Below, in pieces: positions 1-64,000 of a stretch of DNA of 64,000 bases. Position 1 is the first letter of the stretch, and each line of letters starts with the position of its first letter. The notes under the pieces are model-generated. The model did not search any database. It saw nothing but the letters and a program-made list of their open reading frames with translations, and was not told where the DNA came from. The translations under genes and the position numbers were made by a program. The DNA is taken from assembly GCA_013152385.1 (NCBI GenBank), contig JAADGL010000016.1, positions 47,694 to 111,693 of the forward strand. Reading direction: 5' to 3'. Source of the stretch: Acidobacteriota bacterium. GTDB lineage: Bacteria > Acidobacteriota > Holophagae > Thermotomaculales > Thermotomaculaceae.

Positions 1-969
1 ACTTTCGGAATTCAGGCGGACCGTCCGGAAACCGGTTATGGGTACATACAGCGTTCGGATGAGAAAATCGGCGGGGCCTGGCGGGCGAAGCGTTTTGTTG
101 AAAAGCCGGATAGAAAAACAGCGGAACATTATTTGGAATCCGGCGATTATTTATGGAATTCCGGGATGTTTGCTTTTAGTGTGGATACGATTTCTGCCGC
201 ATTCCGGGCCTTTATGCCCGGTTTATGGGATGCTTTGAACAGCGGGTTGGACGAGTTGTTTTCACGTTTTCCCCAGCTGACTGCGGATTCCATTGATTGC
301 GGCATTATGGAGAAGGCGGATAATGTAGCGGTTATTCCTGCCGCTTTCCGGTGGTCGGATATGGGTTCGTGGGACAGTTTTTACCAAGTGTTGAAAAAGG
401 ATGCTGCTTCCAACGTAATCAGCGGGAATGTGCTGCCGGTGGATACGGAAAACTGTCTGATTCTCGGGGGGAAGCGCCTTATTGCAACCGCGGGAGTGCG
501 GGACCTGCTGGTGGTGGAAACGGCGGACGCAATTCTAATCAGCGGAAAAGGGGAACCCGGGAAAGTAAAAACCATTGTAGAGACGTTGAGAGCTGAAAAC
601 CGGCCGGAGGTGAAAGAACACGTGACAGTAGAGCGGCCATGGGGTAGTTACACGGTTCTGGAAAGTATGCCGGGCTATAAAATCAAGCGCATTGTGGTGG
701 AGCCGGGAGAGCGGCTCAGTTTGCAGCTTCACCATAAAAGAAGTGAGCACTGGGTGGTCACAGCGGGGACTGCAAAAGTACGTGTGGGAGACAGGGAAGC
801 GGTTCTCCACATTAATGAGGGAATTTTTGTCCCGATGGAGACATTGCACCGGCTGGAAAATCCCGGCAGCATTCCCCTTGAGATGGTGGAAGTACAGGTG
901 GGAGACTATCTTGAAGAAGATGATATTGAGCGTTTTGACGATATATACGGACGGAGCGGGGAGAAATAG
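1..969 (+). CDS. manC: mannose-1-phosphate guanylyltransferase / mannose-6-phosphate isomerase (5' end outside window)
   Basis: Frame 1 is open from nt 1 (TFGIQADRPETGYGYIQ...). It runs through WNSGMFAF and ends in a cupin module (ERPWGSYTVLE...GERLSLQLHHKRSEHWVV...LENPG) typical of bifunctional GMP/PMI enzymes. Confidence 0.85.
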   Translation, partial: TFGIQADRPETGYGYIQRSDEKIGGAWRAKRFVEKPDRKTAEHYLESGDYLWNSGMFAFSVDTISAAFRAFMPGLWDALNSGLDELFSRFPQLTADSIDCGIMEKADNVAVIPAAFRWSDMGSWDSFYQVLKKDAASNVISGNVLPVDTENCLILGGKRLIATAGVRDLLVVETADAILISGKGEPGKVKTIVETLRAENRPEVKEHVTVERPWGSYTVLESMPGYKIKRIVVEPGERLSLQLHHKRSEHWVVTAGTAKVRVGDREAVLHINEGIFVPMETLHRLENPGSIPLEMVEVQVGDYLEEDDIERFDDIYGRSGEK

Positions 970-995
970 AAAATTACTGCTCGCTTTAAAGGAGA

Positions 996-1553
996 CTAGG
1001 ATTCATCTTCTTTTTTTGCAGGGGCCTGTTCTTTGAGATAGCAGTTCCTGCACAGGACCCGTTCCGGATCTTCCGGTACAAAGTTTACATATTCCCGTTT
1101 CCCGCAGCGGCAGCAAATAATGGATGTGGTAACTTGAAGCCGTTTGTTCCGTTTCCGGTTCGGGACTTTCCCTTTCAACTTTTCATAGCATTCGTCACAT
1201 AGCTTAACCGGTTCGGTGGCTCTTCGGTAGGTAAGTTCCACTTCTTTTCCGCAGTGCTCACAGATTACTTTAAACCGGCCGGCAACTTTTCGCATAATTT
1301 CCCGATTCCGGTGTTTCCGTCTCTTTTTTACCTCAAAACATTCATGGCAGAGTACTGCGGTACCCCTCGTGGGTTTAAAAGGAACCCGGTCTTCTTTTCC
1401 ACACATGCTGCAGATGATGGTATAGAGTGTGGGCGGTTCTTGCCCCGAACGGGGGGGCGGCCGATGGTCCGGTTTCCGATCCCGTGCAAAGCGGGGCGTT
1501 GCCGCCCCGCCATTTTCAGGTTTCGGTTTATTTCGAGGTGTAGACATGTTCAC
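996..1553 (-). CDS. hypothetical zinc-ribbon protein with three CxxC-x17-CxxC repeats and a basic Pro/Arg-rich N-terminus
   Basis: CSMC-17aa-CHEC, CEHC-17aa-CDEC and CCRC-17aa-CRNC are counted directly in the translation, with Lys/Arg-rich linkers between them. The start overlaps the 3' end of ccsA. Confidence 0.65.
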   Translation of the reverse strand: MNMSTPRNKPKPENGGAATPRFARDRKPDHRPPPRSGQEPPTLYTIICSMCGKEDRVPFKPTRGTAVLCHECFEVKKRRKHRNREIMRKVAGRFKVICEHCGKEVELTYRRATEPVKLCDECYEKLKGKVPNRKRNKRLQVTTSIICCRCGKREYVNFVPEDPERVLCRNCYLKEQAPAKKEDES

Positions 1554-2403
1554 TCATGGACGCAGTGGGCAGCGCGCTCATTCCCAGATAGGTAAATACA
1601 ATGGCGGCAAAACCGATAATGGAAAAAATAACAGCTTTCCGGCCCCGCCAGCCTTTGACATAGCGAAGGTGAAAGTAAGTCAGGTAAATCGTCCAGGTGA
1701 TCAGTGACCAGTTTTCTTTCGGATCCCAGAACCAGTAGTCTCCCCAGGCAAATTTGGCCCATATGGATCCGGTCAGCAAGCCCATGTTCAGGAATGTAAA
1801 TCCAACGATAATCAGCTGATGGGTAAAAGATTCCAGGTCAATTACTTCACCTCCCAGAGCATTTGTGAAAAAGCGTCCTTTTCTGGTGCTTTGGTCCAGA
1901 ACAATTGTATCCGGAAAAAACAGATACATAATACCGGTGGCAAAAGATACGGCCAATGCCCCGTAGCCGATGAAATAAATAACCACATGGGGGATAAACC
2001 AGCCGCTTTGCAGGGCCGGCGGCAGATTGATGATTTCCACATCTACCTTTACTACCGCAAACAGGAGGCAGCCCAGTGCCATAAGAATTGAGCCGACTCC
2101 CACGAGTTTTACTTTTCGGATTAATTCCAGTACCAGATAGACCAGTACAATACAGAAAGCGGCAAAAATCAGTGATTCGTAGAAAGTTTTGAAAGGTGGC
2201 CGTCCGGCGGCGATCCATCGTTGTACAATCAGCCACCCGTTAATAATGAGTCCCACGAAGAGGGAGAAACGCCCCAGGGTATACACGCTGTTGTTTTTCA
2301 TAAACAGGGAGAAGGAATAGAGTACGAAGGCAACGGTATAGATGCAGATTAATCCGGTCAGCATTGTGCTGATACGGGAAAAGTTGTCTATGAGTGCAAT
2401 CAT
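1528..2403 (-). CDS. ccsA: cytochrome c biogenesis protein CcsA/ResC (System II haem-handling subunit)
   Basis: Polytopic membrane protein with the Trp-rich WWD-type motif WGDYWFWDPKENWSLITW. I chose the ATG at 2403 (MIALID), which sits 10 nt after the resB stop with GAGG upstream. The ORF track extends the frame to 2448. Confidence 0.85.
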   Translation of the reverse strand: MIALIDNFSRISTMLTGLICIYTVAFVLYSFSLFMKNNSVYTLGRFSLFVGLIINGWLIVQRWIAAGRPPFKTFYESLIFAAFCIVLVYLVLELIRKVKLVGVGSILMALGCLLFAVVKVDVEIINLPPALQSGWFIPHVVIYFIGYGALAVSFATGIMYLFFPDTIVLDQSTRKGRFFTNALGGEVIDLESFTHQLIIVGFTFLNMGLLTGSIWAKFAWGDYWFWDPKENWSLITWTIYLTYFHLRYVKGWRGRKAVIFSIIGFAAIVFTYLGMSALPTASMSEHVYTSK

Positions 2404-2413
2404 CTTCAGTACC

Positions 2414-4276
2414 TCACATCTTGAAGTAGAATCGAAGGATTCCGCCAATGGTTAACAGAAAAAAGCCGAGAAAGACAATGTAGACGCCCGGATCCCGGAC
2501 AACGGAAATTCCGGAATAGGTTGGATCCTTTGGGTCATAATTGGACTGGTAAAAATAGTATCCGCCGAAGTGCAGCGGGTTATTCACTTCCACCTTCTTT
2601 TTCAGAACAACTTTTCCGTCTTTCAGGACAGACAGATAGCTCCGATAGGCTTCCGGGGAATCGTCCTTATTTCTGAGGAGAAGGGCGACGCGTCCATTGT
2701 CCAGGAAAGTAGCCGATTTGTCGGAAGCTCCAAAAATGGCGGTTGTTTTTTTGCCGTTCTGGATCCACTGAACCTGCACAACCGGGTTGTTGGGTTTGTC
2801 CGAAAGGCTGAACTCCTGTTTGACTTTTTTTGCATGGGGAAGGAAGCTCTTGAATTCAAAACTCATATCTCCGATTTTTAAAAATCCGTTTTCCAGTTTT
2901 CCTTTTTCGAATTTTTTCCCGGTGTTTGTTTTTTCATAATTTCCGTCTGCGCTGACAATGTAAACCGGTTTGCCTTTCAATGACGGGACAAAGGTGAACC
3001 GGATGGCGGCATCGCCGGGAAGCTTTTTCCCGTGGGTAAAGTCGGGGAAATTGGCAAATACCCATTGGGTTGTTTTTTCACCGGTTTTTTTGTTTTCAAA
3101 AATCAGCTCCAGTGCCGGGTTGTCGGGGGTTTTTCCTGCCGAAACAATTTCTTTGGTTTTATCATCAATGCTGAAAGAGGGGAAGAACCGCCCGATTTTG
3201 ACTGAGGTGTCGCCGGTGAAGGGGTAGGTTTTTCCTTCTTTTACCGAAAGAAGCCGATGGCTGCCGTCGGGAAAGGTGATGCTGAGGAGCTTCTGTTCCG
3301 AAATGACATTGCGGGGGTTTTTCGGCATTTTCCATTTAAAAATGATCATCCCCTCTTTATCCGGCATGAAGAACCGGTCGTCTCCGGTACGGTCAAAAAA
3401 GTACGCTGTCTGTAAATGGCCGGCTTCGTGGAGCACCACCTTGACGGCTCCGGGCCCGGTGTCGGTGGGGACCGCCACTTCCCGGTTGGCATAGTCCGGG
3501 TAGTATTTCAGGATTTTCAGTACCCCGTGGGCTTCTTTCACCGGATATTCCGCATTTTCTTTTGATTTGAATGAATACGGCATTCCGAATTTTGCTTTGG
3601 AATCCGGCCTTGTATATACGTAGACGCGGTAATCCGGCGCGTAGTGGTCAACCTCAAATTTGTCCAGCCGCAACTGAAATCCCATGTCTTTTTTCTGGTT
3701 TAACAGCTGGTTGTATTTGGTTAACTGAAATTGGCTGACAATATCGCCTTCATGGAAATTGATATAGCCTTTTACACCGAAAAATGCGCTGATGGAGCCG
3801 CCGATGACAATGATCAGAATACTTAAATGAATCAGAAAAAATCCGAGTTTTTTTCTCCAGACCGACAACTGATTCAGTGTACAAATCAGAATGTTAAGGT
3901 TCAGAAGAATAACAAGGCCGGAAAACCAGAGAGAGTGGTAGGTGTCTCCCAGGGAAAACAGTTTTACAAATTTATAAAAACCGGGTGAATAGGATTGCAG
4001 ATAGCGGGCGGGAGCGACATTTTGAAGGATGAGGGTCCCGATAATCACCGCAATGGTAAAGAAAACCAGTATGGAAGCTGCCAGTTTCATGGACCGGAAG
4101 AAATCCAGTACATTCTTCGGGCTGCGTATGGTGACAACGATCAGAAAAATTGCCAGTGCCGCAGTGAGCCCATAAAAGACCGGTTTATTCAGATTTGCCG
4201 CCGCCTGTAGTATCAGCAGGTAAACTGTAATTAAGCCGGTTGCGGACAGGTAAAATGCCAGTGATTTTTTTCTCAA
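2414..4276 (-). CDS. resB: cytochrome c biogenesis protein ResB/Ccs1 (CcsB)
   Basis: N-terminal ResB hallmark FFRSMKLAASILVFFTIAVIIGTLILQN, a large soluble middle domain and a C-terminal TM. TTG start with AAGGAG upstream. Immediately upstream of ccsA. Confidence 0.8.
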   Translation of the reverse strand: MRKKSLAFYLSATGLITVYLLILQAAANLNKPVFYGLTAALAIFLIVVTIRSPKNVLDFFRSMKLAASILVFFTIAVIIGTLILQNVAPARYLQSYSPGFYKFVKLFSLGDTYHSLWFSGLVILLNLNILICTLNQLSVWRKKLGFFLIHLSILIIVIGGSISAFFGVKGYINFHEGDIVSQFQLTKYNQLLNQKKDMGFQLRLDKFEVDHYAPDYRVYVYTRPDSKAKFGMPYSFKSKENAEYPVKEAHGVLKILKYYPDYANREVAVPTDTGPGAVKVVLHEAGHLQTAYFFDRTGDDRFFMPDKEGMIIFKWKMPKNPRNVISEQKLLSITFPDGSHRLLSVKEGKTYPFTGDTSVKIGRFFPSFSIDDKTKEIVSAGKTPDNPALELIFENKKTGEKTTQWVFANFPDFTHGKKLPGDAAIRFTFVPSLKGKPVYIVSADGNYEKTNTGKKFEKGKLENGFLKIGDMSFEFKSFLPHAKKVKQEFSLSDKPNNPVVQVQWIQNGKKTTAIFGASDKSATFLDNGRVALLLRNKDDSPEAYRSYLSVLKDGKVVLKKKVEVNNPLHFGGYYFYQSNYDPKDPTYSGISVVRDPGVYIVFLGFFLLTIGGILRFYFKM

Positions 4277-4389
4277 CTTAAACTCCTTTCAATATAAATT
4301 TGCATCCGGTTTTTTCCGGATGGGGTCATAATCGAAAACCGGAATAATGAATAAAGAACCGGTTTCCGGGTATAAGGGAGAAATATTTT

Positions 4390-5934
4390 TCATTTTTTCT
4401 TTTGAAGGCCTTCGATATATGCACTCATCACATTCCTGAGGGAATCGACAGAGAATGCTGTGGCTTTCGGCCGGGTTTGTGCGTTGAAATACCCGCCTCC
4501 GCCTCCGAAAATGTAAGTTGTCATATCAATGGTGTACCTGGCATCATTTTTAAAAGCCTTATCTCCGATTTTCCGGATTTCCACACGATTTCCTTCCGGA
4601 CGGGAAGGATGAACCGAGTAATCCACACCCGGGAAGAATGCAAACTGAAAAAAGGGACAGCCATTTTTCAGTTTCCCTTCCGAATCCATCATCCCGGCAG
4701 CATGTTCCATTATTGTTTTCAGCTGGTTGCCGGTCACAGAAATCTGAACCAGATAGTTGTCATAGGGAAGCAGTTTGAACAGGTGGCGGTTTACCACCGT
4801 TGCCCGTTTGGATTTGACCCGAAGGCCCGGATTTGAGACTGTAACAAGCTGCACATCGGAATTTTTCCAGGACTGCATGCTATCGGCAATGAAATAAGAT
4901 GCGGTGTCCGGTGCAAGAGGGTCATCAGTGAACTCAAGGGGATGTTTGTATTTGCCAAGATCCGTATCCATGAAGTCGGCTGTGCCCCTGTCCAGTTTCC
5001 GAACTTTTTTTTCTATTTTTTTGTCAATTTCGGAATCATTAACTTTCAATGTAGTGGAGCTTTTTCCGAGAATTTCCCATTTGCCGTCCCGACGCTGTAA
5101 GTCAATCAGAACAATTCCGATGGATTTCGCGTGATCTTTCGGCTGGCAGAGCAATACCCCGTTGTACATTTCCAGCGGCACCTCCTTATGGGTATGGCCG
5201 AAAAGAATCACGTCAATGCCCGGCACGTTTTCCACAACCTGATACACGGCATTTTCGTTCATGGAGCCGGTTTGCAATTTTTGTCCCTCTCCGCTGTGAA
5301 CCAGGCCGATAATGATGTCGGCTCCCTGCTGTTTCAGCATAGCTACAGCCTTTTTTGCAGATTTTACCATGTCAAGAAAATGCGCCCCTTCCAGAACGGC
5401 CGGTGTTTCAAAGTGTTCCGTGGCAGGGGTGGTCAGCCCGAAAAATCCGATTTTGACTCCTGAACGTTTGATGATGACAGTGCCTGGAAAAAGCGGTTGA
5501 TTATTTTTGTCAAGAACATTTGCCGAAATCCACGGGAACCCGGTATCGGCAGTGTTTTGTTTCAATACCCCGGTACCGAAATCAAAATCATGGTTTCCCG
5601 GTACCGCCACATCGTATTTCAGCATCCGCATTGCCGTGACCACAGGATTATTTCTGTCAGCGGCGTGATAGTGCTGGTAGAACGTCAGCGGATTTCCCAC
5701 AAAGGTATCTCCGCAGTCCACGAGAATGGTGTTATCTTTGCTTTTTCGAAGTTTTTCAATGAGCGGGCCCGCCTGAGCAAGGCCGTAACCCAGCTTTTTC
5801 CCGGTAACGTAATCTTTTCCGGTTATGTTGCCATGGATATCGGTTGTTGCCAGGATTGTAATGGTAACTTCTTTGGCGGCAACGGTGAAAAAAACGCTTG
5901 CCGTAAGGGCAAGAATGAAGATCAAACGACGCAT
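4390..5934 (-). CDS. secreted bifunctional metallophosphatase / 5'-nucleotidase (UshA-like)
   Basis: Signal peptide MRRLIFILALTASVFFTVAA. Metallophosphoesterase motifs TTDIHGN, DCGDTFVGN, GNHDFDFG and GHTHKE, plus a C-terminal 5'-nucleotidase-type domain. Confidence 0.8.
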   Translation of the reverse strand: MRRLIFILALTASVFFTVAAKEVTITILATTDIHGNITGKDYVTGKKLGYGLAQAGPLIEKLRKSKDNTILVDCGDTFVGNPLTFYQHYHAADRNNPVVTAMRMLKYDVAVPGNHDFDFGTGVLKQNTADTGFPWISANVLDKNNQPLFPGTVIIKRSGVKIGFFGLTTPATEHFETPAVLEGAHFLDMVKSAKKAVAMLKQQGADIIIGLVHSGEGQKLQTGSMNENAVYQVVENVPGIDVILFGHTHKEVPLEMYNGVLLCQPKDHAKSIGIVLIDLQRRDGKWEILGKSSTTLKVNDSEIDKKIEKKVRKLDRGTADFMDTDLGKYKHPLEFTDDPLAPDTASYFIADSMQSWKNSDVQLVTVSNPGLRVKSKRATVVNRHLFKLLPYDNYLVQISVTGNQLKTIMEHAAGMMDSEGKLKNGCPFFQFAFFPGVDYSVHPSRPEGNRVEIRKIGDKAFKNDARYTIDMTTYIFGGGGGYFNAQTRPKATAFSVDSLRNVMSAYIEGLQKKK

Positions 5935-6019
5935 AGTTCCCTCCGAACCAGTGGTGACTGGATTTTAGCACAAAAAGACAGGATAGGGGGAAGAAGTGGG
6001 CTCCATTTCAAAGCCTTTC

Positions 6020-6070
6020 TTGACAGGAGCACCGATACGGGCTAAAATATAAACCGAATAGTCGGTTTAT
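6020..6070 (+). promoter_or_regulatory. candidate sigma70 promoter (TTGACA-17-TAAAAT) followed by a 9-4-9 perfect palindrome (candidate TetR operator)
   Basis: TTGACA at 6020-6025, a 17-nt spacer, TAAAAT at 6043-6048. ATAAACCGA-atag-TCGGTTTAT at 6049-6070. A further AGTCGGTT half-site copy at 6080-6087 lies just before the GGAGG RBS. Confidence 0.5.
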
Positions 6071-6098
6071 AAAACAATCAGTCGGTTGGAGGTGCAGT

Positions 6099-6701
6099 GT
6101 GGGAAAGAATAAAATTATTTATTCCATCCGGGTGCCCCGGATATTGGAAGCGACCGTAGCTTTAATTGCTGAAAAAGGAATTCAGAATATTACCCTGGAT
6201 CAGGTTGCACAGCGGGCGGAGCTGTCCAAAGGAGGGCTGGTGCACTATTTTCCCGGCAAGGATAAATTGATTGAGAGCGCGGTTGCCGATTTCTTCAGAA
6301 AGATATTTGAGAGGGGAAGGGAGATTCGCGACAGAATAGACAATCCCCTTAAACAGCTGCTTTCTTATACCTGGCTTTACAACAAAAACGATCCGGATCT
6401 TCTTGTCGGGTACAGGTTGTTTTTTGACATCATGTCAATTGCTTCCCGGGACCGGCGTTACAGACAGGTACTTCAGGATTTTGTTGAAAATTGGATTACG
6501 CTGCTGAAAGCTTCGATTTCCAGAGGTATTGCGGCGGGTGATTTTCAGGTGAGGGACGTTGAAGAAACAGCGCGGAGCGTTTCAGCTGTTTATCAGGGCG
6601 TGGCGTCCCGGTGGTTTTTGGACCCTGAAAATCATTCGGATGAATGGGCGGTGAGAACGGTGGAGAGTCTTGTGGGTTTTCTTGTGACAAATAAATTATA
6701 A
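6099..6701 (+). CDS. TetR/AcrR family transcriptional regulator
   Basis: N-terminal HTH region (ILEATVALIAEKGIQNITLDQVAQRAELSKGGLVHYF) typical of TetR. GTG start with GGAGG upstream. Confidence 0.85.
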   Translation: MGKNKIIYSIRVPRILEATVALIAEKGIQNITLDQVAQRAELSKGGLVHYFPGKDKLIESAVADFFRKIFERGREIRDRIDNPLKQLLSYTWLYNKNDPDLLVGYRLFFDIMSIASRDRRYRQVLQDFVENWITLLKASISRGIAAGDFQVRDVEETARSVSAVYQGVASRWFLDPENHSDEWAVRTVESLVGFLVTNKL

Positions 6702-6713
6702 AAGGGAGGGATT

Positions 6714-7109
6714 ATGCCGGTTTTTGAATCCACTGAAAAGATGTATGAGGTTTTGGGGGATCTTTTTGAAACACTGCTTGCGCATCCGGTGGCAGGCGAG
6801 AAGTTCAAAAAGCAGGAAGTGGTTATCCGTTTCATCATGAATGACCCCCAGGGTGAGATATGGCTTCTTCCCGAAGGAAAAGTGGTTTGCGGTGTTCCGG
6901 ATGGAGTAAAAGCGGACATTTCGATGACATTGAGCGGCGATACTGCGCATAATTTCTGGTTGAAGAAAATTACCATGCCGGTTGCACTCGCGAAAGGTTT
7001 GATTCGGGCGAAGGGGCCGCTGGCAAAGGTACTGAAACTTCTTCCGATTCTGAACCCCGCATACGAGGCTTACCCCGCAATCGCGGAAAAACACGGGCTG
7101 AGTATTTAG
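6714..7109 (+). CDS. SCP2 sterol/lipid-carrier domain protein
   Basis: 131-aa protein whose pattern (KADISMTLSGDTAHNFWLKKITMPVALAKGLIRAKGPL) is characteristic of SCP-2 sterol transfer domains. Confidence 0.7.
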   Translation: MPVFESTEKMYEVLGDLFETLLAHPVAGEKFKKQEVVIRFIMNDPQGEIWLLPEGKVVCGVPDGVKADISMTLSGDTAHNFWLKKITMPVALAKGLIRAKGPLAKVLKLLPILNPAYEAYPAIAEKHGLSI

Positions 7110-7118
7110 GGGGAGAAG

Positions 7119-7799
7119 ATGGCTATTGAAAGAGCGGTTCGGCAGTTTGAAACAGACAGGACGGAAGCTGTCAGGATTCTGTCCAGGCTTTTAATTGCAT
7201 CCGGGACAACTTCCCCCAGGGTGGGAGGTGTCGGGGAATGCACGTTTCACATTGTTGAAGATGAATGTGATATTGAAGACCTCTGCCAGCAAATTGAGAA
7301 TATTTCCAATGACAACGAAGCGTGGGGGTTTTTTAGAAGAGACGCGCAGATGCTTCGGGATGCGGACGCGGTGATTGTGATTACCTCATTGAGGTCGTTG
7401 AAGGACCCTTCCGATATCAACTGCAATATGTGCGGTTATTTGACCTGTGAGTATATGGAGCAGAGGGAAAAGCTGGACAAAAAAGATGCTGCTGTTGCCT
7501 ATACCGGCCCGTTGTGCACGTTCAGAGCGGCAAATGTGGCGTATGCCTTGAACGGGGTGCTTTCTCTGGCAAAGCAGCTGGGGGTTGATTTTGGTGTTTT
7601 CTGGAGTGCGGGGCTTGCCGCCATGCGGATGGGGGTGCTTCCCCGGGATACCGGCTTTGCCGTCGCGGTGGGAATCAGTATTTCCGAGAAGTCGCCTTTC
7701 CGGGATATTCCCCTGGATTACGATAAATTTAATGACAGAAGCATGAAGGACAGAATTATTTATCGATTGTGGCCGCAATTCCGTTCAATTTATTCATAA
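7119..7799 (+). CDS. DUF2148 (ferredoxin-domain, COG4739-like) protein, paralogue 1
   Basis: NCNMCGYLTCEYME...GPLCTFRAANVAYALNGV matches the NCGACGYxTC...GPxCxF core I remember for DUF2148 proteins. Confidence 0.6.
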   Translation: MAIERAVRQFETDRTEAVRILSRLLIASGTTSPRVGGVGECTFHIVEDECDIEDLCQQIENISNDNEAWGFFRRDAQMLRDADAVIVITSLRSLKDPSDINCNMCGYLTCEYMEQREKLDKKDAAVAYTGPLCTFRAANVAYALNGVLSLAKQLGVDFGVFWSAGLAAMRMGVLPRDTGFAVAVGISISEKSPFRDIPLDYDKFNDRSMKDRIIYRLWPQFRSIYS

Positions 7800-7809
7800 G
7801 GAGTGGGTG

Positions 7810-8457
7810 ATGGCAAAGAGAACGATGGAGGATCTGGTTCAATCGGGCCTTGAACGGGCGGTTGAGCTGATGGCCCTTGCGGCCAATGACGCGTGGCATT
7901 TTGGCGGAAAACAGATGTTGAAGATGGTTTCCCTTGATGAGGACGAGATGGAAGAGATGGCGAATTACGCTCTTTCCCTCGGAGACATGTCTCCTCTCGC
8001 GGCCCGGGATGGCCGTTTTGCCCTTGAATTGATGAAAGAGCCCTGGGCGGTTCTGGTTTTCGGTGCAGGCAGAAAATCAACTTTTAATTACAATTGCGGT
8101 GCCTGCGGTTTCAGAACCTGTGCAGAGTTGAACAAAGCGGAAACAGTGGAATCACTGACTTCAAACGGCCCGGCCTGTATTTTTGAGACCCTGAATCTGA
8201 ATATGGCAGCCAATGCCGCCGCTGCTGCTGCCGGGAGGCTGGGGCTTCATTGCCGGGTATTTTCCACACTTGCCTTTGCCGCGAAGGCGCTGGAATATAT
8301 CAATGCGGATATTGTGGTGGGGGTTGCGGTAAGTGCGGCCGGGAAGGACCCGTTTTTTGACCGGCATAAATTCTGGACAAAGGAAGAGTGGGAACGGGTT
8401 TTCAACAGGGAGTTTCCGACATTTAACCGGGGATTTATCGGAGCGGTGGAGGAATGA
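7810..8457 (+). CDS. DUF2148 (ferredoxin-domain, COG4739-like) protein, paralogue 2
   Basis: NYNCGACGFRTCAELNKAE...GPACIFETLNLNMAANAAA...GKDPFFDR. ATG at 7810 with AAGGAG at 7798-7803. Confidence 0.65.
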   Translation: MAKRTMEDLVQSGLERAVELMALAANDAWHFGGKQMLKMVSLDEDEMEEMANYALSLGDMSPLAARDGRFALELMKEPWAVLVFGAGRKSTFNYNCGACGFRTCAELNKAETVESLTSNGPACIFETLNLNMAANAAAAAAGRLGLHCRVFSTLAFAAKALEYINADIVVGVAVSAAGKDPFFDRHKFWTKEEWERVFNREFPTFNRGFIGAVEE

Positions 8458-8466
8458 GGAGGGTGT

Positions 8467-10065
8467 ATGAGTAAATCACATCTGAATCAGGTGATTACTT
8501 CCCATCTGGTGGAGTTTCAGGCTGACAGGTTTCCCGATCGGGAAATTCTTGTGTTTGAGCGGGGCGGTTCGGGGGAAGATGTTCTGACCTATTCCGATTT
8601 GCATGCGGCGGGGAACAGGCTTGCCGCCTACCTTCTCAGTAAGGGGGTGCAAAAGGGGGATGTGATTGCAATCTTCATGTATAACCGCCCGGAAGTCGTA
8701 TCGTTATTTGTGGCAGCTTCAACCATCGGCGCGGTTGCCGTTCCCATTGACCCCCGTTCCAGGGGGAAGCGGTTGAAATATTATCTGGCCCACACGAAAG
8801 CCAAAGGGATTTTTGTGGCCGGTGAAACCCTTGAAGCCTGCCGGGAAGTGAAAGACGAAGTTGATTCTCTGGAATTTGCCGCAGTGGCGTATCAGAGGGA
8901 TTATCCTGTTGAGGAGGACGTGGATTTCGAATCTGTGAGCGAAGTGCTTGAAAAGGAATGGAATACTGTTGAACAGCGTGTGTTTGATGTGGGCCATCCG
9001 GCACAGATTCTTTTTACCTCCGGCACCACGGGAAATCCGAAAGGTGTGGTGATATCACACCAGAGAATCGGGTTATACAATCTTCTGCGACAGCTTGCCT
9101 GGAAGTATAAAAAAGATGATGTCCTGTACACCGGCCTTTCCCTTTCCCATGCCAACGCACAGGCCGTGACCCTGTTTCCCGCACTTTATGGGGGGATCCG
9201 GGCGGTGTTCAGCCCGAAGTTTACAAAGTCGAGAATCTGGGAAATCTGCCGGAAATACGGCTGTACGACCTTTTCCCTTCTGGGCGGAATGGCGGCTGGA
9301 ATTTTCAATGAACCCGAAAGGGAGAATGATGCGGACAATCCGGTACGAAGGGTGGTAAGCGCGGGGATGCCGAAGGCAATCTGGAAAGCTTTTGAGGAGC
9401 GGTTCGGGGTGTTGGTCCACGAATGGTACGGTGCCGCCGAAGGGGGATTTGCGCACAATCCTCCCGGAAAAGGCCCGGTGGGCAGTTTCGGGAAACCGTT
9501 GCCGGGAGTGATGGAATTTGCGGTTATTGATGAAGCGGAAAACCGCCTTGGCCCCGATCAGACCGGCGAACTGATTATCCGGAATCTTCGGGGAGAAACG
9601 AAGGTGAATTATTACAACAATCCGGAAGCTTCCAGAGAGAAGGTCAGAAACGGATGGATGTTTACCGGCGATATGGTTCACCGCGATAAAAACGGCTGGT
9701 TCTTTTTTGATTTCAGAAAGGGAACGGAGTTGAGAAGGGCGGGGGATTTTATTCAGCCTGAATACCTTGAAGCGGTTATTGGAAAGCATAAGGCAGTTTC
9801 CGAGGTGTGTGTGATTGGGATTCCGGCTGAGAGCGGGGCTCCGGGGGAACACGATATTGTGGCGGTAATCCGGCCCTTTGACAGCGCTGCCCTTGATGTA
9901 AAAGAGCTGTTTGGTTTTTGCCAAAACAGCCTTGAAGCAAATTCCGTACCTCTTTACCTCTGGATTCTGGATGAAATTCCGAAAACACCGTCTGAAAAGT
10001 TTTTGAAACGGGTTCTGGTTGAAAAGTTCAGTCCGGATTTGAATGATGTGTACCGGAATAAATAG
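8467..10065 (+). CDS. AMP-forming acyl-CoA synthetase, FATP/very-long-chain-like subgroup
   Basis: AMP-binding motif ILFTSGTTGNPKGVV. The C-terminal FTGDMVHRDKNGWFFFDFRKGTELRRAGDFIQP resembles the FATP-type DRxGDTFRWKGENV region. Confidence 0.8.
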   Translation: MSKSHLNQVITSHLVEFQADRFPDREILVFERGGSGEDVLTYSDLHAAGNRLAAYLLSKGVQKGDVIAIFMYNRPEVVSLFVAASTIGAVAVPIDPRSRGKRLKYYLAHTKAKGIFVAGETLEACREVKDEVDSLEFAAVAYQRDYPVEEDVDFESVSEVLEKEWNTVEQRVFDVGHPAQILFTSGTTGNPKGVVISHQRIGLYNLLRQLAWKYKKDDVLYTGLSLSHANAQAVTLFPALYGGIRAVFSPKFTKSRIWEICRKYGCTTFSLLGGMAAGIFNEPERENDADNPVRRVVSAGMPKAIWKAFEERFGVLVHEWYGAAEGGFAHNPPGKGPVGSFGKPLPGVMEFAVIDEAENRLGPDQTGELIIRNLRGETKVNYYNNPEASREKVRNGWMFTGDMVHRDKNGWFFFDFRKGTELRRAGDFIQPEYLEAVIGKHKAVSEVCVIGIPAESGAPGEHDIVAVIRPFDSAALDVKELFGFCQNSLEANSVPLYLWILDEIPKTPSEKFLKRVLVEKFSPDLNDVYRNK

Positions 10066-10074
10066 GAGGTTTCT

Positions 10075-11310
10075 GTGTCGTATACCGATTTAAATATTGA
10101 ATTGACCCAAGAGCAGGAAGTGTTAAAAAAGGAGATACACAAGTTTGCACTTGAAGTTCTGCGGCCCGCCGCGGCGGAACTTGACAGAAAATCTCCCGCA
10201 GAAGTTATTGCGCCCGGTTCTGTTTACTGGGATGTGATGAAAAAGATGTATCAATTGGGATATCACACGGTTCATACCCCGGATGAGTACGGTGGACTTG
10301 GCCTTGATCCGGTGTCCCAGCATATTTTCTGGGAAGAACTGGGGTATGGAAGTGTCGGATTCGCGGTTTCTCTCGGGGTCAGCCTGTTTCCTTCGTTTAT
10401 GGCGTCCATGCTGGCGGATGATTTTATTATCGAAGAGGTAATTAAACCGTTTGCGGAATGCGCCGACGCCACCCGGATAGGATGCTGGGCCATTACAGAG
10501 CCGAATCACGGAAGCGATACCCTGGTTTCGGGGACGGATATTTTCAGGAATCCGGATGTGGTCCAGGATGTAAAGGCATACAAAAAAGGGGACAAATGGA
10601 TTTTGAACGGTCAGAAGTCCGCGTGGGTTTCCAATGGCCCGGTGGCGACCCAGGCACTTCTCTTTGTCAATATTGACAAAACAATGGGAATGGCCGGCGG
10701 CGGTATCTGTATCTGTGATTTGACACAGAAAGGTGTTCAGAAGGGGAAACCCCTTGATAAGCTGGGCCAGCGGGAGCTGCCTCAGGGGGAGATATATTTT
10801 TCAGACGCGGAAGTGCCGGAAGAATTGATGATTGTGGACCCGGAAAGTTACGAAGTGATGACCGAGATTGTCATTGCCGAAGCCAATATGCATATGGGGG
10901 CATTTTTTACCGGCCTGGCGCAGTCCGCCTATGACCTCGCGCTGGCATATTGCGTTGAGAGAAAGCAGGGCGGCCGTTATCTTGTCGAACATCAGGACGT
11001 GAAGAGCAAGCTTTTTAATATGTTCACGAAGGTGGAAACGGCGCGCTCCTATTCCCGGGCGGTGATGAACTTCAATTTGAATATTGCGCCGCCGGTAGCC
11101 AAATACAGCCTTTCTTCAAAGGTTTACTGTACGCAGGCGGCTTTTGAGGTATGCAATACCGCTTTGCAGCTGTTCGGCGGTTACGGCCTCAGCAGAGAAT
11201 ATGAGATTGAGAAACTGTTCAGGGACGCAAGGGCGGGACTGATTGAAGATGGTTCCAACGATGTTCTTGCGATCAGCGGCGGGAATATGATTGTAAAGGA
11301 GATTTTTTGA
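10075..11310 (+). CDS. acyl-CoA dehydrogenase
   Basis: Length and motifs (CWAITEPNHGSD, WVSNG, C-terminal QLFGGYGLSREYEIEKLFRDAR) are typical of ACAD. GTG start after AGGAGG. Confidence 0.85.
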   Translation: MSYTDLNIELTQEQEVLKKEIHKFALEVLRPAAAELDRKSPAEVIAPGSVYWDVMKKMYQLGYHTVHTPDEYGGLGLDPVSQHIFWEELGYGSVGFAVSLGVSLFPSFMASMLADDFIIEEVIKPFAECADATRIGCWAITEPNHGSDTLVSGTDIFRNPDVVQDVKAYKKGDKWILNGQKSAWVSNGPVATQALLFVNIDKTMGMAGGGICICDLTQKGVQKGKPLDKLGQRELPQGEIYFSDAEVPEELMIVDPESYEVMTEIVIAEANMHMGAFFTGLAQSAYDLALAYCVERKQGGRYLVEHQDVKSKLFNMFTKVETARSYSRAVMNFNLNIAPPVAKYSLSSKVYCTQAAFEVCNTALQLFGGYGLSREYEIEKLFRDARAGLIEDGSNDVLAISGGNMIVKEIF

Positions 11311-11311
11311 T

Positions 11312-12550
11312 ATGGAAGCGTATATTGCAGGCTCCGGAATGATAAAGTTCGGCAAATATCCGGATAAAACCGTCAGAACGATGGCAATTGATGCTATTGA
11401 ATCTGCGTTGAAAGACGGGGAGATTGAGAAGAAGCAAATCGAATACGCGTTTTTTTCCAACACTTTCTGGGGGATGTTTTCCAGACAGGATTCAATCAAA
11501 GGGGAAGTGGTTCTGCGTTCCATGGGGATGGATTCCATTCCTGTTGTCAATATCGAAAACGCCTGCGCAGGGGGAGCCTCCGCTTTGCATATGGCGTATC
11601 TTGCCGTGTTGAGCGGGCAGTGTGAGCTTGCCCTTGCCGTCGGTTCCGAGAAAATCAGCTCGGAAGACAAGGTCAAGTCCCTGACAGCCTATGCCTCGTG
11701 CATGGATATGGAGAATTTCAAGCGGCATCTAAGCGATGTTCTGATGTTGCAGCAATCTTTCCGGAACCTTGTTATTCCTGAAGAATTTCGGAAGCCGGGT
11801 GAAGGGCGCTCGGTTTTTATGGATGTGTATGCTGTGGGTGCCAGATGGCATATGGACAGATACGGTTCAACCCAGCGGCAGCTTGCCGTTGTCGCGGCAA
11901 AGAATCACTGGCATTCCTCAATGAATCCGCTGGCCCAGTATCAAATTCCAATGACTCCTGAAATGGTGTTGAATGACAGCCCGGTTGTCTGGCCGCTGAC
12001 CCGGTCCATGTGCGCCCCGGTGGGGGACGGTGCGGCTGCCTGTATTGTTGTGTCTGACCGGTTTTTGAAAAAACACGGGAAAGAGCGGGCGGTTAAAATC
12101 CGGGCCAGTGTCCTGGGTACGGGAAGAGACAGGGGTATTGACGACGAAGACCTGGGCAGTAGGCTGGGACGCCTCGCATATGAGAAGGCATCTGTTCAGC
12201 CGGCGGATATCGATGTGGCGGAACTGCACGACGCCACCGCATACGGAGAGCTTCATCAATGCGAAAATCTCGGGTTCTGCGGGGAAGGAGAGGGTGGACT
12301 CATTGCCGAACGGGGAGAAACAAAACTCGGCGGCAGAATTCCGGTCAATACCAGCGGCGGCCTTGAATCCAGAGGGCATCCCATTGGCGCATCAGGGCTT
12401 GCGCAGATTCATGAGTTGATGCTGCAATTGAGAGGAGAAGCTGGCGCGAGGCAGGTAAAAGGCGCGCGGCTGGCCCTTGCCCAGAACGGCGGTGGCAATA
12501 TCGGGCTGGAAGAGGCGGTGATGGGAATTACCGTTTTAGAGCGGGGATGA
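11312..12550 (+). CDS. thiolase-fold protein, SCPx / lipid-transfer-type thiolase
   Basis: Active-site Cys context VNIENACAGGASAL and C-terminal NTSGGLESRGHPIGASG. The overall layout matches SCP-x type thiolases rather than AtoB/FadA. Confidence 0.75.
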   Translation: MEAYIAGSGMIKFGKYPDKTVRTMAIDAIESALKDGEIEKKQIEYAFFSNTFWGMFSRQDSIKGEVVLRSMGMDSIPVVNIENACAGGASALHMAYLAVLSGQCELALAVGSEKISSEDKVKSLTAYASCMDMENFKRHLSDVLMLQQSFRNLVIPEEFRKPGEGRSVFMDVYAVGARWHMDRYGSTQRQLAVVAAKNHWHSSMNPLAQYQIPMTPEMVLNDSPVVWPLTRSMCAPVGDGAAACIVVSDRFLKKHGKERAVKIRASVLGTGRDRGIDDEDLGSRLGRLAYEKASVQPADIDVAELHDATAYGELHQCENLGFCGEGEGGLIAERGETKLGGRIPVNTSGGLESRGHPIGASGLAQIHELMLQLRGEAGARQVKGARLALAQNGGGNIGLEEAVMGITVLERG

Positions 12551-12551
12551 C

Positions 12552-13295
12552 GTGAAAACCATACTGATTACCGGTGTTTTATCGGGAATCGGGAAAGAAA
12601 GTGCCGAACTTTTTCTGAAAAACGGATGGGCTGTTGCCGGTTTGGACTTGCTTCCCGCCCCTTCTGTTTCAAAAGAAAATTTCCGTTATTTCCAATGCGA
12701 TGTTTCGGATTTGAACCGGGTAAACGATATTGCCGGTAGTTTAAGGGAGGAGGGAATCCGGCTGGACGCGCTGTTCAATTGTGCCGGTATTTTGAAGATG
12801 GGGACATTTGAGACCATCCCTATTGAGATGCAGCTCAGGGAGGTTGATGTAAATTTCAAAGGGGTTCTCAATTGTATCCACTGTTTTAAACCGCTGTTGA
12901 ATGAGGGGGCCGGTATTGTGAACATGGCATCTCTTTCCGCAATTTACGGGACACCTGAACTTGCCGTGTATTCCGCCACAAAGAGTGCGGTTCAGTCCAT
13001 TACCGAATCACTGAACATCGAATTCAGGAAGGAATCCATCCGTGTTTCCGATATTATTGTCGGTTATGTCCGGACACCGATGATTCTTGACAGCAAAAAT
13101 ATTGCCACAAGCGTGAAGAAACTGGGAGTGCCGGTTACACCGGGCAAGGTTGCGGCAGCTGTTTACAATGCGGTGTTAAAGGGAAAACAGGTTCATTATT
13201 ATGTGGGGGCGCAAACCAGAATCCTTGTGTTTCTGGCCGGGGTTTTCCCTTTTGCTTCGAAATGGATGGCCGGGTTTTTAGCGAGCGGGGACTGA
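12552..13295 (+). CDS. short-chain dehydrogenase/reductase (SDR)
   Basis: TGVLSGIGKE cofactor motif and YSATKSAV catalytic motif. GTG start 1 nt after the thiolase stop. Confidence 0.85.
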   Translation: MKTILITGVLSGIGKESAELFLKNGWAVAGLDLLPAPSVSKENFRYFQCDVSDLNRVNDIAGSLREEGIRLDALFNCAGILKMGTFETIPIEMQLREVDVNFKGVLNCIHCFKPLLNEGAGIVNMASLSAIYGTPELAVYSATKSAVQSITESLNIEFRKESIRVSDIIVGYVRTPMILDSKNIATSVKKLGVPVTPGKVAAAVYNAVLKGKQVHYYVGAQTRILVFLAGVFPFASKWMAGFLASGD

Positions 13296-13323
13296 TTTTG
13301 TTTTTTTCCGTTTGTTTTCCAGT

Positions 13324-13875
13324 TTATCCGGGGATGGCCGCACTTTCTGTGAGGCGGACACCGGCTGCGGCCATTTCTGCCAGGGCTTTTTCACCGTCAT
13401 CCGGGTGGATGTTAACAGCCCGGATACAATCGGTGAGCACGACGGCATGAAAACCGTGTTTCAGCGCGTCCAGCGCAGTGGCTTTGACGCAGTAGTCGGT
13501 GGCCAGGCCGCAGATGACCAGTGTTTTCACACCCCGCTTTCGGAGTGTGGCGGCAAGGTCAATATTTGCGGCTTCAAAGCCGCTGTACCCGTCATCGGCA
13601 TCGGAGGTTCCTTTTTCGGCAAAGAGAGTGATTTTTGAAACATCCAGTTGCGGGTGAAACTCTGCCCCTCTGGTTCCGGCAACGCAGTGGGGCGGCCATT
13701 TTGAGAAATGAACAGTCTTTTCCGGGTGCATATCCCGTGTGGCAATGATGAACTTGAATTTTTTCATTATTCCGTTGATCCTGGGAATAATACTGTCACC
13801 TTCCGGTACCGCCAACGCCCCTCCGGGGCAGAAGTCATTTTGAACATCTACAATTAATAGGCAATTTTCAGCCAT
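13324..13875 (-). CDS. pncA: nicotinamidase / pyrazinamidase (isochorismatase family)
   Basis: LLIVDVQNDFCPGGALAV N-terminus and CGLATDYCV catalytic Cys motif. Overlaps the pncB stop by 8 nt. Confidence 0.8.
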   Translation of the reverse strand: MAENCLLIVDVQNDFCPGGALAVPEGDSIIPRINGIMKKFKFIIATRDMHPEKTVHFSKWPPHCVAGTRGAEFHPQLDVSKITLFAEKGTSDADDGYSGFEAANIDLAATLRKRGVKTLVICGLATDYCVKATALDALKHGFHAVVLTDCIRAVNIHPDDGEKALAEMAAAGVRLTESAAIPG

Positions 13876-15289
13876 GGTAATGTCCTTTTTCGATTAAGTC
13901 GCGCCGCAGTTCGTAGAGGCGGTTGCTGAGCCCGACCCGGTAAATGTGGGGGTTTACAAAGCGTTTATGGCCGTCCGGAAGCAGGGAAAAGCGTTTCCCA
14001 GCGAATTGACGGATCTCATTCAGGGATGGAAACCGGCTTATTGATTTACCATTTTCCACCAGGGGGAAAAATACCGGATCGGGTTTTAAGGTTTCCCGGT
14101 CAATTCTCATTTTCTTGAATTCGGTGGAAGGATGCCGGAGAATTTGAATTTTGTCTTCTGCTTCATCGGCCAGCATGATGCCGTCAATGGCGAACAGTCC
14201 GTCCCCATTTGTATATCTGATAACCTTCTTTTTGCCCGGGAAATTGATTTTTTCCTCATTTTCCGACAGCTTTAATGTGGGCTTTCCATTTACGAAGCAT
14301 AATTTGTAGATGCCGTCCAGCGCGGACTGTTCCCCTCCGGTAACCAGCCTCGTTCCGACTCCGAAGATATCAATGGGGGCGCCCTGTTCCAGCAGGCTGG
14401 CAATGAGTCGTTCGTCCAACTGGTTGGAAGCTACAATTTTTACCGATGTCAGCCCGGCCTTATCCAGAAGTTTTCTCGCTTTTTTACTGAAATAGGCCAG
14501 ATCACCGGAATCCAGACGGATTGCCTGAAGTTTATGGCCGTTTGCTGCCAGTTCTTTTGCCACTTGAATGGCATGGGGAATTCCGGATTTCAATGTATTG
14601 TAGGTGTCCACAAGCAGGGTTGTATGGTCCGGGTACTGTGCCGCGTATTTTCGGAAAGCGTCCAATTCCGTGTCAAAGCTTTGAATCCAGCTGTGGGCGT
14701 GTGTTCCCACGGTGGGGATGTTGTAGCGTTTCGCGGCAAAGGTGTTGGATGTGCCGACGGCACCGCCGATGTAGGCGGCTCTGGCAGCGGCAATGGCACC
14801 CATGCCTTGGGCCCGGCGCAGGCCGAAGTCAATGATATCCCGGCCTTTTGCGGCGAAAACCGCCCGCATGGCTTTGGTGGCAATCAGGGTCTGGTAGTTG
14901 ATAATATTCAGCAGCATGGATTCGATAAGCTGGGCTTCCAGAAGATTGCTCTCCACCCGCAGTAATGGGTCATTGGCAAAAACAATATCCCCTTCCCTGA
15001 ATCCATAGATGCTGCCGGAAAAGCGGAAAGATGCGAGGTAATCCAGAAATTCTTTTCTGAATCCGATGGATGCGAGGTAATCCAGATCATTTTCCTGAAA
15101 GGAAAATTGCAGTACTCCGTTTATCGCGTCTTCCAGTCCGGCAAATACGCCGTAGCCGCCCTTAAACGGGTTGCTTCTGAAGTAAAGGTCAAAAATGGCG
15201 GAGGTATCTTTTTTTTCAGAGTAGAAAAAGGCCTGCGCCATGGTTAGTTCATAAAAATCCGTATATAACCCCGAATAATAATGTTCCAT
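13868..15289 (-). CDS. pncB: nicotinate phosphoribosyltransferase
   Basis: YTDFYELTMAQAFF N-terminus, GTHAHSWIQ motif, about 470 aa. Confidence 0.85.
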   Translation of the reverse strand: MEHYYSGLYTDFYELTMAQAFFYSEKKDTSAIFDLYFRSNPFKGGYGVFAGLEDAINGVLQFSFQENDLDYLASIGFRKEFLDYLASFRFSGSIYGFREGDIVFANDPLLRVESNLLEAQLIESMLLNIINYQTLIATKAMRAVFAAKGRDIIDFGLRRAQGMGAIAAARAAYIGGAVGTSNTFAAKRYNIPTVGTHAHSWIQSFDTELDAFRKYAAQYPDHTTLLVDTYNTLKSGIPHAIQVAKELAANGHKLQAIRLDSGDLAYFSKKARKLLDKAGLTSVKIVASNQLDERLIASLLEQGAPIDIFGVGTRLVTGGEQSALDGIYKLCFVNGKPTLKLSENEEKINFPGKKKVIRYTNGDGLFAIDGIMLADEAEDKIQILRHPSTEFKKMRIDRETLKPDPVFFPLVENGKSISRFPSLNEIRQFAGKRFSLLPDGHKRFVNPHIYRVGLSNRLYELRRDLIEKGHYHG

Positions 15290-15341
15290 AATTTTCTGCC
15301 TTTATTTGACTTCTGTGAGCAGGGAAGTATCAGTGAAGTTT

Positions 15342-15650
15342 TTACAATTCTTCAGGAAAATCAGAATTGAATGCAACGTGGACATTGTAGAGGCCGTTGA
15401 CCCGCCTGCATCCTACCGCTTTTCCTGAAACGGAAATCACGTCATCGCCCATTCCCAGAAAAAAAGTAAACTGGTGACGGGTCTCAAGGGGGTATGGACT
15501 TTTCATTAGCATTCCGCCCTTTGAAATGTTTCCGGTCATGCCAAAATTGATTTCTCCGTCCCCTTTGTCCACTCCCACCAGCCGGGAAATGAGTTTCCGT
15601 CGATGCCGGCGTTTTTCCTCGTCCATAATTGCCTCCTTTTCTTTTTTCAA
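15342..15650 (-). CDS. single-domain PilZ protein (putative c-di-GMP receptor)
   Basis: RRHRR (RxxxR) followed about 20 aa later by GNISKGG (NxSxxG). Confidence 0.6.
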   Translation of the reverse strand: MKKEKEAIMDEEKRRHRRKLISRLVGVDKGDGEINFGMTGNISKGGMLMKSPYPLETRHQFTFFLGMGDDVISVSGKAVGCRRVNGLYNVHVAFNSDFPEEL

Positions 15651-15675
15651 TATAGCCTATCTGCCGATAAAATGC

Positions 15676-15703
15676 AAAAAAGGAGGGGCGGTCCCACCCC
15701 CCC
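15676..15703 (-). terminator. candidate intrinsic terminator after the MFS gene
   Basis: On the minus strand, GGGGTGG / CCGCCCC forms a GC-rich hairpin with one G-U pair. It is followed by TCCTTTTTT. Confidence 0.45.
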
Positions 15704-15717
15704 TGCCATGGCAGCTT

Positions 15718-17349
15718 TTATGCGGCTTCTTTTACTTTCATTCCTTTTTGCATCCACCCTTTTGCCAGAACCAGCGCGATGGGGGAGATGATGGCGATGC
15801 AGCCGTAAAGGAACCACATCCGGCCGCTGTGGGGCAGCCCGGTTTTCGGCAGGTATTTTGCTACAAAGTAGCCGGAATAGAATCCTGTAATCATTTTGGT
15901 CAAAAACCAGGGAAACTGACCGATACCCATATAAATTCCCACTTTTCCTTCCGGTGCGATTTCCGCAATCCACTGGAGAAAGCGGGGCTGCCACATGGCT
16001 TCTCCGATGGACATGAAGAGGACATAGGTTAAAAAGAGCGGAACGTGGGGGCCGAATGCAAGCAGGAATGTGGGAATGGCCATGACAAATGTTCCGTAAA
16101 TCATCATTTTATAAACATTCGCTTTTGCCGTGAGCCCGGCAACGAGGGGTGCCAGGAAGAAAATCAGGATGGGGTTCAGGTTGGAGAAGAATTCAAAGTA
16201 CCGGCTTACCATGCTGCCTTTGAATGCCCGGTCCAGGTAGTAAGGCAGGGTCAGCCAGTTGTGGGCGAAAAGGGTCTGAACCGGAATCAGGATAAAAATG
16301 AAGAAGGTAAAGCGCAAATCCCGAAAGGGGTGGTCCGGCCGGTGGCGCAGGTAGTCAATGACAGCCAGTATGGCAAAAATGACAGCGGCGATGTAAACAA
16401 TGCACTCTTCCACGGGAAGCCCGTAATATCGGGTTGTGAATGAAAATAGTGCGCCTTCACTGTGAATATAGATTCCCAGCCCAAGTGCAAGGACGGAAAG
16501 AGCGGAAAAAAGCGAAAGGAGGGAGTTGTTGATGCGGACTTTCGGCGTATCTGTTTTTTCAGTTTCCGTTTCCCCGGCGGCTGCGGGGGATTTGCCGTTT
16601 TCTTTTGCCTGGTCTTCAATTTCGCCTGCAATCTGGCTCACCGCTTTTTCGTCTGTCTTTTTTGTCAGTACCACGATTGTGAAGATGAGCCCGAAGAAAG
16701 AGATGCCGGCATACACCCAGAAAACAGCTGTGAGGCCGTTGGGGGGGAATACATTTTTGAAATGATGGCGGGTCAGGGGAGAAATGAAACCGGAAAAGAA
16801 AGCCCCGAGGTTCATCAGCCCGTAAATAACCGCATATCCCATCGCCGCGGTCTGAGGGTTGGTGTAGCGTTTGACTCCGGCATAGGCTGCGGGCTGATAG
16901 AGGCCGTATGCCACTACCATGATGAATAGCCCGGTTGCCAGCACCAGGAACATGGGAGACGAAATACCGTGGCCCAGGGGCACAGTACCGGAAAAAGCGA
17001 TCATTGCCCTCCCGATGGCAAATAATACGAAAGAGAGAATCAGGGCCTTTCGTACCCCGATTTTGTCCGAAATTCCACCGAGAAACAACATGGCCAGGGT
17101 TATTCCCCCGGTTACACCGGAGTAGACCCAGCCGGAGTAAAGGTCGCTTAACTGAACGTTTTCAGAGCAGTATTTCCCTAAAATGGTGAGGATGCCGAAA
17201 TATACCAACCCTTCCAGTACATAAGGAATGTTAACGCCCCACAGGGCTTTGGGCGCTTTTACAAAAGCGACAGCGGTTTCTCCCAGCTCTTTAAATGCGT
17301 CTTTGATTACTTTCCCCAACGATACCGTTTCAGTCGTCTGATCTGCCAT
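15718..17349 (-). CDS. MFS transporter (about 12-14 TM with a long charged central loop)
   Basis: Hydrophobic repeat architecture with a central hydrophilic loop (KKTDEKAVSQIAGEIEDQAKENGKSPAAAGETETEKTD). The general MFS/POT-like pattern does not allow a specific substrate call. Confidence 0.7.
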   Translation of the reverse strand: MADQTTETVSLGKVIKDAFKELGETAVAFVKAPKALWGVNIPYVLEGLVYFGILTILGKYCSENVQLSDLYSGWVYSGVTGGITLAMLFLGGISDKIGVRKALILSFVLFAIGRAMIAFSGTVPLGHGISSPMFLVLATGLFIMVVAYGLYQPAAYAGVKRYTNPQTAAMGYAVIYGLMNLGAFFSGFISPLTRHHFKNVFPPNGLTAVFWVYAGISFFGLIFTIVVLTKKTDEKAVSQIAGEIEDQAKENGKSPAAAGETETEKTDTPKVRINNSLLSLFSALSVLALGLGIYIHSEGALFSFTTRYYGLPVEECIVYIAAVIFAILAVIDYLRHRPDHPFRDLRFTFFIFILIPVQTLFAHNWLTLPYYLDRAFKGSMVSRYFEFFSNLNPILIFFLAPLVAGLTAKANVYKMMIYGTFVMAIPTFLLAFGPHVPLFLTYVLFMSIGEAMWQPRFLQWIAEIAPEGKVGIYMGIGQFPWFLTKMITGFYSGYFVAKYLPKTGLPHSGRMWFLYGCIAIISPIALVLAKGWMQKGMKVKEAA

Positions 17350-17407
17350 AATTCCATCCTTGCTCTTGAATTTTCAACCTTCCGATATTGTACTCCAAAC
17401 CGCAGAG

Positions 17408-17468
17408 AAGTGCGAGTGTAAGTGCGGGAGAGTGAAAGTGAAAGTGCGGGTGTGAGGGAGAATGTGCG
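17408..17468. repeat. GTG-rich low-complexity tract with three exact AAGTGCG copies plus tandem AGTGAA
   Basis: AAGTGCG at 17408, 17420 and 17442. AGTGAAAGTGAAAGTG at 17431-17446. Variant AATGTGCG at 17461. Confidence 0.8.
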
Positions 17469-17483
17469 CCGCCGGCACCGTGT

Positions 17484-17852
17484 TCAGTTTTTGAAAGTAA
17501 CCCGGATGGTGCGGCGGCCGTATTTTCCGCCGGTTGTGTCTCCGCAGGTGGCGGTGCAGTCCAGTACCCAGATGGCACCGCTGTGGCTTGCCACCGTAAT
17601 GGTTGCGGTTCCGGCAGGGTCGGAGAACGTGTATGAAGTTACATCAAGAGTGCCGTCGTCGGTGATGTCGGTCAGCGCGTTGTAGATTCCGGTGTCGGCA
17701 TAGAAAAGCGCCTGGGTGGAAAGGTATTCGTTCCCTGCCTCTTCCGCCGACGAGATGGTATAGACAGTGAGAATGACACCCATCATAGCAAGGAAAATAA
17801 CAATGAAAATCGCGGCAATGAGGGAGACTCCCCGTTGGTTGTTACGGAACAT
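17484..17852 (-). CDS. pilus minor component without canonical G/F cleavage motif (PilX/MshP-like)
   Basis: N-terminus MFRNNQRGVSLIAAIFIVIFLAMMGVIL (QRG-x-x-L hydrophobic helix). It is the last gene of a four-gene pilin-like operon. Confidence 0.5.
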   Translation of the reverse strand: MFRNNQRGVSLIAAIFIVIFLAMMGVILTVYTISSAEEAGNEYLSTQALFYADTGIYNALTDITDDGTLDVTSYTFSDPAGTATITVASHSGAIWVLDCTATCGDTTGGKYGRRTIRVTFKN

Positions 17853-18612
17853 TTCGGATGTGTACCTCCTGATGGAAATTCATCGTTTCCCCTCCTGCTT
17901 TTACCTGCATCAGAATTGTCAGCAGGGCGGTATTGGACAGGGTTCCGGAGCTGTATTGGAAACGGATGGAGGAAACATGGTCAATGAGAATGTTCTGGTC
18001 TGCCGCACTGTTTTTGTAGTCTTCTCCCGGGGCGTAGCCAAAATAACGAATCAGTTCACCGGAAGTGTTTCTGGCATACGTAACCGGGCTTTCGCACATC
18101 TGATAGCGTTTGGTGGAAGAATGGGGCTTGGCGGATGCGTTGATACTGACCTGATTTCCGGAAACTCCTGCCACTGAGAAGGTGGAGGGAGAAGACGGAT
18201 AGGCATAGAAATCATCCGGCGAGACGTTGTAGATGACAATAAACGATGCGGATGGTACCGCAAGGCCGGTATCGTCATTCAACGTGTAGGGAGAACTGCC
18301 GCCGGTGATGCTGCTGTAATGGGAAAAGAATATTGCCCGGCCGAATTCAAGGGTGTCGTTTGAGGCGTTGACGGTGGAAACCCGGACGGAATTGGGCACA
18401 GCTTCCCGGAGTTCCCGGGACATACGTTCCAGTGCCAGCCTTGCCCGGTTGACCAGTTCTTTCCGGGCAACCTGCTGCCGGTAGCCTTCGGTGCCGTAGA
18501 AAATTATCGGTACCAGTACACCGGCAATGATTCCCACCAGTACGATGGAAATCACCAGTTCAATGAGAGTGAATCCCTTTTCAGAAATTGGTTTTGATTG
18601 CCGTAAATACAA
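17842..18612 (-). CDS. prepilin-type N-terminal cleavage/methylation domain protein (MshO-like minor pilin)
   Basis: KGFTLIELVISIVLVGIIAG class III signal, 256 aa. Confidence 0.6.
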   Translation of the reverse strand: MYLRQSKPISEKGFTLIELVISIVLVGIIAGVLVPIIFYGTEGYRQQVARKELVNRARLALERMSRELREAVPNSVRVSTVNASNDTLEFGRAIFFSHYSSITGGSSPYTLNDDTGLAVPSASFIVIYNVSPDDFYAYPSSPSTFSVAGVSGNQVSINASAKPHSSTKRYQMCESPVTYARNTSGELIRYFGYAPGEDYKNSAADQNILIDHVSSIRFQYSSGTLSNTALLTILMQVKAGGETMNFHQEVHIRNVP

Positions 18613-19138
18613 AGTTTTCTCCCATTGGGGTGGTGACGGTTACCCGGATTCGTTTATAATTTTTCGTGTCCAGGCTGGCCGGAGCACCGGTTGGTTTGTA
18701 GAAATCCACACTTACCGAACGGGAATATCCCTTAAAATCGGCCGAAATGTCAGTTCCCAGCTCATTTTTCAGGGGTTCGCCGGACACACCGTCTGCGTAG
18801 CCGTTATAGTCATCCACATCGTCAAAATCCGTTCTCCCGGATTCCCCGGCTTCGGTTCCGATGTTTGCTTCACTGACCGGGATTCTCCCCCCCCCCAGCG
18901 GGGTATCTTCATCCCAGCGTTTCAGCAGGATTTCATCCATCATTGCCTGGCCCAGTTCCACTCCTTTAATTTCAAGAAACGGCCGGGCCCCTTCCTGGAC
19001 GTTGTTCATAATTACGCCGATTATACCGGTAACCGCAATCCCGATAACGACAATGGCAATTACCGTTTCAATGAGGGTGAATCCTTTCCGTCCGCTTTTT
19101 CTGTCCGTCCGTTTTTTCGGCAGCTGATCAAAGCTCAT
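18581..19138 (-). CDS. prepilin-type N-terminal cleavage/methylation domain protein (MshD-like minor pilin)
   Basis: RKGFTLIETVIAIVVIGIAVTG class III signal. The ATG at 19138 overlaps the upstream stop by 11 nt. Confidence 0.6.
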   Translation of the reverse strand: MSFDQLPKKRTDRKSGRKGFTLIETVIAIVVIGIAVTGIIGVIMNNVQEGARPFLEIKGVELGQAMMDEILLKRWDEDTPLGGGRIPVSEANIGTEAGESGRTDFDDVDDYNGYADGVSGEPLKNELGTDISADFKGYSRSVSVDFYKPTGAPASLDTKNYKRIRVTVTTPMGENFVFTAIKTNF

Positions 19139-19628
19139 GAACATACCCCGTATTGGCCTCCACTTTGATACTGACCGATACATTTCCCGAAGAAAATGTC
19201 AAAGTGGCACCGTTTGGCGTGGGACGGCCGAGATAATCAAAAAAAATTGAGGTAGTTCCCGATGGAGAAATCGTAAAACTCGAGTCGTACTGAATCTGCA
19301 GAGGGCTGACCCGGTCTTCCGGTGACGGGATAATATTCGCGGTGCTGGTGCAGTCGGTTTTGTTTACGGTATAGCGGCTGTTTCCGGTATCCAGGCAGAT
19401 TCCGTAGGGTTGGCTCCGGGACATGGCCAGTTCCTGAGCGAAGGTCAGGTAATTCAGCATCAATTTCGCGTCTTTTCGTACACGGGTATCGGAAATTGAA
19501 AGCAGTTTCGGAGTGGCAACAATGGCAATGATTCCGATAATTACAATTATCATTACCAGCTCAATCAGGGTGAATCCCTGTCTGTTTTCCTTCGATGTGT
19601 ACCCGGCATACCTGTTTTCTATTTTCAT
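19128..19628 (-). CDS. prepilin-type N-terminal cleavage/methylation domain protein (GspH/FimT/MshC-like minor pilin)
   Basis: RQGFTLIELVMIIVIIGIIAIVATPKLL class III signal. I chose the ATG at 19628 (MKIENRY). Confidence 0.6.
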   Translation of the reverse strand: MKIENRYAGYTSKENRQGFTLIELVMIIVIIGIIAIVATPKLLSISDTRVRKDAKLMLNYLTFAQELAMSRSQPYGICLDTGNSRYTVNKTDCTSTANIIPSPEDRVSPLQIQYDSSFTISPSGTTSIFFDYLGRPTPNGATLTFSSGNVSVSIKVEANTGYVHEL

Positions 19629-19779
19629 TATTCCCATTCTACCGCCGCAAAAGCAGTTGCGCAAGTATCTTTGCACTTGAGAAGAGGGGTAAGGTCTGCC
19701 GGAAACAAGTCAAACGGTTGGTATTTGCATATGGCGAAGCATTGCAGAATATTGTTTTCTGTTATCGAGTTTTTCCTGC

Positions 19780-20790
19780 TCAATCCTGTTTCTGGTAACA
19801 GTAGGGGCAAACTTTGGCCCGGGGGGAGAGGAGCTTTCCGCAGTTGAAACAAACTTTTTTTGACGGAGTTCTGTCAGATACCGGCCGGCTGGCGGGGCGG
19901 GGGATTTCTCCTTTCGGAATTTCAGGGGGAGTGTCATTTTCCTGTAATTTGATAATTGCCTGTTTGAACGCTGCGGCATCTAAATAGCGTTCCGTGTAAT
20001 TTTTCGCCAGCGCTTTCATAATAATTGCAGATTGCCCGGGAGTCAGGTTATCTACCTTTTCATGGAGAGCGGTAAACAGCCGTTCTTTTACTTCTTTCTC
20101 AATTTTCAGGGGGTTAAAATTTTCAAAAGGGAGTTTTCCCATCATCATTTCATAAAACATCATGCCGATGGAATAGATATCGGACTGAAAAACCGCTTTT
20201 CCCTCGAAGTGTTCCGGTGCCATGTACGGCGGGCACCCTACCCGGGTGACGGCGATGGATTCCGGATTCAGATAACGGGAGGTTCCGAAATCTGTCATCT
20301 TTACCATGTGTTCTTCGGTTAACAGCACATTTGCCGGGCGGATGTCCCGGTGAATAATTTGGTGGTCATGGGCGAATTTTACCGCGTCACAGACCTGAAA
20401 GATAATGGAGACGGCTTTTTCCCATTTCAGCCCTCCGGTGTCTTTGATAAGCCGGTCCAGTGAAGGCCCGGAAATATATTCGGAGACGATGAAAAAAATG
20501 CCGTCTTTTTTTTCCACCGAATAAATCTGAACAATATTCGGATGAGAAAGTGAAGCTTGCAGCCGGGGTTCCTGAAGCATCTTTTCCAGATCCTGATTTT
20601 GGTTGTGCGGGATTTTTAATGCGACTTTCCGTTTAACCCACGTATCGGATGCCAGGTACACCGACCCGAATCCTCCGCTTCCCAGCCGTTTGATGATTCT
20701 ATATTTCCCCAGTGTTTTTCTGTCCAGCAGCATGCCGTCATCATACCATAAAATCGGCATGTGAGCGGAATGATTCGGATTGGTTTCCAT
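19780..20790 (-). CDS. Ser/Thr protein kinase with C-terminal zinc ribbon
   Basis: Hanks kinase motifs GSGGFGSVY, VALK, HRDIRPANVLL, DFG, APE. The C-terminus is CFNCGKLLSPRAKVCPYCY. The start is uncertain (20790 METNP, or 20760 MPILW; the ORF is open to 20859). Confidence 0.8.
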   Translation of the reverse strand: METNPNHSAHMPILWYDDGMLLDRKTLGKYRIIKRLGSGGFGSVYLASDTWVKRKVALKIPHNQNQDLEKMLQEPRLQASLSHPNIVQIYSVEKKDGIFFIVSEYISGPSLDRLIKDTGGLKWEKAVSIIFQVCDAVKFAHDHQIIHRDIRPANVLLTEEHMVKMTDFGTSRYLNPESIAVTRVGCPPYMAPEHFEGKAVFQSDIYSIGMMFYEMMMGKLPFENFNPLKIEKEVKERLFTALHEKVDNLTPGQSAIIMKALAKNYTERYLDAAAFKQAIIKLQENDTPPEIPKGEIPRPASRPVSDRTPSKKVCFNCGKLLSPRAKVCPYCYQKQD

Positions 20791-20842
20791 GGACAGGCGC
20801 TTGTCTGGTAGAATGCAGAACAAGAAAAAGGGAGAAGGTGAG

Positions 20843-21625
20843 ATGACAGTGCATTCCACGCATTTAATTCATTGCGCTTATCATAAATGTCTGACAGTGT
20901 ATACGGCCCGAATATTCAAATCGCTTTTTAACCGCACACTGCTTTCCTGCTTCGGCCGATACCGGCACTTCAGAAGCAATGTTGATGCATTTTATGCCGG
21001 ACTTGAGCACTATCGTTTACTCTCAGTGAACAACTGTTGCCCGGAAATCACTAAACTTGGTGATTTTCGTATGACGCGGTTTATTCGAGACCCCAGAGAT
21101 CTGGTTGTATCCGGTTATTTTTATCATCAAAATTGCAATGAAAAATGGACATATGTGCCCGGAGCACAAAATATGGATTTTCGTGTGGTAAACGGCTGTG
21201 TGCCCGAGGGAATGAAACCGGACGAATCTTACCGGGAGTTTTTGGCTCGAATCCCTCTTGAAGAGGGGTTAATGGCGGAGATTCAATTCAGGAAGCATCA
21301 TTTTGATTCCATGTGGAAATGGCCGGCACATGACCCCCGGATCCGGCTGTTTTATTACGAGGATATTATGGGAAATGAAAAAGAGGTTTTTCGCGAGCTT
21401 TTTGAATTCTATGAACTTCCGGAAGCGCTTATCCAAATCGGTTTGTTTTTTGTCGGACGGTATGCTGTGAAACCTGGCCGAGATTTCCCCCGCCACGTCC
21501 GGGACCCCCGCAAAGGTCAATGGCGTGAATATTTCACGGATACTGTTTCAGCATATCTGGAAGAACGACATCCGGGCCTCATTTCCTTTCTGGGCTATGA
21601 ACAGGGAATTTCCCCCGGCCGGTAA
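20843..21625 (+). CDS. sulfotransferase family protein
   Basis: 3'-PAPS-binding type motif FIRDPRDLVVSGYFYH. The N-terminal CAYHKCLTVY lies where the PKxGTT loop normally sits but is diverged. ATG at 20843 with GGAGAAGG upstream. Confidence 0.6.
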   Translation: MTVHSTHLIHCAYHKCLTVYTARIFKSLFNRTLLSCFGRYRHFRSNVDAFYAGLEHYRLLSVNNCCPEITKLGDFRMTRFIRDPRDLVVSGYFYHQNCNEKWTYVPGAQNMDFRVVNGCVPEGMKPDESYREFLARIPLEEGLMAEIQFRKHHFDSMWKWPAHDPRIRLFYYEDIMGNEKEVFRELFEFYELPEALIQIGLFFVGRYAVKPGRDFPRHVRDPRKGQWREYFTDTVSAYLEERHPGLISFLGYEQGISPGR

Positions 21626-21682
21626 TGTTCATGTTGATTCGGCGGTTGGATTTTATCTTTGGTGTTTTTCCGGAATTATTAT

Positions 21683-22327
21683 TCAGACTCCCCTGTCCCG
21701 GTCGGGCCAGATAAAGCGGTGGATTTGGCAGTTCAACCGCACGGCTAACCGGTCTTTCAGGATCCACTCCGCCAGTGTCGCAGGAGAAAGGCCCGGCGTA
21801 ACCGGAGAAAAGTTGATTACACATCCTTTTTCCCGAAGATTATGTTTTGAGATAAAATTAACCGCCCAGTCATAATCTTTTCTGTGGCAGAGGGTAAATT
21901 TAAATTCATCCGTTTTTTCACGCATCAGCGGAATATTGGAAAGGAGATTGCGGTGGGACATTTCGCTTCCCGGTGTTTTAATGTCCAGCATGATCCGGAC
22001 CTTATCACGGATAAACGGGGCAATATCCATTGAACCGCCGGTTTCAATCACAATTTGGCGGTTTTTTTCCAGAATCCGTGTCATCAATTCCGGAAGTTCT
22101 TTCTGCGCAAGCGGTTCCCCTCCGGTGAGGTGGACAATTTTAAGCTCATTTTTTTCTATGATTTCGATAAGCTCCGGGATAGTTGTTTCCTTCCCTTCTT
22201 CGTAAGCGTAGACGGTATCGCAATAGCTGCAGCGGAGGGGACAGCCGGTAAACCGGACAAAAAGCATGGGGAAGCCGGTCAGTGAAGTTTCTCCTTCGAT
22301 GGCGGCAAAAATTTCATTTATTTTCAT
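21683..22327 (-). CDS. queE: 7-carboxy-7-deazaguanine synthase (radical SAM)
   Basis: FVRFTGCPLRCSYCDT cluster motif, about 210 aa, overlaps the queD stop by 4 nt. Confidence 0.85.
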   Translation of the reverse strand: MKINEIFAAIEGETSLTGFPMLFVRFTGCPLRCSYCDTVYAYEEGKETTIPELIEIIEKNELKIVHLTGGEPLAQKELPELMTRILEKNRQIVIETGGSMDIAPFIRDKVRIMLDIKTPGSEMSHRNLLSNIPLMREKTDEFKFTLCHRKDYDWAVNFISKHNLREKGCVINFSPVTPGLSPATLAEWILKDRLAVRLNCQIHRFIWPDRDRGV

Positions 22328-22698
22328 TTGTCCGGGATGTAGGCGGCAACGTAATCGTCGGTTTCATAGACCTCAACCCGCAGAACCCTGGTGCCGGTGA
22401 AGCTATTTTGAAGGCGGGAATAAAAAAACGCGGCGAGATTTTCTGCGGTGGGGTTGATATCAGTAGACTGAAAATACGGATGCTCATTGAGGACAATGTG
22501 GTCCAATTTCCCGGCAATTTCATCCAGTTTGCCTTTCAACCGGATAAAATCCACAAGCATACCGGTTTTGTTGAGTTTCATCCCGGCTATTTCCACCACT
22601 ACCCGCCAGTTGTGGCCGTGGAGCCTGGAACAATTCCCCTCGTAACCGGTGAGATAATGGGACGATGAAAAACGGGTTTCAACTCTTACGCTATACAT
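22324..22698 (-). CDS. queD: 6-carboxy-5,6,7,8-tetrahydropterin synthase
   Basis: FSSSHYL...CSRLHGHNWRVVVE motif of the PTPS/QueD family. The start is taken at MYSVRVETRF; the ORF is open to 22728. Confidence 0.85.
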   Translation of the reverse strand: MYSVRVETRFSSSHYLTGYEGNCSRLHGHNWRVVVEIAGMKLNKTGMLVDFIRLKGKLDEIAGKLDHIVLNEHPYFQSTDINPTAENLAAFFYSRLQNSFTGTRVLRVEVYETDDYVAAYIPDK

Positions 22699-22834
22699 CA
22701 ACCCCATTATACAGTTTGAGCTGTCCATTGCAACTGCGGAGCCGGATGGCGGGATAGTGTGCGTTTTATCGGGGCATCAAATGAGAAGGGGTTGGATTTG
22801 CCTGATTTATGGTTTCGATTTCTGATTATTTCTG

Positions 22835-23242
22835 TCAGCGGGAACGGATGAGTAAAAGCGGGATAGAGATACTGTGTTTGAGTTTGTCCGAAACACTGCC
22901 AAAGAGGATATCCCCGAAAAAATGGTGGCCGTGGGTAGCCATTGCCACAAGGTCATAATCTTTTCCTTCAATTTCTTTCAGGATTTCCGTTTCCGGCTCA
23001 CCGGTTCGGAAAACAGTATGAGTGCGGATTCCGGCATCTTCCAGTTTGATTCGGTGTTCATTCAACTGTTTTTCCGCTTTTTCTCCAAGCGCCCGTTTTT
23101 GGTCAAGGGTATGGGCGTGAACAACGTGGAGCAGAAAAACTTCCGCCCCATTCTGCTTTGCCAGAAGCAAAATATGGGCAATGATGGTGTCGTCCACCGG
23201 AGAACAGTCCATCGTTACAAGGATTTTTTTATACAACTGCAT
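22835..23242 (-). CDS. universal stress protein (UspA family)
   Basis: KKILVTMDCSPVDD...LLHVV...VAMATHGHHFFGDILFGSVSDKLKH, a typical Usp fold signature. Confidence 0.8.
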   Translation of the reverse strand: MQLYKKILVTMDCSPVDDTIIAHILLLAKQNGAEVFLLHVVHAHTLDQKRALGEKAEKQLNEHRIKLEDAGIRTHTVFRTGEPETEILKEIEGKDYDLVAMATHGHHFFGDILFGSVSDKLKHSISIPLLLIRSR

Positions 23243-23244
23243 AG

Positions 23245-24495
23245 TCAGGCACCTCCCGCAAAGGTCGAATAAAGAAGGTAAAGATTCAAAGCGATGACAA
23301 TTCCGGAAATAGCCACTGCGGAGATGAATTCCGCCGTGCCGCTTCTGAACCCTTTCATCAGTTTTCTGTTCCGGCAGAGAATTAAAAGCGGAATAAGGGT
23401 GAACGGAAGTTGAATACTCAATACCACCTGGCTGAAAATCAGAATCTTGAAAGTATTCATGCTGAGAATAATGATAAGAAAAGATGGAATTGCCGTGACA
23501 AAAACAGAGATTCGGTAGAGAAGGGTCCGGGGGTCTTCCGGTTTGCCCAGAAATCCGGTGATGACATTTGCCTCCGCCATAGAGGAGGTGACGGAAGAGC
23601 CGACGCCGGCAAAAACCAGCGCAAGGGCAAAAAGAAGCCCAGCCAGCGGGCCGGCAAGGGGTTTCAGTGTTTCGGATGCCTGCTCGATACTGCTGACCGT
23701 GATATGGTTTCTGGCGAATACGGCAGCTGCCACGATGATCATAGCGGAGTTTACAATCCAGCCCATACTCATGGCAAAAAAAGTGTCCAGCTTTTCATAA
23801 CGAATCAGCGTTTTTTTCTCTTCTTCCGAGCCGCCCCATTTCCGGCTGTGAATTACGTTGGAATGGAGAAAAATGTTGTGGGGCATCACCACCGCGCCGA
23901 GAATTGCCATTGCCACATAAATACTGCTTCTGTCAATATTCGGAATTACAAGGGCGGGCGCCAGCGTTCCCCAGTCGGGCCGGACAATGAGGATTTCAAT
24001 GACATAACATACCGCAATAATTCCGAGAAAGCCGATAATGATGGCTTCCAGCCGGTGATAGCGCTGGCTGACAATGAGGAAGACTTCCAGTAAAACCGTA
24101 AGGAGCGCGCCTGTCCAGAGCGGCATTCCGAACAGAAGATTAAACCCGATGGCGCCACCGATGAGTTCCGCCACATCGGTGGCGACACAGGCCAGTACAA
24201 TCGTTCCCCCGAGGAAAGCGGTAACCGGCCGGGAAAAATGTTGCCGGATATTGGCGGCGAGGGATTTTCCGGTGGCAATTCCCAGTTTCGCGGCCATGTG
24301 CTGAATTACAATCAGCATAACGGTACTTAATGTGATAACCCAGAGCAGTTCGTAGCCGAAGCGGGAACCGCCCTCAATATTGGTGGCCCAGTTTCCCGGG
24401 TCAATGAATCCCACTGTGACCAGAAATCCCGGCCCGAGAAAACTCAGCAGTGTTTTAAATGGAAATTTTTTTTCGGTTCCCGTATTCCCTGCCAT
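23245..24495 (-). CDS. mntH: Nramp-family divalent metal (Mn2+/Fe2+) transporter
   Basis: GPGFLVTVGFIDPGNWATNIEGG signature, about 11 TM. ATG at 24495 preceded by GGGAG; the ORF track starts at the TTG at 24510. Confidence 0.85.
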   Translation of the reverse strand: MAGNTGTEKKFPFKTLLSFLGPGFLVTVGFIDPGNWATNIEGGSRFGYELLWVITLSTVMLIVIQHMAAKLGIATGKSLAANIRQHFSRPVTAFLGGTIVLACVATDVAELIGGAIGFNLLFGMPLWTGALLTVLLEVFLIVSQRYHRLEAIIIGFLGIIAVCYVIEILIVRPDWGTLAPALVIPNIDRSSIYVAMAILGAVVMPHNIFLHSNVIHSRKWGGSEEEKKTLIRYEKLDTFFAMSMGWIVNSAMIIVAAAVFARNHITVSSIEQASETLKPLAGPLAGLLFALALVFAGVGSSVTSSMAEANVITGFLGKPEDPRTLLYRISVFVTAIPSFLIIILSMNTFKILIFSQVVLSIQLPFTLIPLLILCRNRKLMKGFRSGTAEFISAVAISGIVIALNLYLLYSTFAGGA

Positions 24496-24524
24496 TGTCA
24501 CATCTCCCAAACCGGTCCTGATTG

Positions 24525-24568
24525 CTGAAAATATAATTCAGTATACGGTGCCGTCCGTTTGCCGTCAA
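24525..24568 (-). promoter_or_regulatory. candidate mntH promoter (TTGACG-17-TATACT) with an AT-rich inverted repeat over the start site
   Basis: On the minus strand, TTGACG (24568-24563), a 17-nt spacer and TATACT (24545-24540). CTGAA-n7-TTCAG at 24541-24525. Confidence 0.45.
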
Positions 24569-24619
24569 CAGCTATACTTCTCTGTTCTGTCAGCGGTGCT
24601 GCAGTGGTGTCTCTTTGTT

Positions 24620-26191
24620 TTATTGCCGGAGTACCGCAATAGCGGTTTTGATGCCGTCAACGGCGGCGCTCATGATGCCGCCGGCATAACCGGCCCCCTC
24701 TCCACATGGGAAAATCCGCTTGTGGGAGAGGGATCGGCGGTTTTCCTTGTCCCGGAGAATTCGAAGGGGGGCAGATGTCCGGGTTTCCACTCCCACAAGG
24801 TTGGCGGACGGGTCGGCGAAGCCCCGTACCCGGTGGTTGAATGCACGCAGTCCGGCCCGCATCTGATTTACGACAAAATCCGGCAGCAGCTCATGGAGAG
24901 GGTAGGGGTACGTGTGTCCGGTAAAACTTGTGGCCATGGGCTCCACCGTCATTCTGCCGTCCAGGAAATCCACTGCCCGCTGAGCCGGCGCCATGAATCC
25001 CGGCATTCCAAGCCGGTAGGCATCCTGTTCAATCTGCCGCTGGAACCGGACACCGGCGAGGGGTCCGCCGCCGTTAAAAGCGGACACCGGTACTTTTGCC
25101 ACCAGTGCGGCATTGGCAAAAGGGCTGTTTCGTTTGGAACTGCTCATGCCGTTGACGCAGAGCGTTTCCGGTTCATTTACCGCGAGGATAATTTCTCCGC
25201 CGGGGCACATACAGAACGTGTAGCATCCGCTGTCGTTCTCCCCGTTCCATGCCATTTGATACGCGGCGGGGGGAAGGCCGAAACGGTTCCGGTTCCCTTT
25301 TCCGTACATGATATCGTCAATCAGCCCCTGTGGATGTTCTATCCTTGCACCCACCGCGAAAGGTTTGGGTTCCATTGCCATGCCGGATTCCATGAGAAGG
25401 CGGTACGTATCCCTTGCGGAATGGCCGATGGCGAGAATCAGGCAATCTCCGGTAAGGGTTTTCCCGTCGGCGGTTTGTACAAGCACTTGTTTATTGTTTT
25501 CCCGGAAGCCGGTAAACCGGGTATTGAAATGAATTTCCGCTCCCCCGGATAAAAGATATTCGCGAACCGCCGCCAGCACTTTAATGAGCTTGTCCGTACC
25601 CACGTGGGGTTTGGCGTCGGTGAGGATTCTGTCCCGCGCGCCGAAGCGGACAAGCTGTTCCAGCACAAACCCGCACATCGGATCATTGATTCTCGTGGTC
25701 AGTTTTCCGTCGGAAAATGTTCCGGCGCCGCCTTCACCGAAGAGAGGGTTGCTGTCTTCGTTCAATTCTCCCCGGTTCCAGAGAGCGTTGACATCTCGTA
25801 CCCGTTCCTCCACCGGTTTTCCGCGCTCAAGAATGACCGGTTTAACGCCTTTTTCCAGAAAAGTCAGTGCCGCAAACAGGCCCGCAGGGCCCAAGCCCGC
25901 AATAACCGGGTTTTCTATCCTGTTTGCCGGAACTTTTTCCAGAGTTTCCCGAAAATCCGGCTGTTCGATTTCCAGAACCTTCGGTTGTCCGTTTAAATGC
26001 GCGGTGCCGTTTTCCACCGGCACTTCCATTGTATAAACCGCCCGGGGCCGTTTTCCCCTGACATCCAGCGCCTGTCTGCGGATTGTAATCTTTTCTTCAT
26101 CCACACGGTATTTTCCCGCTGCCTGTGAAATTGCCTGTTCCGGACGAAGGCCCCAGCGGGTAATAAACTGAGTAATCCGGTAGACCTTCAT
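24620..26191 (-). CDS. FAD-dependent protein of the COG2509 type (uncharacterised FAD-dependent dehydrogenase)
   Basis: VIAGLGPAGLFAAL dinucleotide-binding motif after an about 90-aa N-terminal domain, and CGEGAGYAGGIMSAAVDG near the C-terminus. Confidence 0.65.
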   Translation of the reverse strand: MKVYRITQFITRWGLRPEQAISQAAGKYRVDEEKITIRRQALDVRGKRPRAVYTMEVPVENGTAHLNGQPKVLEIEQPDFRETLEKVPANRIENPVIAGLGPAGLFAALTFLEKGVKPVILERGKPVEERVRDVNALWNRGELNEDSNPLFGEGGAGTFSDGKLTTRINDPMCGFVLEQLVRFGARDRILTDAKPHVGTDKLIKVLAAVREYLLSGGAEIHFNTRFTGFRENNKQVLVQTADGKTLTGDCLILAIGHSARDTYRLLMESGMAMEPKPFAVGARIEHPQGLIDDIMYGKGNRNRFGLPPAAYQMAWNGENDSGCYTFCMCPGGEIILAVNEPETLCVNGMSSSKRNSPFANAALVAKVPVSAFNGGGPLAGVRFQRQIEQDAYRLGMPGFMAPAQRAVDFLDGRMTVEPMATSFTGHTYPYPLHELLPDFVVNQMRAGLRAFNHRVRGFADPSANLVGVETRTSAPLRILRDKENRRSLSHKRIFPCGEGAGYAGGIMSAAVDGIKTAIAVLRQ

Positions 26192-27270
26192 TGCCTGCCC
26201 CTGGGGTAGTTTTTCAGTCGGCTGTACACATTGCTCCGCTGAAAAGCGTCAAAGCCGCCACTGTGGATGAGCTGTATCATTTCTTCTCTGGAAATTGTGT
26301 GGCTGACTCCGACGGAGCGGACCACATTTTCCTCAATCATGGTGGAACCCATATCATTGGCTCCGAACATCAGCGCCACCTGCCCCATCTTTTTTCCCTG
26401 GGTGACCCATGATGCCTGAATATTCGGAATATTGTGAAGGTAGCACCGGGCCACTGCCAGAGTTTTCAAATAATCCACCCCGGTATTTTCAAAGGAGATG
26501 AAACGTTTTTTGTAAATCTGGTAGGGCCAGGGAATGAAAGCGGTAAAACCCCCGGTTTCATTCTGAAGTTCCCGGATGCGCCGGAGATGCTCCACCCGGT
26601 CCGCCAGCGATTCCCCCACGCCGAACATCATGGTGGCTGTTGTTTTCAATCCCAGTCCGTGGGCTTTTCTCATTACATCAATCCATTGATCCGAATTACA
26701 CTTCTTCGGGCTGGTGCGGCTGCGAACCGGGTCGGACAGAATTTCAGCCCCGCCCCCGGGAATGGAATCCAGCCCTGCTTCCATCAATTCGGAAATAATG
26801 TTTTCCACCGGCCGGTGAAAAAACTCCGAAAACCAGTGAATTTCCGGCGGGGAGAACCCGTGGATATGAATTTCCGGGAAAACCGACTTCATCGCCTTCA
26901 GCATGCCGGGGTAATACGCCCACGGCAGATTCGGATTCATACCGCCCTGCAGCAGCACGCCGGTCCCCCCCAGTTTCACTGTTTCCGAAACTTTTTCCTG
27001 TAATTCATCAAAGGTGAGTGTCTCCGCGTCATTGGGGTCCAGGTGAAAGCCGCAGAACCCGCATCCGGTGATACAGCCGTCGGTGTAATTGATATTCCGG
27101 TCCACCACAAAAGACACTTCCCGTTCGGGATGAAGCCGCCACCGTACCCGGTCAGCCAGGGAACCGACAGCCAGCAGGTCTTTATTTTCTAAAAGAAAGA
27201 GAGCTTCTTCTTCTGTTAAAGGGTGATTTCCCGTATAAATTTTTTCTTCGATTTGATCCATCTTTGCCAT
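26188..27270 (-). CDS. radical SAM enzyme of the futalosine menaquinone pathway (MqnC/MqnE family)
   Basis: NINYTDGCITGCGFCGF (CxxxCxxC), GGTGVLLQGG and GANDMGSTMIEENVV, as in the MqnC/MqnE/CofH group. I cannot separate MqnC from MqnE by eye. Confidence 0.7.
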   Translation of the reverse strand: MAKMDQIEEKIYTGNHPLTEEEALFLLENKDLLAVGSLADRVRWRLHPEREVSFVVDRNINYTDGCITGCGFCGFHLDPNDAETLTFDELQEKVSETVKLGGTGVLLQGGMNPNLPWAYYPGMLKAMKSVFPEIHIHGFSPPEIHWFSEFFHRPVENIISELMEAGLDSIPGGGAEILSDPVRSRTSPKKCNSDQWIDVMRKAHGLGLKTTATMMFGVGESLADRVEHLRRIRELQNETGGFTAFIPWPYQIYKKRFISFENTGVDYLKTLAVARCYLHNIPNIQASWVTQGKKMGQVALMFGANDMGSTMIEENVVRSVGVSHTISREEMIQLIHSGGFDAFQRSNVYSRLKNYPRGRQ

Positions 27271-28145
27271 TTTGCCCTCGCAGCCACTTTCATAATTTGT
27301 TCGAGATTCTCTTCAGCGCAGGTAAACCCCGCCTCCATACTGTCGTCAAAACGGCTGAAATCCGCCCAGTGGATATCCGAGACAGACGGTTCCAGTATCA
27401 GAGACGCGTTTCGTTTCTGCAGTTCTCCCAGCCGGTTGGTGGAAACCGCGTTGGAGCGGGCAATGATATCCATTCCCTTGTCAAAATCACTGGTATCTTC
27501 CATTTCCCGGGATACGCAGGAAGCAATTACCTCCGTTGCCCCCAGCTGATAGCAGGGGTCCACCGGAATCTTATTGGTCCATCCGCCGTCAATGAGAATC
27601 ATATCGCCGCTTTCCACAGGGGGGTAAATCCCCGGAATCGCGCTGGAAGCCATCAACGCCTTCCGCAGAGAACCGCCGGTAATCAGCAGTTCTTCACCGG
27701 TTACCAGATCCGAAGCAATGGCGCCGAAAGGAATCCGTGTGTCCCGGATATCCACATCCGGAACCAATGCCTGAAACGCCTTGTTAAACACCTCTTCATC
27801 CACAATGGATCTGGATGTCATTGCCTTGCCGTAGAGAATCCCCTTTCGGATAAACGCGGTTAAATTGTCAACAATATTCGCCTTTTTCTTTTCCGACTCG
27901 ATAATTCGCCGGTACACAGCCAGATTCACAGTTTCGCTGTTGGAGAGAAAGCGCCGCACATGGTCCACTGTTTCCCGGACATTGCCGAACCACGCGTACA
28001 ATCCGCCCATCACAGCCCCCATGGAAGTTCCGGCAATGCAGTCAACGGAAATTTGATTGGATTCCAGCGTTTTTAAAATTCCGAGATGAGCGTAGCCACG
28101 GGCTGCGCCTCCTCCCAGTGCCAATCCCAGCCGAAAAGGTCTCAT
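27216..28145 (-). CDS. patatin-like phospholipase
   Basis: GLALGGGAARGYAHLG oxyanion motif, GTSMGAV (GxSxG), and a DGG catalytic Asp motif (LIDGGW). Confidence 0.8.
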   Translation of the reverse strand: MRPFRLGLALGGGAARGYAHLGILKTLESNQISVDCIAGTSMGAVMGGLYAWFGNVRETVDHVRRFLSNSETVNLAVYRRIIESEKKKANIVDNLTAFIRKGILYGKAMTSRSIVDEEVFNKAFQALVPDVDIRDTRIPFGAIASDLVTGEELLITGGSLRKALMASSAIPGIYPPVESGDMILIDGGWTNKIPVDPCYQLGATEVIASCVSREMEDTSDFDKGMDIIARSNAVSTNRLGELQKRNASLILEPSVSDIHWADFSRFDDSMEAGFTCAEENLEQIMKVAARAKWQRWIKSKKKFIREITL

Positions 28146-28612
28146 TTGTTTTTTCCCTCTTGATAATAACAGTATGCCCGCAGAGCGGACACGCCCGGCG
28201 GTTCAATCAGACTGTACCACACCGCCGGGGTACTGTATAGAGTGAACGGCAACTGAAACCGGAGAGTTTTCCGGCCTCAAACGGGCCGGTTTTCCGAAGA
28301 TAACTCGGTATGCAACAGTGGCAGCCGGTTCCGGCTTCTGATCTGCAGTATTTTATCCTTCATGTACAACCCGAAATAATTATTAAGAATAGCCTTTTAT
28401 AAAACCCCCCCTTTTTTTCTTTATTTTGTGGGAATATAATTCTGAATCATGGATGTTAATGATCCGGGAATTAATACCGTTGTTCCCGGTAAAATTCCGT
28501 TTTCTGACTTTATCCCGGCACAGGTTACAGGTTGAGGATTGTACGCTGCGGCATAGTGGAGGGGCGCTTCGTGCTTTCGCTTTTTCCGGCACTCTGATAG
28601 AATGACGGTGTT

Positions 28613-28881
28613 ATGATTTACGGTAAAGTTGCCGGTTCGGTGTGGGCACCCAGAAGGTGGAGACGCTGAACGGGCTTAAGTTGCTTATTGTTCAGCATTA
28701 TAAGGTCACGGGGGAAGCGCTGGATGCTTTCACGGTGGCGGTGGACGGCGTCGGTGCCGGTGCCGGTGAAATGGTGCTGATGGCGCAGGGAAGTTCCGCC
28801 CGCCAGACTCCAATTACAGAGAAACGTCCGGTGGACGCGGTGATCATGGCAATTGTGGATAAGCTGGAGATTGAATCGTGA
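28613..28881 (+). pseudogene. BMC vertex (pentamer) protein, EutN/CcmL family, copy 1; the N-terminal 11 codons are in a different frame
   Basis: ATG at 28613 gives MIYGKVAGSVW and then runs out of frame. The frame starting at 28642 gives (V)GTQKVETLNGLKLLIVQ...AVIMAIVDKLE. The joined sequence parallels copy 2 (MLLGRVEGHVWATRK...). Confidence 0.6.
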
Positions 28882-29378
28882 CACTGAATCTCAACAGTAT
28901 TGTGGACGACATTCTTTCGGAACGACAGGGAATTGTACTGGGAGCCGATCATGGCGGTTATGCGTTGAAAGAGGAACTGAAGCCTTTTCTCGGAAAACTG
29001 GGGTTTCAGGTTGCAGATCTCGGTACTTTTTCATCCGCTTCGGTCAATTATCCGGATTTCGCCTTGAAGGTGGCGCAGGCGGTTCAAAGCGGTCGGGCCC
29101 GGTTCGGTATTATGATTGACGGTGCCGGTATCGGCTCCGCCATTGTCTGCAACAAGGTGAAGGGGATCCGTGCTGCCCACTGTGCCAACACCTTTGAGGC
29201 TTACAATGCCCGGGCGCACAATAATTGCAATGTTCTGACCCTCGGTGCCCGGGTAATCGGCATTGAGCTGATTAAACGTATTGTGGATACGTTTCTGAAG
29301 ACACCATTTGAAGGGGGGCGGCATCAGGACAGGGTATCGTTGATTACGGAGTGGGAAAATGCTGCTTGGAAGGGTTGA
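28878..29378 (+). CDS. rpiB: ribose-5-phosphate isomerase B (RpiB/LacAB family) with a 17-aa N-terminal extension
   Basis: LGADHGGYALKEEL...GIMIDGAGIGSAIVCNK...NARAHNNCNVLTLGARV. The GTG start overlaps the upstream stop (GTGA). Confidence 0.85.
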   Translation: MTLNLNSIVDDILSERQGIVLGADHGGYALKEELKPFLGKLGFQVADLGTFSSASVNYPDFALKVAQAVQSGRARFGIMIDGAGIGSAIVCNKVKGIRAAHCANTFEAYNARAHNNCNVLTLGARVIGIELIKRIVDTFLKTPFEGGRHQDRVSLITEWENAAWKG

Positions 29379-29622
29379 AGGCCATGTCTGGGCCACCCGG
29401 AAACTGGATGTGTTCCAGGGAAAGAAACTGATGGTGGTTCAACCCCTTGACGAAGGGCTGAATCCGGTTTCCCGGCATATTGTGGCGGTGGACACGGTGG
29501 ATGCCGGTATCGGAGATGTGGTTTGCCTTGCCACCAGCAAAGAAGCGGCTGTTCCCATGGCGGAGAAATTGATTCCGGTGGATGCGGCGATTGTCGGCAT
29601 TGTGGACAGGGTGGACCGATGA
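29359..29622 (+). CDS. BMC vertex (pentamer) protein, EutN/CcmL family, copy 2
   Basis: MLLGRVEGHVWATRKLDVFQGKKLMVVQP...VDAAIVGIVDRV. Overlaps the rpiB end by 20 nt. Confidence 0.85.
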   Translation: MLLGRVEGHVWATRKLDVFQGKKLMVVQPLDEGLNPVSRHIVAVDTVDAGIGDVVCLATSKEAAVPMAEKLIPVDAAIVGIVDRVDR

Positions 29623-29912
29623 TTCTGTGCAAAGTAACCGGTTCTATCGTTTCCACAAAGAAAGATCCGAATTTTCAGGGCTTTAAAATTATGTCTGTTA
29701 CCCCTGTCCGGCCGGACGGAAGCACTGTGGGAAAACCGTTTCTTGCCATTGATGCCACTTCTTCCGGCAAAGGGGATACGGTGCTGGTAATTAAAGACGG
29801 CGGCTCACTTCAGATGATTACCGGTTCCAAAAAGATTCCGGAAAATGCTATAATTGCCGCAGTGGTGGATAACCTGGAAATTGATATCCCGGAGGCCAAC
29901 AATGAACAGTGA
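29619..29912 (+). CDS. BMC vertex (pentamer) protein, EutN/CcmL family, copy 3
   Basis: [29 protein letters not shown]...[15 protein letters not shown] overlap with copy 2. Confidence 0.8.
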
Positions 29913-30765
29913 AATTGAAAAAATCGTTGCCGAACTTACCGGTGCGCCGGAACAGCCCACGGGCTGGGAAGCGTTTGATGATTCTTCCCCCGACCTTCTT
30001 TACTGTGAGGAAACGGCGGAGGGCGGTACCGAGTGCGTTCTGAAGCTTGCCGGGACGATTGATAAACTGGTCAGAATCGGCGCGGATAGAATTTCCACGG
30101 CTCCCGGTATCGGAGAGGTGGATGTTAACCTTGCTCACCTTATTGACCACACGCTGCTGAAAGCCAATGCCACCACCGATGAGGTCACCAAGCTCTGCCT
30201 CGAAGCCAAAGAATATGGATTCGCTTCTGTCTGCATTAACCCGTATTTTGTCCCCCTGGCAGATTCTATTCTTCACGGCACCGACGTGAAGGTTTGTACC
30301 GTCATCGGCTTCCCTCTGGGATGTACGCCGAAAGAGGTCAAGGCGTTCGAAGCGGAAAATGCGGTAAAACAGGGAGCCGAAGAGGTTGATATGGTGGTGA
30401 ATGTGTCGGCTCTGAAATCCGGGAAGTTCGCGGAAGTGGAAGATGATATCCGGGCGGTTCGTAAGGCGGTTCCCGACGCAATTTTGAAAGTGATTATCGA
30501 AACCTGCTACCTCACCGACAGTGAAAAAACCGCTGCCTGTACTGCGGCGAAGAATGCCGCTGCCGATTATGTGAAAACCTCCACCGGGTTCGGAACCGGC
30601 GGCGCTACGGAGCACGATATCGCACTGATGCGAAGAACCGTTGGCAGCCGGATGGGGGTCAAGGCTTCCGGCGGCATTCACGATTTTGAAACCGCGCTGG
30701 GTATGGTCAAGGCCGGTGCCACCCGTATCGGCGCCAGTGCCAGTATCCGGATTGTTTCCGGCTGA
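29902..30765 (+). CDS. deoC: deoxyribose-phosphate aldolase (DERA) with an about 75-aa N-terminal extension
   Basis: Core motifs [30 protein letters not shown] and [11 protein letters not shown] at 29902 with GGAGG at 29891. Overlaps copy 3 by 11 nt. Confidence 0.85.
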
Positions 30766-30993
30766 TCTCATCCTGATGGTGTGGTTCAGGGGCGTTGAAA
30801 AAGAAATTAGCTTTATTTTCTTGTGGTTCCGGGCAGGAGCCTGAACTCATTGTAAACTCAATCCTGTTTTCTCTCATCAAAGTTTGAAAAAAAAGTTTTC
30901 GGGTGAAACTATGGGCGGAAGCACCCGTTTAATATTGTGTTAAAATGTTTGTCCGCTCTTGGAAAACCTAAAGAAGACTCAGGAGGAAAAACG

Positions 30994-33717
30994 ATGGGTA
31001 GAAAAACGGAAAAAGGATGTTCCGCAGCTTCAAAGGGGACGGAAAAACCGTTCATGAGACGTGCGGGTAGAACCTTTCTGCTGGCGGCGGTTCTAACGGT
31101 TTTGCCTGCAATGCTGTTTGCGGCCGGGGGGAACGGCCGGGTACTGCGGTCTACGTTGAAAAACGGCTTGCGGGTGGTGATTGTTGAAAATGATCTGGCG
31201 CCGGTGGTGACCACCGAGGTGAATTATCTGGTGGGGTCCAACGAAGCGCCAGCCGGTTTTCCGGGGATGGCCCACGCGCAGGAACACATGATGTTCCGGG
31301 GCAGCCCGGGTCTTTCCCAGGATCAGCTGGCAAATATTATGAGCTCCATGGGCGGAATGATGAATGCCGATACCCAGCAGACGGTCACACAGTATTTTTT
31401 CACAGTTCCGGCTGAGGATCTTGAGGTTGCTCTCCATGTTCAGTCGATTCGGATGCGGGGGGTTCTGGATGACCAGAAACTGTGGGCGAAAGAGCGGGGC
31501 GCCATTGAACAGGAAGTGGCTCAGGATTTGTCAAATCCTCAATATGTGTTTTATATGAAACTGCTGAAGGCCATGTTCAAAGGAACACCGTACGAACATG
31601 ACGCGTTGGGGACAAAGGCTTCTTTTGACAAGACCACCGGTGCAATGCTCAAAAAATTCCACGATACATGGTATGCGCCGAATAATGCGATTCTGGTGAT
31701 TGTGGGGAAGGTGCAGCCGGAAAAAACATTGGCAACGGTGAAGCGCCTTTTTGAGGATATTCCTGCCAGGAAGATTCCGGCAAGGCCGGAGGTTAAGCTG
31801 AATCCGGTAAAGCCCGAGACCCTGAACCTGACTACGGATCTACCTTACGGGCTGGCCATTGTTTCTTTCCGGATGCCGGGAACAGACAGTCCGGATTACG
31901 CGGCGGCACAGGTTTTGAGCGATGTGCTGAGCAGTAAGCGCGGGGCGCTTTACAGTCTGGTTCCGGAGGGGAAAGCCCTTTATACCGGATTTCAGATGAA
32001 CGGCCTTCCCACTGCCGGCCTTGGTTTTGGCCTGGCAGTATTTCCCAAAGGGGCGGACGCAAAAACTCTGGTGAAAGAAGTCAATAACGCTCTTGCCGGA
32101 ATTGTCAAAAACGGTGTGCCTGCCGACCTGGTGAAAGCGGCAAAACGCCATGAATTGACCAATGCGGAACTGCAGCGAAACTCGGTTTCGGGTTTGGCAA
32201 CACTCTGGTCACAGGCATTGGCGCTTGAAGGAAGAAATTCTCCCGACGAGGATGTGCAGGCGATGGAAAAAGTAACAGTGGCGGATGTGAACCGGGTGGC
32301 AAAAAAATATCTGGACCCGGCCCATGCCATTACCGCTATCCTGACGCCCCAGCCGTCCGGCAAGCCCAAGTCGTCGAAAGGGTTCGGCGGGGCGGAATCC
32401 TTTGCGCCCAAAAATCCGAAACCGGTAAAACTGCCGGAATGGGCTGAAAAGGCATTGAAAAAACTGTCAGTTCCGGAATCGGCTGTTAATCCTGTTGTCA
32501 GTATTCTGCCCAACGGCCTGAAACTTATTGTTCAGCCGGAAAACAGCAGCAATACGGTCAATATTTACGGATCCGTTAAAAACAGTCCGGAAATGGAAGT
32601 TCCGGAAGGGAAAGAAGGGGTTGACCAGGTATTGGAGAACCTGTTTTCTTTCGGCACCACAAGCCTGAACCGCATTGCTTTCCAGAAAGCACTGGACGAT
32701 ATCGGCGCGGAAGTCAACGCGGGAACATCTTTCTCCGCTCATTCCCTCACATCGGATTTTGACAATGCGTTGCGGCTCCTTGCCGACAATGAACTTCATC
32801 CCGCCCTGCCGGCCCGCAATTTCCGGATTGTGCAGATGCAGGCGGCCCGGACCCTCGCCGGAGTGCTTCAGAGCCCCGGTTTCCTTGCCGAGCAGGCGAT
32901 GAAAAAAGCACTTTATCCGAAAGGAGATCCTTCCTTACGGCAGGCTACGCCGCAGAGTGTTTCGAAACTCACGTTGAAAGATGTCAAAGATTATTATGCG
33001 AAGGTATTCCGGCCGGACCTTACAACGATTGTTGTGATCGGGAAAATTGACCCGAAGACAGCAAAAGCAGCTGTTGAAAAATATTTCGGCTCATGGAAAG
33101 CCACCGGCCCCAAACCGGCAACCCTGCTGCCCGCTGTTCCGCTGAACAAAAGTGCTGTGGCGGTCGTGCCGGATTCCAGCCGGGTGCAGGACCAGGTTAC
33201 CCTCAGTGAGACTCTGGGGCTCTTGCGGAACAATCCGGATTATTACGCGCTGGAACTGGGCAACCATGTCCTTGGCGGCGGATTTTATTCCACCCGGTAT
33301 TACCGTGATCTGCGGCAGAAAGCCGGCCTTGTCTATTACGTCGTGTCTTCCTTTGATCTGGGTCAGACCCGCTCTACCTACACGGTCCGCTATGGCTGTG
33401 ATCCGGCCAATGTTTCCCGGGCACAGAATATTGTGGTTAAGAATCTCAAGGCAATGGCCGCGGCTCCGGTAACACCGGAAGAACTGCACGGCGCCAAAGC
33501 CATGCTGCTCAGGCAGATTCCCCTCCGGGAATCCAGCGTCGGCAGTATCGCGTGGGGGCTTCTTTCCCGTTCCGAAGAAAATCTGCCTTTGAATGAACCC
33601 ACTGTGGCGGCAGAAAACTATTTGAAAATGACAGCAAAGCAGGTGATGGACGCTTTCAGAAAGTGGGTGCGTCCCGATGGGCTGGTCCGGGTTACCCAGG
33701 GGCCGGCACCTAAATAG
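30994..33717 (+). CDS. secreted tandem M16 (pitrilysin/insulinase family) zinc peptidase
   Basis: HxxEH motif in GMAHAQEHMMFRG. Two M16 half-molecule pairs in about 900 aa. Signal-like FLLAAVLTVLPAMLFA. AGGAGG at 30981-30986 before the ATG at 30994. Confidence 0.85.
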   Translation: MGRKTEKGCSAASKGTEKPFMRRAGRTFLLAAVLTVLPAMLFAAGGNGRVLRSTLKNGLRVVIVENDLAPVVTTEVNYLVGSNEAPAGFPGMAHAQEHMMFRGSPGLSQDQLANIMSSMGGMMNADTQQTVTQYFFTVPAEDLEVALHVQSIRMRGVLDDQKLWAKERGAIEQEVAQDLSNPQYVFYMKLLKAMFKGTPYEHDALGTKASFDKTTGAMLKKFHDTWYAPNNAILVIVGKVQPEKTLATVKRLFEDIPARKIPARPEVKLNPVKPETLNLTTDLPYGLAIVSFRMPGTDSPDYAAAQVLSDVLSSKRGALYSLVPEGKALYTGFQMNGLPTAGLGFGLAVFPKGADAKTLVKEVNNALAGIVKNGVPADLVKAAKRHELTNAELQRNSVSGLATLWSQALALEGRNSPDEDVQAMEKVTVADVNRVAKKYLDPAHAITAILTPQPSGKPKSSKGFGGAESFAPKNPKPVKLPEWAEKALKKLSVPESAVNPVVSILPNGLKLIVQPENSSNTVNIYGSVKNSPEMEVPEGKEGVDQVLENLFSFGTTSLNRIAFQKALDDIGAEVNAGTSFSAHSLTSDFDNALRLLADNELHPALPARNFRIVQMQAARTLAGVLQSPGFLAEQAMKKALYPKGDPSLRQATPQSVSKLTLKDVKDYYAKVFRPDLTTIVVIGKIDPKTAKAAVEKYFGSWKATGPKPATLLPAVPLNKSAVAVVPDSSRVQDQVTLSETLGLLRNNPDYYALELGNHVLGGGFYSTRYYRDLRQKAGLVYYVVSSFDLGQTRSTYTVRYGCDPANVSRAQNIVVKNLKAMAAAPVTPEELHGAKAMLLRQIPLRESSVGSIAWGLLSRSEENLPLNEPTVAAENYLKMTAKQVMDAFRKWVRPDGLVRVTQGPAPK

Positions 33718-33740
33718 CTTCGATTTTTCGGGAAATTATA

Positions 33741-33777
33741 AAAAACGGGAACCGGAAATTTTCCGGTTCCCGTTTTT
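33741..33777. terminator. bidirectional intrinsic terminator between the convergent M16 and BCCP genes
   Basis: AAAAA-CGGGAACCGG-aaatttt-CCGGTTCCCG-TTTTT: a perfect 10-bp GC-rich stem with an A-run on one side and a T-run on the other. Confidence 0.65.
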
Positions 33778-33850
33778 ATAGCTGTCATAGGCCGGGAAAA
33801 AAAGAAGAAAACGGAAAATCCCCCTTTTTCTTCTGCGGTTTTTCCAGGCC

Positions 33851-34366
33851 TTATTTTTCTTCAGCCGCTTCTTTTTGCGGAACAATTTCCATCAAGAGGG
33901 CATCGCCGTCCACCATATCGCCCACTGATACGGGGCAGTTGCCGACGGTTCCGTCAATGGGAGAACGGATTTCCACCTGGAGTTTCATGGATTCCATCAG
34001 GATGAGAACCTGGTCTTTTTCCACTGTTCCGCCGGATTCTGCCATAAGTTCCAGGATTTTCCCGGGCATGGGGGCTTTTACACTACCGTCCCCCCCGGTT
34101 TCACCGGCTCCGGCATCTCTGCCCCGGTTGAAAGTGATTTTTTCGGTTCTTCCCCGCCACTGTACCCAGGTATATTCCCCGTCTGTGACTGCGGCTGCCG
34201 GTACGGCCCGGCCGCCGGTTGTGCCGGCAGCGATTATTCTGCCGTTTTCATCGGTGACAACAGAAAGAGATACCGCTTCGCCGTTTACCGTACCGGAAAG
34301 GGTTCCGTGTTCCAGTTTCAGGTTTTTTAGATCGAATTCCTGTTCATTCCAAACTATCCGTGTCAT
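33851..34366 (-). CDS. stand-alone biotin carboxyl carrier (biotinyl/lipoyl domain) protein
   Basis: C-terminal biotinylation context VLILMESMKLQVEIRSPIDGTV. ATG at 34366, 16 nt after the biotin carboxylase stop. Confidence 0.7.
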   Translation of the reverse strand: MTRIVWNEQEFDLKNLKLEHGTLSGTVNGEAVSLSVVTDENGRIIAAGTTGGRAVPAAAVTDGEYTWVQWRGRTEKITFNRGRDAGAGETGGDGSVKAPMPGKILELMAESGGTVEKDQVLILMESMKLQVEIRSPIDGTVGNCPVSVGDMVDGDALLMEIVPQKEAAEEK

Positions 34367-34382
34367 GCCATTGCCTCTCTTT

Positions 34383-35867
34383 TCATGGAATTCGGGCATT
34401 GACCGGCGGGTAATAAAAGCCGGCCCCGTCTCCGGAATCCGGCAGTTGCGCCGGTTTCCCGGTTGTTTTCCGCAAAGCCGCTGCCAGGAGCAGCCATTCC
34501 GGTTCAATGGGGGCGTCCGCTGCTTTCAGTTCTTCCCGGTACCGGTCGATGAAGCTTGTGTCCAGTTCTCCCGCCCGGAATGCCGGATGGGACAGAATCC
34601 GCATCAGAAATTCCCGGTTGGTGGTGACACCGAGAATGACAAAGTTTTCCAGCGCCAGCATTGCCCGTTCCAGCGCGTGCTGTCTGGAATGGCCTTTTAC
34701 CACAACCTTTGCAATCATCGGGTCAAAATCCGCGAAGATTTCGCTGCCGGTTGCAACCGCGCTTTCAACCCGGATGCCCGGGCCGGACGGTTCTCTGTAC
34801 AGGAGGATTTTCCCCGGTGACGGCATGAAATTCTGATCCGGGTCTTCGGCGTAAATACGGAATTCAATAGCGTGGCCGGCACCCCGGATTTTTTTCTGGG
34901 GAACCGCTTCCACCGTGCCCAGTGCTTCTTCAATCTGCCACGCCACAAGGTCTACCCCGAAAACTTCTTCCGTTACCGGGTGTTCCACCTGAATCCGGGT
35001 GTTCATTTCAAGGAAGTAGAAATTCAGGTTTTCATCCACGATGAACTCCACCGTTCCGGCTCCGATGTAGTTTACGATATCGGCAATCCGAACCGCCGCC
35101 TCTCCCATTTCACGGCGGAGTTTCTCGTTCACAACCGGGGAGGGGCTTTCTTCAATGATTTTCTGGTGGCGGCGCTGAATGGTGCATTCACGCTCTCCCA
35201 CGTATACGGTTCTGCCCCCGGGGAAGGAAAATATCTGAATCTCAATGTGCCGGGGTTTTACAATACATTTTTCAACAAATACGTCTTCGCTGCCGAAGTA
35301 GGCGGCGCTTTCGGATTTTGACATGCGGATTGCGTCAGCCAGCGCGTCCGGGCTGTCCACCCGGCGCATTCCCTTTCCCCCGCCGCCCATGCTGGCTTTT
35401 ACCAGAACAGGAAACCCGACGGCTTCAGCCATTTCTTTGATTTCAAGGGGGTTCAGTCCGTCAATGGAAAAGCCCGGAACCGGTGAAACATTGGCTTTTT
35501 TCGCAATTTCCCGGGCCCGTTCCTTATGCCCCATCAGGGAAATGGACCCGGCGGGGGGGCCGATGAAAATCAATCCGTTTTGTTCACAGCTCTCCGCAAA
35601 CTTTGCATTTTCTGCGAGGAAGCCGTAGCCGGGATGCACCGCCTGGCAATTTTCCGATTTTGCCAGCGCCACAAGCGCCTGTCCGTCAAGATAAATGTTG
35701 TCGGGGGCCCGGACAATGCGGCAGTCTTTGAAAATGGATACTCCCTGCTTGTATTCTTTGTCTGTTAGCGGCAGAACCGGGACAATTCCTTTTTCAATGA
35801 GTGCGGTGGCAATTCTTCTGGCAATTTCTCCCCGGTTGGCAATCAGTACCCGCTTAATCGTCACCAT
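34383..35867 (-). CDS. biotin carboxylase subunit of an acyl-CoA carboxylase (no fused BCCP)
   Basis: MVTIKRVLIANRGEIARRI N-terminus, ATP-grasp region GGGGKGMR, EMNTRIQVEHPVTE. Confidence 0.85.
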   Translation of the reverse strand: MVTIKRVLIANRGEIARRIATALIEKGIVPVLPLTDKEYKQGVSIFKDCRIVRAPDNIYLDGQALVALAKSENCQAVHPGYGFLAENAKFAESCEQNGLIFIGPPAGSISLMGHKERAREIAKKANVSPVPGFSIDGLNPLEIKEMAEAVGFPVLVKASMGGGGKGMRRVDSPDALADAIRMSKSESAAYFGSEDVFVEKCIVKPRHIEIQIFSFPGGRTVYVGERECTIQRRHQKIIEESPSPVVNEKLRREMGEAAVRIADIVNYIGAGTVEFIVDENLNFYFLEMNTRIQVEHPVTEEVFGVDLVAWQIEEALGTVEAVPQKKIRGAGHAIEFRIYAEDPDQNFMPSPGKILLYREPSGPGIRVESAVATGSEIFADFDPMIAKVVVKGHSRQHALERAMLALENFVILGVTTNREFLMRILSHPAFRAGELDTSFIDRYREELKAADAPIEPEWLLLAAALRKTTGKPAQLPDSGDGAGFYYPPVNARIP

Positions 35868-36651
35868 GATAGTCCTCCGACCAGGACGGCCGCCGTTTTT
35901 CAAAAAAGGCCCGAATCCCTTCCTGCCCCTCTTCCGAAACCCGGGCGGAAGCAATCATCCGCACGGTCAGTTCTTCCAGTTCCGGGCTCGGGGGTGCGGC
36001 AATGTGATCCATAAGGTGTTTGATTTTCCGCTGGGAAGTCATTCCGCCGCTTAAAAGTTCGCTTAAAATTTTGTCTCTCCCGGCTTTCAGCGCGTCAGCA
36101 GAGTCGAAAACTTTGTGAACCAGCCCGATTTCTCTTGCCCTGGCCGCGTCGAAACGTTCTCCGGTCAGCATGTAATACCGGGAAACCGAAATCCCGGTTT
36201 TTTCCACAATGTAGGGGCCGATCACTGCCGGAATAATACCGAGGCGGACTTCACCGAAGGAAAAGGTTGCGTTTTTTGCTGCCAGTGCGATGTCCGAGGC
36301 TGCCACGAGCCCCACCGCTCCGCCGATGGCCGGGCCGTTTACCACCGCTATGGTCACCGGCCGGGCTGTTCGGAGTGTCCGGTAGAGTGTGGCAAGGCGT
36401 CCGGAGTCCGCTTCGTTTTCTTCCAGTGTGAAGTCTTTCATCTTTCGCATCCAGTTGAGGTCTGCTCCGGCACAGAAGGCGTTTCCGGAACCGGAAATCA
36501 CCAGTACCCGGATTTCTTCCCGGTCCGCGTCCCGGAGAACCTGAACGATTTCATCCATCATGATGTCATTCATGGCATTGCGTTTTTCCGGGCGGTTCAG
36601 GGTCAAAAACCAGACCGAACCTTTTTTCTTTAAATCAATTGCCTGAAACAT
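35854..36651 (-). CDS. enoyl-CoA hydratase/isomerase family protein (methylglutaconyl-/isohexenylglutaconyl-CoA hydratase-like)
   Basis: Crotonase motifs LNRPEKRNAM, GNAFCAGADL and GPAIGGAVGL. Confidence 0.8.
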   Translation of the reverse strand: MFQAIDLKKKGSVWFLTLNRPEKRNAMNDIMMDEIVQVLRDADREEIRVLVISGSGNAFCAGADLNWMRKMKDFTLEENEADSGRLATLYRTLRTARPVTIAVVNGPAIGGAVGLVAASDIALAAKNATFSFGEVRLGIIPAVIGPYIVEKTGISVSRYYMLTGERFDAARAREIGLVHKVFDSADALKAGRDKILSELLSGGMTSQRKIKHLMDHIAAPPSPELEELTVRMIASARVSEEGQEGIRAFFEKRRPSWSEDYHGDD

Positions 36652-36652
36652 G

Positions 36653-38438
36653 TTATTTCTCCACCGAATTCAGTACATCCACGGGAATATCAAATTCCTG
36701 CGCGATCAGGGCATGGGCCAGGGTTTTCCCCTGGGCGTCTATCCGCAGGCTTAACGTACCGCCGCCGCCCAGCGCTTCATTGAGGAGAAAATTCCATGCC
36801 AGCAGATTGGGAACCGGATAGCGTTCGACTTTTCCTTTTACCAGTTCCCTGAAAATTTTCTTTACCCGTTCTGCCGTCAAAAGTGTGCCGATAAAGTGAT
36901 ATGCCAATTCCGACCGGGCAATGATGCCGATATTGGACATATCACCCTTATCTCCGCTCCGCCCCAGGGCGATAGCTTTCAGTGGCAGGCGTTTTGTTTC
37001 GGAAGAAAAGGTCAGATTGCTGTCGGCAGGGTCCGGAGTGTCAGCGGGAATCGGTATTCCGCCGGTTTCCGGCCAGCCGCCGGTTTCATGAAACAGGGAT
37101 TTTTCTCCTTCAAACACGGTAACTTCCCACCGGGAAATTTCCTGCGGCACCAGTGCCGGCCAGTAGGACACCACATTCCGGACCTGGGGTGCGCCACCGG
37201 TCACCGCCACAGCCGGCGGCCCGCTTAAAATCAATGCCGGCAGTTTACGGCGGAAACGCTCGAACTTTGAACGATCGTGGTCCCGTACCGCAAAACGGAG
37301 TAACACCTCGTTTGACTCCGGAAACGGGGCGAGGTGCCGGTGGCAGGCGTTCAGCCCGACGTATTCTGTCAGATAGTCCTCAAAATCCGTGCCGACCCGG
37401 GACCAGAAAATTTCCGCGAATTTTTCCGCTTTCTCCCTTGCGTCCGGCCCGGAAATAATAATGCTCCCTTCGGACTTGAATCCGTCTTCATAGGCAATGG
37501 ATACTTTTAATAAATCCGTCGGCGTTGCTCCTTTGATGCCGAAAACCCGAACCCGGTTTTCACCTGCGGCTTCCAGCCGAATGGAGCTGAAATCCGCGAT
37601 TACGTCCGGTGTAATGTAATTTTTCGGCTGTCCCATTTCATAGAGGAGCTGTTCCCGGACAGTATCCACCGAAACCATTCCCCCGAGGGATTCGTGTTTT
37701 GTAATTACAATACTGCCGTCCTCCGATACCTCGGCAATGGGGTAGCCCACCACTTCAAATGACGGCACTTTCCGCCAGTCGGTGAAATTTCCGCCGGTAC
37801 TCTGCGCCGCATTCCAGAATGTGCCCGGCCACAATTCCCGCCGCCAGTTTGTCATAGTCGTTTTCTGCCCAGTCAAAAGAGGCCATCATCGTTGCCAGTG
37901 TAATGCCGGTATCGGTAACCCGTCCGGTAATTACAATGTCCGCTCCCGCCTTCAACGCCTTTACTACTGGCAGGGCGCCGAAGTAAAGGTTGGCAGAGAG
38001 AACCCGGCCTCGGATTTCGCTGTATGGAGCACCGTTTTCCATATTTGAGAAATCAATTCCCTCATCGGCAAAACGGTCAATGTCGTCAAGAATATTATCT
38101 CCGTCCACCACGGCAATTTTCGGGTTTAACCCTTTTGCAGCCGCCAGTTTTGTCAGTGCCCGGGCCAATCCTGCCGGGTTGACTCCTCCGGCATTGGTGA
38201 TAATCCGGATTCCTTTCTCCATAACGGTTTCAAACACTGGTTCCAGATGATTCAGAAAATCCCGGGCAAAGCCTGCTTCCGGGTTTTTCCGCATCTGTTT
38301 GTTCATAATGGACATGGTGATTTCAGCAAGATAATCAATGGTAATAAAATCCAGATCGCCGCCGTTTACCTGATATTTCAAGGCGTCCGGATCATCGCCC
38401 CAGTATCCCCCTGCATTGCCGATTCGAATGGTTTTCAT
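36653..38438 (-). pseudogene. atuA: AtuA-family (DUF1446) protein, split into two frames near nt 37800
   Basis: ORF 38438-37755 (MKTIRIGNAGGYWGDDPDAL...GHILECGA) and ORF 37876-36653 (...AAQSTGGNFTDW...) together give about 594 aa. The conserved ECGAQxTGGNF motif is broken between frames. Confidence 0.6.
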
Positions 38439-38482
38439 GCTTCCTCCTCAAAAAGAAACAGCCGGGTTGTTTCAAAAAACTG

Positions 38483-40090
38483 CTACATACGAAAAATACC
38501 GAAATCTGTTTTCTCAAAAGGTGAGTTCAATGTCGCGGAAAGCGCCAGCCCCAGCGCGTCCCGTGTGCGGCGCGGATCCAGAATGCCGTCATCCCAGAGC
38601 CGCGCGGTTGAATAATAGGGGCTGCCTTCATAGTCATATTTCTTTAAAATCGGGTCTACAATGGCGGCTTCTTCCTTCGGTGTCAGTGTTTTCCCTTCCC
38701 GGGCCATCTGGTCTTTCTTCACTGTCAGCAGTACCGAAGCCGCCTGTTCTCCTCCCATCACCGAAATCCGGCTGTTGGGCCACATGAACAGGAAACGGGG
38801 ATCATAGGCGCGGCCGCACATTCCGTAATTTCCGGCACCGAACGAACCGCCCATTATCAGGGTGATTTTCGGCACATTGACATTGCTCACCGCCATTACC
38901 ATCTTGGCACCGTCTTTGGCGATTCCCTGATGCTCATACTGCTTTCCGACAATGAAACCGGTGATGTTCTGCAGAAAAAGCAGGGGGATTTTTTCACTGC
39001 CGCAAAGTTCAATAAAATGCGTTGCTTTGAACGCGCTTTCCGAAAACAGCACCCCATTGTTTGCAATAATTCCCACCGGAATCCCGAAAATATGCGCGAA
39101 ACCGGTTACAACCGTCGGTGCATAGCGTTTTTTGAACTCAAAAAACCGGCTGCCGTCCACCAGCCGGGCAATAATCTCGTAGGCATCCATATTTTTGCGC
39201 CGGTCCACCGGAACAATTCCGTACAGTTCTTCAACAGGATACAGCGGGTCTTCCGGAGTTTCCAGTTTCAGAGACTGCCTGCGGTGTTTTCCGAGATACT
39301 TCACCACATCCCGTGCCATCTGAATCGCATGCTCGTCGTTTTCGGCAAAATGATCCGCCACCCCGCTGATTCGGGAATGAACATCCGCGCCGCCCAGCTC
39401 TTCCGCAGTGACATCTTCGCCGGTTGCGGCTTTCACCAGAGGCGGCCCGGCAAGAAAAATTGTTCCGGTGCCTTTCACAATAATACTCTGGTCACTCATG
39501 GCGGGAATATACGCGCCCCCTGCGGTGCAGTAGCCCAGCACAACCGAAATCTGTGGAATGCCCTTTGCCGACATCTGCGCCTGGTTGAAGAAAATGCGCC
39601 CGAAATGTTCCCTGTCCGGGAACACCTCCGCCTGTTTCGGCAGAAACGCTCCGCCGGAATCCACCAGGTAAATACAGGGCAGGCGGTTTTCCTCCGCAAT
39701 TTCCTGCGCCCGGAGATGCTTTTTTACAGTAACAGGATAGTAACAGCCGCCTTTCACCGTGGGGTCATTGGCAACAATCATCACCTCTCTGCCGGAAACC
39801 CGGCCCACACCGGTGATGATTCCCCCTGCCGGGACATCGTCATTGTAGAGTGCTTCCCCCGCAAGGGTGCTCAGTTCCAGAAAAGGGCTGTCTTCATCCA
39901 GCAGCAGGTCTATCCGGTCCCGGGCTTCCATTTTGTTCAGCTGTTTCAGCCTGGAATGTGCCTTTTCCGGCCCCCCCTGCTTTACCCGATTAATTTTATC
40001 CCGCAATTCAGCCGCCAGTCTGCGGTTGAACGCATCATTTTCCCTGAAATCCGCCGCGTCTGTTTTCAACCGGCTTTTCAATACCGCCAT
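38483..40090 (-). CDS. acyl-CoA carboxylase carboxyltransferase (beta) subunit, methylcrotonyl-/geranyl-CoA carboxylase type
   Basis: Typical MCC-beta/AtuC layout ([53 protein letters not shown]). ATG at 40090 preceded by GGAGG. Confidence 0.85.
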
Positions 40091-40224
40091 CCACGCCTCC
40101 AGTGATGAAATAAGCACAAAGAGATGGTTTTATTAAAACAGAAAAGAGCATTGATTGCAATGTCATTCCCGGCCCCGTTTCCCCTGTTTTACCGGCGAAA
40201 CGGAGGGGGAATCGGAAGAAACAA

Positions 40225-41322
40225 TTATGTTCCGGGCGGCTGTTCCCGGCCGGATACGGCATGCCCGCGGAGATACGGAAAAATTTTGTGATTGGCTTTG
40301 GGAAAAGGGAGGGTGTCGATTTCTTCCATTTCGGCCCATTTGAGGGGAAGCCGGCTTTGCACCGTACCCTCTTCGATCCGGCAGTGAAAGGCGGTAAGCA
40401 GAATTTTGAAGTGAGTGTAGGCATGGCGGATGGTGGCGATTTCTCTGCCGGTTTTTACCTTGACCCCCAGTTCTTCCCTGCATTCCCGTTCCAGTGCGGC
40501 AGCCGGGGCTTCCCCTTTTTCCACTTTGCCGCCGGGAAACTCCCACAGCCCGCCCAAAAGCCCGTTTTCCGGCCGTTTCTGTATCAGAATTTGCCCGTTT
40601 TCATTGCGGATAACCGCGACAACAACCCGGAATTCGGGCACAGGCGCCTTCGGTGTTTTCACCGGAAGTTCGGACACAATCCCTGCCTGTTTTGCCATAC
40701 AGAGTTTTGCGAGAGGGCAGCGGGTACAGCGGGGGGATTTCGGCGTGCAGACGGTTGCCCCCAGTTCCATCAGGGCTTCATTGAAATCGCCGGGTTGTGT
40801 TTCCGGGATTTGTTTTGTCAGCAGGGCGGCGACTTTTTTCTTTGCGGAAGGGCGGGAAATATCGTCTTTCAGGGCAAAAATGCGGCAGACAGCTCTCAGT
40901 ACATTTCCGTCCACAACCGGAAGCGGATAGCCGCAGGCGATACTCATTACCGCTGCTGAAATATAGGGGCCGACACCGGGAAGGCTGCGAAAGCGTTCCG
41001 GGTCCGGGGGAATTATTCCGGAAAATTCATCAGTGATTTTCCGTGCCGCCCGGTGGAGGTTCCTTGCCCGGGCATAGTACCCCAGCCCTTCCCAGAGTTT
41101 CAGAACATCCTGAAGATCGGCTTTTGCCAGGGCAGAAACATCCGGGAAACGATCCAGAAAACGGAGGAAGTAAGGGATGACGGTATCCACCCGTGTTTGC
41201 TGGAGCATGACTTCGGAAACCCATACCCGGTATAAAGTACGGTTTTCCCGCCAGGGAAGATCCCGCCGGCATTTCCGAAACCAGCAAATCAGTGACGGGG
41301 AAATCTTCGGCTTCGGCGGCAA
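40225..41322 (-). CDS. mutY: A/G-specific adenine DNA glycosylase
   Basis: LPWRENRTLYRVWVSEVMLQQTRV, Fe-S loop CTPKSPRCTRCPLAKLC and a C-terminal NUDIX-like domain (GGLWEFPGGKVE). Confidence 0.85.
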   Translation of the reverse strand: MPPKPKISPSLICWFRKCRRDLPWRENRTLYRVWVSEVMLQQTRVDTVIPYFLRFLDRFPDVSALAKADLQDVLKLWEGLGYYARARNLHRAARKITDEFSGIIPPDPERFRSLPGVGPYISAAVMSIACGYPLPVVDGNVLRAVCRIFALKDDISRPSAKKKVAALLTKQIPETQPGDFNEALMELGATVCTPKSPRCTRCPLAKLCMAKQAGIVSELPVKTPKAPVPEFRVVVAVIRNENGQILIQKRPENGLLGGLWEFPGGKVEKGEAPAAALERECREELGVKVKTGREIATIRHAYTHFKILLTAFHCRIEEGTVQSRLPLKWAEMEEIDTLPFPKANHKIFPYLRGHAVSGREQPPGT

Positions 41323-41329
41323 GTTGTCC

Positions 41330-41743
41330 TCACGTTTCGTTTTTACAGGAATTGCAGATTCCGTAAATATTCAGTTCCACCATTTCCTTTTCACCGGGAA
41401 GCGGGCCGGTAAGACTTTCCGGCAGAATTTCTTTTCTGGGGCGGATATCGGTAACAGTACCGCATCTTTTGCATATAAAGTGGATATGGTCCTCTTTCGC
41501 GATTTCAAAAACGTGCTTTCCCCGGACAATACCCACTTCCCGGATCAGTCCGGCGGCAAGAAGGGCATCAATATTCTTGTATACGGTGGCAAGGGAGATG
41601 GATGGAAATTCCCTTTGAACCGCATCGAAAAGCTGTTCAATGGAAATATGGCCGGCTTTTTCAATGTGTTTCAGTATCAGGAGCCGCTGCGGGGTAGCTT
41701 TCAGCCCGCATGCCTGGATTGCCGTGCTGTTTATCATGCTCAT
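41330..41743 (-). CDS. Fur-family metalloregulator (PerR-like, judged by context)
   Basis: DHIHFICKRCGTVTDI and a C-terminal CNSC metal site. Divergent from a peroxiredoxin gene. Confidence 0.8.
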   Translation of the reverse strand: MSMINSTAIQACGLKATPQRLLILKHIEKAGHISIEQLFDAVQREFPSISLATVYKNIDALLAAGLIREVGIVRGKHVFEIAKEDHIHFICKRCGTVTDIRPRKEILPESLTGPLPGEKEMVELNIYGICNSCKNET

Positions 41744-41811
41744 TCTCTCCTCCCTGTCCCATCATACAGGAGGAAATCATTTAGCGCAAAATATTTTCTC
41801 TTAAATAAGAA

Positions 41812-41837
41812 AAATTATTTGTAACTAAAAATAATTT
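41812..41837. promoter_or_regulatory. perfect 9-bp AT-rich inverted repeat in the Fur-family/peroxiredoxin divergent region (candidate operator)
   Basis: AAATTATTT (41812-41820), an 8-nt spacer, AAATAATTT (41829-41837). Confidence 0.35.
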
Positions 41838-41971
41838 GTTGTATCCTATCTTTCGGAGGTAAAAAAATGGCGTGCAACAAACCTGTTCAAAAACAAATGA
41901 AAAAAGTGGAAACAGACAGGATGTCTGAAAATGTGAATCCGATTATGAATTCCAATCAAAAGGAGGAAAGA

Positions 41972-42583
41972 ATGTCATCACTGGTACTGAAAGAAATGCC
42001 GGAATTTAAGCTGGAAGCCTATAACGCGGAAACCGGAAAGTTTGTCACGGTTTCTTCGGAACAATACAAGGGGAAGTGGGCGATTATCTGTTTTTACCCG
42101 GCGGATTTTACCTTTGTGTGCCCCACGGAAATCGCGGCCATGAATGCGAAATTGGATGAGTTCAGAAAAATGGGAGTGGAAGTGTTGGCAATTTCAACCG
42201 ATACGCAGTTTTCCCACAAGCGTTTTGTTGAGACCGAACCGCTGCTGAAAGATCTCAGAATGACTATTGCGGCAGATCCCACCGGTCAGGTAACCCGTTC
42301 TTTCGGTGTTTATATTGAGGATGAAGGGGTGGCTCTCCGGGGCCGGTTTATTGTGAATCCGGACGGAATTATTGTAACGGAAGAGACCATGGCGCCGTCT
42401 GTGGGACGAAATGTCCATGAGCTGATCCGCCAGGTTCAGGCATGGCAGCATGCTTACAAAACCGGTGAAGTCTGTCCGGCAAACTGGCGGGAAGGAAAGA
42501 AGACATTGCCTGTAAATACCGAAATTGAAAAGCTGACCGGCCGGGTCGGCGATTATGTGACGATTGAAGAAATTCTTTCATGA
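41972..42583 (+). CDS. 2-Cys peroxiredoxin (AhpC/Prx1 type)
   Basis: FYPADFTFVCPTEI peroxidatic Cys motif and resolving Cys in GEVCPANW. ATG at 41972 preceded by AGGAGG. An upstream in-frame ATG at 41867 also has GGAGG, so a 35-aa longer form is possible. Confidence 0.85.
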   Translation: MSSLVLKEMPEFKLEAYNAETGKFVTVSSEQYKGKWAIICFYPADFTFVCPTEIAAMNAKLDEFRKMGVEVLAISTDTQFSHKRFVETEPLLKDLRMTIAADPTGQVTRSFGVYIEDEGVALRGRFIVNPDGIIVTEETMAPSVGRNVHELIRQVQAWQHAYKTGEVCPANWREGKKTLPVNTEIEKLTGRVGDYVTIEEILS

Positions 42584-42608
42584 GGAAATTTTTCGGTTGC
42601 AAAGGGGG

Positions 42609-42633
42609 AGGGGATGTTTCTTCCCCTTTTTTT
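42609..42633 (+). terminator. intrinsic terminator after the peroxiredoxin gene
   Basis: AGGGGA-tgtttct-TCCCCT followed by a 7-T run. Confidence 0.6.
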
Positions 42634-43112
42634 GTGTCATTTTTCTGCCATGGCGTGCTGTCCCGGATGAGCTTTTTTGTTTTCTTTTTGCAAAGAAAGG
42701 TGTGGATCTGTACTGAAATGAAGGGCTTTACATTTTCTTAACAGAATCTGTGGAAAATGCTGTGGAAAAGTCTTTTTGAAACGCTGAAATCTCAATGACA
42801 GCAAGGGTTTTGTCAGATTGCACAATAGATGTGTATGTAAAATAAAGTAAGTATAATCAATAAGATACAAAAAATGCATAGCTGTTGAACACCTCCTGGC
42901 GAAAAAATTAAATGTTTTTGACAGAAGACATTTTTTTTCATAAAAATGTGCGGTTTCACGGGGTTGTTTAAGTTACCGCGGCAGTGAAATTTGACAGATT
43001 AGACGATGGAGGCGATGTTAAGAAGTGTGGAGTGAGACGCTGGCCGCTGTTTTGAAGAGTGGCGGCTCGTGCTTTCTTTACAGCTGCTTATAATTCGGGG
43101 AAGGAGGAGACA

Positions 43113-43382
43113 GTGAAGTTGAATGTGAAAGCTTTTGCGTTGACAGCCGCCCTTGTCTGGGGTTTGGGGCTGTTTTGTCTGACATGGTGGGTTATTGCTT
43201 TTGACGGTGCCACCGGGGAAGTGACGTTGATCGGGCACTTATACAGGGGATACAGTATCAGTCCTATCGGGAGTTTTATCGGCCTTGCCTGGGCATTGGC
43301 GGATGGATTTGTCGGCGGCGTAGTTTTTGCGTGGCTCTATAATTTTTTTGTCGGGCGCTGTGAACAGCACTCGGTTAAATGA
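43113..43382 (+). CDS. small two-TM membrane protein, unknown function
   Basis: GTG at 43113 after GAAGGAGGAG. Two hydrophobic helices (FALTAALVWGLGLFCLTWWVIAF and FIGLAWALADGFVGGVVFAWLY). The ORF track starts at 43059. Confidence 0.45.
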   Translation: MKLNVKAFALTAALVWGLGLFCLTWWVIAFDGATGEVTLIGHLYRGYSISPIGSFIGLAWALADGFVGGVVFAWLYNFFVGRCEQHSVK

Positions 43383-43397
43383 ATGAGCGCTGCTTTT

Positions 43398-45200
43398 TTA
43401 GAATCCGGCAATTTCTTTTGAGATTGAGCGGATTTCCGCGTCCAGTTCCCGGAGCCGCTTGATTTCTTCCGCGGCGTTTTTTCCTTTTTCATTCCGTTTT
43501 TCCATGGCAGCTTCCATGGCGCCGCGGGTTGCGTGAAGAGTAGCGTCAAAGGTTTCGTTCATGCTGTTTCCAAAGCGGCGGAATGATGTCTGGATACTCT
43601 GGACGATGGACCAGCGGAGGTTTTCAACGTTGTTTCGGACCAGTTCTTCCACCTGTTCCATTACCCGTTTTTTTGCCCGTTTCTGCTGCATGCCGGGTGT
43701 CAGCATGCGGTCCAGGGTTCCCGGGGGAATCGGGGAGAGGGATTGTTTCCATTTGTGGGTAATCCAGTACGGTTTGCTGCGGGCGACAAATGCGCTTCGG
43801 CTTTCCGGTGCGTGAAAGGGGATTTCAAAGATATCGGCGGCGTTCTGGCGGATGGTTTCAATGAGACGGTTGGTTTCCTGCTGCAGCGGTTCCAGTGCGG
43901 TCCCCATCTTTTTTTTGAATTTCAGAGAAAATTGTCCCAGCCGGTCTTCGAAATAGCCGGGAATGAAGTCTGCCAGCGCTTTCCGGGCCGCCTGCTCCCA
44001 TGATGCGGCTGAAATATTTTTTGTGGCATTCTCCACAAGCTGTTCAATTTCCTTTAAGCTTTCTTTTCGCAGCTGTTCCGCTTCTTCTTCCAGCTGTTTC
44101 AGGGTGCGTTTCTGTTCCCCCGCTACCCGGTCCAATACCGCCAGGCGGCTGTTTTCCGTCTGTTCCAGTTTTTCTTCGAAAAGTGCCGTTTTCCGTTCCA
44201 GGTCGGTGAGAGGCAGTTCCAGGGTTTTCAATGACAGTGCCAGTTCCATTTCCAGATTGTTTAAGATATCGAGGATTCGCCGGCTCAGGGCTTCGTACAG
44301 TGCCCCCCGTTTTTCCCCGGCAAGGAAGGTGAAGATCCGGGCTTCCAGTTCTGCCATGCCGCTTTTCTCCCAGTTTTCACGGTTATTTTTTTTTCTTGCT
44401 GTCAGGCCTTTTTTGGCGGATACCGGGAAAACAGGTTCAGGATTGAGGCCGGTCTGGGTACGTACCGTTTTTTTCAGGAATGAGACTGCCTGTTCCAGTT
44501 CTCCGGTATCAAGGTAATCGGTTTTATTCAGGACAAAGAACAGGCGGGGTACACGGTTTCGGACGGATTTGAGAAATTCAATTTCGGTTTCCGTCAGCGG
44601 CGGGTCGGCGGAGGTGACAAAGAGTGCCGCGTCGCATTGGGAGAGGAAGTTCATGGTGGCGGCGGTGTTGTGGCGGAAGGTGGATCCGATTCCCGGTGTG
44701 TCTACCAGTACCACGCCCTGTTTCAGAATTTCCGACGGGTGGAAAACTTCAATTTCCGTTACGTTCAGTACGTTTTCAGGGTTGGCGGATTCGTTGACGT
44801 AGCGGTTCAGAAAGCCGGTCATATCCCCGCTTTTCAGTTCTTCAACAGCGGGAACACCGTCCTTTTCAATGGTTACGGCGATCCGTTTTTCTCCAGGGCG
44901 AATCCAGGTCGGGAGCGCGGTGACCGGCAGTACCGAGCTTGGCAGGATGGCTTCACCGAGAATTGCGTTTAAAAGTGTGCTTTTTCCCCGTTTGAACTGG
45001 CCCAGCACCGCAAGGTGAAGACGTTCCTCTAAAAGCTGTTCACGGATTTTTTCCAGTTTTGCCAGCTGAAGGGCATCCGGTTGTCGGGATTGAAGAAGTT
45101 CAATTGCACCGTTCAGGAGTTCCGGGAGACGGGAGATGTCCTGTTCATTGTTTTCCGAATTGCCGGCGGCCTGTGTGTTGCTGATTTCCCGGTCTGTCAT
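43398..45200 (-). CDS. bacterial dynamin-like GTPase
   Basis: G1 [10 protein letters not shown]3 DTPGIGS, G4 LNKTD, then a long helical/coiled-coil stalk. ATG at 45200 preceded by AGGAGG; the ORF is open to 45215. Confidence 0.75.
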
Positions 45201-45313
45201 GGTTCCTCCTGACATTGCTGATGAAATCAGGAGTCATCAGCCCTTCGGCAGTTTCACGGGGGACTCCTTCCCCGATAATAATTTGTATCATTATATCGGG
45301 TTGGGCTGTTTTG

Positions 45314-46360
45314 TCAAAAATTCTCAGGGGGATTTTTATCAATGGTGCGGGGGGCAGGAGAAAACGGGTTTTCTCCGGTTGTTTCATCGTTTTGTCCGGC
45401 CATGGATTCTGCTTCATCCTCTTCGCCCAGCCGAATCAGTTTCCGGTGGTTGCGGACTTTTTGAACCAGAAGCAGGATGACTGCCAGCAGGGTCATGACG
45501 CCGAACAGCCCTTCATCGGACACAATGAGGCTGAAAAGGGTGTAGCGGGAAAGATAGTTTTCCCGGAACATGTGGAAAAAGAATGATAAAGGAACACCGT
45601 AAGCGGAATCAAAAGCAGTTTCCAGGTCTGTTTCATTCAGCCGTTTTAAAAAAACAGTGAGGGGGGCGCGCCCCAGTTCCCGGAGGTAGCTTACCAGGCC
45701 GCAGGAAAGCGGGTAGGCCAGCTTTGCGGTATTTTCGTGCAGAAAAGCCGATTCCGACAGGTAGTTTCTGAAGTTTTTTACCGGAATCCCCAGCAGTGTC
45801 CGTCCGTCTCCGATGGTGAAGCCCCGGCTGAAAGACTGTGCGAGGCCTTCATCCAGCCATCGGGGGATACGGGCGATATTGGCATGCAGGATGGCATGGA
45901 CCGCTTCGTGGCGGAAAACCACAAGAATTTCCGATTCCGCACCACGGCCCAGCTGCCGGGCGGTTTTAATCACGATAATTTGTTTTGCCGGGTCATAAAA
46001 TCCGTTGACCCAGCGGGGAGAGGGGAAAATTTCCGATTTTCCTTTGTTTGCCGGGTCAATGTATACCGGAATCGGGGTTGTTGGTTTTTTCAGCCCCAGT
46101 TCACTGCAGAAACGCCGGGCAAAACTGTCGCTGTCGGCGGAGAGAATGGCGGCGAGACGGACATTCTTTTCCCGGTAATAAATTGTGAAATAGCGGTTTT
46201 CTGAAGCGAGAAAACCCGGAACAGAGGCGGTTTGCCCGGCAAACAAAGCGGGTGGAACAGTACCGGAACAGCAGATAAAAAGTAACATGAGAACATAAGC
46301 CCGTTTTCGGATGGTGAAGACGGGGTGTTTCCTGTTTCCGCTTTTCCTTTTCCCTGTCAT
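45314..46360 (-). CDS. membrane-anchored MA-clan (gluzincin, Peptidase_MA_2-like) putative metallopeptidase
   Basis: FRHEAVHAILH (HExxH) followed by PRWLDEGLAQ (third ligand Glu context). N-terminal signal/anchor and one C-terminal TM (LFGVMTLLAVILLLV). Confidence 0.55.
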   Translation of the reverse strand: MTGKRKSGNRKHPVFTIRKRAYVLMLLFICCSGTVPPALFAGQTASVPGFLASENRYFTIYYREKNVRLAAILSADSDSFARRFCSELGLKKPTTPIPVYIDPANKGKSEIFPSPRWVNGFYDPAKQIIVIKTARQLGRGAESEILVVFRHEAVHAILHANIARIPRWLDEGLAQSFSRGFTIGDGRTLLGIPVKNFRNYLSESAFLHENTAKLAYPLSCGLVSYLRELGRAPLTVFLKRLNETDLETAFDSAYGVPLSFFFHMFRENYLSRYTLFSLIVSDEGLFGVMTLLAVILLLVQKVRNHRKLIRLGEEDEAESMAGQNDETTGENPFSPAPRTIDKNPPENF

Positions 46361-46395
46361 GGGGCCTCCCCGGAAGCCGGATGCCCCTCCGACTT

Positions 46396-48480
46396 TCAGC
46401 TTTCGGATTCGCTGATGACCAGTTTTGAGAAGTCCGCGATACCGAGGAACACTTCACGGAGCCGGGTCAGCAGCGCCAGACGGTTCTGTTTTACAGCACT
46501 GTTTTTATCCATGACCAGTACTTCATCAAAAAACCGGTCCACAGTGTCGGCGATTTCTCCCACCCGTTCCAAAGCGGCAGCGTAATCTTTCTTTTCGGTA
46601 AATTTCACGGCATCCTGCCGGAGAGCGGTCATGGCGTCAAACAGTGCGGTTTCTTCCGCCTGGCCGAACAGGGTGGGGGTGACTTCAGCCGAACCGGTGA
46701 TTTCTGCGGCATCCAATATATTGTGAATCCGTTTGAAACTTCCGGCAACCCGGAGAAAGTCTGCATCTTTCCTGGATTCCCGAAGGGCGGTAATCCGGTT
46801 CAGGGTGTCCAGCAGGTTTCCATGGGGAATGGCAAGAACCGCATCAATTTCATCATAGGCAAAGCCCCGGGTGTTGAGCCAGAACCGCAGCCTCGCGTCC
46901 AGAATGGAGAAGGCCTGTTCAGCCCATTTATCGCGGTCTGTTTTCAAAACAGAGTCGAAAACCGGCATACAGTTTTCAATGGCCCGGTACAGGTCGAAGT
47001 CCAATTCCTTTTCCAGTACAATGCGGATGATTCCCTGAGCTGCCCGCCTGAGCCCGAAAGGGTCTTTGGAGCCGGTGGGCACGATTCCAACAGCAAGGCA
47101 GCCCAAAAAGGTATCCAGCCGGTCGGAAATGGCTGTCAGCTCTCCCTCTCTGGTCCGGGGGAGGCTGTCTTCCATTGAGCCAGGGAGGTAGTGGTCGTAA
47201 ATTCCCTGCCAGACATTTTCCGGCTCCCCTTCTTCTTTTGCGTAGAGCCCGCCCATGATGCCCTGAAGTTCCGGGAATTCATATACCATGTCACTGGCAA
47301 GGTCGCATTTGCAGAGGCGGATGGTTTTGTCCAGCGATGCTGCGTCGCAGGAAAGGAATCGGTTCATTGTTTCGGCGATTTTCTGCATCCGGCGGATTTT
47401 GTCGCCGTATGTACCAAGGTCGGTTTGAAAAACCTGACGGTTCAATTTTTCCGTTCGGCTTTCCAGGCTTTTTTTCCGGTCTTCATCCCAGAAAAATTTC
47501 GCGTCGTAGAGCCGTGCCGCCAGTACCCGTTCGCTTCCCAGTTTAATGTATCCTTTCGGATCATCGGCGGTTGAAGCCACCGCCAGGAACCGGGGCAGGA
47601 GTTTTCCATCGGATTCCCGGGCCGCAAAATACTTCTGGTGTTCTTTCATGGAGGTGATCAGTACTTCTTCCGGGATTTCCAGAAACTTTTCTTCAAAAGT
47701 GCCTTCCACAACGAAAGGGATTTCCACCAGATAACTGACTTCGTTCAGCAGTCCTTCATCCCGGATGACAGTGGCATTGTTCCGGGATTCAAAATGTTCA
47801 ATTGCTTTTTGAATGATGGTTTTACGGGATTTCGGGTCAATGTTCACATGATTCTGCAGGAGCTTTTCCCGATAGCTGCCGAACGTCTTTACCGGAATGT
47901 TCCGCTGTCCCAGGATACGGTGCCCCCGGGTTTCATTTCCGGCTGTGACACCGGCATATTCGAAAACAAGGGGAGCGCCGTCAAGGATTGCGCAGATCCA
48001 GCGGATGGGGCGTACAAAGCGTACATCCAGATTGCCCCACTTCATATTTTTGCGGAACGGGATTTTTTTCAGCCAGGCCGGCAGTATTTCTTTTAAAATA
48101 CCGTCGGTGCTTTTCCCGGCAATAAATACATCCGCCGCCGCAATTTCACCGGTTTTTCCCTGAATATAGCGGATGTCTTTTTCAGAAATGCCGTTTTTTT
48201 TCATGAACCCCTGCAGTGCCCGGGACGGAGTTCCGTCTTCATTCAGACAGATCCGCCGGGGCGGCCCCTGAACCGTAACGGTCCGGTCCGCTTCTTTCAG
48301 GTCAATTTCCGGAATATGATAAATGAGCCTTGTCGGAGAGGCGTAAGCGGCAATTTCCCCCAGGTGAATGCTGTAATTCGAAAGGAGTTTTTTTAATAAT
48401 TTCCGGCCTTCTTCCAGGGAGCCTGGAATCATTTTCGCGGGGATTTCTTCACAGCCGATTTCAATAAAGAATTCAGCCAT
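46396..48480 (-). CDS. glyS: glycine--tRNA ligase beta subunit
   Basis: [20 protein letters not shown]-terminus, about 690 aa. The ATG overlaps the glyQ stop (ATGGCTGA). Confidence 0.9.
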
Positions 48481-49318
48481 TTGACACCTCCAGGTAGCTC
48501 TCGGCGCAGGCGCAGGCCAGTGTTCGGACCCGGTTGATGAACCGTGCCCGTTCTGTGACGCTGATGGCGTTGCGGGCATCCAGTACATTGAAGGCGTGGG
48601 AGCATTTCAATGCGTTGTCAAAGGCTGCGATTGGAAGTTTTTCGTCCAGAACCCGACGGCATTCCGCCTCGTACAGGTCGAAGAGTTTGAAGTGAAGATC
48701 AATGTCAGCCAGTTCAAAACTGTACTTTGAAAACTCGTATTCATCTCTTTTCCGAATTTCCCCGTAGCTGACGCCGTGGGCCCATTCGAGTTTATACATG
48801 TTGTCAATGCCGTTGATAAACATGCAGATCCTTTCTATTCCGTAGGTGATTTCCACCGAGACCGGTTTCAGGTCTATTCCACCGGCCTGCTGAAAGTAGG
48901 TAAACTGGGTGATTTCCATTCCGTCCAGCAGAACCTGCCAGCCCACGCCCCATGCACCCAGTGTCGGCGATTCCCAGTTGTCTTCTTCAAAACGAATGTC
49001 GTGCTCTTCCGGCTTGATTCCAAATGCTTTGAGGCTTTCAATGTACAAGTCCTGAATATTGTCCGGACTGGGTTTCATGATTACCTGAAACTGGTAGTGT
49101 TTGTACACCCGGAACGGGTTTTCCCCGTAGCGTCCGTCGGTGGGACGGCGGGAGGGTTCCACATAGGCGACATTCCAGGGTTTTTCGTCCAGTACCCGGA
49201 GAAATGTATGGGGGTTCATGGTTCCGGCCCCGGTTTCGATGTCATAGGGCTGTGAAATCAGGCAGCCGTGTTTTGACCAGAAATTCTGTAATGCCAAAAT
49301 CAATTCCTGAAAATTCAA
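48473..49318 (-). CDS. glyQ: glycine--tRNA ligase alpha subunit
   Basis: [12 protein letters not shown]...[19 protein letters not shown]... is highly conserved GlyQ sequence. TTG start with AAGGAAGGA upstream. Confidence 0.9.
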
Positions 49319-49359
49319 AATAAAATCCTTCCTTTCCCGAAATGTTCATATCGAATCCG

Positions 49360-49388
49360 ATTGTACCGGATTTACCCGGCTTCGTCAC
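49360..49388 (-). promoter_or_regulatory. candidate glyQS promoter (GTGACG-17-TACAAT)
   Basis: On the minus strand, GTGACG (49388-49383), a 17-nt spacer and TACAAT (49365-49360), about 40 nt upstream of the start codon. Confidence 0.35.
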
Positions 49389-49530
49389 GGGGAAATAGAC
49401 TGCGGATTTTGTCCCCGGGGCTCGGAGCGAAGACGATACCTGCGGGAAGAGCAAAGAAAGAACGGTGGAACTCTGTGCCGTGAAGGTATGTATGGCTGTG
49501 AAGACGGGCAGAGGTGTGGATATTTCCCCC

Positions 49531-51378
49531 TTATTCGTTTCCCCCCTTGTCTTGTTCTTTTGCGTACATACTGTCAATTTCTTCCCAGTATTTCCCTTCC
49601 AGTACAGTGCGGCGGACTTTCATTGTGGGGGTCAGTTCCCCTTTCCGGATTTCCAGAGGGTGATCCAGGATGACGAATTTCTTGATCCGTTCGTACCATG
49701 CCAGTTGCTTTTGACGGAGGTTGATTTCATGTTTCAGCAAGCGCTTCAGCTCTATGCTGGGCAGTAATTCTTCCAGATCTTCATAGGGCAGTTTTTCGTC
49801 CCGGCACCAGTTGAGGACCATTTGCATGTTCGGAACAATCAGGGCTGTAATAAAGTCACGTTTTTCACCGATGAGGCAGGCTTCATCAATGTACGGGCTT
49901 TCTTTCAGTTTTGCTTCAATGGGTGCCGGGGCAATTTTTTCTCCCGAAGAGATAACAATGATATTTTTTTTTCGGTCGGTGATGGTCAGATAATTGTTTT
50001 CATCCAGAACACCGATATCACCGGTATGAAACCAGCCTTCCGCATCAATAACAGAAGCGGTTAAATCCGGAGCGTTATGGTAGCCGTTCATAATTGTCTT
50101 TCCCCGGACAAGAATTTCCCCGTCATCGGCAATTTTGATGTGGATTCCCGGTACGGGAGTCCCGCAGGATCCGAGCCGGTGTTTTCCCGGCGGATTCAAT
50201 GTAACCACCAGGTGGGTTTCGGTGAGGCCGTATCCTTCAATAATAGGGAGTTCCATGGCATCAAAGAATCGGGCGGTTTCCACTGATAGTGAGGCCCCTC
50301 CGGATATCGGGTAGCGAAGGGCGTTGCCAAGGTAGCGGTGAAGTTTCTGAAAAACCAGCCGCCTTGCCACAGGACGGAGCAATTTCAGGAGAATGTGGGG
50401 TTTTCCGTCTTTCCTGACATCGGCGAGGCGGTTTCCCAGCTTTTCTGCAAAACGGAATATCAGGCGCCGTATCAGCCCGCTTTCTCTGATTTTTTGCCGG
50501 ACACCGTGAGTGATTCGGTCAAAAAGCCGGGGAACGCTGACGAGTACCGTTGGATGAAACGCCTGCATATCTTCTATCACCGTGGGGACGGATCGTGCGA
50601 AAGCGATGCAGCACCCCCGGTACAATGGAGTCCAGTTCCCGGCCACCCGCTCGTAAAGGTGGCTTAACGGAAGAAATGATAGAAAGATGTCGTCAGGTTT
50701 CAGCGGCAGGACAGCTTCGGTATTGATGATACTTTCAATAAATCCGCTGTGACGGAGCAGAACCCCTTTGGGATCGCCCGTGGTTCCGGAGGTATACACG
50801 ATGGAACAGATATCGTCCCGGCTGATTTTATTCAATGTTCGTTCAAACCATCCCGGCCGGGCGGCACGGTGCTTGTCTCCCAAACGAAGGATTCGCTTGA
50901 AAATGGTCGTGGGGTGGTCCACATTGCGTATCGCTTCAAAAGTCAGGATGGTCTTCAGTTCCGGTAATTGATCTTCGATTTGCATGAGTTTTTCAAAATA
51001 ATATCGATTTTCAACAAAGATTACTTTGACATCAGAATCCATCAGAATATATGCCATCTGATCCGGTGACAGTGTCTGATATACCGGTACCACAATGCCG
51101 CCGATGGACATGACGGCAAAATCCACAATCGACCATTCCACACGGTTTTCGGAGAGGATGGCAACCCGGTCATGGTGTTTGAGCCCGATGGCGGCAAGCC
51201 CGTGGGCAAGGTCTTCCACCAGATCCCCGAACTCCCGGTATGACATGCTGATGATCCGGCCGCCCCGGCGAAAGCGGAAGGCATTTCTGTCCGGATGTGC
51301 AGCAACAGTCTTCATTAACATGTGAGGGATACTTTGAAATATCTCGGTTCCTCGGATTTTCGATTGCTCCATAATCAT
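49531..51378 (-). CDS. long-chain-fatty-acid--CoA ligase (AMP-forming)
   Basis: IVYTSGTTGDPKGVLL, GYGLTET, FHTGDIG and the C-terminal insertion typical of FACS-type ligases. Confidence 0.85.
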   Translation of the reverse strand: MIMEQSKIRGTEIFQSIPHMLMKTVAAHPDRNAFRFRRGGRIISMSYREFGDLVEDLAHGLAAIGLKHHDRVAILSENRVEWSIVDFAVMSIGGIVVPVYQTLSPDQMAYILMDSDVKVIFVENRYYFEKLMQIEDQLPELKTILTFEAIRNVDHPTTIFKRILRLGDKHRAARPGWFERTLNKISRDDICSIVYTSGTTGDPKGVLLRHSGFIESIINTEAVLPLKPDDIFLSFLPLSHLYERVAGNWTPLYRGCCIAFARSVPTVIEDMQAFHPTVLVSVPRLFDRITHGVRQKIRESGLIRRLIFRFAEKLGNRLADVRKDGKPHILLKLLRPVARRLVFQKLHRYLGNALRYPISGGASLSVETARFFDAMELPIIEGYGLTETHLVVTLNPPGKHRLGSCGTPVPGIHIKIADDGEILVRGKTIMNGYHNAPDLTASVIDAEGWFHTGDIGVLDENNYLTITDRKKNIIVISSGEKIAPAPIEAKLKESPYIDEACLIGEKRDFITALIVPNMQMVLNWCRDEKLPYEDLEELLPSIELKRLLKHEINLRQKQLAWYERIKKFVILDHPLEIRKGELTPTMKVRRTVLEGKYWEEIDSMYAKEQDKGGNE

Positions 51379-51628
51379 AATTTACCACAAATGCTACGGT
51401 TTTTCGATTCGATGCGCGGCATTTCCATGAAACTTTTTTCAGACCGGTACACGGAAGATGATTTCACAGCTGAATCCCGGTATCTGTTGAAAAATAGCCG
51501 GGAGACAATGTTCGGGGGTAATGTCAAAAAGAGGGAAAATTACCGAACCCCTGTTTCACTGGTACAGAGTTCCGTTGATTTGATACAATACAAAAGTATT
51601 CATGAATCAGTAAACGGAGGAAAACAGA

Positions 51629-52702
51629 ATGGCAAAACGGGCAGTATTTTCAATTCTGGTGTTGGCGGTTTGCGCGATTGTAATGGCACAGGGGACGAGG
51701 CCTGTCCGGGATCCCATCGGCTATGTGTGGTCCCCGAAGCCGATGAACCGGCTGATGAGCTATCTTCTCAGCGGTGATCATTCCGATGCCGGTATGAAAC
51801 CTCTGGTGGCGGGAATCTGTCCCCACGACGATTTTCTGTATGCCGGGCCGGTTTATGTGCCGATTATGAAGAGGATTCATACAAAAGAAGTGATTATTTT
51901 CGGGGTGACTCACCACGATGTCCGGATGGCGACAAAAGATCCGAAAAATGTGTTAATTCTGGATTCCTACGATAACTGGAAGGGGCCGTACGGGCCGGTG
52001 GGAATTTCTCCCCTCCGGGAAATTTTGAAGAAAAAACTGCCGTCTGCGGACTATCTGGTCAGCAACAAGGCTCAGGCGCTGGAACATTCCATTGAGGGAA
52101 TGGTGCCGTTTCTCCAGTATTTTAACCGGAGAATTAAAATCACACCGGTAATGGTAACCGGAATGCCGTTTGAACAAATGGAGAAACTGTCAACCGAACT
52201 GGCGGATATTATTGTGGCGTATATGAGGAAAAACAATTTGAAGCCGGGAAAAGACGTATTTTTTCTGATTTCATCCGATGCCAATCATTATGGAGAGGAT
52301 TTTAAGAACACAGTGTTTGGAACCGGAGAAAAAGGGCATGACGCGGCGGTGGCAAATGACCGGCGAATTGCCCGGGAATTTCTTTCCGGGAAGGTAACGA
52401 TAAAGAAAATTCACAATGTAATGGAGGCTACGGAAAGCGGTAAAGCCCTGTGGTGCGGCCATTTTTCCATCCCGTTCGGGATGCTGACAACAATGAAAGT
52501 GCTCCGGGCGCTGGCGCCGTCAAAAGAGATGGCCGGACAGGTGCTGAGTTATGCGGATACGTACAGCAACGGGCCCATTCCGCTCCGGAAAAGCGGGTTC
52601 GGCGTCACGGCACCGTTTTCTTTGCAGCACTGGGTGGGGCATCTTTCAACGGGTTATTGGCTTATGGACCGGGAAAAATCCGGGGCAAAGGTGGGAAAAT
52701 AA
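51629..52702 (+). CDS. secreted MEMO1 / AmmeMemoRadiSam-B-like (LigB superfamily) protein, diverged motifs
   Basis: Signal peptide MAKRAVFSILVLAVCAIVMAQG. CPHDDFLYAGPVY sits where the family has PHAGYxYSG, and SSDANHYG where it has SxDLSHY. Confidence 0.45.
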   Translation: MAKRAVFSILVLAVCAIVMAQGTRPVRDPIGYVWSPKPMNRLMSYLLSGDHSDAGMKPLVAGICPHDDFLYAGPVYVPIMKRIHTKEVIIFGVTHHDVRMATKDPKNVLILDSYDNWKGPYGPVGISPLREILKKKLPSADYLVSNKAQALEHSIEGMVPFLQYFNRRIKITPVMVTGMPFEQMEKLSTELADIIVAYMRKNNLKPGKDVFFLISSDANHYGEDFKNTVFGTGEKGHDAAVANDRRIAREFLSGKVTIKKIHNVMEATESGKALWCGHFSIPFGMLTTMKVLRALAPSKEMAGQVLSYADTYSNGPIPLRKSGFGVTAPFSLQHWVGHLSTGYWLMDREKSGAKVGK

Positions 52703-53158
52703 ATGTGTAATACGCCCCGTTCTTTTTTGCAGGATGAACTCCCGAAAGGCAGCGGTGCGCGGGTCTGTTTCGGCTGCGGGGCCGATAATGTCCACGGACT
52801 CAGAATCAAAAGCTGGGCGGAAAAGGGAAAATGTCTGTGCCGGTTTCATCCGGAACCGCATCATACCGCTTTCCCCGGTGTGGTGAATGGCGGAGTAATT
52901 GCCACTGTGCTGGACTGCCACGGAATCTGGACCGCCGTTGCCTATTATCGGGAAAAATACGGGAAAGCGGTGATGTTTGTTACCCGGAAGCTGACGGTGG
53001 AATATTTGAAACCTACGCCTCTGGGCCCGGAACTTATTCTGGAAGGCCGTGCGGTTCGGGAAGGGGGCCGTTCAGTGACGGTTGAGCTGGAAATGCGGGC
53101 CGGTAACGAGGTGACGGCCCGGGCCGAACTGGTGGGTGTCCGTCTGGAAGATGAATAA
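52703..53158 (+). CDS. PaaI/hotdog-fold thioesterase with N-terminal Cys motif
   Basis: CFGCGADNVHGLRIK, FPGVVNGGVIATVLDCHG (hotdog core). The ATG directly abuts the upstream stop. Confidence 0.7.
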   Translation: MCNTPRSFLQDELPKGSGARVCFGCGADNVHGLRIKSWAEKGKCLCRFHPEPHHTAFPGVVNGGVIATVLDCHGIWTAVAYYREKYGKAVMFVTRKLTVEYLKPTPLGPELILEGRAVREGGRSVTVELEMRAGNEVTARAELVGVRLEDE

Positions 53159-53170
53159 AGAAAAGAAGAG

Positions 53171-53198
53171 GTGTTCCGTGTTCCGTGTTCCGTGTTCT
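53171..53198. repeat. tandem heptamer repeat (GTGTTCC)x3 + GTGTTCT
   Basis: Read directly: gtgttcc gtgttcc gtgttcc gtgttct. A complementary CAGAACACAGAACACG lies at 53291-53306. Confidence 0.9.
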
Positions 53199-53374
53199 GA
53201 CCGGAAAAAGACAAAAAGAAGCTATCTTCCATTTGCATTTAAATTGAGCATTAAAGTGCCCGCCTATACGCACATTACTTTCTCTTCTTTCAGAACACAG
53301 AACACGTTTTCCTTCAGTATCCTGATCTTTCTTGCGCTCGCACACACACATTCACTTCCCCGGAGGGGAACCGG

Positions 53375-54349
53375 ATGAAGGTTCTGGTAACAGGGGGCGC
53401 CGGTTACATCGGTTCCCATGTGGTAAGACAATTGCTGTTGCGGGGAGACGATGTGCTTGTTGCGGATAATTTGAGTAACGGGCATCGGGAAGCGGCGGGA
53501 ACCGCCTGTCTGGAGGTAATGGACCTTTCTGACAATGCCGGGTTCAGAAATTTATTGAAAACCTTTCAGCCGGAAGCCGTAATCCATTTCGCTGCTTTCA
53601 TTGAAGTGGGGGAATCGATGCAAAACCCGTTGAAATATTATCAAAACAATACGGCGAACGGATTTACTTTACTGGCCGCATGCAGGGATTCAGGGGTGAA
53701 AAATTTTATATTTTCATCAAGCGCCGCAGTTTACGGTACCCCGAAAGCGGTACCGGTTCCGGAAACAGCCCCCCCTGCCCCCATTAACCCCTACGGCTTT
53801 TCAAAGCTGTTTGTGGAGCAGGCGTTGCGGGACATGGCGACCTCTGCCGATTTCCGGTATGTGGCGCTTCGTTACTTTAATGCGGCGGGAGCGGACCCGT
53901 CCGGGGAAATCGGAGAATCTCACAATCCGGAAAGCCACCTGATTCCGCTGATTTTGAAAGCTGCTTCCGGAGAGCGGGAAGGTATAAAAATTTTTGGTAC
54001 GGATTATTCCACCCCTGACGGCACATGCGTCCGGGACTATGTTCATGTTAATGATCTGGCGGATGCCCACCTAAAAGCACTGGATTATCTGAGGGACGGC
54101 GGTGAAAGCCGTGTGTTCAACTGCGGATATGGCCGCGGCTATTCGGTTCGGGAAGTCGTGGCGGCTGTACGGCAGGTGACGGGAAAGGATTTTTCAGTGA
54201 CGGAAGCACCCCGAAGGGCAGGAGACCCGGCAGAGCTGGTGGCGGACAGCCGGGAGCTGGCAGAAACATTGAAGTGGAAGCCGCAGTTTGATAATCTGAG
54301 AACCATTATTGAAACTGCCTGGAATTGGGAATTGAACCGGAGGTATTGA
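53375..54349 (+). CDS. galE: UDP-glucose 4-epimerase
   Basis: VLVTGGAGYIGSH, YGFSKLFVEQ (YxxxK), about 324 aa, GalE-type C-terminus. Confidence 0.85.
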   Translation: MKVLVTGGAGYIGSHVVRQLLLRGDDVLVADNLSNGHREAAGTACLEVMDLSDNAGFRNLLKTFQPEAVIHFAAFIEVGESMQNPLKYYQNNTANGFTLLAACRDSGVKNFIFSSSAAVYGTPKAVPVPETAPPAPINPYGFSKLFVEQALRDMATSADFRYVALRYFNAAGADPSGEIGESHNPESHLIPLILKAASGEREGIKIFGTDYSTPDGTCVRDYVHVNDLADAHLKALDYLRDGGESRVFNCGYGRGYSVREVVAAVRQVTGKDFSVTEAPRRAGDPAELVADSRELAETLKWKPQFDNLRTIIETAWNWELNRRY

Positions 54350-54350
54350 C

Positions 54351-55217
54351 ATGAAGGGAATTATACTGGCCGGAGGTGCCGGAACAAGGCTGTATCCCGC
54401 CACCCGGATGATCTGTAAGCAGTTGTTGCCGATTTACGATAAGCCCATGATTTACTACCCCCTTTCAACACTTATGCTGGCGGGAATCCGGGAAGTGCTG
54501 ATTATTTCCACGTCAACGGATTTACCCCGCTTTCAGGCACTGTTTGGCGACGGCAGCCAGCTGGGCATGTCTTTTCAATACGCGGTTCAGGACAAACCGA
54601 AAGGAATTGCCGATGCATTCAGAATTGGTTCGGATTTTATTGGGAATGCGTACGTAACCCTTGCTCTCGGTGACAACGTGTTTTATGGACACGGGTTGCC
54701 GGACTTGCTGATGGATGCAGCAAAAAAACGTGTAGGTGCCACTGTGTTCGGGTACCGTGTTCACTATCCTGAAAATTACGGTGTAATTACAATGGACAGT
54801 AAGGGAAACGTGACCGGCTTGGAAGAAAAACCGGCAAGCCCCAAATCAAATATTGCTGTTGTCGGACTCTATGTGTATGACAATCAGGTACTGGAAATTG
54901 CGAAAAACCTGAAGCCTTCCGCCAGAGGCGAGCTTGAAATTACCGATGTAAACCGTGTGTACCTTGAGCGGGGGCAGCTTCACGTCCGACTCATGGGCCG
55001 GGGCTATGCCTGGCTGGATACCGGAACCCACCGGGATATGCTGGACGCTTCGGCTTTTATCCGTACCATTGAAGACAGGCAGCACATGAAAATCGCCTGT
55101 GTTGAGGAAATTGCCTGGCAAAACGGCTGGATAGACGATGAGGGACTGGCAAAGCTGGCCAAACCGTTGATGAACAGCGGCTACGGGGTGTATCTCATGG
55201 AAAGGCTCCATGATTGA
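54351..55217 (+). CDS. rfbA: glucose-1-phosphate thymidylyltransferase
   Basis: MKGIILAGGAGTRLYPAT...KQLLPIYDKPMIYYPLSTLMLAGIREVLII is canonical RmlA. Confidence 0.9.
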   Translation: MKGIILAGGAGTRLYPATRMICKQLLPIYDKPMIYYPLSTLMLAGIREVLIISTSTDLPRFQALFGDGSQLGMSFQYAVQDKPKGIADAFRIGSDFIGNAYVTLALGDNVFYGHGLPDLLMDAAKKRVGATVFGYRVHYPENYGVITMDSKGNVTGLEEKPASPKSNIAVVGLYVYDNQVLEIAKNLKPSARGELEITDVNRVYLERGQLHVRLMGRGYAWLDTGTHRDMLDASAFIRTIEDRQHMKIACVEEIAWQNGWIDDEGLAKLAKPLMNSGYGVYLMERLHD

Positions 55218-55404
55218 CACTGCCGTTGCGGCCGGTTTCCGGGAAGAATTGCCGGGCAGTGTGGTTGAAATCGCATGGACATTCGGGTACGGAAGAAAGA
55301 TTCTCACCGAAGAACCGGCCGCACATGGAATTTTTAAGCGATTTGGCGGGGGATCTGTTCCGGAATTGCGGAAAAATTTCAGAATAATAGTTGAAGGAAA
55401 GTGA
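55210..55404 (+). CDS. hypothetical 64-aa ORF filling the rfbA-rfbC gap
   Basis: The ATG overlaps the rfbA stop (ATGATTGA) and its stop lies 1 nt before the rfbC ATG. No recognisable motif. Confidence 0.25.
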   Translation: MIDTAVAAGFREELPGSVVEIAWTFGYGRKILTEEPAAHGIFKRFGGGSVPELRKNFRIIVEGK

Positions 55405-55405
55405 T

Positions 55406-55945
55406 ATGGCTTTTTCTTTTCGACCTCTTGCCATTGAAGATGTACTGCTGATTTTACCGGATGTTTATCCGGACAATCGCGGCTGGTTCAAGGAAGCTTA
55501 TAAACGGGATGAGTTTGCAATGCACGGAATCGGGCCGTTTGTTCAGGACAATGTTTCCTTTTCGGCCTGCGGTGTCCTGCGGGGCCTTCATTTCCAATCG
55601 CCGCCAGAGGCGCAGGGAAAACTGGTCAGCTGTCTCCTCGGTGAGATCCGGGATGTGGCGGTGGATATCCGGAAGGAGTCTCCGACTTTCGGGAAGTGGG
55701 TTGCGGAACACCTTTCGGCCGAAAATCACCGCATGCTCTGGCTCCCTGCCGGTTTTGCCCACGGCTTTGTTGTATTGAGTGAAACCGCGTTGGTGATGTA
55801 CAAAGTAACCGCTCCTTACACGCCGGAGCTGGACAGGGGAATTCGCTGGAATGACCCTGACCTTGCTATCGATTGGCAAATAGAACATCCCGTTATTTCA
55901 TCAAAGGATAAAAATTTACCTTTTTTAAAAGGCGGGCCGGAATGA
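55406..55945 (+). CDS. rfbC: dTDP-4-dehydrorhamnose 3,5-epimerase
   Basis: DNRGWFKEAY, GVLRGLHFQ, LWLPAGFAHGF. Confidence 0.9.
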   Translation: MAFSFRPLAIEDVLLILPDVYPDNRGWFKEAYKRDEFAMHGIGPFVQDNVSFSACGVLRGLHFQSPPEAQGKLVSCLLGEIRDVAVDIRKESPTFGKWVAEHLSAENHRMLWLPAGFAHGFVVLSETALVMYKVTAPYTPELDRGIRWNDPDLAIDWQIEHPVISSKDKNLPFLKGGPE

Positions 55946-55958
55946 TGGAGATTGTAAC

Positions 55959-56882
55959 ATGAAGGAGCAAAAGCACTCCGAATCTTTATTTCCGCCACGC
56001 AAGTCTCCGCAAATCTGGCTCACAGGGGCCGGGGGAATGCTGGGACGGCAGCTTGCCGAAGAACTTGATCATCGCGGTGTGCCCTTCATCGGAACCGATA
56101 TGGAAGTGGATATTACAGATGAAAAAATTGTAATGAATTTCATGGCAAGGCACCGTTTCAATTGGATTATCAACTGTGCTGCGTACACCGCTGTGGACAA
56201 GGCGGAAGATGAACCGGATGCCGCAATGGCTGTTAACGGGGCGGCACCGGAAATCCTCGGAAGCGCCGCCGCTCTGAGGGGTGCCCGGGTATTTCACATT
56301 TCCACCGATTATGTATTCAATGGCAAGTCTGATACGCCTTACACGGAAGTCGATATTCCGGATGCGGTTTCCGTTTACGGGAGAACAAAACTTTCCGGGG
56401 AATCGGCGCTGCTGAAAGCATGTGAAACTGCGGTGGTTGTCAGAATCAGCTGGCTTTATGGGGTTTACGGAAAAAATTTTGTGGAAACAATGCTGAATCT
56501 CATGTCTGAGAAGGAGGAGATCGCGGTGGTTGCGGATCAGCTGGGTGCCCCGACTTATGCCGGGCTGCTGGCGCGGAACATTGCGGCTTTCGTCGGAGGA
56601 GAGGCCCTGCCTGCCGGTATTTACCATTATCAGGATAAAGGCCGGATTTCCTGGTATGGATTTGCAAGGGAAATTCAGCGGATGGGAATCGCATACGGAA
56701 TTTTGACAAAAAAATGCCGTATTATGCCGGTGACGGCGGAAGAATTCAAAACCGCGGCAAAACGTCCGGCATTTTCGGTTTTCAATACCGGAAAAATTCA
56801 AAGGGAGTTGAATTTTTCAGTGAAGGGCTGGAAAGAAAATTTAAAACAGTATTTTGAAGAACGGAAGGATTTGAAAAAATGA
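55959..56882 (+). CDS. rfbD: dTDP-4-dehydrorhamnose reductase
   Basis: LTGAGGMLG, NCAAYTAVDKAE, YGRTKLSGE. About 19-aa N-terminal extension relative to typical RmlD. Confidence 0.85.
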   Translation: MKEQKHSESLFPPRKSPQIWLTGAGGMLGRQLAEELDHRGVPFIGTDMEVDITDEKIVMNFMARHRFNWIINCAAYTAVDKAEDEPDAAMAVNGAAPEILGSAAALRGARVFHISTDYVFNGKSDTPYTEVDIPDAVSVYGRTKLSGESALLKACETAVVVRISWLYGVYGKNFVETMLNLMSEKEEIAVVADQLGAPTYAGLLARNIAAFVGGEALPAGIYHYQDKGRISWYGFAREIQRMGIAYGILTKKCRIMPVTAEEFKTAAKRPAFSVFNTGKIQRELNFSVKGWKENLKQYFEERKDLKK

Positions 56883-57928
56883 AACAAACCGGAACAGTTC
56901 TTGTAACCGGCGGCTGCGGATTTATCGGCTCCAATTTTATCCGGTTTCTGTTTGAAAGAACGGGATTTTCCGGCAATGTGGTCAATCTCGATAAATTGAC
57001 CTATGCCGGCCGGCCGGAAAATGTGGCAGATATTCAGTCGGAATATTGCGATCGGTATCATTTTCTGTGCGGGGACATTGCGGACAGGGCGTTTGTGGAG
57101 AACATCTTCCATAAATTTGAAATTCGGATAGTGGTGCATTTTGCGGCGGAGTCCCACGTGGACCGGTCCATTTCCGGTTCCGCGCCTTTTATGGAAACCA
57201 ACATTCTGGGAACCTGGACACTGCTGGAAGCAGCCAGAATGGCCTGGGGGGACCACGCCGACCCGGAAACCTTCCGGTTTCACCATGTCTCCACCGATGA
57301 AGTTTTCGGACAATTGATGGGGGATGACCCCGGGTTTACGGAAACCACGCCTTATGACCCGAGAAGCCCGTATTCCGCGTCGAAGGCGTCTTCCGACCAC
57401 CTTGTCCGTGCCTGGTATCATACCTACGGCCTGCCGGTGACAATTTCCAACTGCTCCAATAATTACGGGCCGTATCAATTTCCTGAAAAGCTGATTCCTG
57501 TGGTGATTCTGAACGCGCTGAACAAAAAGCCGATTCCCATATACGGAGACGGTAAAAACATCCGGGACTGGCTTTATGTGGAAGACCACTGCGAAGCTAT
57601 TTGCCGGATTCTGGAATCCGGAATCCCGGGAGAGACCTACAACATCGGCGGCAATTGTGAGCTTGCCAACATTGACCTTGTCCACGCGATCTGCGGTATT
57701 ATGGATGAACTGTCTCCTGTTGCCGTCAATTCGGCATTCGGCTCATACAGGGAGCTGATATCTTTTGTGACCGATCGCCCCGGCCATGACCGCCGTTATG
57801 CCATGGATACCGGTAAAATTCAACGTGAATTAAATTGGGAAGCGGTTACCGGGATTGAGGACGGGCTGACCCGGACGGTTGAATGGTATATGAAAAATCA
57901 GAACTGGGTTAACGCTGTCCGCAGCTGA
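56879..57928 (+). CDS. rfbB: dTDP-glucose 4,6-dehydratase
   Basis: VLVTGGCGFIGSNF, HVSTDEVFG, YSASKASSDHLV. Confidence 0.9.
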   Translation: MKQTGTVLVTGGCGFIGSNFIRFLFERTGFSGNVVNLDKLTYAGRPENVADIQSEYCDRYHFLCGDIADRAFVENIFHKFEIRIVVHFAAESHVDRSISGSAPFMETNILGTWTLLEAARMAWGDHADPETFRFHHVSTDEVFGQLMGDDPGFTETTPYDPRSPYSASKASSDHLVRAWYHTYGLPVTISNCSNNYGPYQFPEKLIPVVILNALNKKPIPIYGDGKNIRDWLYVEDHCEAICRILESGIPGETYNIGGNCELANIDLVHAICGIMDELSPVAVNSAFGSYRELISFVTDRPGHDRRYAMDTGKIQRELNWEAVTGIEDGLTRTVEWYMKNQNWVNAVRS

Positions 57929-57960
57929 TTTATTCAGGCTGTTTCGACTGTTACAGGGAT

Positions 57961-57988
57961 TTTACATGATGATGAGGTTTGTTATAAT
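57961..57988 (+). promoter_or_regulatory. candidate sigma70 promoter (TTTACA-16-TATAAT) upstream of the chain-length determinant gene
   Basis: TTTACA at 57961-57966, a 16-nt spacer, TATAAT at 57983-57988. Confidence 0.45.
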
Positions 57989-58026
57989 CAAATTGCAGCC
58001 AACGAATCGAACGGAAAGAGGGGAAA

Positions 58027-59652
58027 ATGGATGAAATGAAAAATGTACCGGCAGTAGAAAATCCGGATGAGATAAATTTAGCCCAACTTCTCATTCCTCT
58101 GGTCAGCCATTGGAAATTTGTCGTGGGAATTCCGGTCATCGGTGCAATTCTCTTTTCTCTGTTGTTCTATTTGTTTGCTCCCCGCAGCTATATGAGTGCA
58201 GCGGACTTTGTTGTCATGGAACCCAGATTTAAAACCGAATTGCAGGAAAGCAGTTCCAATGTGCAATATTACAAAACATTGATTGAATCTCCGGCACTTC
58301 TTGCTTCGGTACAGAAGGAACTGATAAAAAACGGTGTTCTGGGAGCGGATGACCGTCTTGAAATCGGAAAACAGATTCAGGATTTTGTTTTTACCAAGAA
58401 GCGTGCGGAGGATATCACATTGTCACCCATAATCCGGTTGGCGGCATATGGGAATACTCCCGAGGATGCTTTCAGAATTCTGGATACCTGGATACGGCAT
58501 ATTGAAGACACAGTCCGGTTGTTAAATGAAAAAGGAAAAAATGAGGCGATTTCTTTTATCGATCGTGAATTCCCAAAGCAGAAAGTGCAGTATGAGCAGG
58601 CCTCCAAAGAACTGGAAAAAGATAAAGCCTGGTTTTTGAAATCTTTCAATCAATTGGATCAGGAAAGAAAGATGAGATTGGATTCATTTGACGCACAAAC
58701 CGTTCAGATGCTGAATGAATTTGACGCAAAACATCAGCAGATGCGTATAGATCTTAATTTCAGACGTGGACAGTACAGAAGGAAAGTTGAGACAGAGCGT
58801 AAGCAACTGAGAAATCAATTGATATCAAAATTAACACCGGAACTGGTTAAAACGGAATATCAAAAGGTATTAAAAGAATATTCTGATTTTCGTGCTACTT
58901 TAAAAACAATCTCTATAAAAATCGGCTCTGAAAGAGAAATTGTGAAAAGTCTGTTGGAACAGGAAAAGAAAATTCCTCTGGTCCGGCGGTTAAAGAAGAA
59001 AACATTGTTTGTCTCTTCAGTTACGGAAATTCCGAATCCTGATTATGAAAAAGTTCAGGAAAAGATAATTGAACACAAACTGAAATTGAGCACGTTAGAA
59101 GCTGAGAAGAAGAACATTCTGTCTCATTTGGCTCAACTGGATAAACAGTTTACAGATATGAGGAGCAGATTAAATGAAAATGAGAAAGAGATTCATGCTT
59201 TTGATGTGGAAACGGAAAATAAATTAAATACAATTGATGATGAAACGGCCATGAAGTTGAAAACTTTTGATGCAGAGACTTTGCTGGCGCGGAAAAAGCT
59301 TGCGGATAAGCGGGCGCAGAAACGGATGGAACGAGTCAACCACTTCCGGGAGACCGAGCAGATTCTGAAAGGAAAACAAAATGTGGCATTATCGATTGCA
59401 ACAAAACAGCAGGGATATATGGAAAATGTCTATCAAATGCTGGGGCAAAAGTATGAACAGGCCCGCTTGGCCAAAGCTGAAGATGAAGTATCGCTGAAAC
59501 TGGCGACGAAACCGTTTAAGCCGGTCCTGGCCCAGCCCCGGGGTATAATAAAGAAAACTGTAATTACATGGGGGCTGCTTTTGATTCTCTGCGGGGGCTG
59601 GGTATATGGAAGAGAGCTTTTCCTGCGTGTCCGCTTGGAAATGGAGCTGTAA
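58027..59652 (+). CDS. polysaccharide chain-length determinant (Wzz/GumC-type PCP) with a very long coiled-coil, no kinase domain
   Basis: Wzz-type N-terminus (INLAQLLIPLVSHWKFVVGIPVIGAILFSLLFYLF) and a C-terminal TM. About 400 aa of charged heptad-like sequence contains recurring FD(A/V)(Q/E)T motifs. Confidence 0.6.
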   Translation: MDEMKNVPAVENPDEINLAQLLIPLVSHWKFVVGIPVIGAILFSLLFYLFAPRSYMSAADFVVMEPRFKTELQESSSNVQYYKTLIESPALLASVQKELIKNGVLGADDRLEIGKQIQDFVFTKKRAEDITLSPIIRLAAYGNTPEDAFRILDTWIRHIEDTVRLLNEKGKNEAISFIDREFPKQKVQYEQASKELEKDKAWFLKSFNQLDQERKMRLDSFDAQTVQMLNEFDAKHQQMRIDLNFRRGQYRRKVETERKQLRNQLISKLTPELVKTEYQKVLKEYSDFRATLKTISIKIGSEREIVKSLLEQEKKIPLVRRLKKKTLFVSSVTEIPNPDYEKVQEKIIEHKLKLSTLEAEKKNILSHLAQLDKQFTDMRSRLNENEKEIHAFDVETENKLNTIDDETAMKLKTFDAETLLARKKLADKRAQKRMERVNHFRETEQILKGKQNVALSIATKQQGYMENVYQMLGQKYEQARLAKAEDEVSLKLATKPFKPVLAQPRGIIKKTVITWGLLLILCGGWVYGRELFLRVRLEMEL

Positions 59653-59657
59653 GCACC

Positions 59658-61109
59658 GTGGCCGGAGTCAGGGATCAGATCCGGAAATGGCTCGGTATTA
59701 TTCTGTTAATGTTTGCAGATCTTGTCGTTTATGGATTATCACTGGGGCTTGCTCATGCGGCTCGGCTTGCTCTGAATGAAATTGTGGCAGTCCAATTCCG
59801 GACCCCGTTTCACTATTATATTTTCATCTGGTGGATTCCTCTGGTATATCTTGTCATTTACATTTATGAGGGCCTTTATTCCAGACGTTCTCCTTATTGG
59901 GATGAGGTTGGCAGGCTGCTTCGAGCTGATTTTATCGGAACCGGCGCCATTTTCGCGATTCTTACGCTGTTGAAAATGTCTGATCGTTATTCCAGGTTAC
60001 TGTTGTTGTTAATGTGGTTGTTTCTGGTATTTTTACATCCTCTGTTTCGTTTCTGGGGGAAACGGATATTGTTTTCTTTGGGCATCTGGCGGGAAAAAGT
60101 GGCAGTATGGGGTACGGGCCCCCTGGCGGTATCATTGGCAAAAGCCCTGATTTCGGACCGTCATATGGGGTTTGAGCTCATTGGTTTTATTTCTTTTTCT
60201 CCCATTGAGAAGACTGCGGTGCAAATGTCCGGCGGGCACAGTTTTCCGATACTGGGCACATTGGAAAGTGCAATTGATTCCGGGGCGGTTAGCCGCAGCA
60301 CGCGGATTGCTCTTGCCGATGAGGAGATGACATCTGAAAGTGCGTCTGCAAGATTGAATGACATGGTTCGCTACTTTCACAACATTCTGCTTGTTCCGTC
60401 CGCCTTGAAAATACCGGTATTGAATACGGAACCTCTACATCTCTTCCGGGAACAGATGATGGTACTGAAAATCAGGAACAATCTTTTATCTCCATTAAAC
60501 CGCATAATCAAACGGGGGTTCGATCTGGTCTTAACTTTTCTTGTTCTTCCGTTTCTTTTGCCCTTGGGGCTGTTTTTGGCTCTTTTAATTCGTCTCGAAT
60601 CGTCCGGTGAGGTGATTTTCAGCCAGGAAAGAATCGGACATCGGGGGAAGCGGTTCAGGTTATATAAATTTCGTTCCATGTATAGAGATAATGATAGAAT
60701 TTTGAAACAATATCTCGCTGAGAATTCGGAGGCGGAAGTGGAATGGAAGCGGTACAGAAAATTTCGCGGAACAGATCCTCGGGTGACCCGGGTCGGCCGT
60801 TTTCTCAGAAAAGCTTCACTGGATGAATTGCCGCAATTTCTGAATGTGCTGAAAGGAGAAATGAGTCTTGTGGGGCCCCGGCCTTATCTTCCCGGTGAAA
60901 GAGAGGAGATGGGTGCGAAATTTGACATAATTGTGGAGGCGCGGCCGGGAATTTCCGGGCTCTGGCAGGTTTCCGGCCGGAACAATCTGGATTTTACCGA
61001 CCGGCTTCGGCTGGATGAGTGGTATGTTTCCAACTGGACCCTCTGGCTGGATGTGGAAATTCTGGTTAAAACCGTCGGGGTGGTACTGAAGCGGGACGGA
61101 GCGTATTAG
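59658..61109 (+). CDS. polyprenyl-phosphate glycosyl-1-phosphate transferase (WbaP/EpsB-type initiating sugar transferase)
   Basis: N-terminal TM bundle and C-terminal bacterial sugar transferase domain (RPGISGLWQVSGRN, DELPQFLNVLKGEMSLVGPRP). GTG at 59658 just after the wzz stop; the ORF track starts at 59568. Confidence 0.8.
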   Translation: MAGVRDQIRKWLGIILLMFADLVVYGLSLGLAHAARLALNEIVAVQFRTPFHYYIFIWWIPLVYLVIYIYEGLYSRRSPYWDEVGRLLRADFIGTGAIFAILTLLKMSDRYSRLLLLLMWLFLVFLHPLFRFWGKRILFSLGIWREKVAVWGTGPLAVSLAKALISDRHMGFELIGFISFSPIEKTAVQMSGGHSFPILGTLESAIDSGAVSRSTRIALADEEMTSESASARLNDMVRYFHNILLVPSALKIPVLNTEPLHLFREQMMVLKIRNNLLSPLNRIIKRGFDLVLTFLVLPFLLPLGLFLALLIRLESSGEVIFSQERIGHRGKRFRLYKFRSMYRDNDRILKQYLAENSEAEVEWKRYRKFRGTDPRVTRVGRFLRKASLDELPQFLNVLKGEMSLVGPRPYLPGEREEMGAKFDIIVEARPGISGLWQVSGRNNLDFTDRLRLDEWYVSNWTLWLDVEILVKTVGVVLKRDGAY

Positions 61110-61234
61110 ATAAGACATGACGGGAGGAGAGAGGAGGATATAGAGAGTTGCATTTGTTGGAAAATTTTGAAGAGATTTGCAAGAGACTGTTTTCACCAAT
61201 TTGATTTTTGAGGCAGAAGTTTGAGAGGTAAAGA

Positions 61235-62155
61235 ATGAACAAAGAAAAGAAACAGGCCGTTTCCCGTCACTCTCTTGACAGGTTGGACCGGCTGGAAAGC
61301 AGAAGTGTCCATATTTTCAGAGAAGCTTACAGTGAATTTACCAATCTGTGCATGTTGTGGTCCATTGGAAAAGACAGCACCGTTCTTCTATGGCTGGCAC
61401 GGAAAGCTTTTTTCGGCCATGTTCCGTTCCCGCTGGTACATGTGGATACACACTACAAAATTCCGGAGATGATTGAATTTCGGGATAGAGTCGCGAGGGA
61501 GTGGGAACTGGATATGATTTACGGGGAAAACAGAAATGCTCTTGAAAAAAAAGAAACATTTCCGGACGGAAACGCGACCCGGCTGGAATGCTGCCGGAAT
61601 TTGAAAACCCTGGCTTTGCAGAATACCCTCGCCGGAACCTGGCCCCGGTATCGGATGAACCACAGTACCGGGAAATATGAAATAGACAGCAATCGGGAAC
61701 CCTATACCGGAGTCATCGTGGGTGTCCGTGCCGACGAAGAAGGGAGCCGTTCCAAAGAACGTTATTTTTCGCCGCGGGATTCATACAACAACTGGGATGT
61801 GGGGGATCAGCCGCCGGAGCTCTGGAACCAGTTTAAAACAGATTTTGCTCCGGGCACCCATGTCCGGATTCATCCGCTTCTTGATTGGACGGAACTTGAT
61901 ATCTGGGAATACATTGGCCGGGAGAAGATTCCGATTGTGGACCTGTATTTTGACAGGGGAGAAGGCAAACGTTACCGGTCACTGGGGTGTTGGCCCTGCA
62001 CTTCTCCTGTTGAATCCACCGCAAAGAATGTAGCGGAGGTGATTGAAGAGCTGAAAACCGGCAAATTTGCGAACATTGCCGAGCGTGCGGGCCGGGAACA
62101 GGACAAAGAAGACGGAGGCGGACTCGAAGAATTGCGCAAAGACGGATACATGTAA
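61235..62155 (+). CDS. cysD: sulfate adenylyltransferase subunit 2
   Basis: [16 protein letters not shown]...[20 protein letters not shown] (PAPS-reductase fold PP-loop), about 306 aa. Confidence 0.9.
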
Positions 62156-62179
62156 TCGTGCAGAGCACAATTACATGTA
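62147..62179 (+). other. 14-bp stem hairpin spanning the cysD stop codon
   Basis: TACATGTAAT-c-GTGC-aga-GCAC-a-ATTACATGTA: 10 + 4 bp with one C/A mismatch and no T-run after it. Confidence 0.7.
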
Positions 62180-62186
62180 CGTGGAT

Positions 62187-62210
62187 AGTGGAAGGTGAAT
62201 AGTGGATGGT
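62187..62210. repeat. left arm of an imperfect inverted repeat flanking the four-helix-bundle gene
   Basis: AGTGGAAGGTGAATAGTGGATGGT matches the reverse complement of 62636-62659 at 20 of 24 positions (hand count). It is itself built from GTGRATAGTGGA units. Confidence 0.6.
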
Positions 62211-62215
62211 ATAAA

Positions 62216-62593
62216 ATGAGTAAAAGGATTGTAGATTTTAAGGAAATGCGAGTGTGGCAGATGTCGATGGATTTTACTGAAAGCGTTTACAGGTTATCCA
62301 ACGATTTTCCAAAGTCCGAAATTTGTGGATTAACTTCACAAATCAGGAGATGTGCTGTTTCAATTCCTTCCAACATAGCCGAAGGCTTTTCCAGAAAATC
62401 AACAAAGGAGTTTATTCAATTTCTATATGTATCGTTAGGGTCGTGTTCTGAATGTGAAACCCAGCTTATGATTGCAAGGAGAGTTGGTTATTTGGAATCT
62501 GAAAGAGAAATCATGGTCGATTTGATTTCCATCACGAAAATGATTTATTCCTTGATCGCATCACTAAATAAGAGGAAAACTAATGGCAAATAA
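62216..62593 (+). CDS. four-helix-bundle protein (23S rRNA intervening-sequence protein / Avd-like family)
   Basis: [28 protein letters not shown]...[22 protein letters not shown]...[20 protein letters not shown] is the signature of this family. Confidence 0.85.
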
Positions 62594-64000
62594 AGAAAAC
62601 AGTTTCGAACAGGTAAAGACATCTCTATCCTCTTCACCATCCGCCATTCACCGTCCACCCTCTACTGATAACAGTGAGCTGTTGTCACTCGTGATCGTGG
62701 GGCACGTGGATCATGGAAAATCCACCATTCTCGGCCGCCTTCTGGCAGACACCGGTTCATTGCCGGAAGGGAAACTGGATTTTATCCGGGAACAGTGCCG
62801 CCGGAATTCCAAACCGTTCGAGTATGCTTTTTTGCTGGATGCATTGAAAGACGAGCAGGCTCAGGGAATTACCATTGATGCGGCCCGGTGTTTCTTTAAG
62901 ACTGAAAAACGTGGCTACATTATTCTGGACGCGCCGGGGCATATTGAATTTTTGAAAAACATGGTCACCGGAGCATCCCGGGCGGAAGCGGCACTGCTTG
63001 TGATTGATGCAAAAGAAGGGGTTCGGGAAAATTCCCGGCGTCACGGCTATCTGTTATCCATGCTGGGGATTTGGCAGGTGGCGGTGGTGGTGAACAAAAT
63101 GGACCTGGTGAATTGGGATGAACAGGTGTTCCGGAGAATTAAAACCGAGTACGGAGAATTTCTCAAAAAAATCGGGGTTCAGCCCCGAATCTTCATTCCG
63201 GTATCGGGCAGGGAAGGGGACAATGTGGCTGAATTGTCAGAAAAGATGAACTGGTATACCGGACCCACTGTTCTGGAACAACTGGATGACTTTATGCCGG
63301 TCCAACCGCCGCAGGATAAACCATTCCGTATGCCGGTTCAGGCTGTTTACAAATTTACGGCAGGGGGAGATGACCGCCGGATTGTAGCCGGTTCCGTGGA
63401 GAGCGGAAAGCTTTCGGTGGGAGACGAAGTTGTTTTTTATCCGTCCGGAAAGCGCAGCCGGGTCAAGAGCATTGAGGCATTTAACCGCAGGCCGCTTCCG
63501 GATTCGGTATCTGCCGGTTATGCGACGGGGTTCACAATGGAAGAGCAGGTATATGTCCGGCGGGGGGAATTGGCTGTGCTTTCCGGAGAAGCTGCGCCGA
63601 AGGTGGGCAGACGGCTCAGGGTGAATTTATTCTGGCTGGGCAAGAATCCCTTGGTGACGGGAAAAGATTATTTTCTGAAAATCGGTACTGCCAGGGTGCG
63701 AATGCAGCTTTTTCACGTGGATCGGGTTATTGATGCCTCCACTCTGGAACCGGTAACCCGTCATGATGTGCGGCGCCACGATGTGGCGGAATGTGTGTTG
63801 GAGCTGGAACGCGCGGTAGCATTTGATACGGCATCGGAAATTCAGGAAACCAGCCGGTTTGTGATTGTGGATGATTATGAAATACGAGGCGGCGGGATTA
63901 TTCTGGGTTCATTGACAGATCAGACAAAAGATATTCGGGAAAAAGTGTTTCTGCGAAACTATAGATGGGAACGAAGCCGGATTCCCCGGGAACTCCGGGC
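62583..64000 (+). CDS. cysN: sulfate adenylyltransferase subunit 1 (GTPase), 3' end outside window; possibly a CysNC fusion
   Basis: My own translation from the ATG at 62583 gives MANKENSF...[22 protein letters not shown]...[14 protein letters not shown]...LDAPGHIEF...VVNKMDLV. The frame is open to nt 64000. It is absent from the ORF track, apparently because it has no stop in the window. Confidence 0.85.
62636..62659. repeat. right arm of the imperfect inverted repeat (lies inside the non-conserved N-terminal codons of cysN)
   Basis: ACCATCCGCCATTCACCGTCCACC. See the left arm at 62187-62210. Confidence 0.6.

Follow-up and report, generated by a model that had tools for sequence, protein, structure and literature searches.

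A five-gene operon of BMC-P pentamers, RPI and DERA from a Holophagae genome as the likely vertex-and-cargo half of a dispersed SPU microcompartment

In the catalogue of microcompartment loci by Sutter 2021 (PMC8217296), a main locus contains at least one BMC-H together with BMC-P, and satellites are defined as shell proteins alone or as shell proteins with enzymes. This catalogue also lists split sugar-phosphate-utilization (SPU) loci and 'fragmented' (FRAG) types, whose pentamer triplet lies apart from BMC-H and AldDh, and in some of these the consolidated locus includes enzymes of PF01791 or PF02502. The curated SPU definition demands a CoA-acylating AldDh (PF00171) in the locus (Dwyer 2024, PMC11585597). 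All SPU DERAs have been described as carrying an N-terminal extension, formed by an amphipathic helix and β-strands, that is absent from non-BMC DERAs; for all SPU RPIs a Cys-to-Asp change has been reported, and the SPU RPI forms a 1:1 complex with DERA and has negligible isomerase activity (PMC11585597). SPU3 has been reported from Acidobacteria. In BMC-P triplets, the two divergent members are always adjacent, and the reason for the existence of such triplets is an acknowledged open question.

The operon analyzed here lies in a 64-kb stretch of DNA (the window) from a Holophagae (Acidobacteriota) MAG and is likely the vertex-and-cargo half of a dispersed SPU microcompartment. Its five genes, assigned to families by Pfam, are all on one strand in the order P1, RPI (RpiB-type), P2, P3 and deoxyribose-phosphate aldolase (DERA; Table 1). 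A sequence-only reading had given this order correctly, along with the overlaps between the genes (GTGA at 28878, 20 nt at 29359, ATGA at 29619 and 11 nt at 29902), all of which match the sequence; its description of the first pentamer gene was not borne out, as the gene has a 1-nt deletion. The overlaps are identical in the closest relative (L092). Comparison with another relative (L085) yielded dN/dS values of 0.02-0.14 across the five genes, all of which are under strong purifying selection. The intergenic region upstream of P1 is the presumed promoter region of the operon. Its + strand had no sigma-70-like site beyond shuffle expectation, an Rfam search of it gave zero matches, and promoter, terminator and Rfam scans over the operon region returned nothing above chance. 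Upstream of the P1 ATG, the alignment with L092 extends for just ~40 nt.

Table 1. Features of the operon (window positions 28613-30765, + strand) and of its upstream region
Feature	Position	Strand	Family match	Description
Intergenic region	28146..28612			467 nt, divergent, between patatin gene (- strand) and P1
P1, whole gene	28613..28881	+		canonical BMC-P vertex pentamer gene, broken by 1-nt deletion at 28648
P1, Pfam-assigned part	28642-28881	+	PF03319 (Pfam)	
RPI	28878..29378	+	PF02502 (Pfam), 8.9e-55, from residue 19	SPU-type RPI, RpiB fold, 166 aa
RPI amphipathic helix	about 28887-28919			N-terminal, NLNSIVDDILS
RPI Asp81 codon	29118-29120			
P2	29359..29622	+	PF03319 (Pfam), 2.9e-27	divergent BMC-P paralogue, 87 aa, motif ATSKEAA...PVDAAIVGIVD
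P3	29619..29912	+	PF03319 (Pfam), 3.6e-20	second divergent BMC-P paralogue, 97 aa
DERA	29902..30765	+	PF01791 (Pfam); TIGR00126 deoC equivalog	SPU-type DERA, 287 aa
DERA EP-like helix	29908-29940			residues 3-13

Both enzymes score above the NCBIfam equivalog cut-offs, deoC for DERA (TIGR00126, 283 bits against a cut-off of 117.3, residues 77-285) and rpiB for RPI (TIGR01120, 165 bits against 138.65). In DERA, the Pfam and TIGR matches start at residue 77-80 and the TIM barrel at about residue 77. The preceding segment comprises the EP-like helix, a disordered linker (15-27) and a small β unit (31-60) with conserved Cys35 and Cys45. An AlphaFold2 model with a pLDDT of 84.8 shows the helix at residues 3-13, strands at 31-37, 43-48 and 56-60, and a pLDDT <50 for residues 15-27. 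As modeled, DERA has the helix-and-strand extension described for SPU, with the helix, at ~11 residues, shorter than the roughly 25-30 described there (PMC11585597). The helix sequence EIxKIVAELT is kept across the clade. In an alignment of 21 homologues, the catalytic residues D163, K196 and K225 are invariant, and the Asp/Lys/Lys active site of SPU DERAs is intact.

RPI begins with an amphipathic helix as well, whose pattern xxIVDDILSE is kept across the clade. Asp81 sits where the catalytic cysteine (E. coli Cys66) would be, and an alignment to 3he8 and 1o1x shows IDGAG in place of ICGTG. Every RPI adjoining BMC-P or DERA genes in the loci we fetched has Asp at this position. By sequence, RPI has both properties of SPU RPIs, the Cys-to-Asp change and an N-terminal encapsulation peptide (EP).

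The three pentamers fall into separate orthogroups, with identities of 0.54-0.66 within a position and 0.31-0.38 between positions. P2 (best PDB match 4i7a, 4.9e-11) groups with its positional counterparts in relatives and with the P2-like genes of SPU3 main loci. P3 (best PDB match 5v74, 1.6e-10), which carries one extra residue (VIKDGGSL) and ends in an acidic tail, has its own orthogroup, and P2 is always immediately upstream of it. Since P2 and P3 are neighbors, the arrangement fits the adjacency rule for triplets, and the two are orthologous to the adjacent pentamer pair of SPU3-like main loci.

In the assembly, P1 is frameshifted. The segment 28613-28881 has 269 nt, which is no multiple of 3, and the ATG at 28613 and the stop at 28881 lie in different frames. 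Translation from this ATG gives MIYGKVAGSVWAPRRWRR, 18 codons that end at a TGA (28667-28669), and a start at GTG 28642 gives a 79-aa product; the Pfam match to PF03319 (3.3e-22) is in the other frame and covers profile positions 13-83 only. An alignment with L085, L081 and L092 places the lesion at 28648, where the window has GGGC-ACC and the relatives have GGGCCACC or GGGCTACC. With one base restored, P1 is an 89-aa protein that, among PDB entries, matches the H. ochraceum shell pentamer 5v74 best (E 1.6e-20), and its N-terminus is intact and nearly invariant in all 20 closest homologues aligned. Programmed frameshifting was rejected, as P1 is encoded in a single frame in all relatives. A second frameshift, a 2-nt deletion relative to L092, affects the AtuA gene (37804), 9 kb from P1; an apparent third one, between the biotin carboxylase and BCCP ORFs (34383-34507), was dismissed, since the two are separate genes in L092. 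We counted the frameshift of the canonical pentamer, with the second one nearby, against the SPU reading.

Pfam scans of ~60 ORFs covering the window detected no PF00936, PF00171, PF06130 or acetate kinase. Searches of the window with tblastn matched nothing besides the five genes, whether the queries were PduA, EutM and CcmK2, actual SPU3 proteins (BMC-H, BMC-T, AldDh) or a PduL from Lindowbacteria. The sequence-only reading had stated that the 64 kb hold no further organelle genes, and both kinds of search bear this out. The window extends at least 28 kb to either side of the module and contains no BMC-H there, and 13 clade loci (L081-L093), some of which are the same stretch from different assemblies, contained no PF00936 around the module in the up to 10 kb fetched on each side (less at contig ends). 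As a main locus requires a BMC-H by the definition of Sutter 2021, the locus is a satellite or a fragment, composed of a triplet and two enzymes with no BMC-H around them in the 64 kb. This absence of PF00936, and the lack of an AldDh in the window although the definition of Dwyer 2024 requires one in the locus, were likewise weighed against the SPU reading.

The same five genes also stand alone in at least 10 related contigs (L081-L093), in one Lindowbacteria genome (L011) and in two metagenome contigs (L108, L144). Within the module-bearing clade, DERA identity falls to 57%, and the clade copies sit among housekeeping genes, in the dnaN/rpmH region. That the operon has persisted in self-contained form, with housekeeping genes around it, across a deep clade is a further observation that we set against the SPU reading. 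In six main loci (L047, L110, L122, L123, L140, L149), orthologues of the five genes are located beside BMC-H, AldDh and BMC-T. Among 33 metagenomic loci of at least 8 kb with P1-like pentamers, 13 lacked BMC-H/T within the fetched stretch (up to 10 kb on each side, less at contig ends). The arrangement, which had been taken as unusual, is thus of an ordinary kind; split SPU, FRAG and enzyme-bearing satellites, split-off SPU pieces among them, are already described in published catalogues.

A search of genome contigs with the DERA of the window found no close relative (best full-length identity 52%), and the 2.3-Mb chromosome of Thermotomaculum hydrothermale, a relative that is in culture and whose genome is complete, yielded no P1 match among the top 120 listed. 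The annotated DERA of this organism has 229 aa and is without the N-terminal extension; its start could have been mis-called, a described problem for DERAs (PMC11585597). In the literature searched, there was no link between T. hydrothermale and microcompartments.

One could read the frameshift as real and inactivating, and the operon as a relic of an organelle that is being lost in this genome. The deletion is present in the deposited contig, where JGI annotated a truncated 79-aa P1 (P0269; contig of 119,405 bp), and the deletions in P1 and AtuA occur within the same 16 kb, neither of them in a long homopolymer. With two frameshifts, the genome copy may be decaying or the assembly may be error-prone. 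We nevertheless regard decay as improbable: the missing base aside, P1 shares 98% identity with its intact counterpart in the closest relative and has a dN/dS of 0.04, the other four genes are intact, with overlaps and active-site residues conserved, and deletions of 1 and 2 nt within 16 kb could equally well come from consensus errors in a MAG. The P1 frameshift is more likely to stem from an error in assembly or consensus, or from a lesion of very recent date, than to mark an old pseudogene.

A different explanation would do without a main locus, with the triplet, RPI and DERA acting independently of BMC-H/T, for instance as a scaffolded complex or a small pentamer-only particle. It would account for the absence of BMC-H/T from the window and from the fetched stretch around every clade copy, as well as for the stable maintenance of a compact operon among core genes, and the unsettled purpose of BMC-P triplets leaves room for it. 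However, the visible sequence is a small fraction of any genome, both enzymes retain helices of the encapsulation-peptide type, whose binding between shell tiles is known (PMC11585597), the closest solved structure to P1 is a pentamer from a shell that contains hexamers, and orthologues of all five genes occur in complete BMC-H/T loci. Moreover, Sutter 2021 (PMC8217296) lists BMC-Tdp and BMC-Ts at distant locus tags of the module-bearing Lindowbacteria genome and labels it 'fragmented (sat)', which shows that a genome with the module can have BMC-T genes elsewhere. The literature we searched likewise yielded no pentamer-only assembly. On balance, we consider such an explanation unlikely. We know of no assembly made of pentamers only, and the stronger form of the proposal, that in the Holophagae clade the triplet with the altered RPI and DERA is a self-sufficient enzyme scaffold or particle built on pentamers, with no need of hexameric or trimeric shell proteins, seems to us more doubtful still. 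If true, it would give BMC-P triplets a function beyond vertex capping, and should a closed genome of the clade turn out to be without BMC-H, the module would gain much in interest.

We therefore return to the dispersed SPU microcompartment as the best explanation. Because PF00936 is absent from the window and from the clade stretches, we can only infer that this lineage has a shell. The BMC-H/T facets, the CoA-acylating AldDh and possibly a PduL would be encoded elsewhere in the genome, a dispersal for which the Lindowbacteria genome and the catalogued FRAG and split SPU types are precedents, and a complex of DERA and RPI would be packaged through the N-terminal helices of both. Inside the shell, DERA would split deoxyribose 5-phosphate to yield glyceraldehyde 3-phosphate and acetaldehyde, the latter of which would be trapped there and oxidized to acetyl-CoA. 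RPI, which lacks the catalytic cysteine, is by analogy probably mainly a packaging partner, a role that has been proposed for the characterized SPU6 pair.

This reading adds a Holophagae, Thermotomaculum-related clade of Acidobacteriota to the carriers of SPU-type microcompartment genes; in the literature searched, no paper named this lineage in that context. The P1-RPI-P2-P3-DERA block recurs as a conserved unit in at least four lineages and extends the catalogue modestly. That the three pentamers are kept together with the RPI-DERA cargo pair, and not with the facets, could inform the question of why BMC-P triplets exist, and the compact, translationally coupled block would lend itself well to co-expression with a model shell.

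Among the systems with which the module can be compared, the Haliangium ochraceum (HO) type I and MIC3 satellites resemble it in combining BMC-P paralogues with an aldolase apart from a main locus with BMC-H/T and AldDh, and the HO shell pentamer (5v74) is the one that P1 resembles most. The aldolase of these satellites, however, is a class II enzyme (PF00596) and not DERA, they are without RPI, and in HO type I one pentamer stays in the main locus. A class II aldolase is also found in PVM loci (Sutter 2021), so that the earlier attribution of DERA and RpiB to both PVM and SPU types is valid for SPU and not for PVM.

FRAG loci are closer. As far as Supplementary Data 2 of Sutter 2021 describes them (FRAG5, FRAG8, FRAG3, FRAG7), their shell genes are dispersed over several genomic places and a triplet is never missing; SPU enzymes occur in FRAG5 and FRAG8, as does our module, in FRAG3 DeoC adjoins a BMC-P, and in FRAG7 the triplet is separate from BMC-H, AldDh and PTAC. 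The text on the FRAG types reports these loci from Planctomycetes, Gemmatimonadetes, Calditrichaeota, Hydrogenedentes and others, not from Holophagae, and does not mention the interleaved five genes as a unit.

With respect to the SPU loci themselves (PMC8217296, PMC11585597), the module differs by being without BMC-H, BMC-T and AldDh, in the locus and across the 64 kb, and its RPI linker has about 5 residues compared to about 75 in SPU6. Its order, P1-RPI-P2-P3-DERA, is not that of SPU3 main loci (RPI-DERA-H-P1-AldDh-T-P2-P3), and since the order differs, the module is no simple cut of an SPU3 locus; this, too, we counted against the SPU reading. In its components, the module is nevertheless most like SPU, especially SPU3: the helix-plus-strands extension of DERA with D/K/K intact, a PF02502 RPI with the Cys-to-Asp change and an N-terminal EP, a triplet with an adjacent divergent pair, and orthologues of the five genes in SPU3-like main loci (L047, L110, L122 and others). 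The enzyme hallmarks, the structure of the triplet and the homologous loci all support the initial assignment of the operon as a satellite of an SPU-type microcompartment.

The module comprises genes for three pentamers of the EutN/CcmL type (BMC-P; here P1, P2 and P3), an RpiB-type protein (RPI) and a deoxyribose-phosphate aldolase (DERA), which produces acetaldehyde. Both enzymes score above the cut-offs of their NCBIfam equivalogs, RPI for rpiB (165 bits, cut-off 138.65) and DERA for deoC (283 bits, cut-off 117.3). The gene overlaps proposed in the sequence-only reading (GTGA at 28878, 20 nt at 29359, ATGA at 29619 and 11 nt at 29902) can all be read in the sequence, and all four are the same in the closest relative, locus L092. 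With dN/dS ratios of 0.02-0.14 against the related locus L085, all five genes are, as judged from sequence comparison, under strong purifying selection. The gene observation is real, with the exception of P1, which is broken.

Features of the window and their coordinates
Feature	Position	Strand	Remarks
Five closely spaced genes	28613-30765	+	Pfam, NCBIfam; in order EutN/CcmL (PF03319), LacAB_rpiB (PF02502), EutN/CcmL, EutN/CcmL, DeoC (PF01791)
Acyclic-terpene/leucine-type acyl-CoA carboxylase cluster	33851-40117	-	3' of M16 peptidase; carboxyltransferase, AtuA, enoyl-CoA hydratase, biotin carboxylase, separate BCCP; syntenic in L092
AtuA, split into two ORFs	36653-38438	-	2-nt deletion at 37804
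Two DUF2148 ferredoxin-domain proteins in tandem	7119-8457		flanked by TetR regulator and acyl-CoA ligase/dehydrogenase/thiolase/SDR cluster (6099-13295)

Loci for sugar-phosphate-utilisation (SPU) microcompartments are defined by PF01791 and PF02502 together with three or more BMC-P, two of which, from the grey and orange clades, always lie side by side (Sutter et al. 2021, PMC8217296). In SPU loci, all DERAs carry an N-terminal extension built from an amphipathic helix and two strands, and all RPIs have an encapsulation peptide and an aspartate in place of the catalytic Cys66; the RPI of SPU6 has negligible ribose-5-phosphate isomerase activity and forms a 1:1 complex with DERA (Dwyer et al. 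2024, PMC11585597). All sequence-level SPU hallmarks are present in the window module. In an AlphaFold2 model of DERA (pLDDT 84.8), residues 3-13 are helical, 15-27 are disordered, and 31-37, 43-48 and 56-60 form strands ahead of the TIM barrel; D163, K196 and K225 are invariant in the alignment of homologues. RPI reads IDGAG where the RpiB proteins of C. thermocellum and T. maritima read ICGTG, which places an aspartate (residue 81, 29118-29120) at the position of the catalytic cysteine. In the fetched loci, this aspartate occurs in all RPIs adjoining BMC-P/DERA genes, and the sole RpiB homologue outside such modules (L149 at 2986) has cysteine. The N-terminal segments of both enzymes, LNSIVDDILSE in RPI and its DERA counterpart, are kept across the clade and have moderate hydrophobic moments; we take them to resemble the encapsulation peptides of EutC and PduP. 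Residues 28-60 of the DERA extension (29983-30081) form a conserved segment, predicted to be a small β unit, and its C35 and C45 are conserved across the clade.

The pentamers sort into three orthogroups, with identities of 0.54-0.66 within a gene position versus 0.31-0.38 between positions. P1 retains the canonical VGAGxGE...GSSARQT motifs; among PDB entries it most resembles the pentamer from the solved shell of Haliangium ochraceum (5v74, E 1.6e-20). The other two, P2 and P3, have diverged (E about 1e-10 for the best PDB matches). They always lie next to each other, and SPU3-like main loci carry a separate orthologue of each at their end. K/R-rich C-terminal tails occur on the third Lindowbacteria pentamer (L011 9492-9860, ...RRRGRPKGSKNKR) and, in an SPU3 locus, on the P2-like pentamer (L047 14052-14348, ...KKRRKR). 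They recall the DNA-binding tails reported for Hodarchaeales AMC-P2 (PMC12747264), whereas the tail of P3 in the window is acidic.

The first pentamer gene is frameshifted: translation from the ATG at 28613 yields MIYGKVAGSVWAPRRWRR and then a stop, with the remainder in a different frame and the Pfam profile covered only from position 13. Alignment with three relatives locates one missing base at 28648 (window 28640-28655). With this base restored, P1 has 89 residues and shares 98% identity with its intact counterpart in the closest relative; its N-terminal strand is almost unvarying across the 20 closest homologues aligned. The lesion is present in the deposited contig, since the JGI gene call on the 119,405-bp source contig is an N-terminally truncated product of 79 residues. 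A second frame-breaking indel, in AtuA, lies less than 10 kb away in a short GC repeat (CTCT--GCGCC in the window versus CTCTGCGCGCC in L092, whose AtuA is intact with 595 residues). Two such indels so close together suggest that the consensus of the source MAG contains errors or that its genes are decaying. They are the only uncompensated frame-breaking indels in the approximately 16 kb alignable with L092, and the dN/dS of P1 is otherwise 0.04; an old pseudogene is therefore less likely, and the P1 lesion is more likely to reflect an error in the consensus or a very recent mutation.

The claim that 64 kb hold no further organelle genes was borne out by Pfam scans and tblastn. Pfam found no PF00936 (the facet shell proteins BMC-H/T), aldehyde dehydrogenase (PF00171), PduL (PF06130) or acetate kinase in about 60 ORFs, and tblastn of the window with classical BMC-H queries (PduA, EutM and CcmK2), as well as with SPU3 BMC-H, BMC-T and CoA-acylating aldehyde dehydrogenase (AldDh) and a Lindowbacteria PduL, matched nothing beyond the five genes. 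The operon's neighbours are unrelated: upstream a patatin, an MqnC/E-like radical SAM enzyme, an FAD protein and Nramp, downstream an M16 peptidase and then an Atu/Liu-like acyl-CoA carboxylase cluster. Between patatin and P1, L092 has about 4 kb of additional genes (5823-10000), for Vut_1, a small ORF and PKD- and FG-GAP-repeat proteins, which are missing from the window (28146-28612); the upstream boundary of the module is therefore a site of rearrangement.

The same stand-alone block (P1-RPI-P2-P3-DERA) occurs in every clade contig fetched (L081-L093), with DERA identities from 93% down to 57% and flanking genes that vary between groups of contigs; PF00936 was never found around it in the stretches fetched, up to 10 kb on each side. 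In the Thermotomaculum-like group (L086-L091; e.g. L087 7283-12634), the block has dnaN-recF-gyrB-gyrA (-) on one side and Iso_dh-rpmH-rnpA-yidC-jag-mnmE-mnmG-parA-parB (+) on the other, a place at a replication origin usually occupied by dnaA. GlyS of the window matches a protein of an 'Acidobacteria bacterium' MAG at 100% identity, its next relatives extend to Thermotomaculum hydrothermale at 59%, and one P1 homologue carries the name 'Holophagae bacterium'. The DERA of cultured Thermotomaculum hydrothermale (P0016) has 229 residues as annotated and starts where the N-terminal extension of its relatives ends (MTPDGQFNVNISHL versus ...DRITPDGxFNVNISHL), and the best 120 P1 matches listed include none from its 2.3-Mb chromosome. 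Either this species has lost the module or its DERA start was wrongly annotated, a fault reported in many BMC enzymes (PMC11585597). The block is also found in two metagenome contigs (L108, L144) and in Candidatus Lindowbacteria RIFCSPLOWO2_12_FULL_62_27 (L011), where an EutJ-like gene and PduL come before it.

By analogy with the characterised SPU6 pair and with metabolosomes in general, DERA and RPI would associate and be packaged into a shell via their N-terminal helices, DERA would split deoxyribose 5-phosphate there into glyceraldehyde 3-phosphate and acetaldehyde, an encapsulated AldDh would convert the acetaldehyde to acetyl-CoA, P1 would cap the vertices, and the shell facets would be encoded elsewhere in the genome. 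That the pentamers instead form a unit with no need of a shell seems improbable to us. Of 33 sampled metagenome loci that span 8 kb or more and carry a P1-like pentamer, 20 have BMC-H/T beside it, usually in the order RPI-DERA-H-P1-AldDh-T-P2-P3; BMC-H/T are absent from the other 13 in the stretches fetched, up to 10 kb on each side. The Lindowbacteria genome, whose block is identical in arrangement, is tagged 'fragmented (sat) (omitted)' in shell-protein trees, and its BMC-Tdp and BMC-Ts have distant locus tags (Sutter et al. 2021, PMC8217296); a genome with the block can thus also hold PF00936 genes at other sites.

The reading of the module as an SPU-type satellite with its main locus elsewhere is essentially right, given the hallmarks, the triplet and the related loci; its description as unusual does not hold, as satellites, split SPU loci and fragmented (FRAG) types have all been catalogued. 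Satellites comprise, by definition, shell proteins with or without enzymes; split SPU loci are described, as is SPU7, with grey/orange BMC-P and PF01791 in satellites; FRAG5 and FRAG8 include SPU enzymes, FRAG3 has BMC-P beside DeoC, and FRAG7 has the triplet separate from BMC-H, AldDh and PTAC (Sutter et al. 2021, PMC8217296). The locus is a further case of a BMC arrangement already catalogued.

Follow-up and report, generated by a model that had tools for sequence, protein, structure and literature searches.

The stretch of Acidobacteriota DNA analysed here (the window; 64,000 nt) carries, between cysD and cysN, one member of a set of interchangeable DNA units. The segment from about 62156 to 62693, which we call type A, is one allele of cassettes of the intervening-sequence (IVS) type built around a four-helix-bundle (4HB) gene of the PF05635 family. 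What is new here is the turnover of these cassettes, which is established by comparing the sequences of relatives. Near-identical relatives carry a different cassette at one spot, so within short spans of evolutionary time cassettes have been swapped, copied and gutted. The type A cassette also gives an enzyme of an essential pathway a new start codon and N-terminus, an arrangement for which we found no description in the literature searched.

Anatomy of the cassette between cysD and cysN

All features described for the window lie on the + strand. cysD (sulfate adenylyltransferase subunit 2; NF003587, 5.7e-106, and PF01507) occupies 61235-62155. It is followed by the type A 4HB gene (62216-62593, 125 aa) and by cysN/C, which encodes a CysN GTPase fused to APS kinase (62583-64000, running past the window end; TIGR02034, 2.5e-104). 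In L066, cysN/C has a full length of 624 aa, and relatives have both the GTP_EFTU and the APS_kinase domain. The first-pass annotation, which was made without database searches, had placed a four-helix-bundle gene between cysD and cysN, and the PF05635 (6.6e-38) and TIGR02436 (4.6e-38) matches at 62216-62593 bear this out. It also placed the cysN ATG inside the last codons of that gene, and this holds: the ATG is at 62583, behind AAGAGGAAAA, with the 4HB stop codon 11 nt further on, and the 4HB gene ends at 62593.

The start codon and N-terminal leader of CysN/C (62583-62693), delimited by strain comparison and by the starts of family models, are supplied by the cassette. This leader overlaps the 4HB stop by 11 nt, passes through the right arm and right hairpin of the cassette (see below) and reaches the codons ELLSLV, and CysN family models begin matching only at residues 28-34. 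The earlier description of a non-conserved leader in which the right arm is translated stands, and its length is corrected from 38 to about 31-33 residues. The statement that cysD and cysN normally abut holds in two genomes of a neighbouring family, G038 and G023. A search of related genomes for empty sites found that their cassette-free junctions, in which the stop and start codons overlap, read ...TACATGTGATGCGG... Because the cysN ATG overlaps the 4HB stop codon, the ancestral cysD-cysN coupling is preserved in the cassette-bearing operon.

The module begins with a hairpin over the upstream stop codon, a left heptamer array, a purine-rich ribosome-binding region and the 4HB ORF. It continues with a new ATG and a short Lys/Asn-rich leader, a translated right heptamer array and a hairpin that covers the first conserved codons of the gene downstream. 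No promoter or terminator was found within the cassette, which is carried on the operon transcript. It has taken over the initiation of cysN translation.

The 4HB protein scores 129.6 bits against PF05635 (cut-off 33.8) and 129.8 bits against TIGR02436 (cut-off 24), and the proteins of cassette types B, U and C are likewise above the PF05635 cut-off. An AlphaFold (AF2) model has four helices (pLDDT 91.5). Its best structural matches are 2gsc (TM 0.77-0.88, rmsd 1.4-1.7), which is also reached by sequence (E 7e-38), and 2rld (TM 0.73-0.89), each deposited with five chains. Between six genomes, dN/dS of the type A gene is 0.05-0.16; by this measure the protein is under purifying selection. Selection of this strength implies that host or element needs the protein, a need for which the explanation we prefer below gives no reason. 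We favour a role in cassette maintenance or nucleic-acid binding. The type A gene is the sole PF05635 gene in the genome of the window (G000, 99.3% complete).

Turnover of cassettes within the operon

In the genus, the operon sugar-transferase / cysD / cysNC / cysC has three cassette sites in its gene gaps, and cassettes of types A, B, C and U, all PF05635, occur in it. The type A gene is found at the cysD|cysN position in six genomes of two genera. In the cysD tree, three supported sister pairs hold unrelated cassettes at this site (A/D, A/B and A/B). The closest relative of the window, L148, has a third cassette type there, and its homology to the window ends at 62154, inside the cysD stop codon.

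Two haplotypes of one species carry either cassette A (537 nt; L064/L065, two assemblies) or cassette B (744 nt; L228-L232, five assemblies), segments without mutual similarity. Between L064 and L229, flank identity is 99.23% on the left (1821 nt) and 99.57% on the right (1846 nt). The exchange limits are no more than about 10-30 nt away from the ends of the cassettes, the swapped segment ending at GT(G/T)|ATCGTGGG in the strain comparison, and flank mismatches between the haplotypes do not cluster at the junctions. Cassette movement is read here wholly from the comparison of assemblies, mostly metagenome-derived and from uncultured organisms. Between the same genome pairs, dS is 0.29-1.25 in cassette A against 1.3 to saturated in cysD. 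It is several-fold lower in the cassette, and constraint on cassette RNA or DNA structure could account for part of the difference. L064 and G003, for example, are 93.9% identical in cassette A and 77% identical in cysD. A metagenome scan with CysD returned mostly distant cysD genes, only L148 and L216 being informative; L216, from an AT-rich lineage, has an independent 4HB cassette after cysD.

Type U was found at more than one site. It occupies site 1 in G003 and L064 and site 3 in G002 and G004, with shared arms and a shared ATGAACAA leader, and the G003 and G004 copies have 90% nucleotide identity (dS 0.27). Site 1 of G004 was considered as an empty site, but a 100-N scaffold gap lies there and other assemblies of the same haplotype have a U cassette in that place, so this reading was rejected. 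The haplotype swap, the discordant sister pairs and the multi-site type U together give strong support to the past mobility event that the first-pass annotation had offered as one possibility, and they make it plural. The flanking repeats described there are retained around the gene in relatives.

The window also contains relics. A type U cassette, its ORF mostly deleted internally, was identified at 61110-61255 by similarity to the G002 U cassette. Positions 61152-61255 match the 3' end of that intact cassette at 83.7% over 104 nt (E 1e-27), and a 19-nt match spans the purine-rich pre-ATG part. The 3' end of this relic, its ribosome-binding region, its first leader codons and the ATGAACAAA start now provide the start region of cysD. 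A cassette that loses its ORF keeps its 3' part in place, and the beginning of cysD in the window is such a case. A gutted type C cassette at 53165-53305, detected by TRF and similarity, lies between a gene at 52703-53158 and a galE-like gene at 53375 and consists of geneless arms, (GTGTTCC)x4 ... (CAGAACA)x2. It matches the intact C cassettes of L061 and L062 at 90% over 41 nt on the left and at 96-100% over 25-27 nt on the right. With a third gutted relic elsewhere in the genome (G000:C17:15020-15150), G000 has one intact cassette and three gutted ones. Solo arms occur in G008, L061 and L062.

For annotation, the consequence is that CysN, CysD and CysC of these genomes owe their first 30-40 residues to cassettes. 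Two features were absent from the first-pass annotation: the reach of the cassette to the right hairpin and the derivation of the cysD start region from another cassette. The locus provides natural, nucleotide-resolved evidence for the exchange of an IVS-type module between strains, its relocation with its arms and its decay, and the A/B allele pairs with near-identical flanks, together with the relics, are a basis for reporter constructs and binding assays.

Arms, boundary hairpins and 23S rRNA intervening sequences

The left boundary of the cassette is a hairpin at 62147-62179, identified by energy and covariation. The 14-bp stem containing the cysD stop codon that had been read from the sequence was found, with 14 pairs between arms of 15 nt each (62147-62161 and 62165-62179) and the cysD TAA inside; the outer arm is formed by the last codons and stop codon of cysD. 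Its energy of -14.9 kcal/mol is equalled or beaten by 42 of 9139 33-nt windows. The hairpin is kept in all six type A genomes, where 96.6% of cells are paired and compensatory changes occur at 4 pairs, including TAA/TTA versus TGA/TCA; none of 500 shuffles reached the observed covariation. No terminator-like site was found at 62147-62179, because the hairpin is followed by CGTGGATAG and not by a T-run.

The right boundary hairpin, GATAACAG-TGAG-CTGTTGTC, lies at 62667-62686 (-9.9 kcal/mol), and its 3' arm encodes LLS of CysN; the first-pass annotation did not have this second hairpin. In G003, L064, L061 and G008 it contains GACAACAG, which turns a U-G pair into a C-G pair. Cassette B encodes the same ELLSLV through other codons, which pair with B's own 17-nt inner arm. 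The covariation of the hairpin extends to synonymous sites of ELLSLV.

Between the boundary hairpins lie the long-range arms, 62181-62210 on the left and 62636-62665 on the right, delimited by repeat and complementarity analysis. They extend the inverted 24-mer first noticed around the gene to 30 nt with 80% complementarity. Both are internally repetitive with a 7/14-nt period; the left array reads GTGGATA GTGGAAG GTGAATA GTGGATG and ends 5 nt before the 4HB ATG, and the right arm is translated within the CysN leader. The heptamer is particular to the cassette type: GTGGATN in A, GGTGATG in U, GTGTTCN in C and GTTAGAT/GTTGAAT in B. The arm RNA duplex has an energy of -41.3 kcal/mol; of 3000 segment pairs with the same spacing in this window (mean -16.3, sd 5.3), one does as well. 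The similarity of the flanking repeats is therefore above background, and the long stem stands up to folding: the MFE fold of 62140-62680 retains it (z = -4.0).

The same gene-plus-arms design surrounds most of 106 PF05635 loci, and these include true 23S rRNA IVSs. In genomes of the same class, PF05635 genes (L011 and L012) lie inside 23S rRNA genes, on the rRNA strand and between inverted heptamer arms of the same kind; an antisense placement of the ORF in these rRNA copies, suggested at first, was an effect of how the loci were oriented. The idea that the cassette is the same kind of element as an rRNA IVS is thereby upheld. The element itself lies between cysD and cysN and not in 23S rRNA, and no Rfam match was found in 60900-62900. 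The IVSs of Coxiella burnetii (S23p) and Leptospira likewise have terminal inverted repeats that enclose a PF05635 ORF, and as in the cassette, the stem of 23S IVSs is 25-30 bp long with tandem heptamers beside the ORF start (Warrier et al. 2016, PMC4990558). In the papers searched, their origin is addressed by hypotheses only, as what remains of a transposition or as an element that was once mobile (PMC4990558). In contrast to these IVSs, the cassette lies in a protein-coding operon; the next enzyme takes its N-terminus from the translated right arm and right end, and its start codon also comes from the cassette. A predicted excision in the stem would here harm the host message rather than repair it.

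These likenesses raise the possibility of a strict mRNA intervening sequence, in which RNase III would cut the stem to give hairpin-capped cysD, 4HB and cysN mRNAs and this processing would be the selected function. We consider this somewhat unlikely, although several observations fit it. The stem is strong and the genome of the window encodes RNase III; in the Coxiella IVS, which has the same gene family and heptamers, RNase III cuts mid-stem in vitro (PMC4990558); the same class contains true 23S IVSs built in this way; and the co-varying hairpins adjoin the two arms on their outer sides, a position in which they would cap the ends left by processing. Transcript arms could close a stem of 24-30 bp, of the kind that RNase III cuts in rRNA IVSs. 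However, the cysN ATG (62583) precedes the right arm, and cysN would lose its start if the stem were cut; cassette B has no conserved alternative start. A cut inside the cysN leader would lower cysN expression, unless it is prevented by translating ribosomes.

Comparison across loci also speaks against selected mRNA processing. If an mRNA stem were selected, an excess of G-U-type over A-C-type mismatches would be expected on the mRNA strand. The count over 76 armed loci was 64 G-U-type against 95 A-C-type mismatches, a weak test (p = 0.017) whose result runs opposite to expectation and in which base composition may be a confounder, left arms being G/T-rich. Avoidance of stop codons in translated right arms was examined as a cause of the A-C excess and rejected, since untranslated arms give 59 against 86. 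Boundary hairpins were also tried as a general hallmark of the class and rejected: 52 diverse armed loci have no enrichment of hairpins just outside the arms.

Explanations for cassette movement

We think it probable that these are interchangeable IVS-type PF05635 cassettes in operon gaps that are replaced, spread, relocate and decay as a DNA unit. In the comparisons the module is replaced between strains, spreads between species faster than its flanks diverge, recurs at other sites together with arms and leader, and decays by internal deletion. Same-site swaps may occur by recombination in invariant blocks of about 17-26 nt, one at the cysD end and one in the cysN P-loop strand. Such swaps need only ordinary homologous recombination and thus are no proof of autonomous mobility. 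A strand-symmetric DNA process, either arm-to-arm templated repair or template switching, would maintain the arms and the perfect boundary hairpins; the complementarity of the arms would then not be kept by selection on mRNA pairing. At the junctions, inverted copies of adjacent host sequence form the boundary hairpins, and tandem duplications of arm-plus-junction are present at the left end in G008 and at the right end in G002 and G004.

An autonomous or protein-assisted mobile element, in which the 4HB protein recognises its own arms and, with host replication or repair enzymes, copies the unit into new intergenic gaps, is in our judgement quite improbable. The occurrence of the whole unit with arms and leader at two different sites fits such an element, as does the purifying selection on the ORF. 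The related Avd is a nucleic-acid-binding pentamer, which the five-chain deposits of the two closest solved homologues recall. Each cassette type keeps its own heptamer, but this matching of heptamer and protein is equally explained by common descent. Against protein-assisted movement, the sole cassette ORF is a helical bundle of 125 aa with no catalytic domain, no recombinase, transposase or reverse transcriptase was found linked to the cassettes, and no direct target-site duplication was seen at the junctions. The single intact and three gutted copies in G000 give no sign of current activity.

If the DNA-unit explanation is extended beyond this operon, PF05635 cassettes may be a widespread, undescribed class of non-autonomous or protein-assisted mobile modules, in which the 4HB protein would bind the hairpin formed by its own arms, as ssDNA or RNA, and steer replication-coupled template switching. 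This is speculative and we hold it with low confidence. Template switching would then place copies of the unit, bounded by its arms, in the gaps that separate co-directional genes and in rRNA helices, and the rRNA intervening sequences would be a special case of an element landing in rRNA. Since the unit replaces the initiation region of the downstream gene, such a cassette would be hard to delete. Since about 1990 it has been asked where ORF-bearing rRNA IVSs and the very large PF05635 family come from, how they move and what they are for.

We regard it as very improbable that the gene is an ordinary accessory of the sulfate-activation operon, inherited vertically, with repeats that are chance low-complexity sequence. 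The gene is well conserved at the same position in its six genomes, but sister genomes have unrelated cassettes, and strains with 99.2-99.6% flank identity carry different ones. dS is far lower in the cassette than in the flanks, the complementarity of the arms is matched by 1 of 3000 controls, and the arms-plus-gene design recurs in rRNA and in operons unrelated to this one. It is scarcely credible that the gene is the Avd of a decayed diversity-generating retroelement, a link that had been floated at first: the four-helix-bundle fold, the same size, the pentameric state of Avd beside the five-chain 2gsc and 2rld deposits and a TM of 0.75-0.81 to Avd 4dwl (normalised to target) amount to fold-level resemblance only, with Foldseek E 0.075-0.1, 10-11% identity, a PDB sequence profile search that does not reach Avd, no template/variable repeat pair evident, and no reverse transcriptase (PF00078) match in the 99.3% complete genome of the window or in the cassette-bearing relatives G002, G003, G004 and G008.

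Two known systems resemble the cassettes as DNA units. Integron gene cassettes are promoterless single-gene modules in one orientation, held in a transcribed array and exchanged between strains, and their recombination sites are imperfect inverted repeats in which structure rather than sequence is conserved. In the cassettes described here, by contrast, inverted repeats bracket the ORF instead of a compact attC standing at one end, the unit is fused in frame to the next host gene, and no integrase or attI is evident in the operon. The GGGAATC-type heptamers of Xanthomonas and Nostoc (Rehm et al. 2015, PMC4692102) also form arrays, often in convergent pairs, that lie preferentially between aligned ORFs, vary in copy number and are transcribed. 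They have been treated as G-quadruplex repeats, and a four-helix-bundle gene is unmentioned (PMC4692102). The cassette arrays differ from them in that they bound a gene and change in sequence from cassette to cassette.

A repeat-bounded gene between cysD and cysN

As the first-pass annotation had proposed, a four-helix-bundle gene of 125 codons (62216-62593, plus strand; strong scores to PF05635/TIGR02436) lies between cysD (61235-62155, plus strand) and a cysN fused to APS kinase (from 62583, plus strand), both with strong family scores. The gene is part of a cassette that has the orientation of the operon and provides the translation start of cysN. The cysN ATG, preceded by AAGAGGAAAA, is located 11 nt upstream of the four-helix-bundle stop codon. 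Matches to CysN family models begin only at residue 28-34, and the cassette-derived leader of CysN, which is non-conserved as first described, is therefore ~31-33 residues long and not 38. In two genomes of a neighbouring family cysD and cysN overlap at the junction ATGTGATG, which represents the empty site.

The flanking inverted repeat noted initially extends to two 30-nt arms (62181-62210 and 62636-62665, plus strand) that are 80% complementary and made of ~7-nt units (GTGGATA GTGGAAG GTGAATA GTGGATG). The predicted arm-arm RNA duplex has an energy of -41.3 kcal/mol, compared with -16.3 +/- 5.3 for 3000 segment pairs of equal spacing taken from the whole window, one of which was equally good, and the arm stem is retained in the minimum-free-energy fold of 62140-62680 (z = -4.0). 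The hairpin seen earlier over the cysD stop codon is real (62147-62179, plus strand; 14 of 15 pairs), and a second small hairpin closes the right end (62667-62686, plus strand). Elsewhere in the window, a 25-nt inverted repeat (48583-48607 and 49022-49046) is 80% complementary, with its arms 414 nt apart.

Purifying selection acts on the four-helix-bundle ORF (dN/dS 0.05-0.16), and no promoter-like or terminator-like site was found in the cassette. The protein is confidently predicted to form a four-helix bundle, and XCC0516 (2gsc) and BT_0352 (2rld) are its closest counterparts. Its likeness to Avd is generic to the fold only, and no reverse transcriptase was found in five cassette-bearing genomes.

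Cassette turnover in the genus operon

What is new at the cysD-cysN locus is the turnover of cassettes in the operon of this genus, which reads sugar transferase, cysD, cysNC and a cysC-like gene, with all three gaps serving as cassette sites. Site 1 (upstream of cysD) carries type U in G003 and L064 (G numbers denote genomes, L numbers individual loci or contigs). Site 2 (cysD/cysNC) carries type A in the window's own genome (G000), L061, L062, L064, G003 and G008, type B in G002 and G004, and type D, with a third arm type, in L148, the window's closest cysD relative. Site 3 (downstream of cysNC) carries type C in L061 and L062 and type U in G002 and G004. Type B also belongs to PF05635 and shares 21% identity with type A in alignment.

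All three supported sister pairs in the cysD tree are discordant at site 2 (G000-A/L148-D, L061-A/G002-B and L064-A/G004-B), and the last pair is a single species. The left flanks of L064 and L229 (the transferase gene end, the U cassette and cysD; 1821 nt) share 99.23% identity and the right flanks (1846 nt of cysNC) 99.57%, while between these flanks a 537-nt cassette A stands against a 744-nt cassette B without similarity. Haplotype A is present in two assemblies and B in five. On the left the two diverge from the last base of the cysD stop codon; on the right the break falls between GT(G/T) and ATCGTGGG, and flank mismatches in this pair show no clustering near the junctions.

In the same genome pairs, dS is 0.29-1.25 in cassette A versus 1.3 to saturated in cysD, and L064 and G003 are 93.9% identical in A and 77% in cysD; by these distances the cassettes appear younger than their flanks. 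Type U is present at site 1 in G003 and at site 3 in G004; these two copies share 90% identity (dS 0.27), GGTGATG/CATCACC arms and, for the gene that follows, the ATGAACAA start and leader. The low cassette dS and the presence of U at two sites therefore indicate that the arm-bounded unit, donated start codon included, was copied between sites and species. Together with the A/B swap and the discordant pairs, this gives good support to the past mobility suggested at the outset.

Boundary hairpins, exchange and upkeep of the arms

The left hairpin is present in all six type-A genomes, with 96.6% of cells paired and compensatory changes at four pairs, including the stop codon itself (TAA/TTA versus TGA/TCA); the observed covariation was reached by no shuffle. 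ELLSLV of CysN is encoded at the right end of both A and B, through different synonymous codons that pair with the inner arm of their own cassette (8 bp in A, 17 bp in B), and at the left end of type B 17 nt of the cysD 3' end are repeated perfectly in inverted orientation. No hairpin enrichment outside the arms was found among 52 diverse loci; the boundary hairpins are a feature of the clade, not of the element class.

The exact ends of the swap would fit either homologous recombination or a site-specific process, and same-site replacement probably occurs by homologous recombination within the blocks of 17-26 nt on either side of the cassette, which are invariant. Among 76 non-redundant armed loci, 64 arm mismatches would give G-U in the mRNA versus 95 that would give A-C, in a weak test that is possibly confounded by composition; untranslated arms gave a like pattern. 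The arms thus do not look as if they were maintained by selection on mRNA structure, and the excess of A-C points, within the limits of so weak a test, to strand-symmetric upkeep of arm likeness at the DNA level. Such a process could be templated repair between the arms, which would also create perfect boundary hairpins.

RNA processing, also raised initially, is a possible alternative: RNase III is encoded (the gene was found), and a cut in the arm stem is chemically plausible. The cysD-cysN junction poses a particular problem for it: excision is harmless in rRNA, whereas a cut here would not be, because it would detach the body of cysN from the start codon. Cleavage would either repress cysN or be blocked by ribosomes translating the right arm.

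The element class and its relics

Inverted heptamer arrays bracket most of the 106 PF05635 loci examined (19 in relatives, 80 found by scanning species-representative genomes of many phyla with a profile, and the operon copies). The heptamer sequence varies among loci and agrees between both arms within a locus; 46 loci lie above the 99th percentile of a null built from mismatched flanks, and many others are visibly armed. Three loci from the same class as G000 are embedded in bacterial LSU rRNA genes, in the orientation of the rRNA and with like-designed arms. Because these copies share the arm design, the cysD-cysN insert is of the same kind as the ORF-bearing 23S intervening sequences, and the first-pass reading of a captured element was right in kind. 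It is an rRNA intervening-sequence-type module in an ordinary operon, rewriting gene starts; relative to the searched literature, the kind of element is known and this form of it is new. Paired heptamer arrays between co-directional genes are known from Xanthomonas and Nostoc, in a description that makes no mention of the PF05635 gene family (PMC4692102).

A CysD/PAPS-reductase-family gene lies directly upstream of the cassette in 3 of the 80 diverse loci (L109, L110 and L141), and L216, a metagenome contig of an AT-rich lineage, has a cassette between cysD and cysN; the cysD 3' end looks like a candidate recurrent landing place. In several distant cysD homologues on metagenome contigs (L170, L171, L174, L179, L187, L199, L211 and others), matches span 1110-1290 nt instead of the expected 880 nt, suggesting a 230-400-nt insertion within the cysD coding region of those lineages.

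Decayed copies are also found. The cysD start region of the window is a type-U relic (61110-61255, plus strand), of which 61152-61255 aligns with the 3' end of an intact U cassette at 83.7% identity (E 1e-27), through ATGAACAAA; the first ~285 nt of the ORF are deleted. A gene-less arm pair, (GTGTTCC)x4 ... (CAGAACA)x2, lies at 53165-53305, with a gene upstream that ends at 53158 and a galE-like gene on the other side at 53375; the match of its ends to intact type-C cassettes in relatives identifies it as a gutted cassette. G000 has a single intact PF05635 gene. A bare type-A hairpin without a gene is present outside the window on the same contig (C17:15020-15150), upstream of a pilin-like operon. 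Its heptamers (GTGCATG GTGAATA GTGGATA x3 GTGAATG GTGGACA) lie immediately 3' of a stop codon, with the complementary array ~25 nt downstream.

Site 3 of G008 retains a solo C arm. In L062 the same ~220-nt truncated type-C copy occupies sites 1 and 3 (2760-3060 and 6750-7050), so that cysD and the cysC-like gene have an identical N-terminal leader derived from the cassette (M-T/I-ENKHTDKLKSNLSRSLLSE...). The left hairpin and left arm are present twice in G008 (L055, ~4800-4950, minus strand), and the right arm with the GTGTCCCACG junction 2-3 times in G002 (L056, 840-1010) and G004 (L057, minus strand, 250 nt before cysN), with start-region fragments between copies. Repeated insertion or unequal recombination could have left these tandem duplications behind. 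A solo GTG-rich short-repeat tract (AAGTGCG and AGTGAA units) in the spacer upstream of the window's pilin operon (17408-17468) could be another solo arm.
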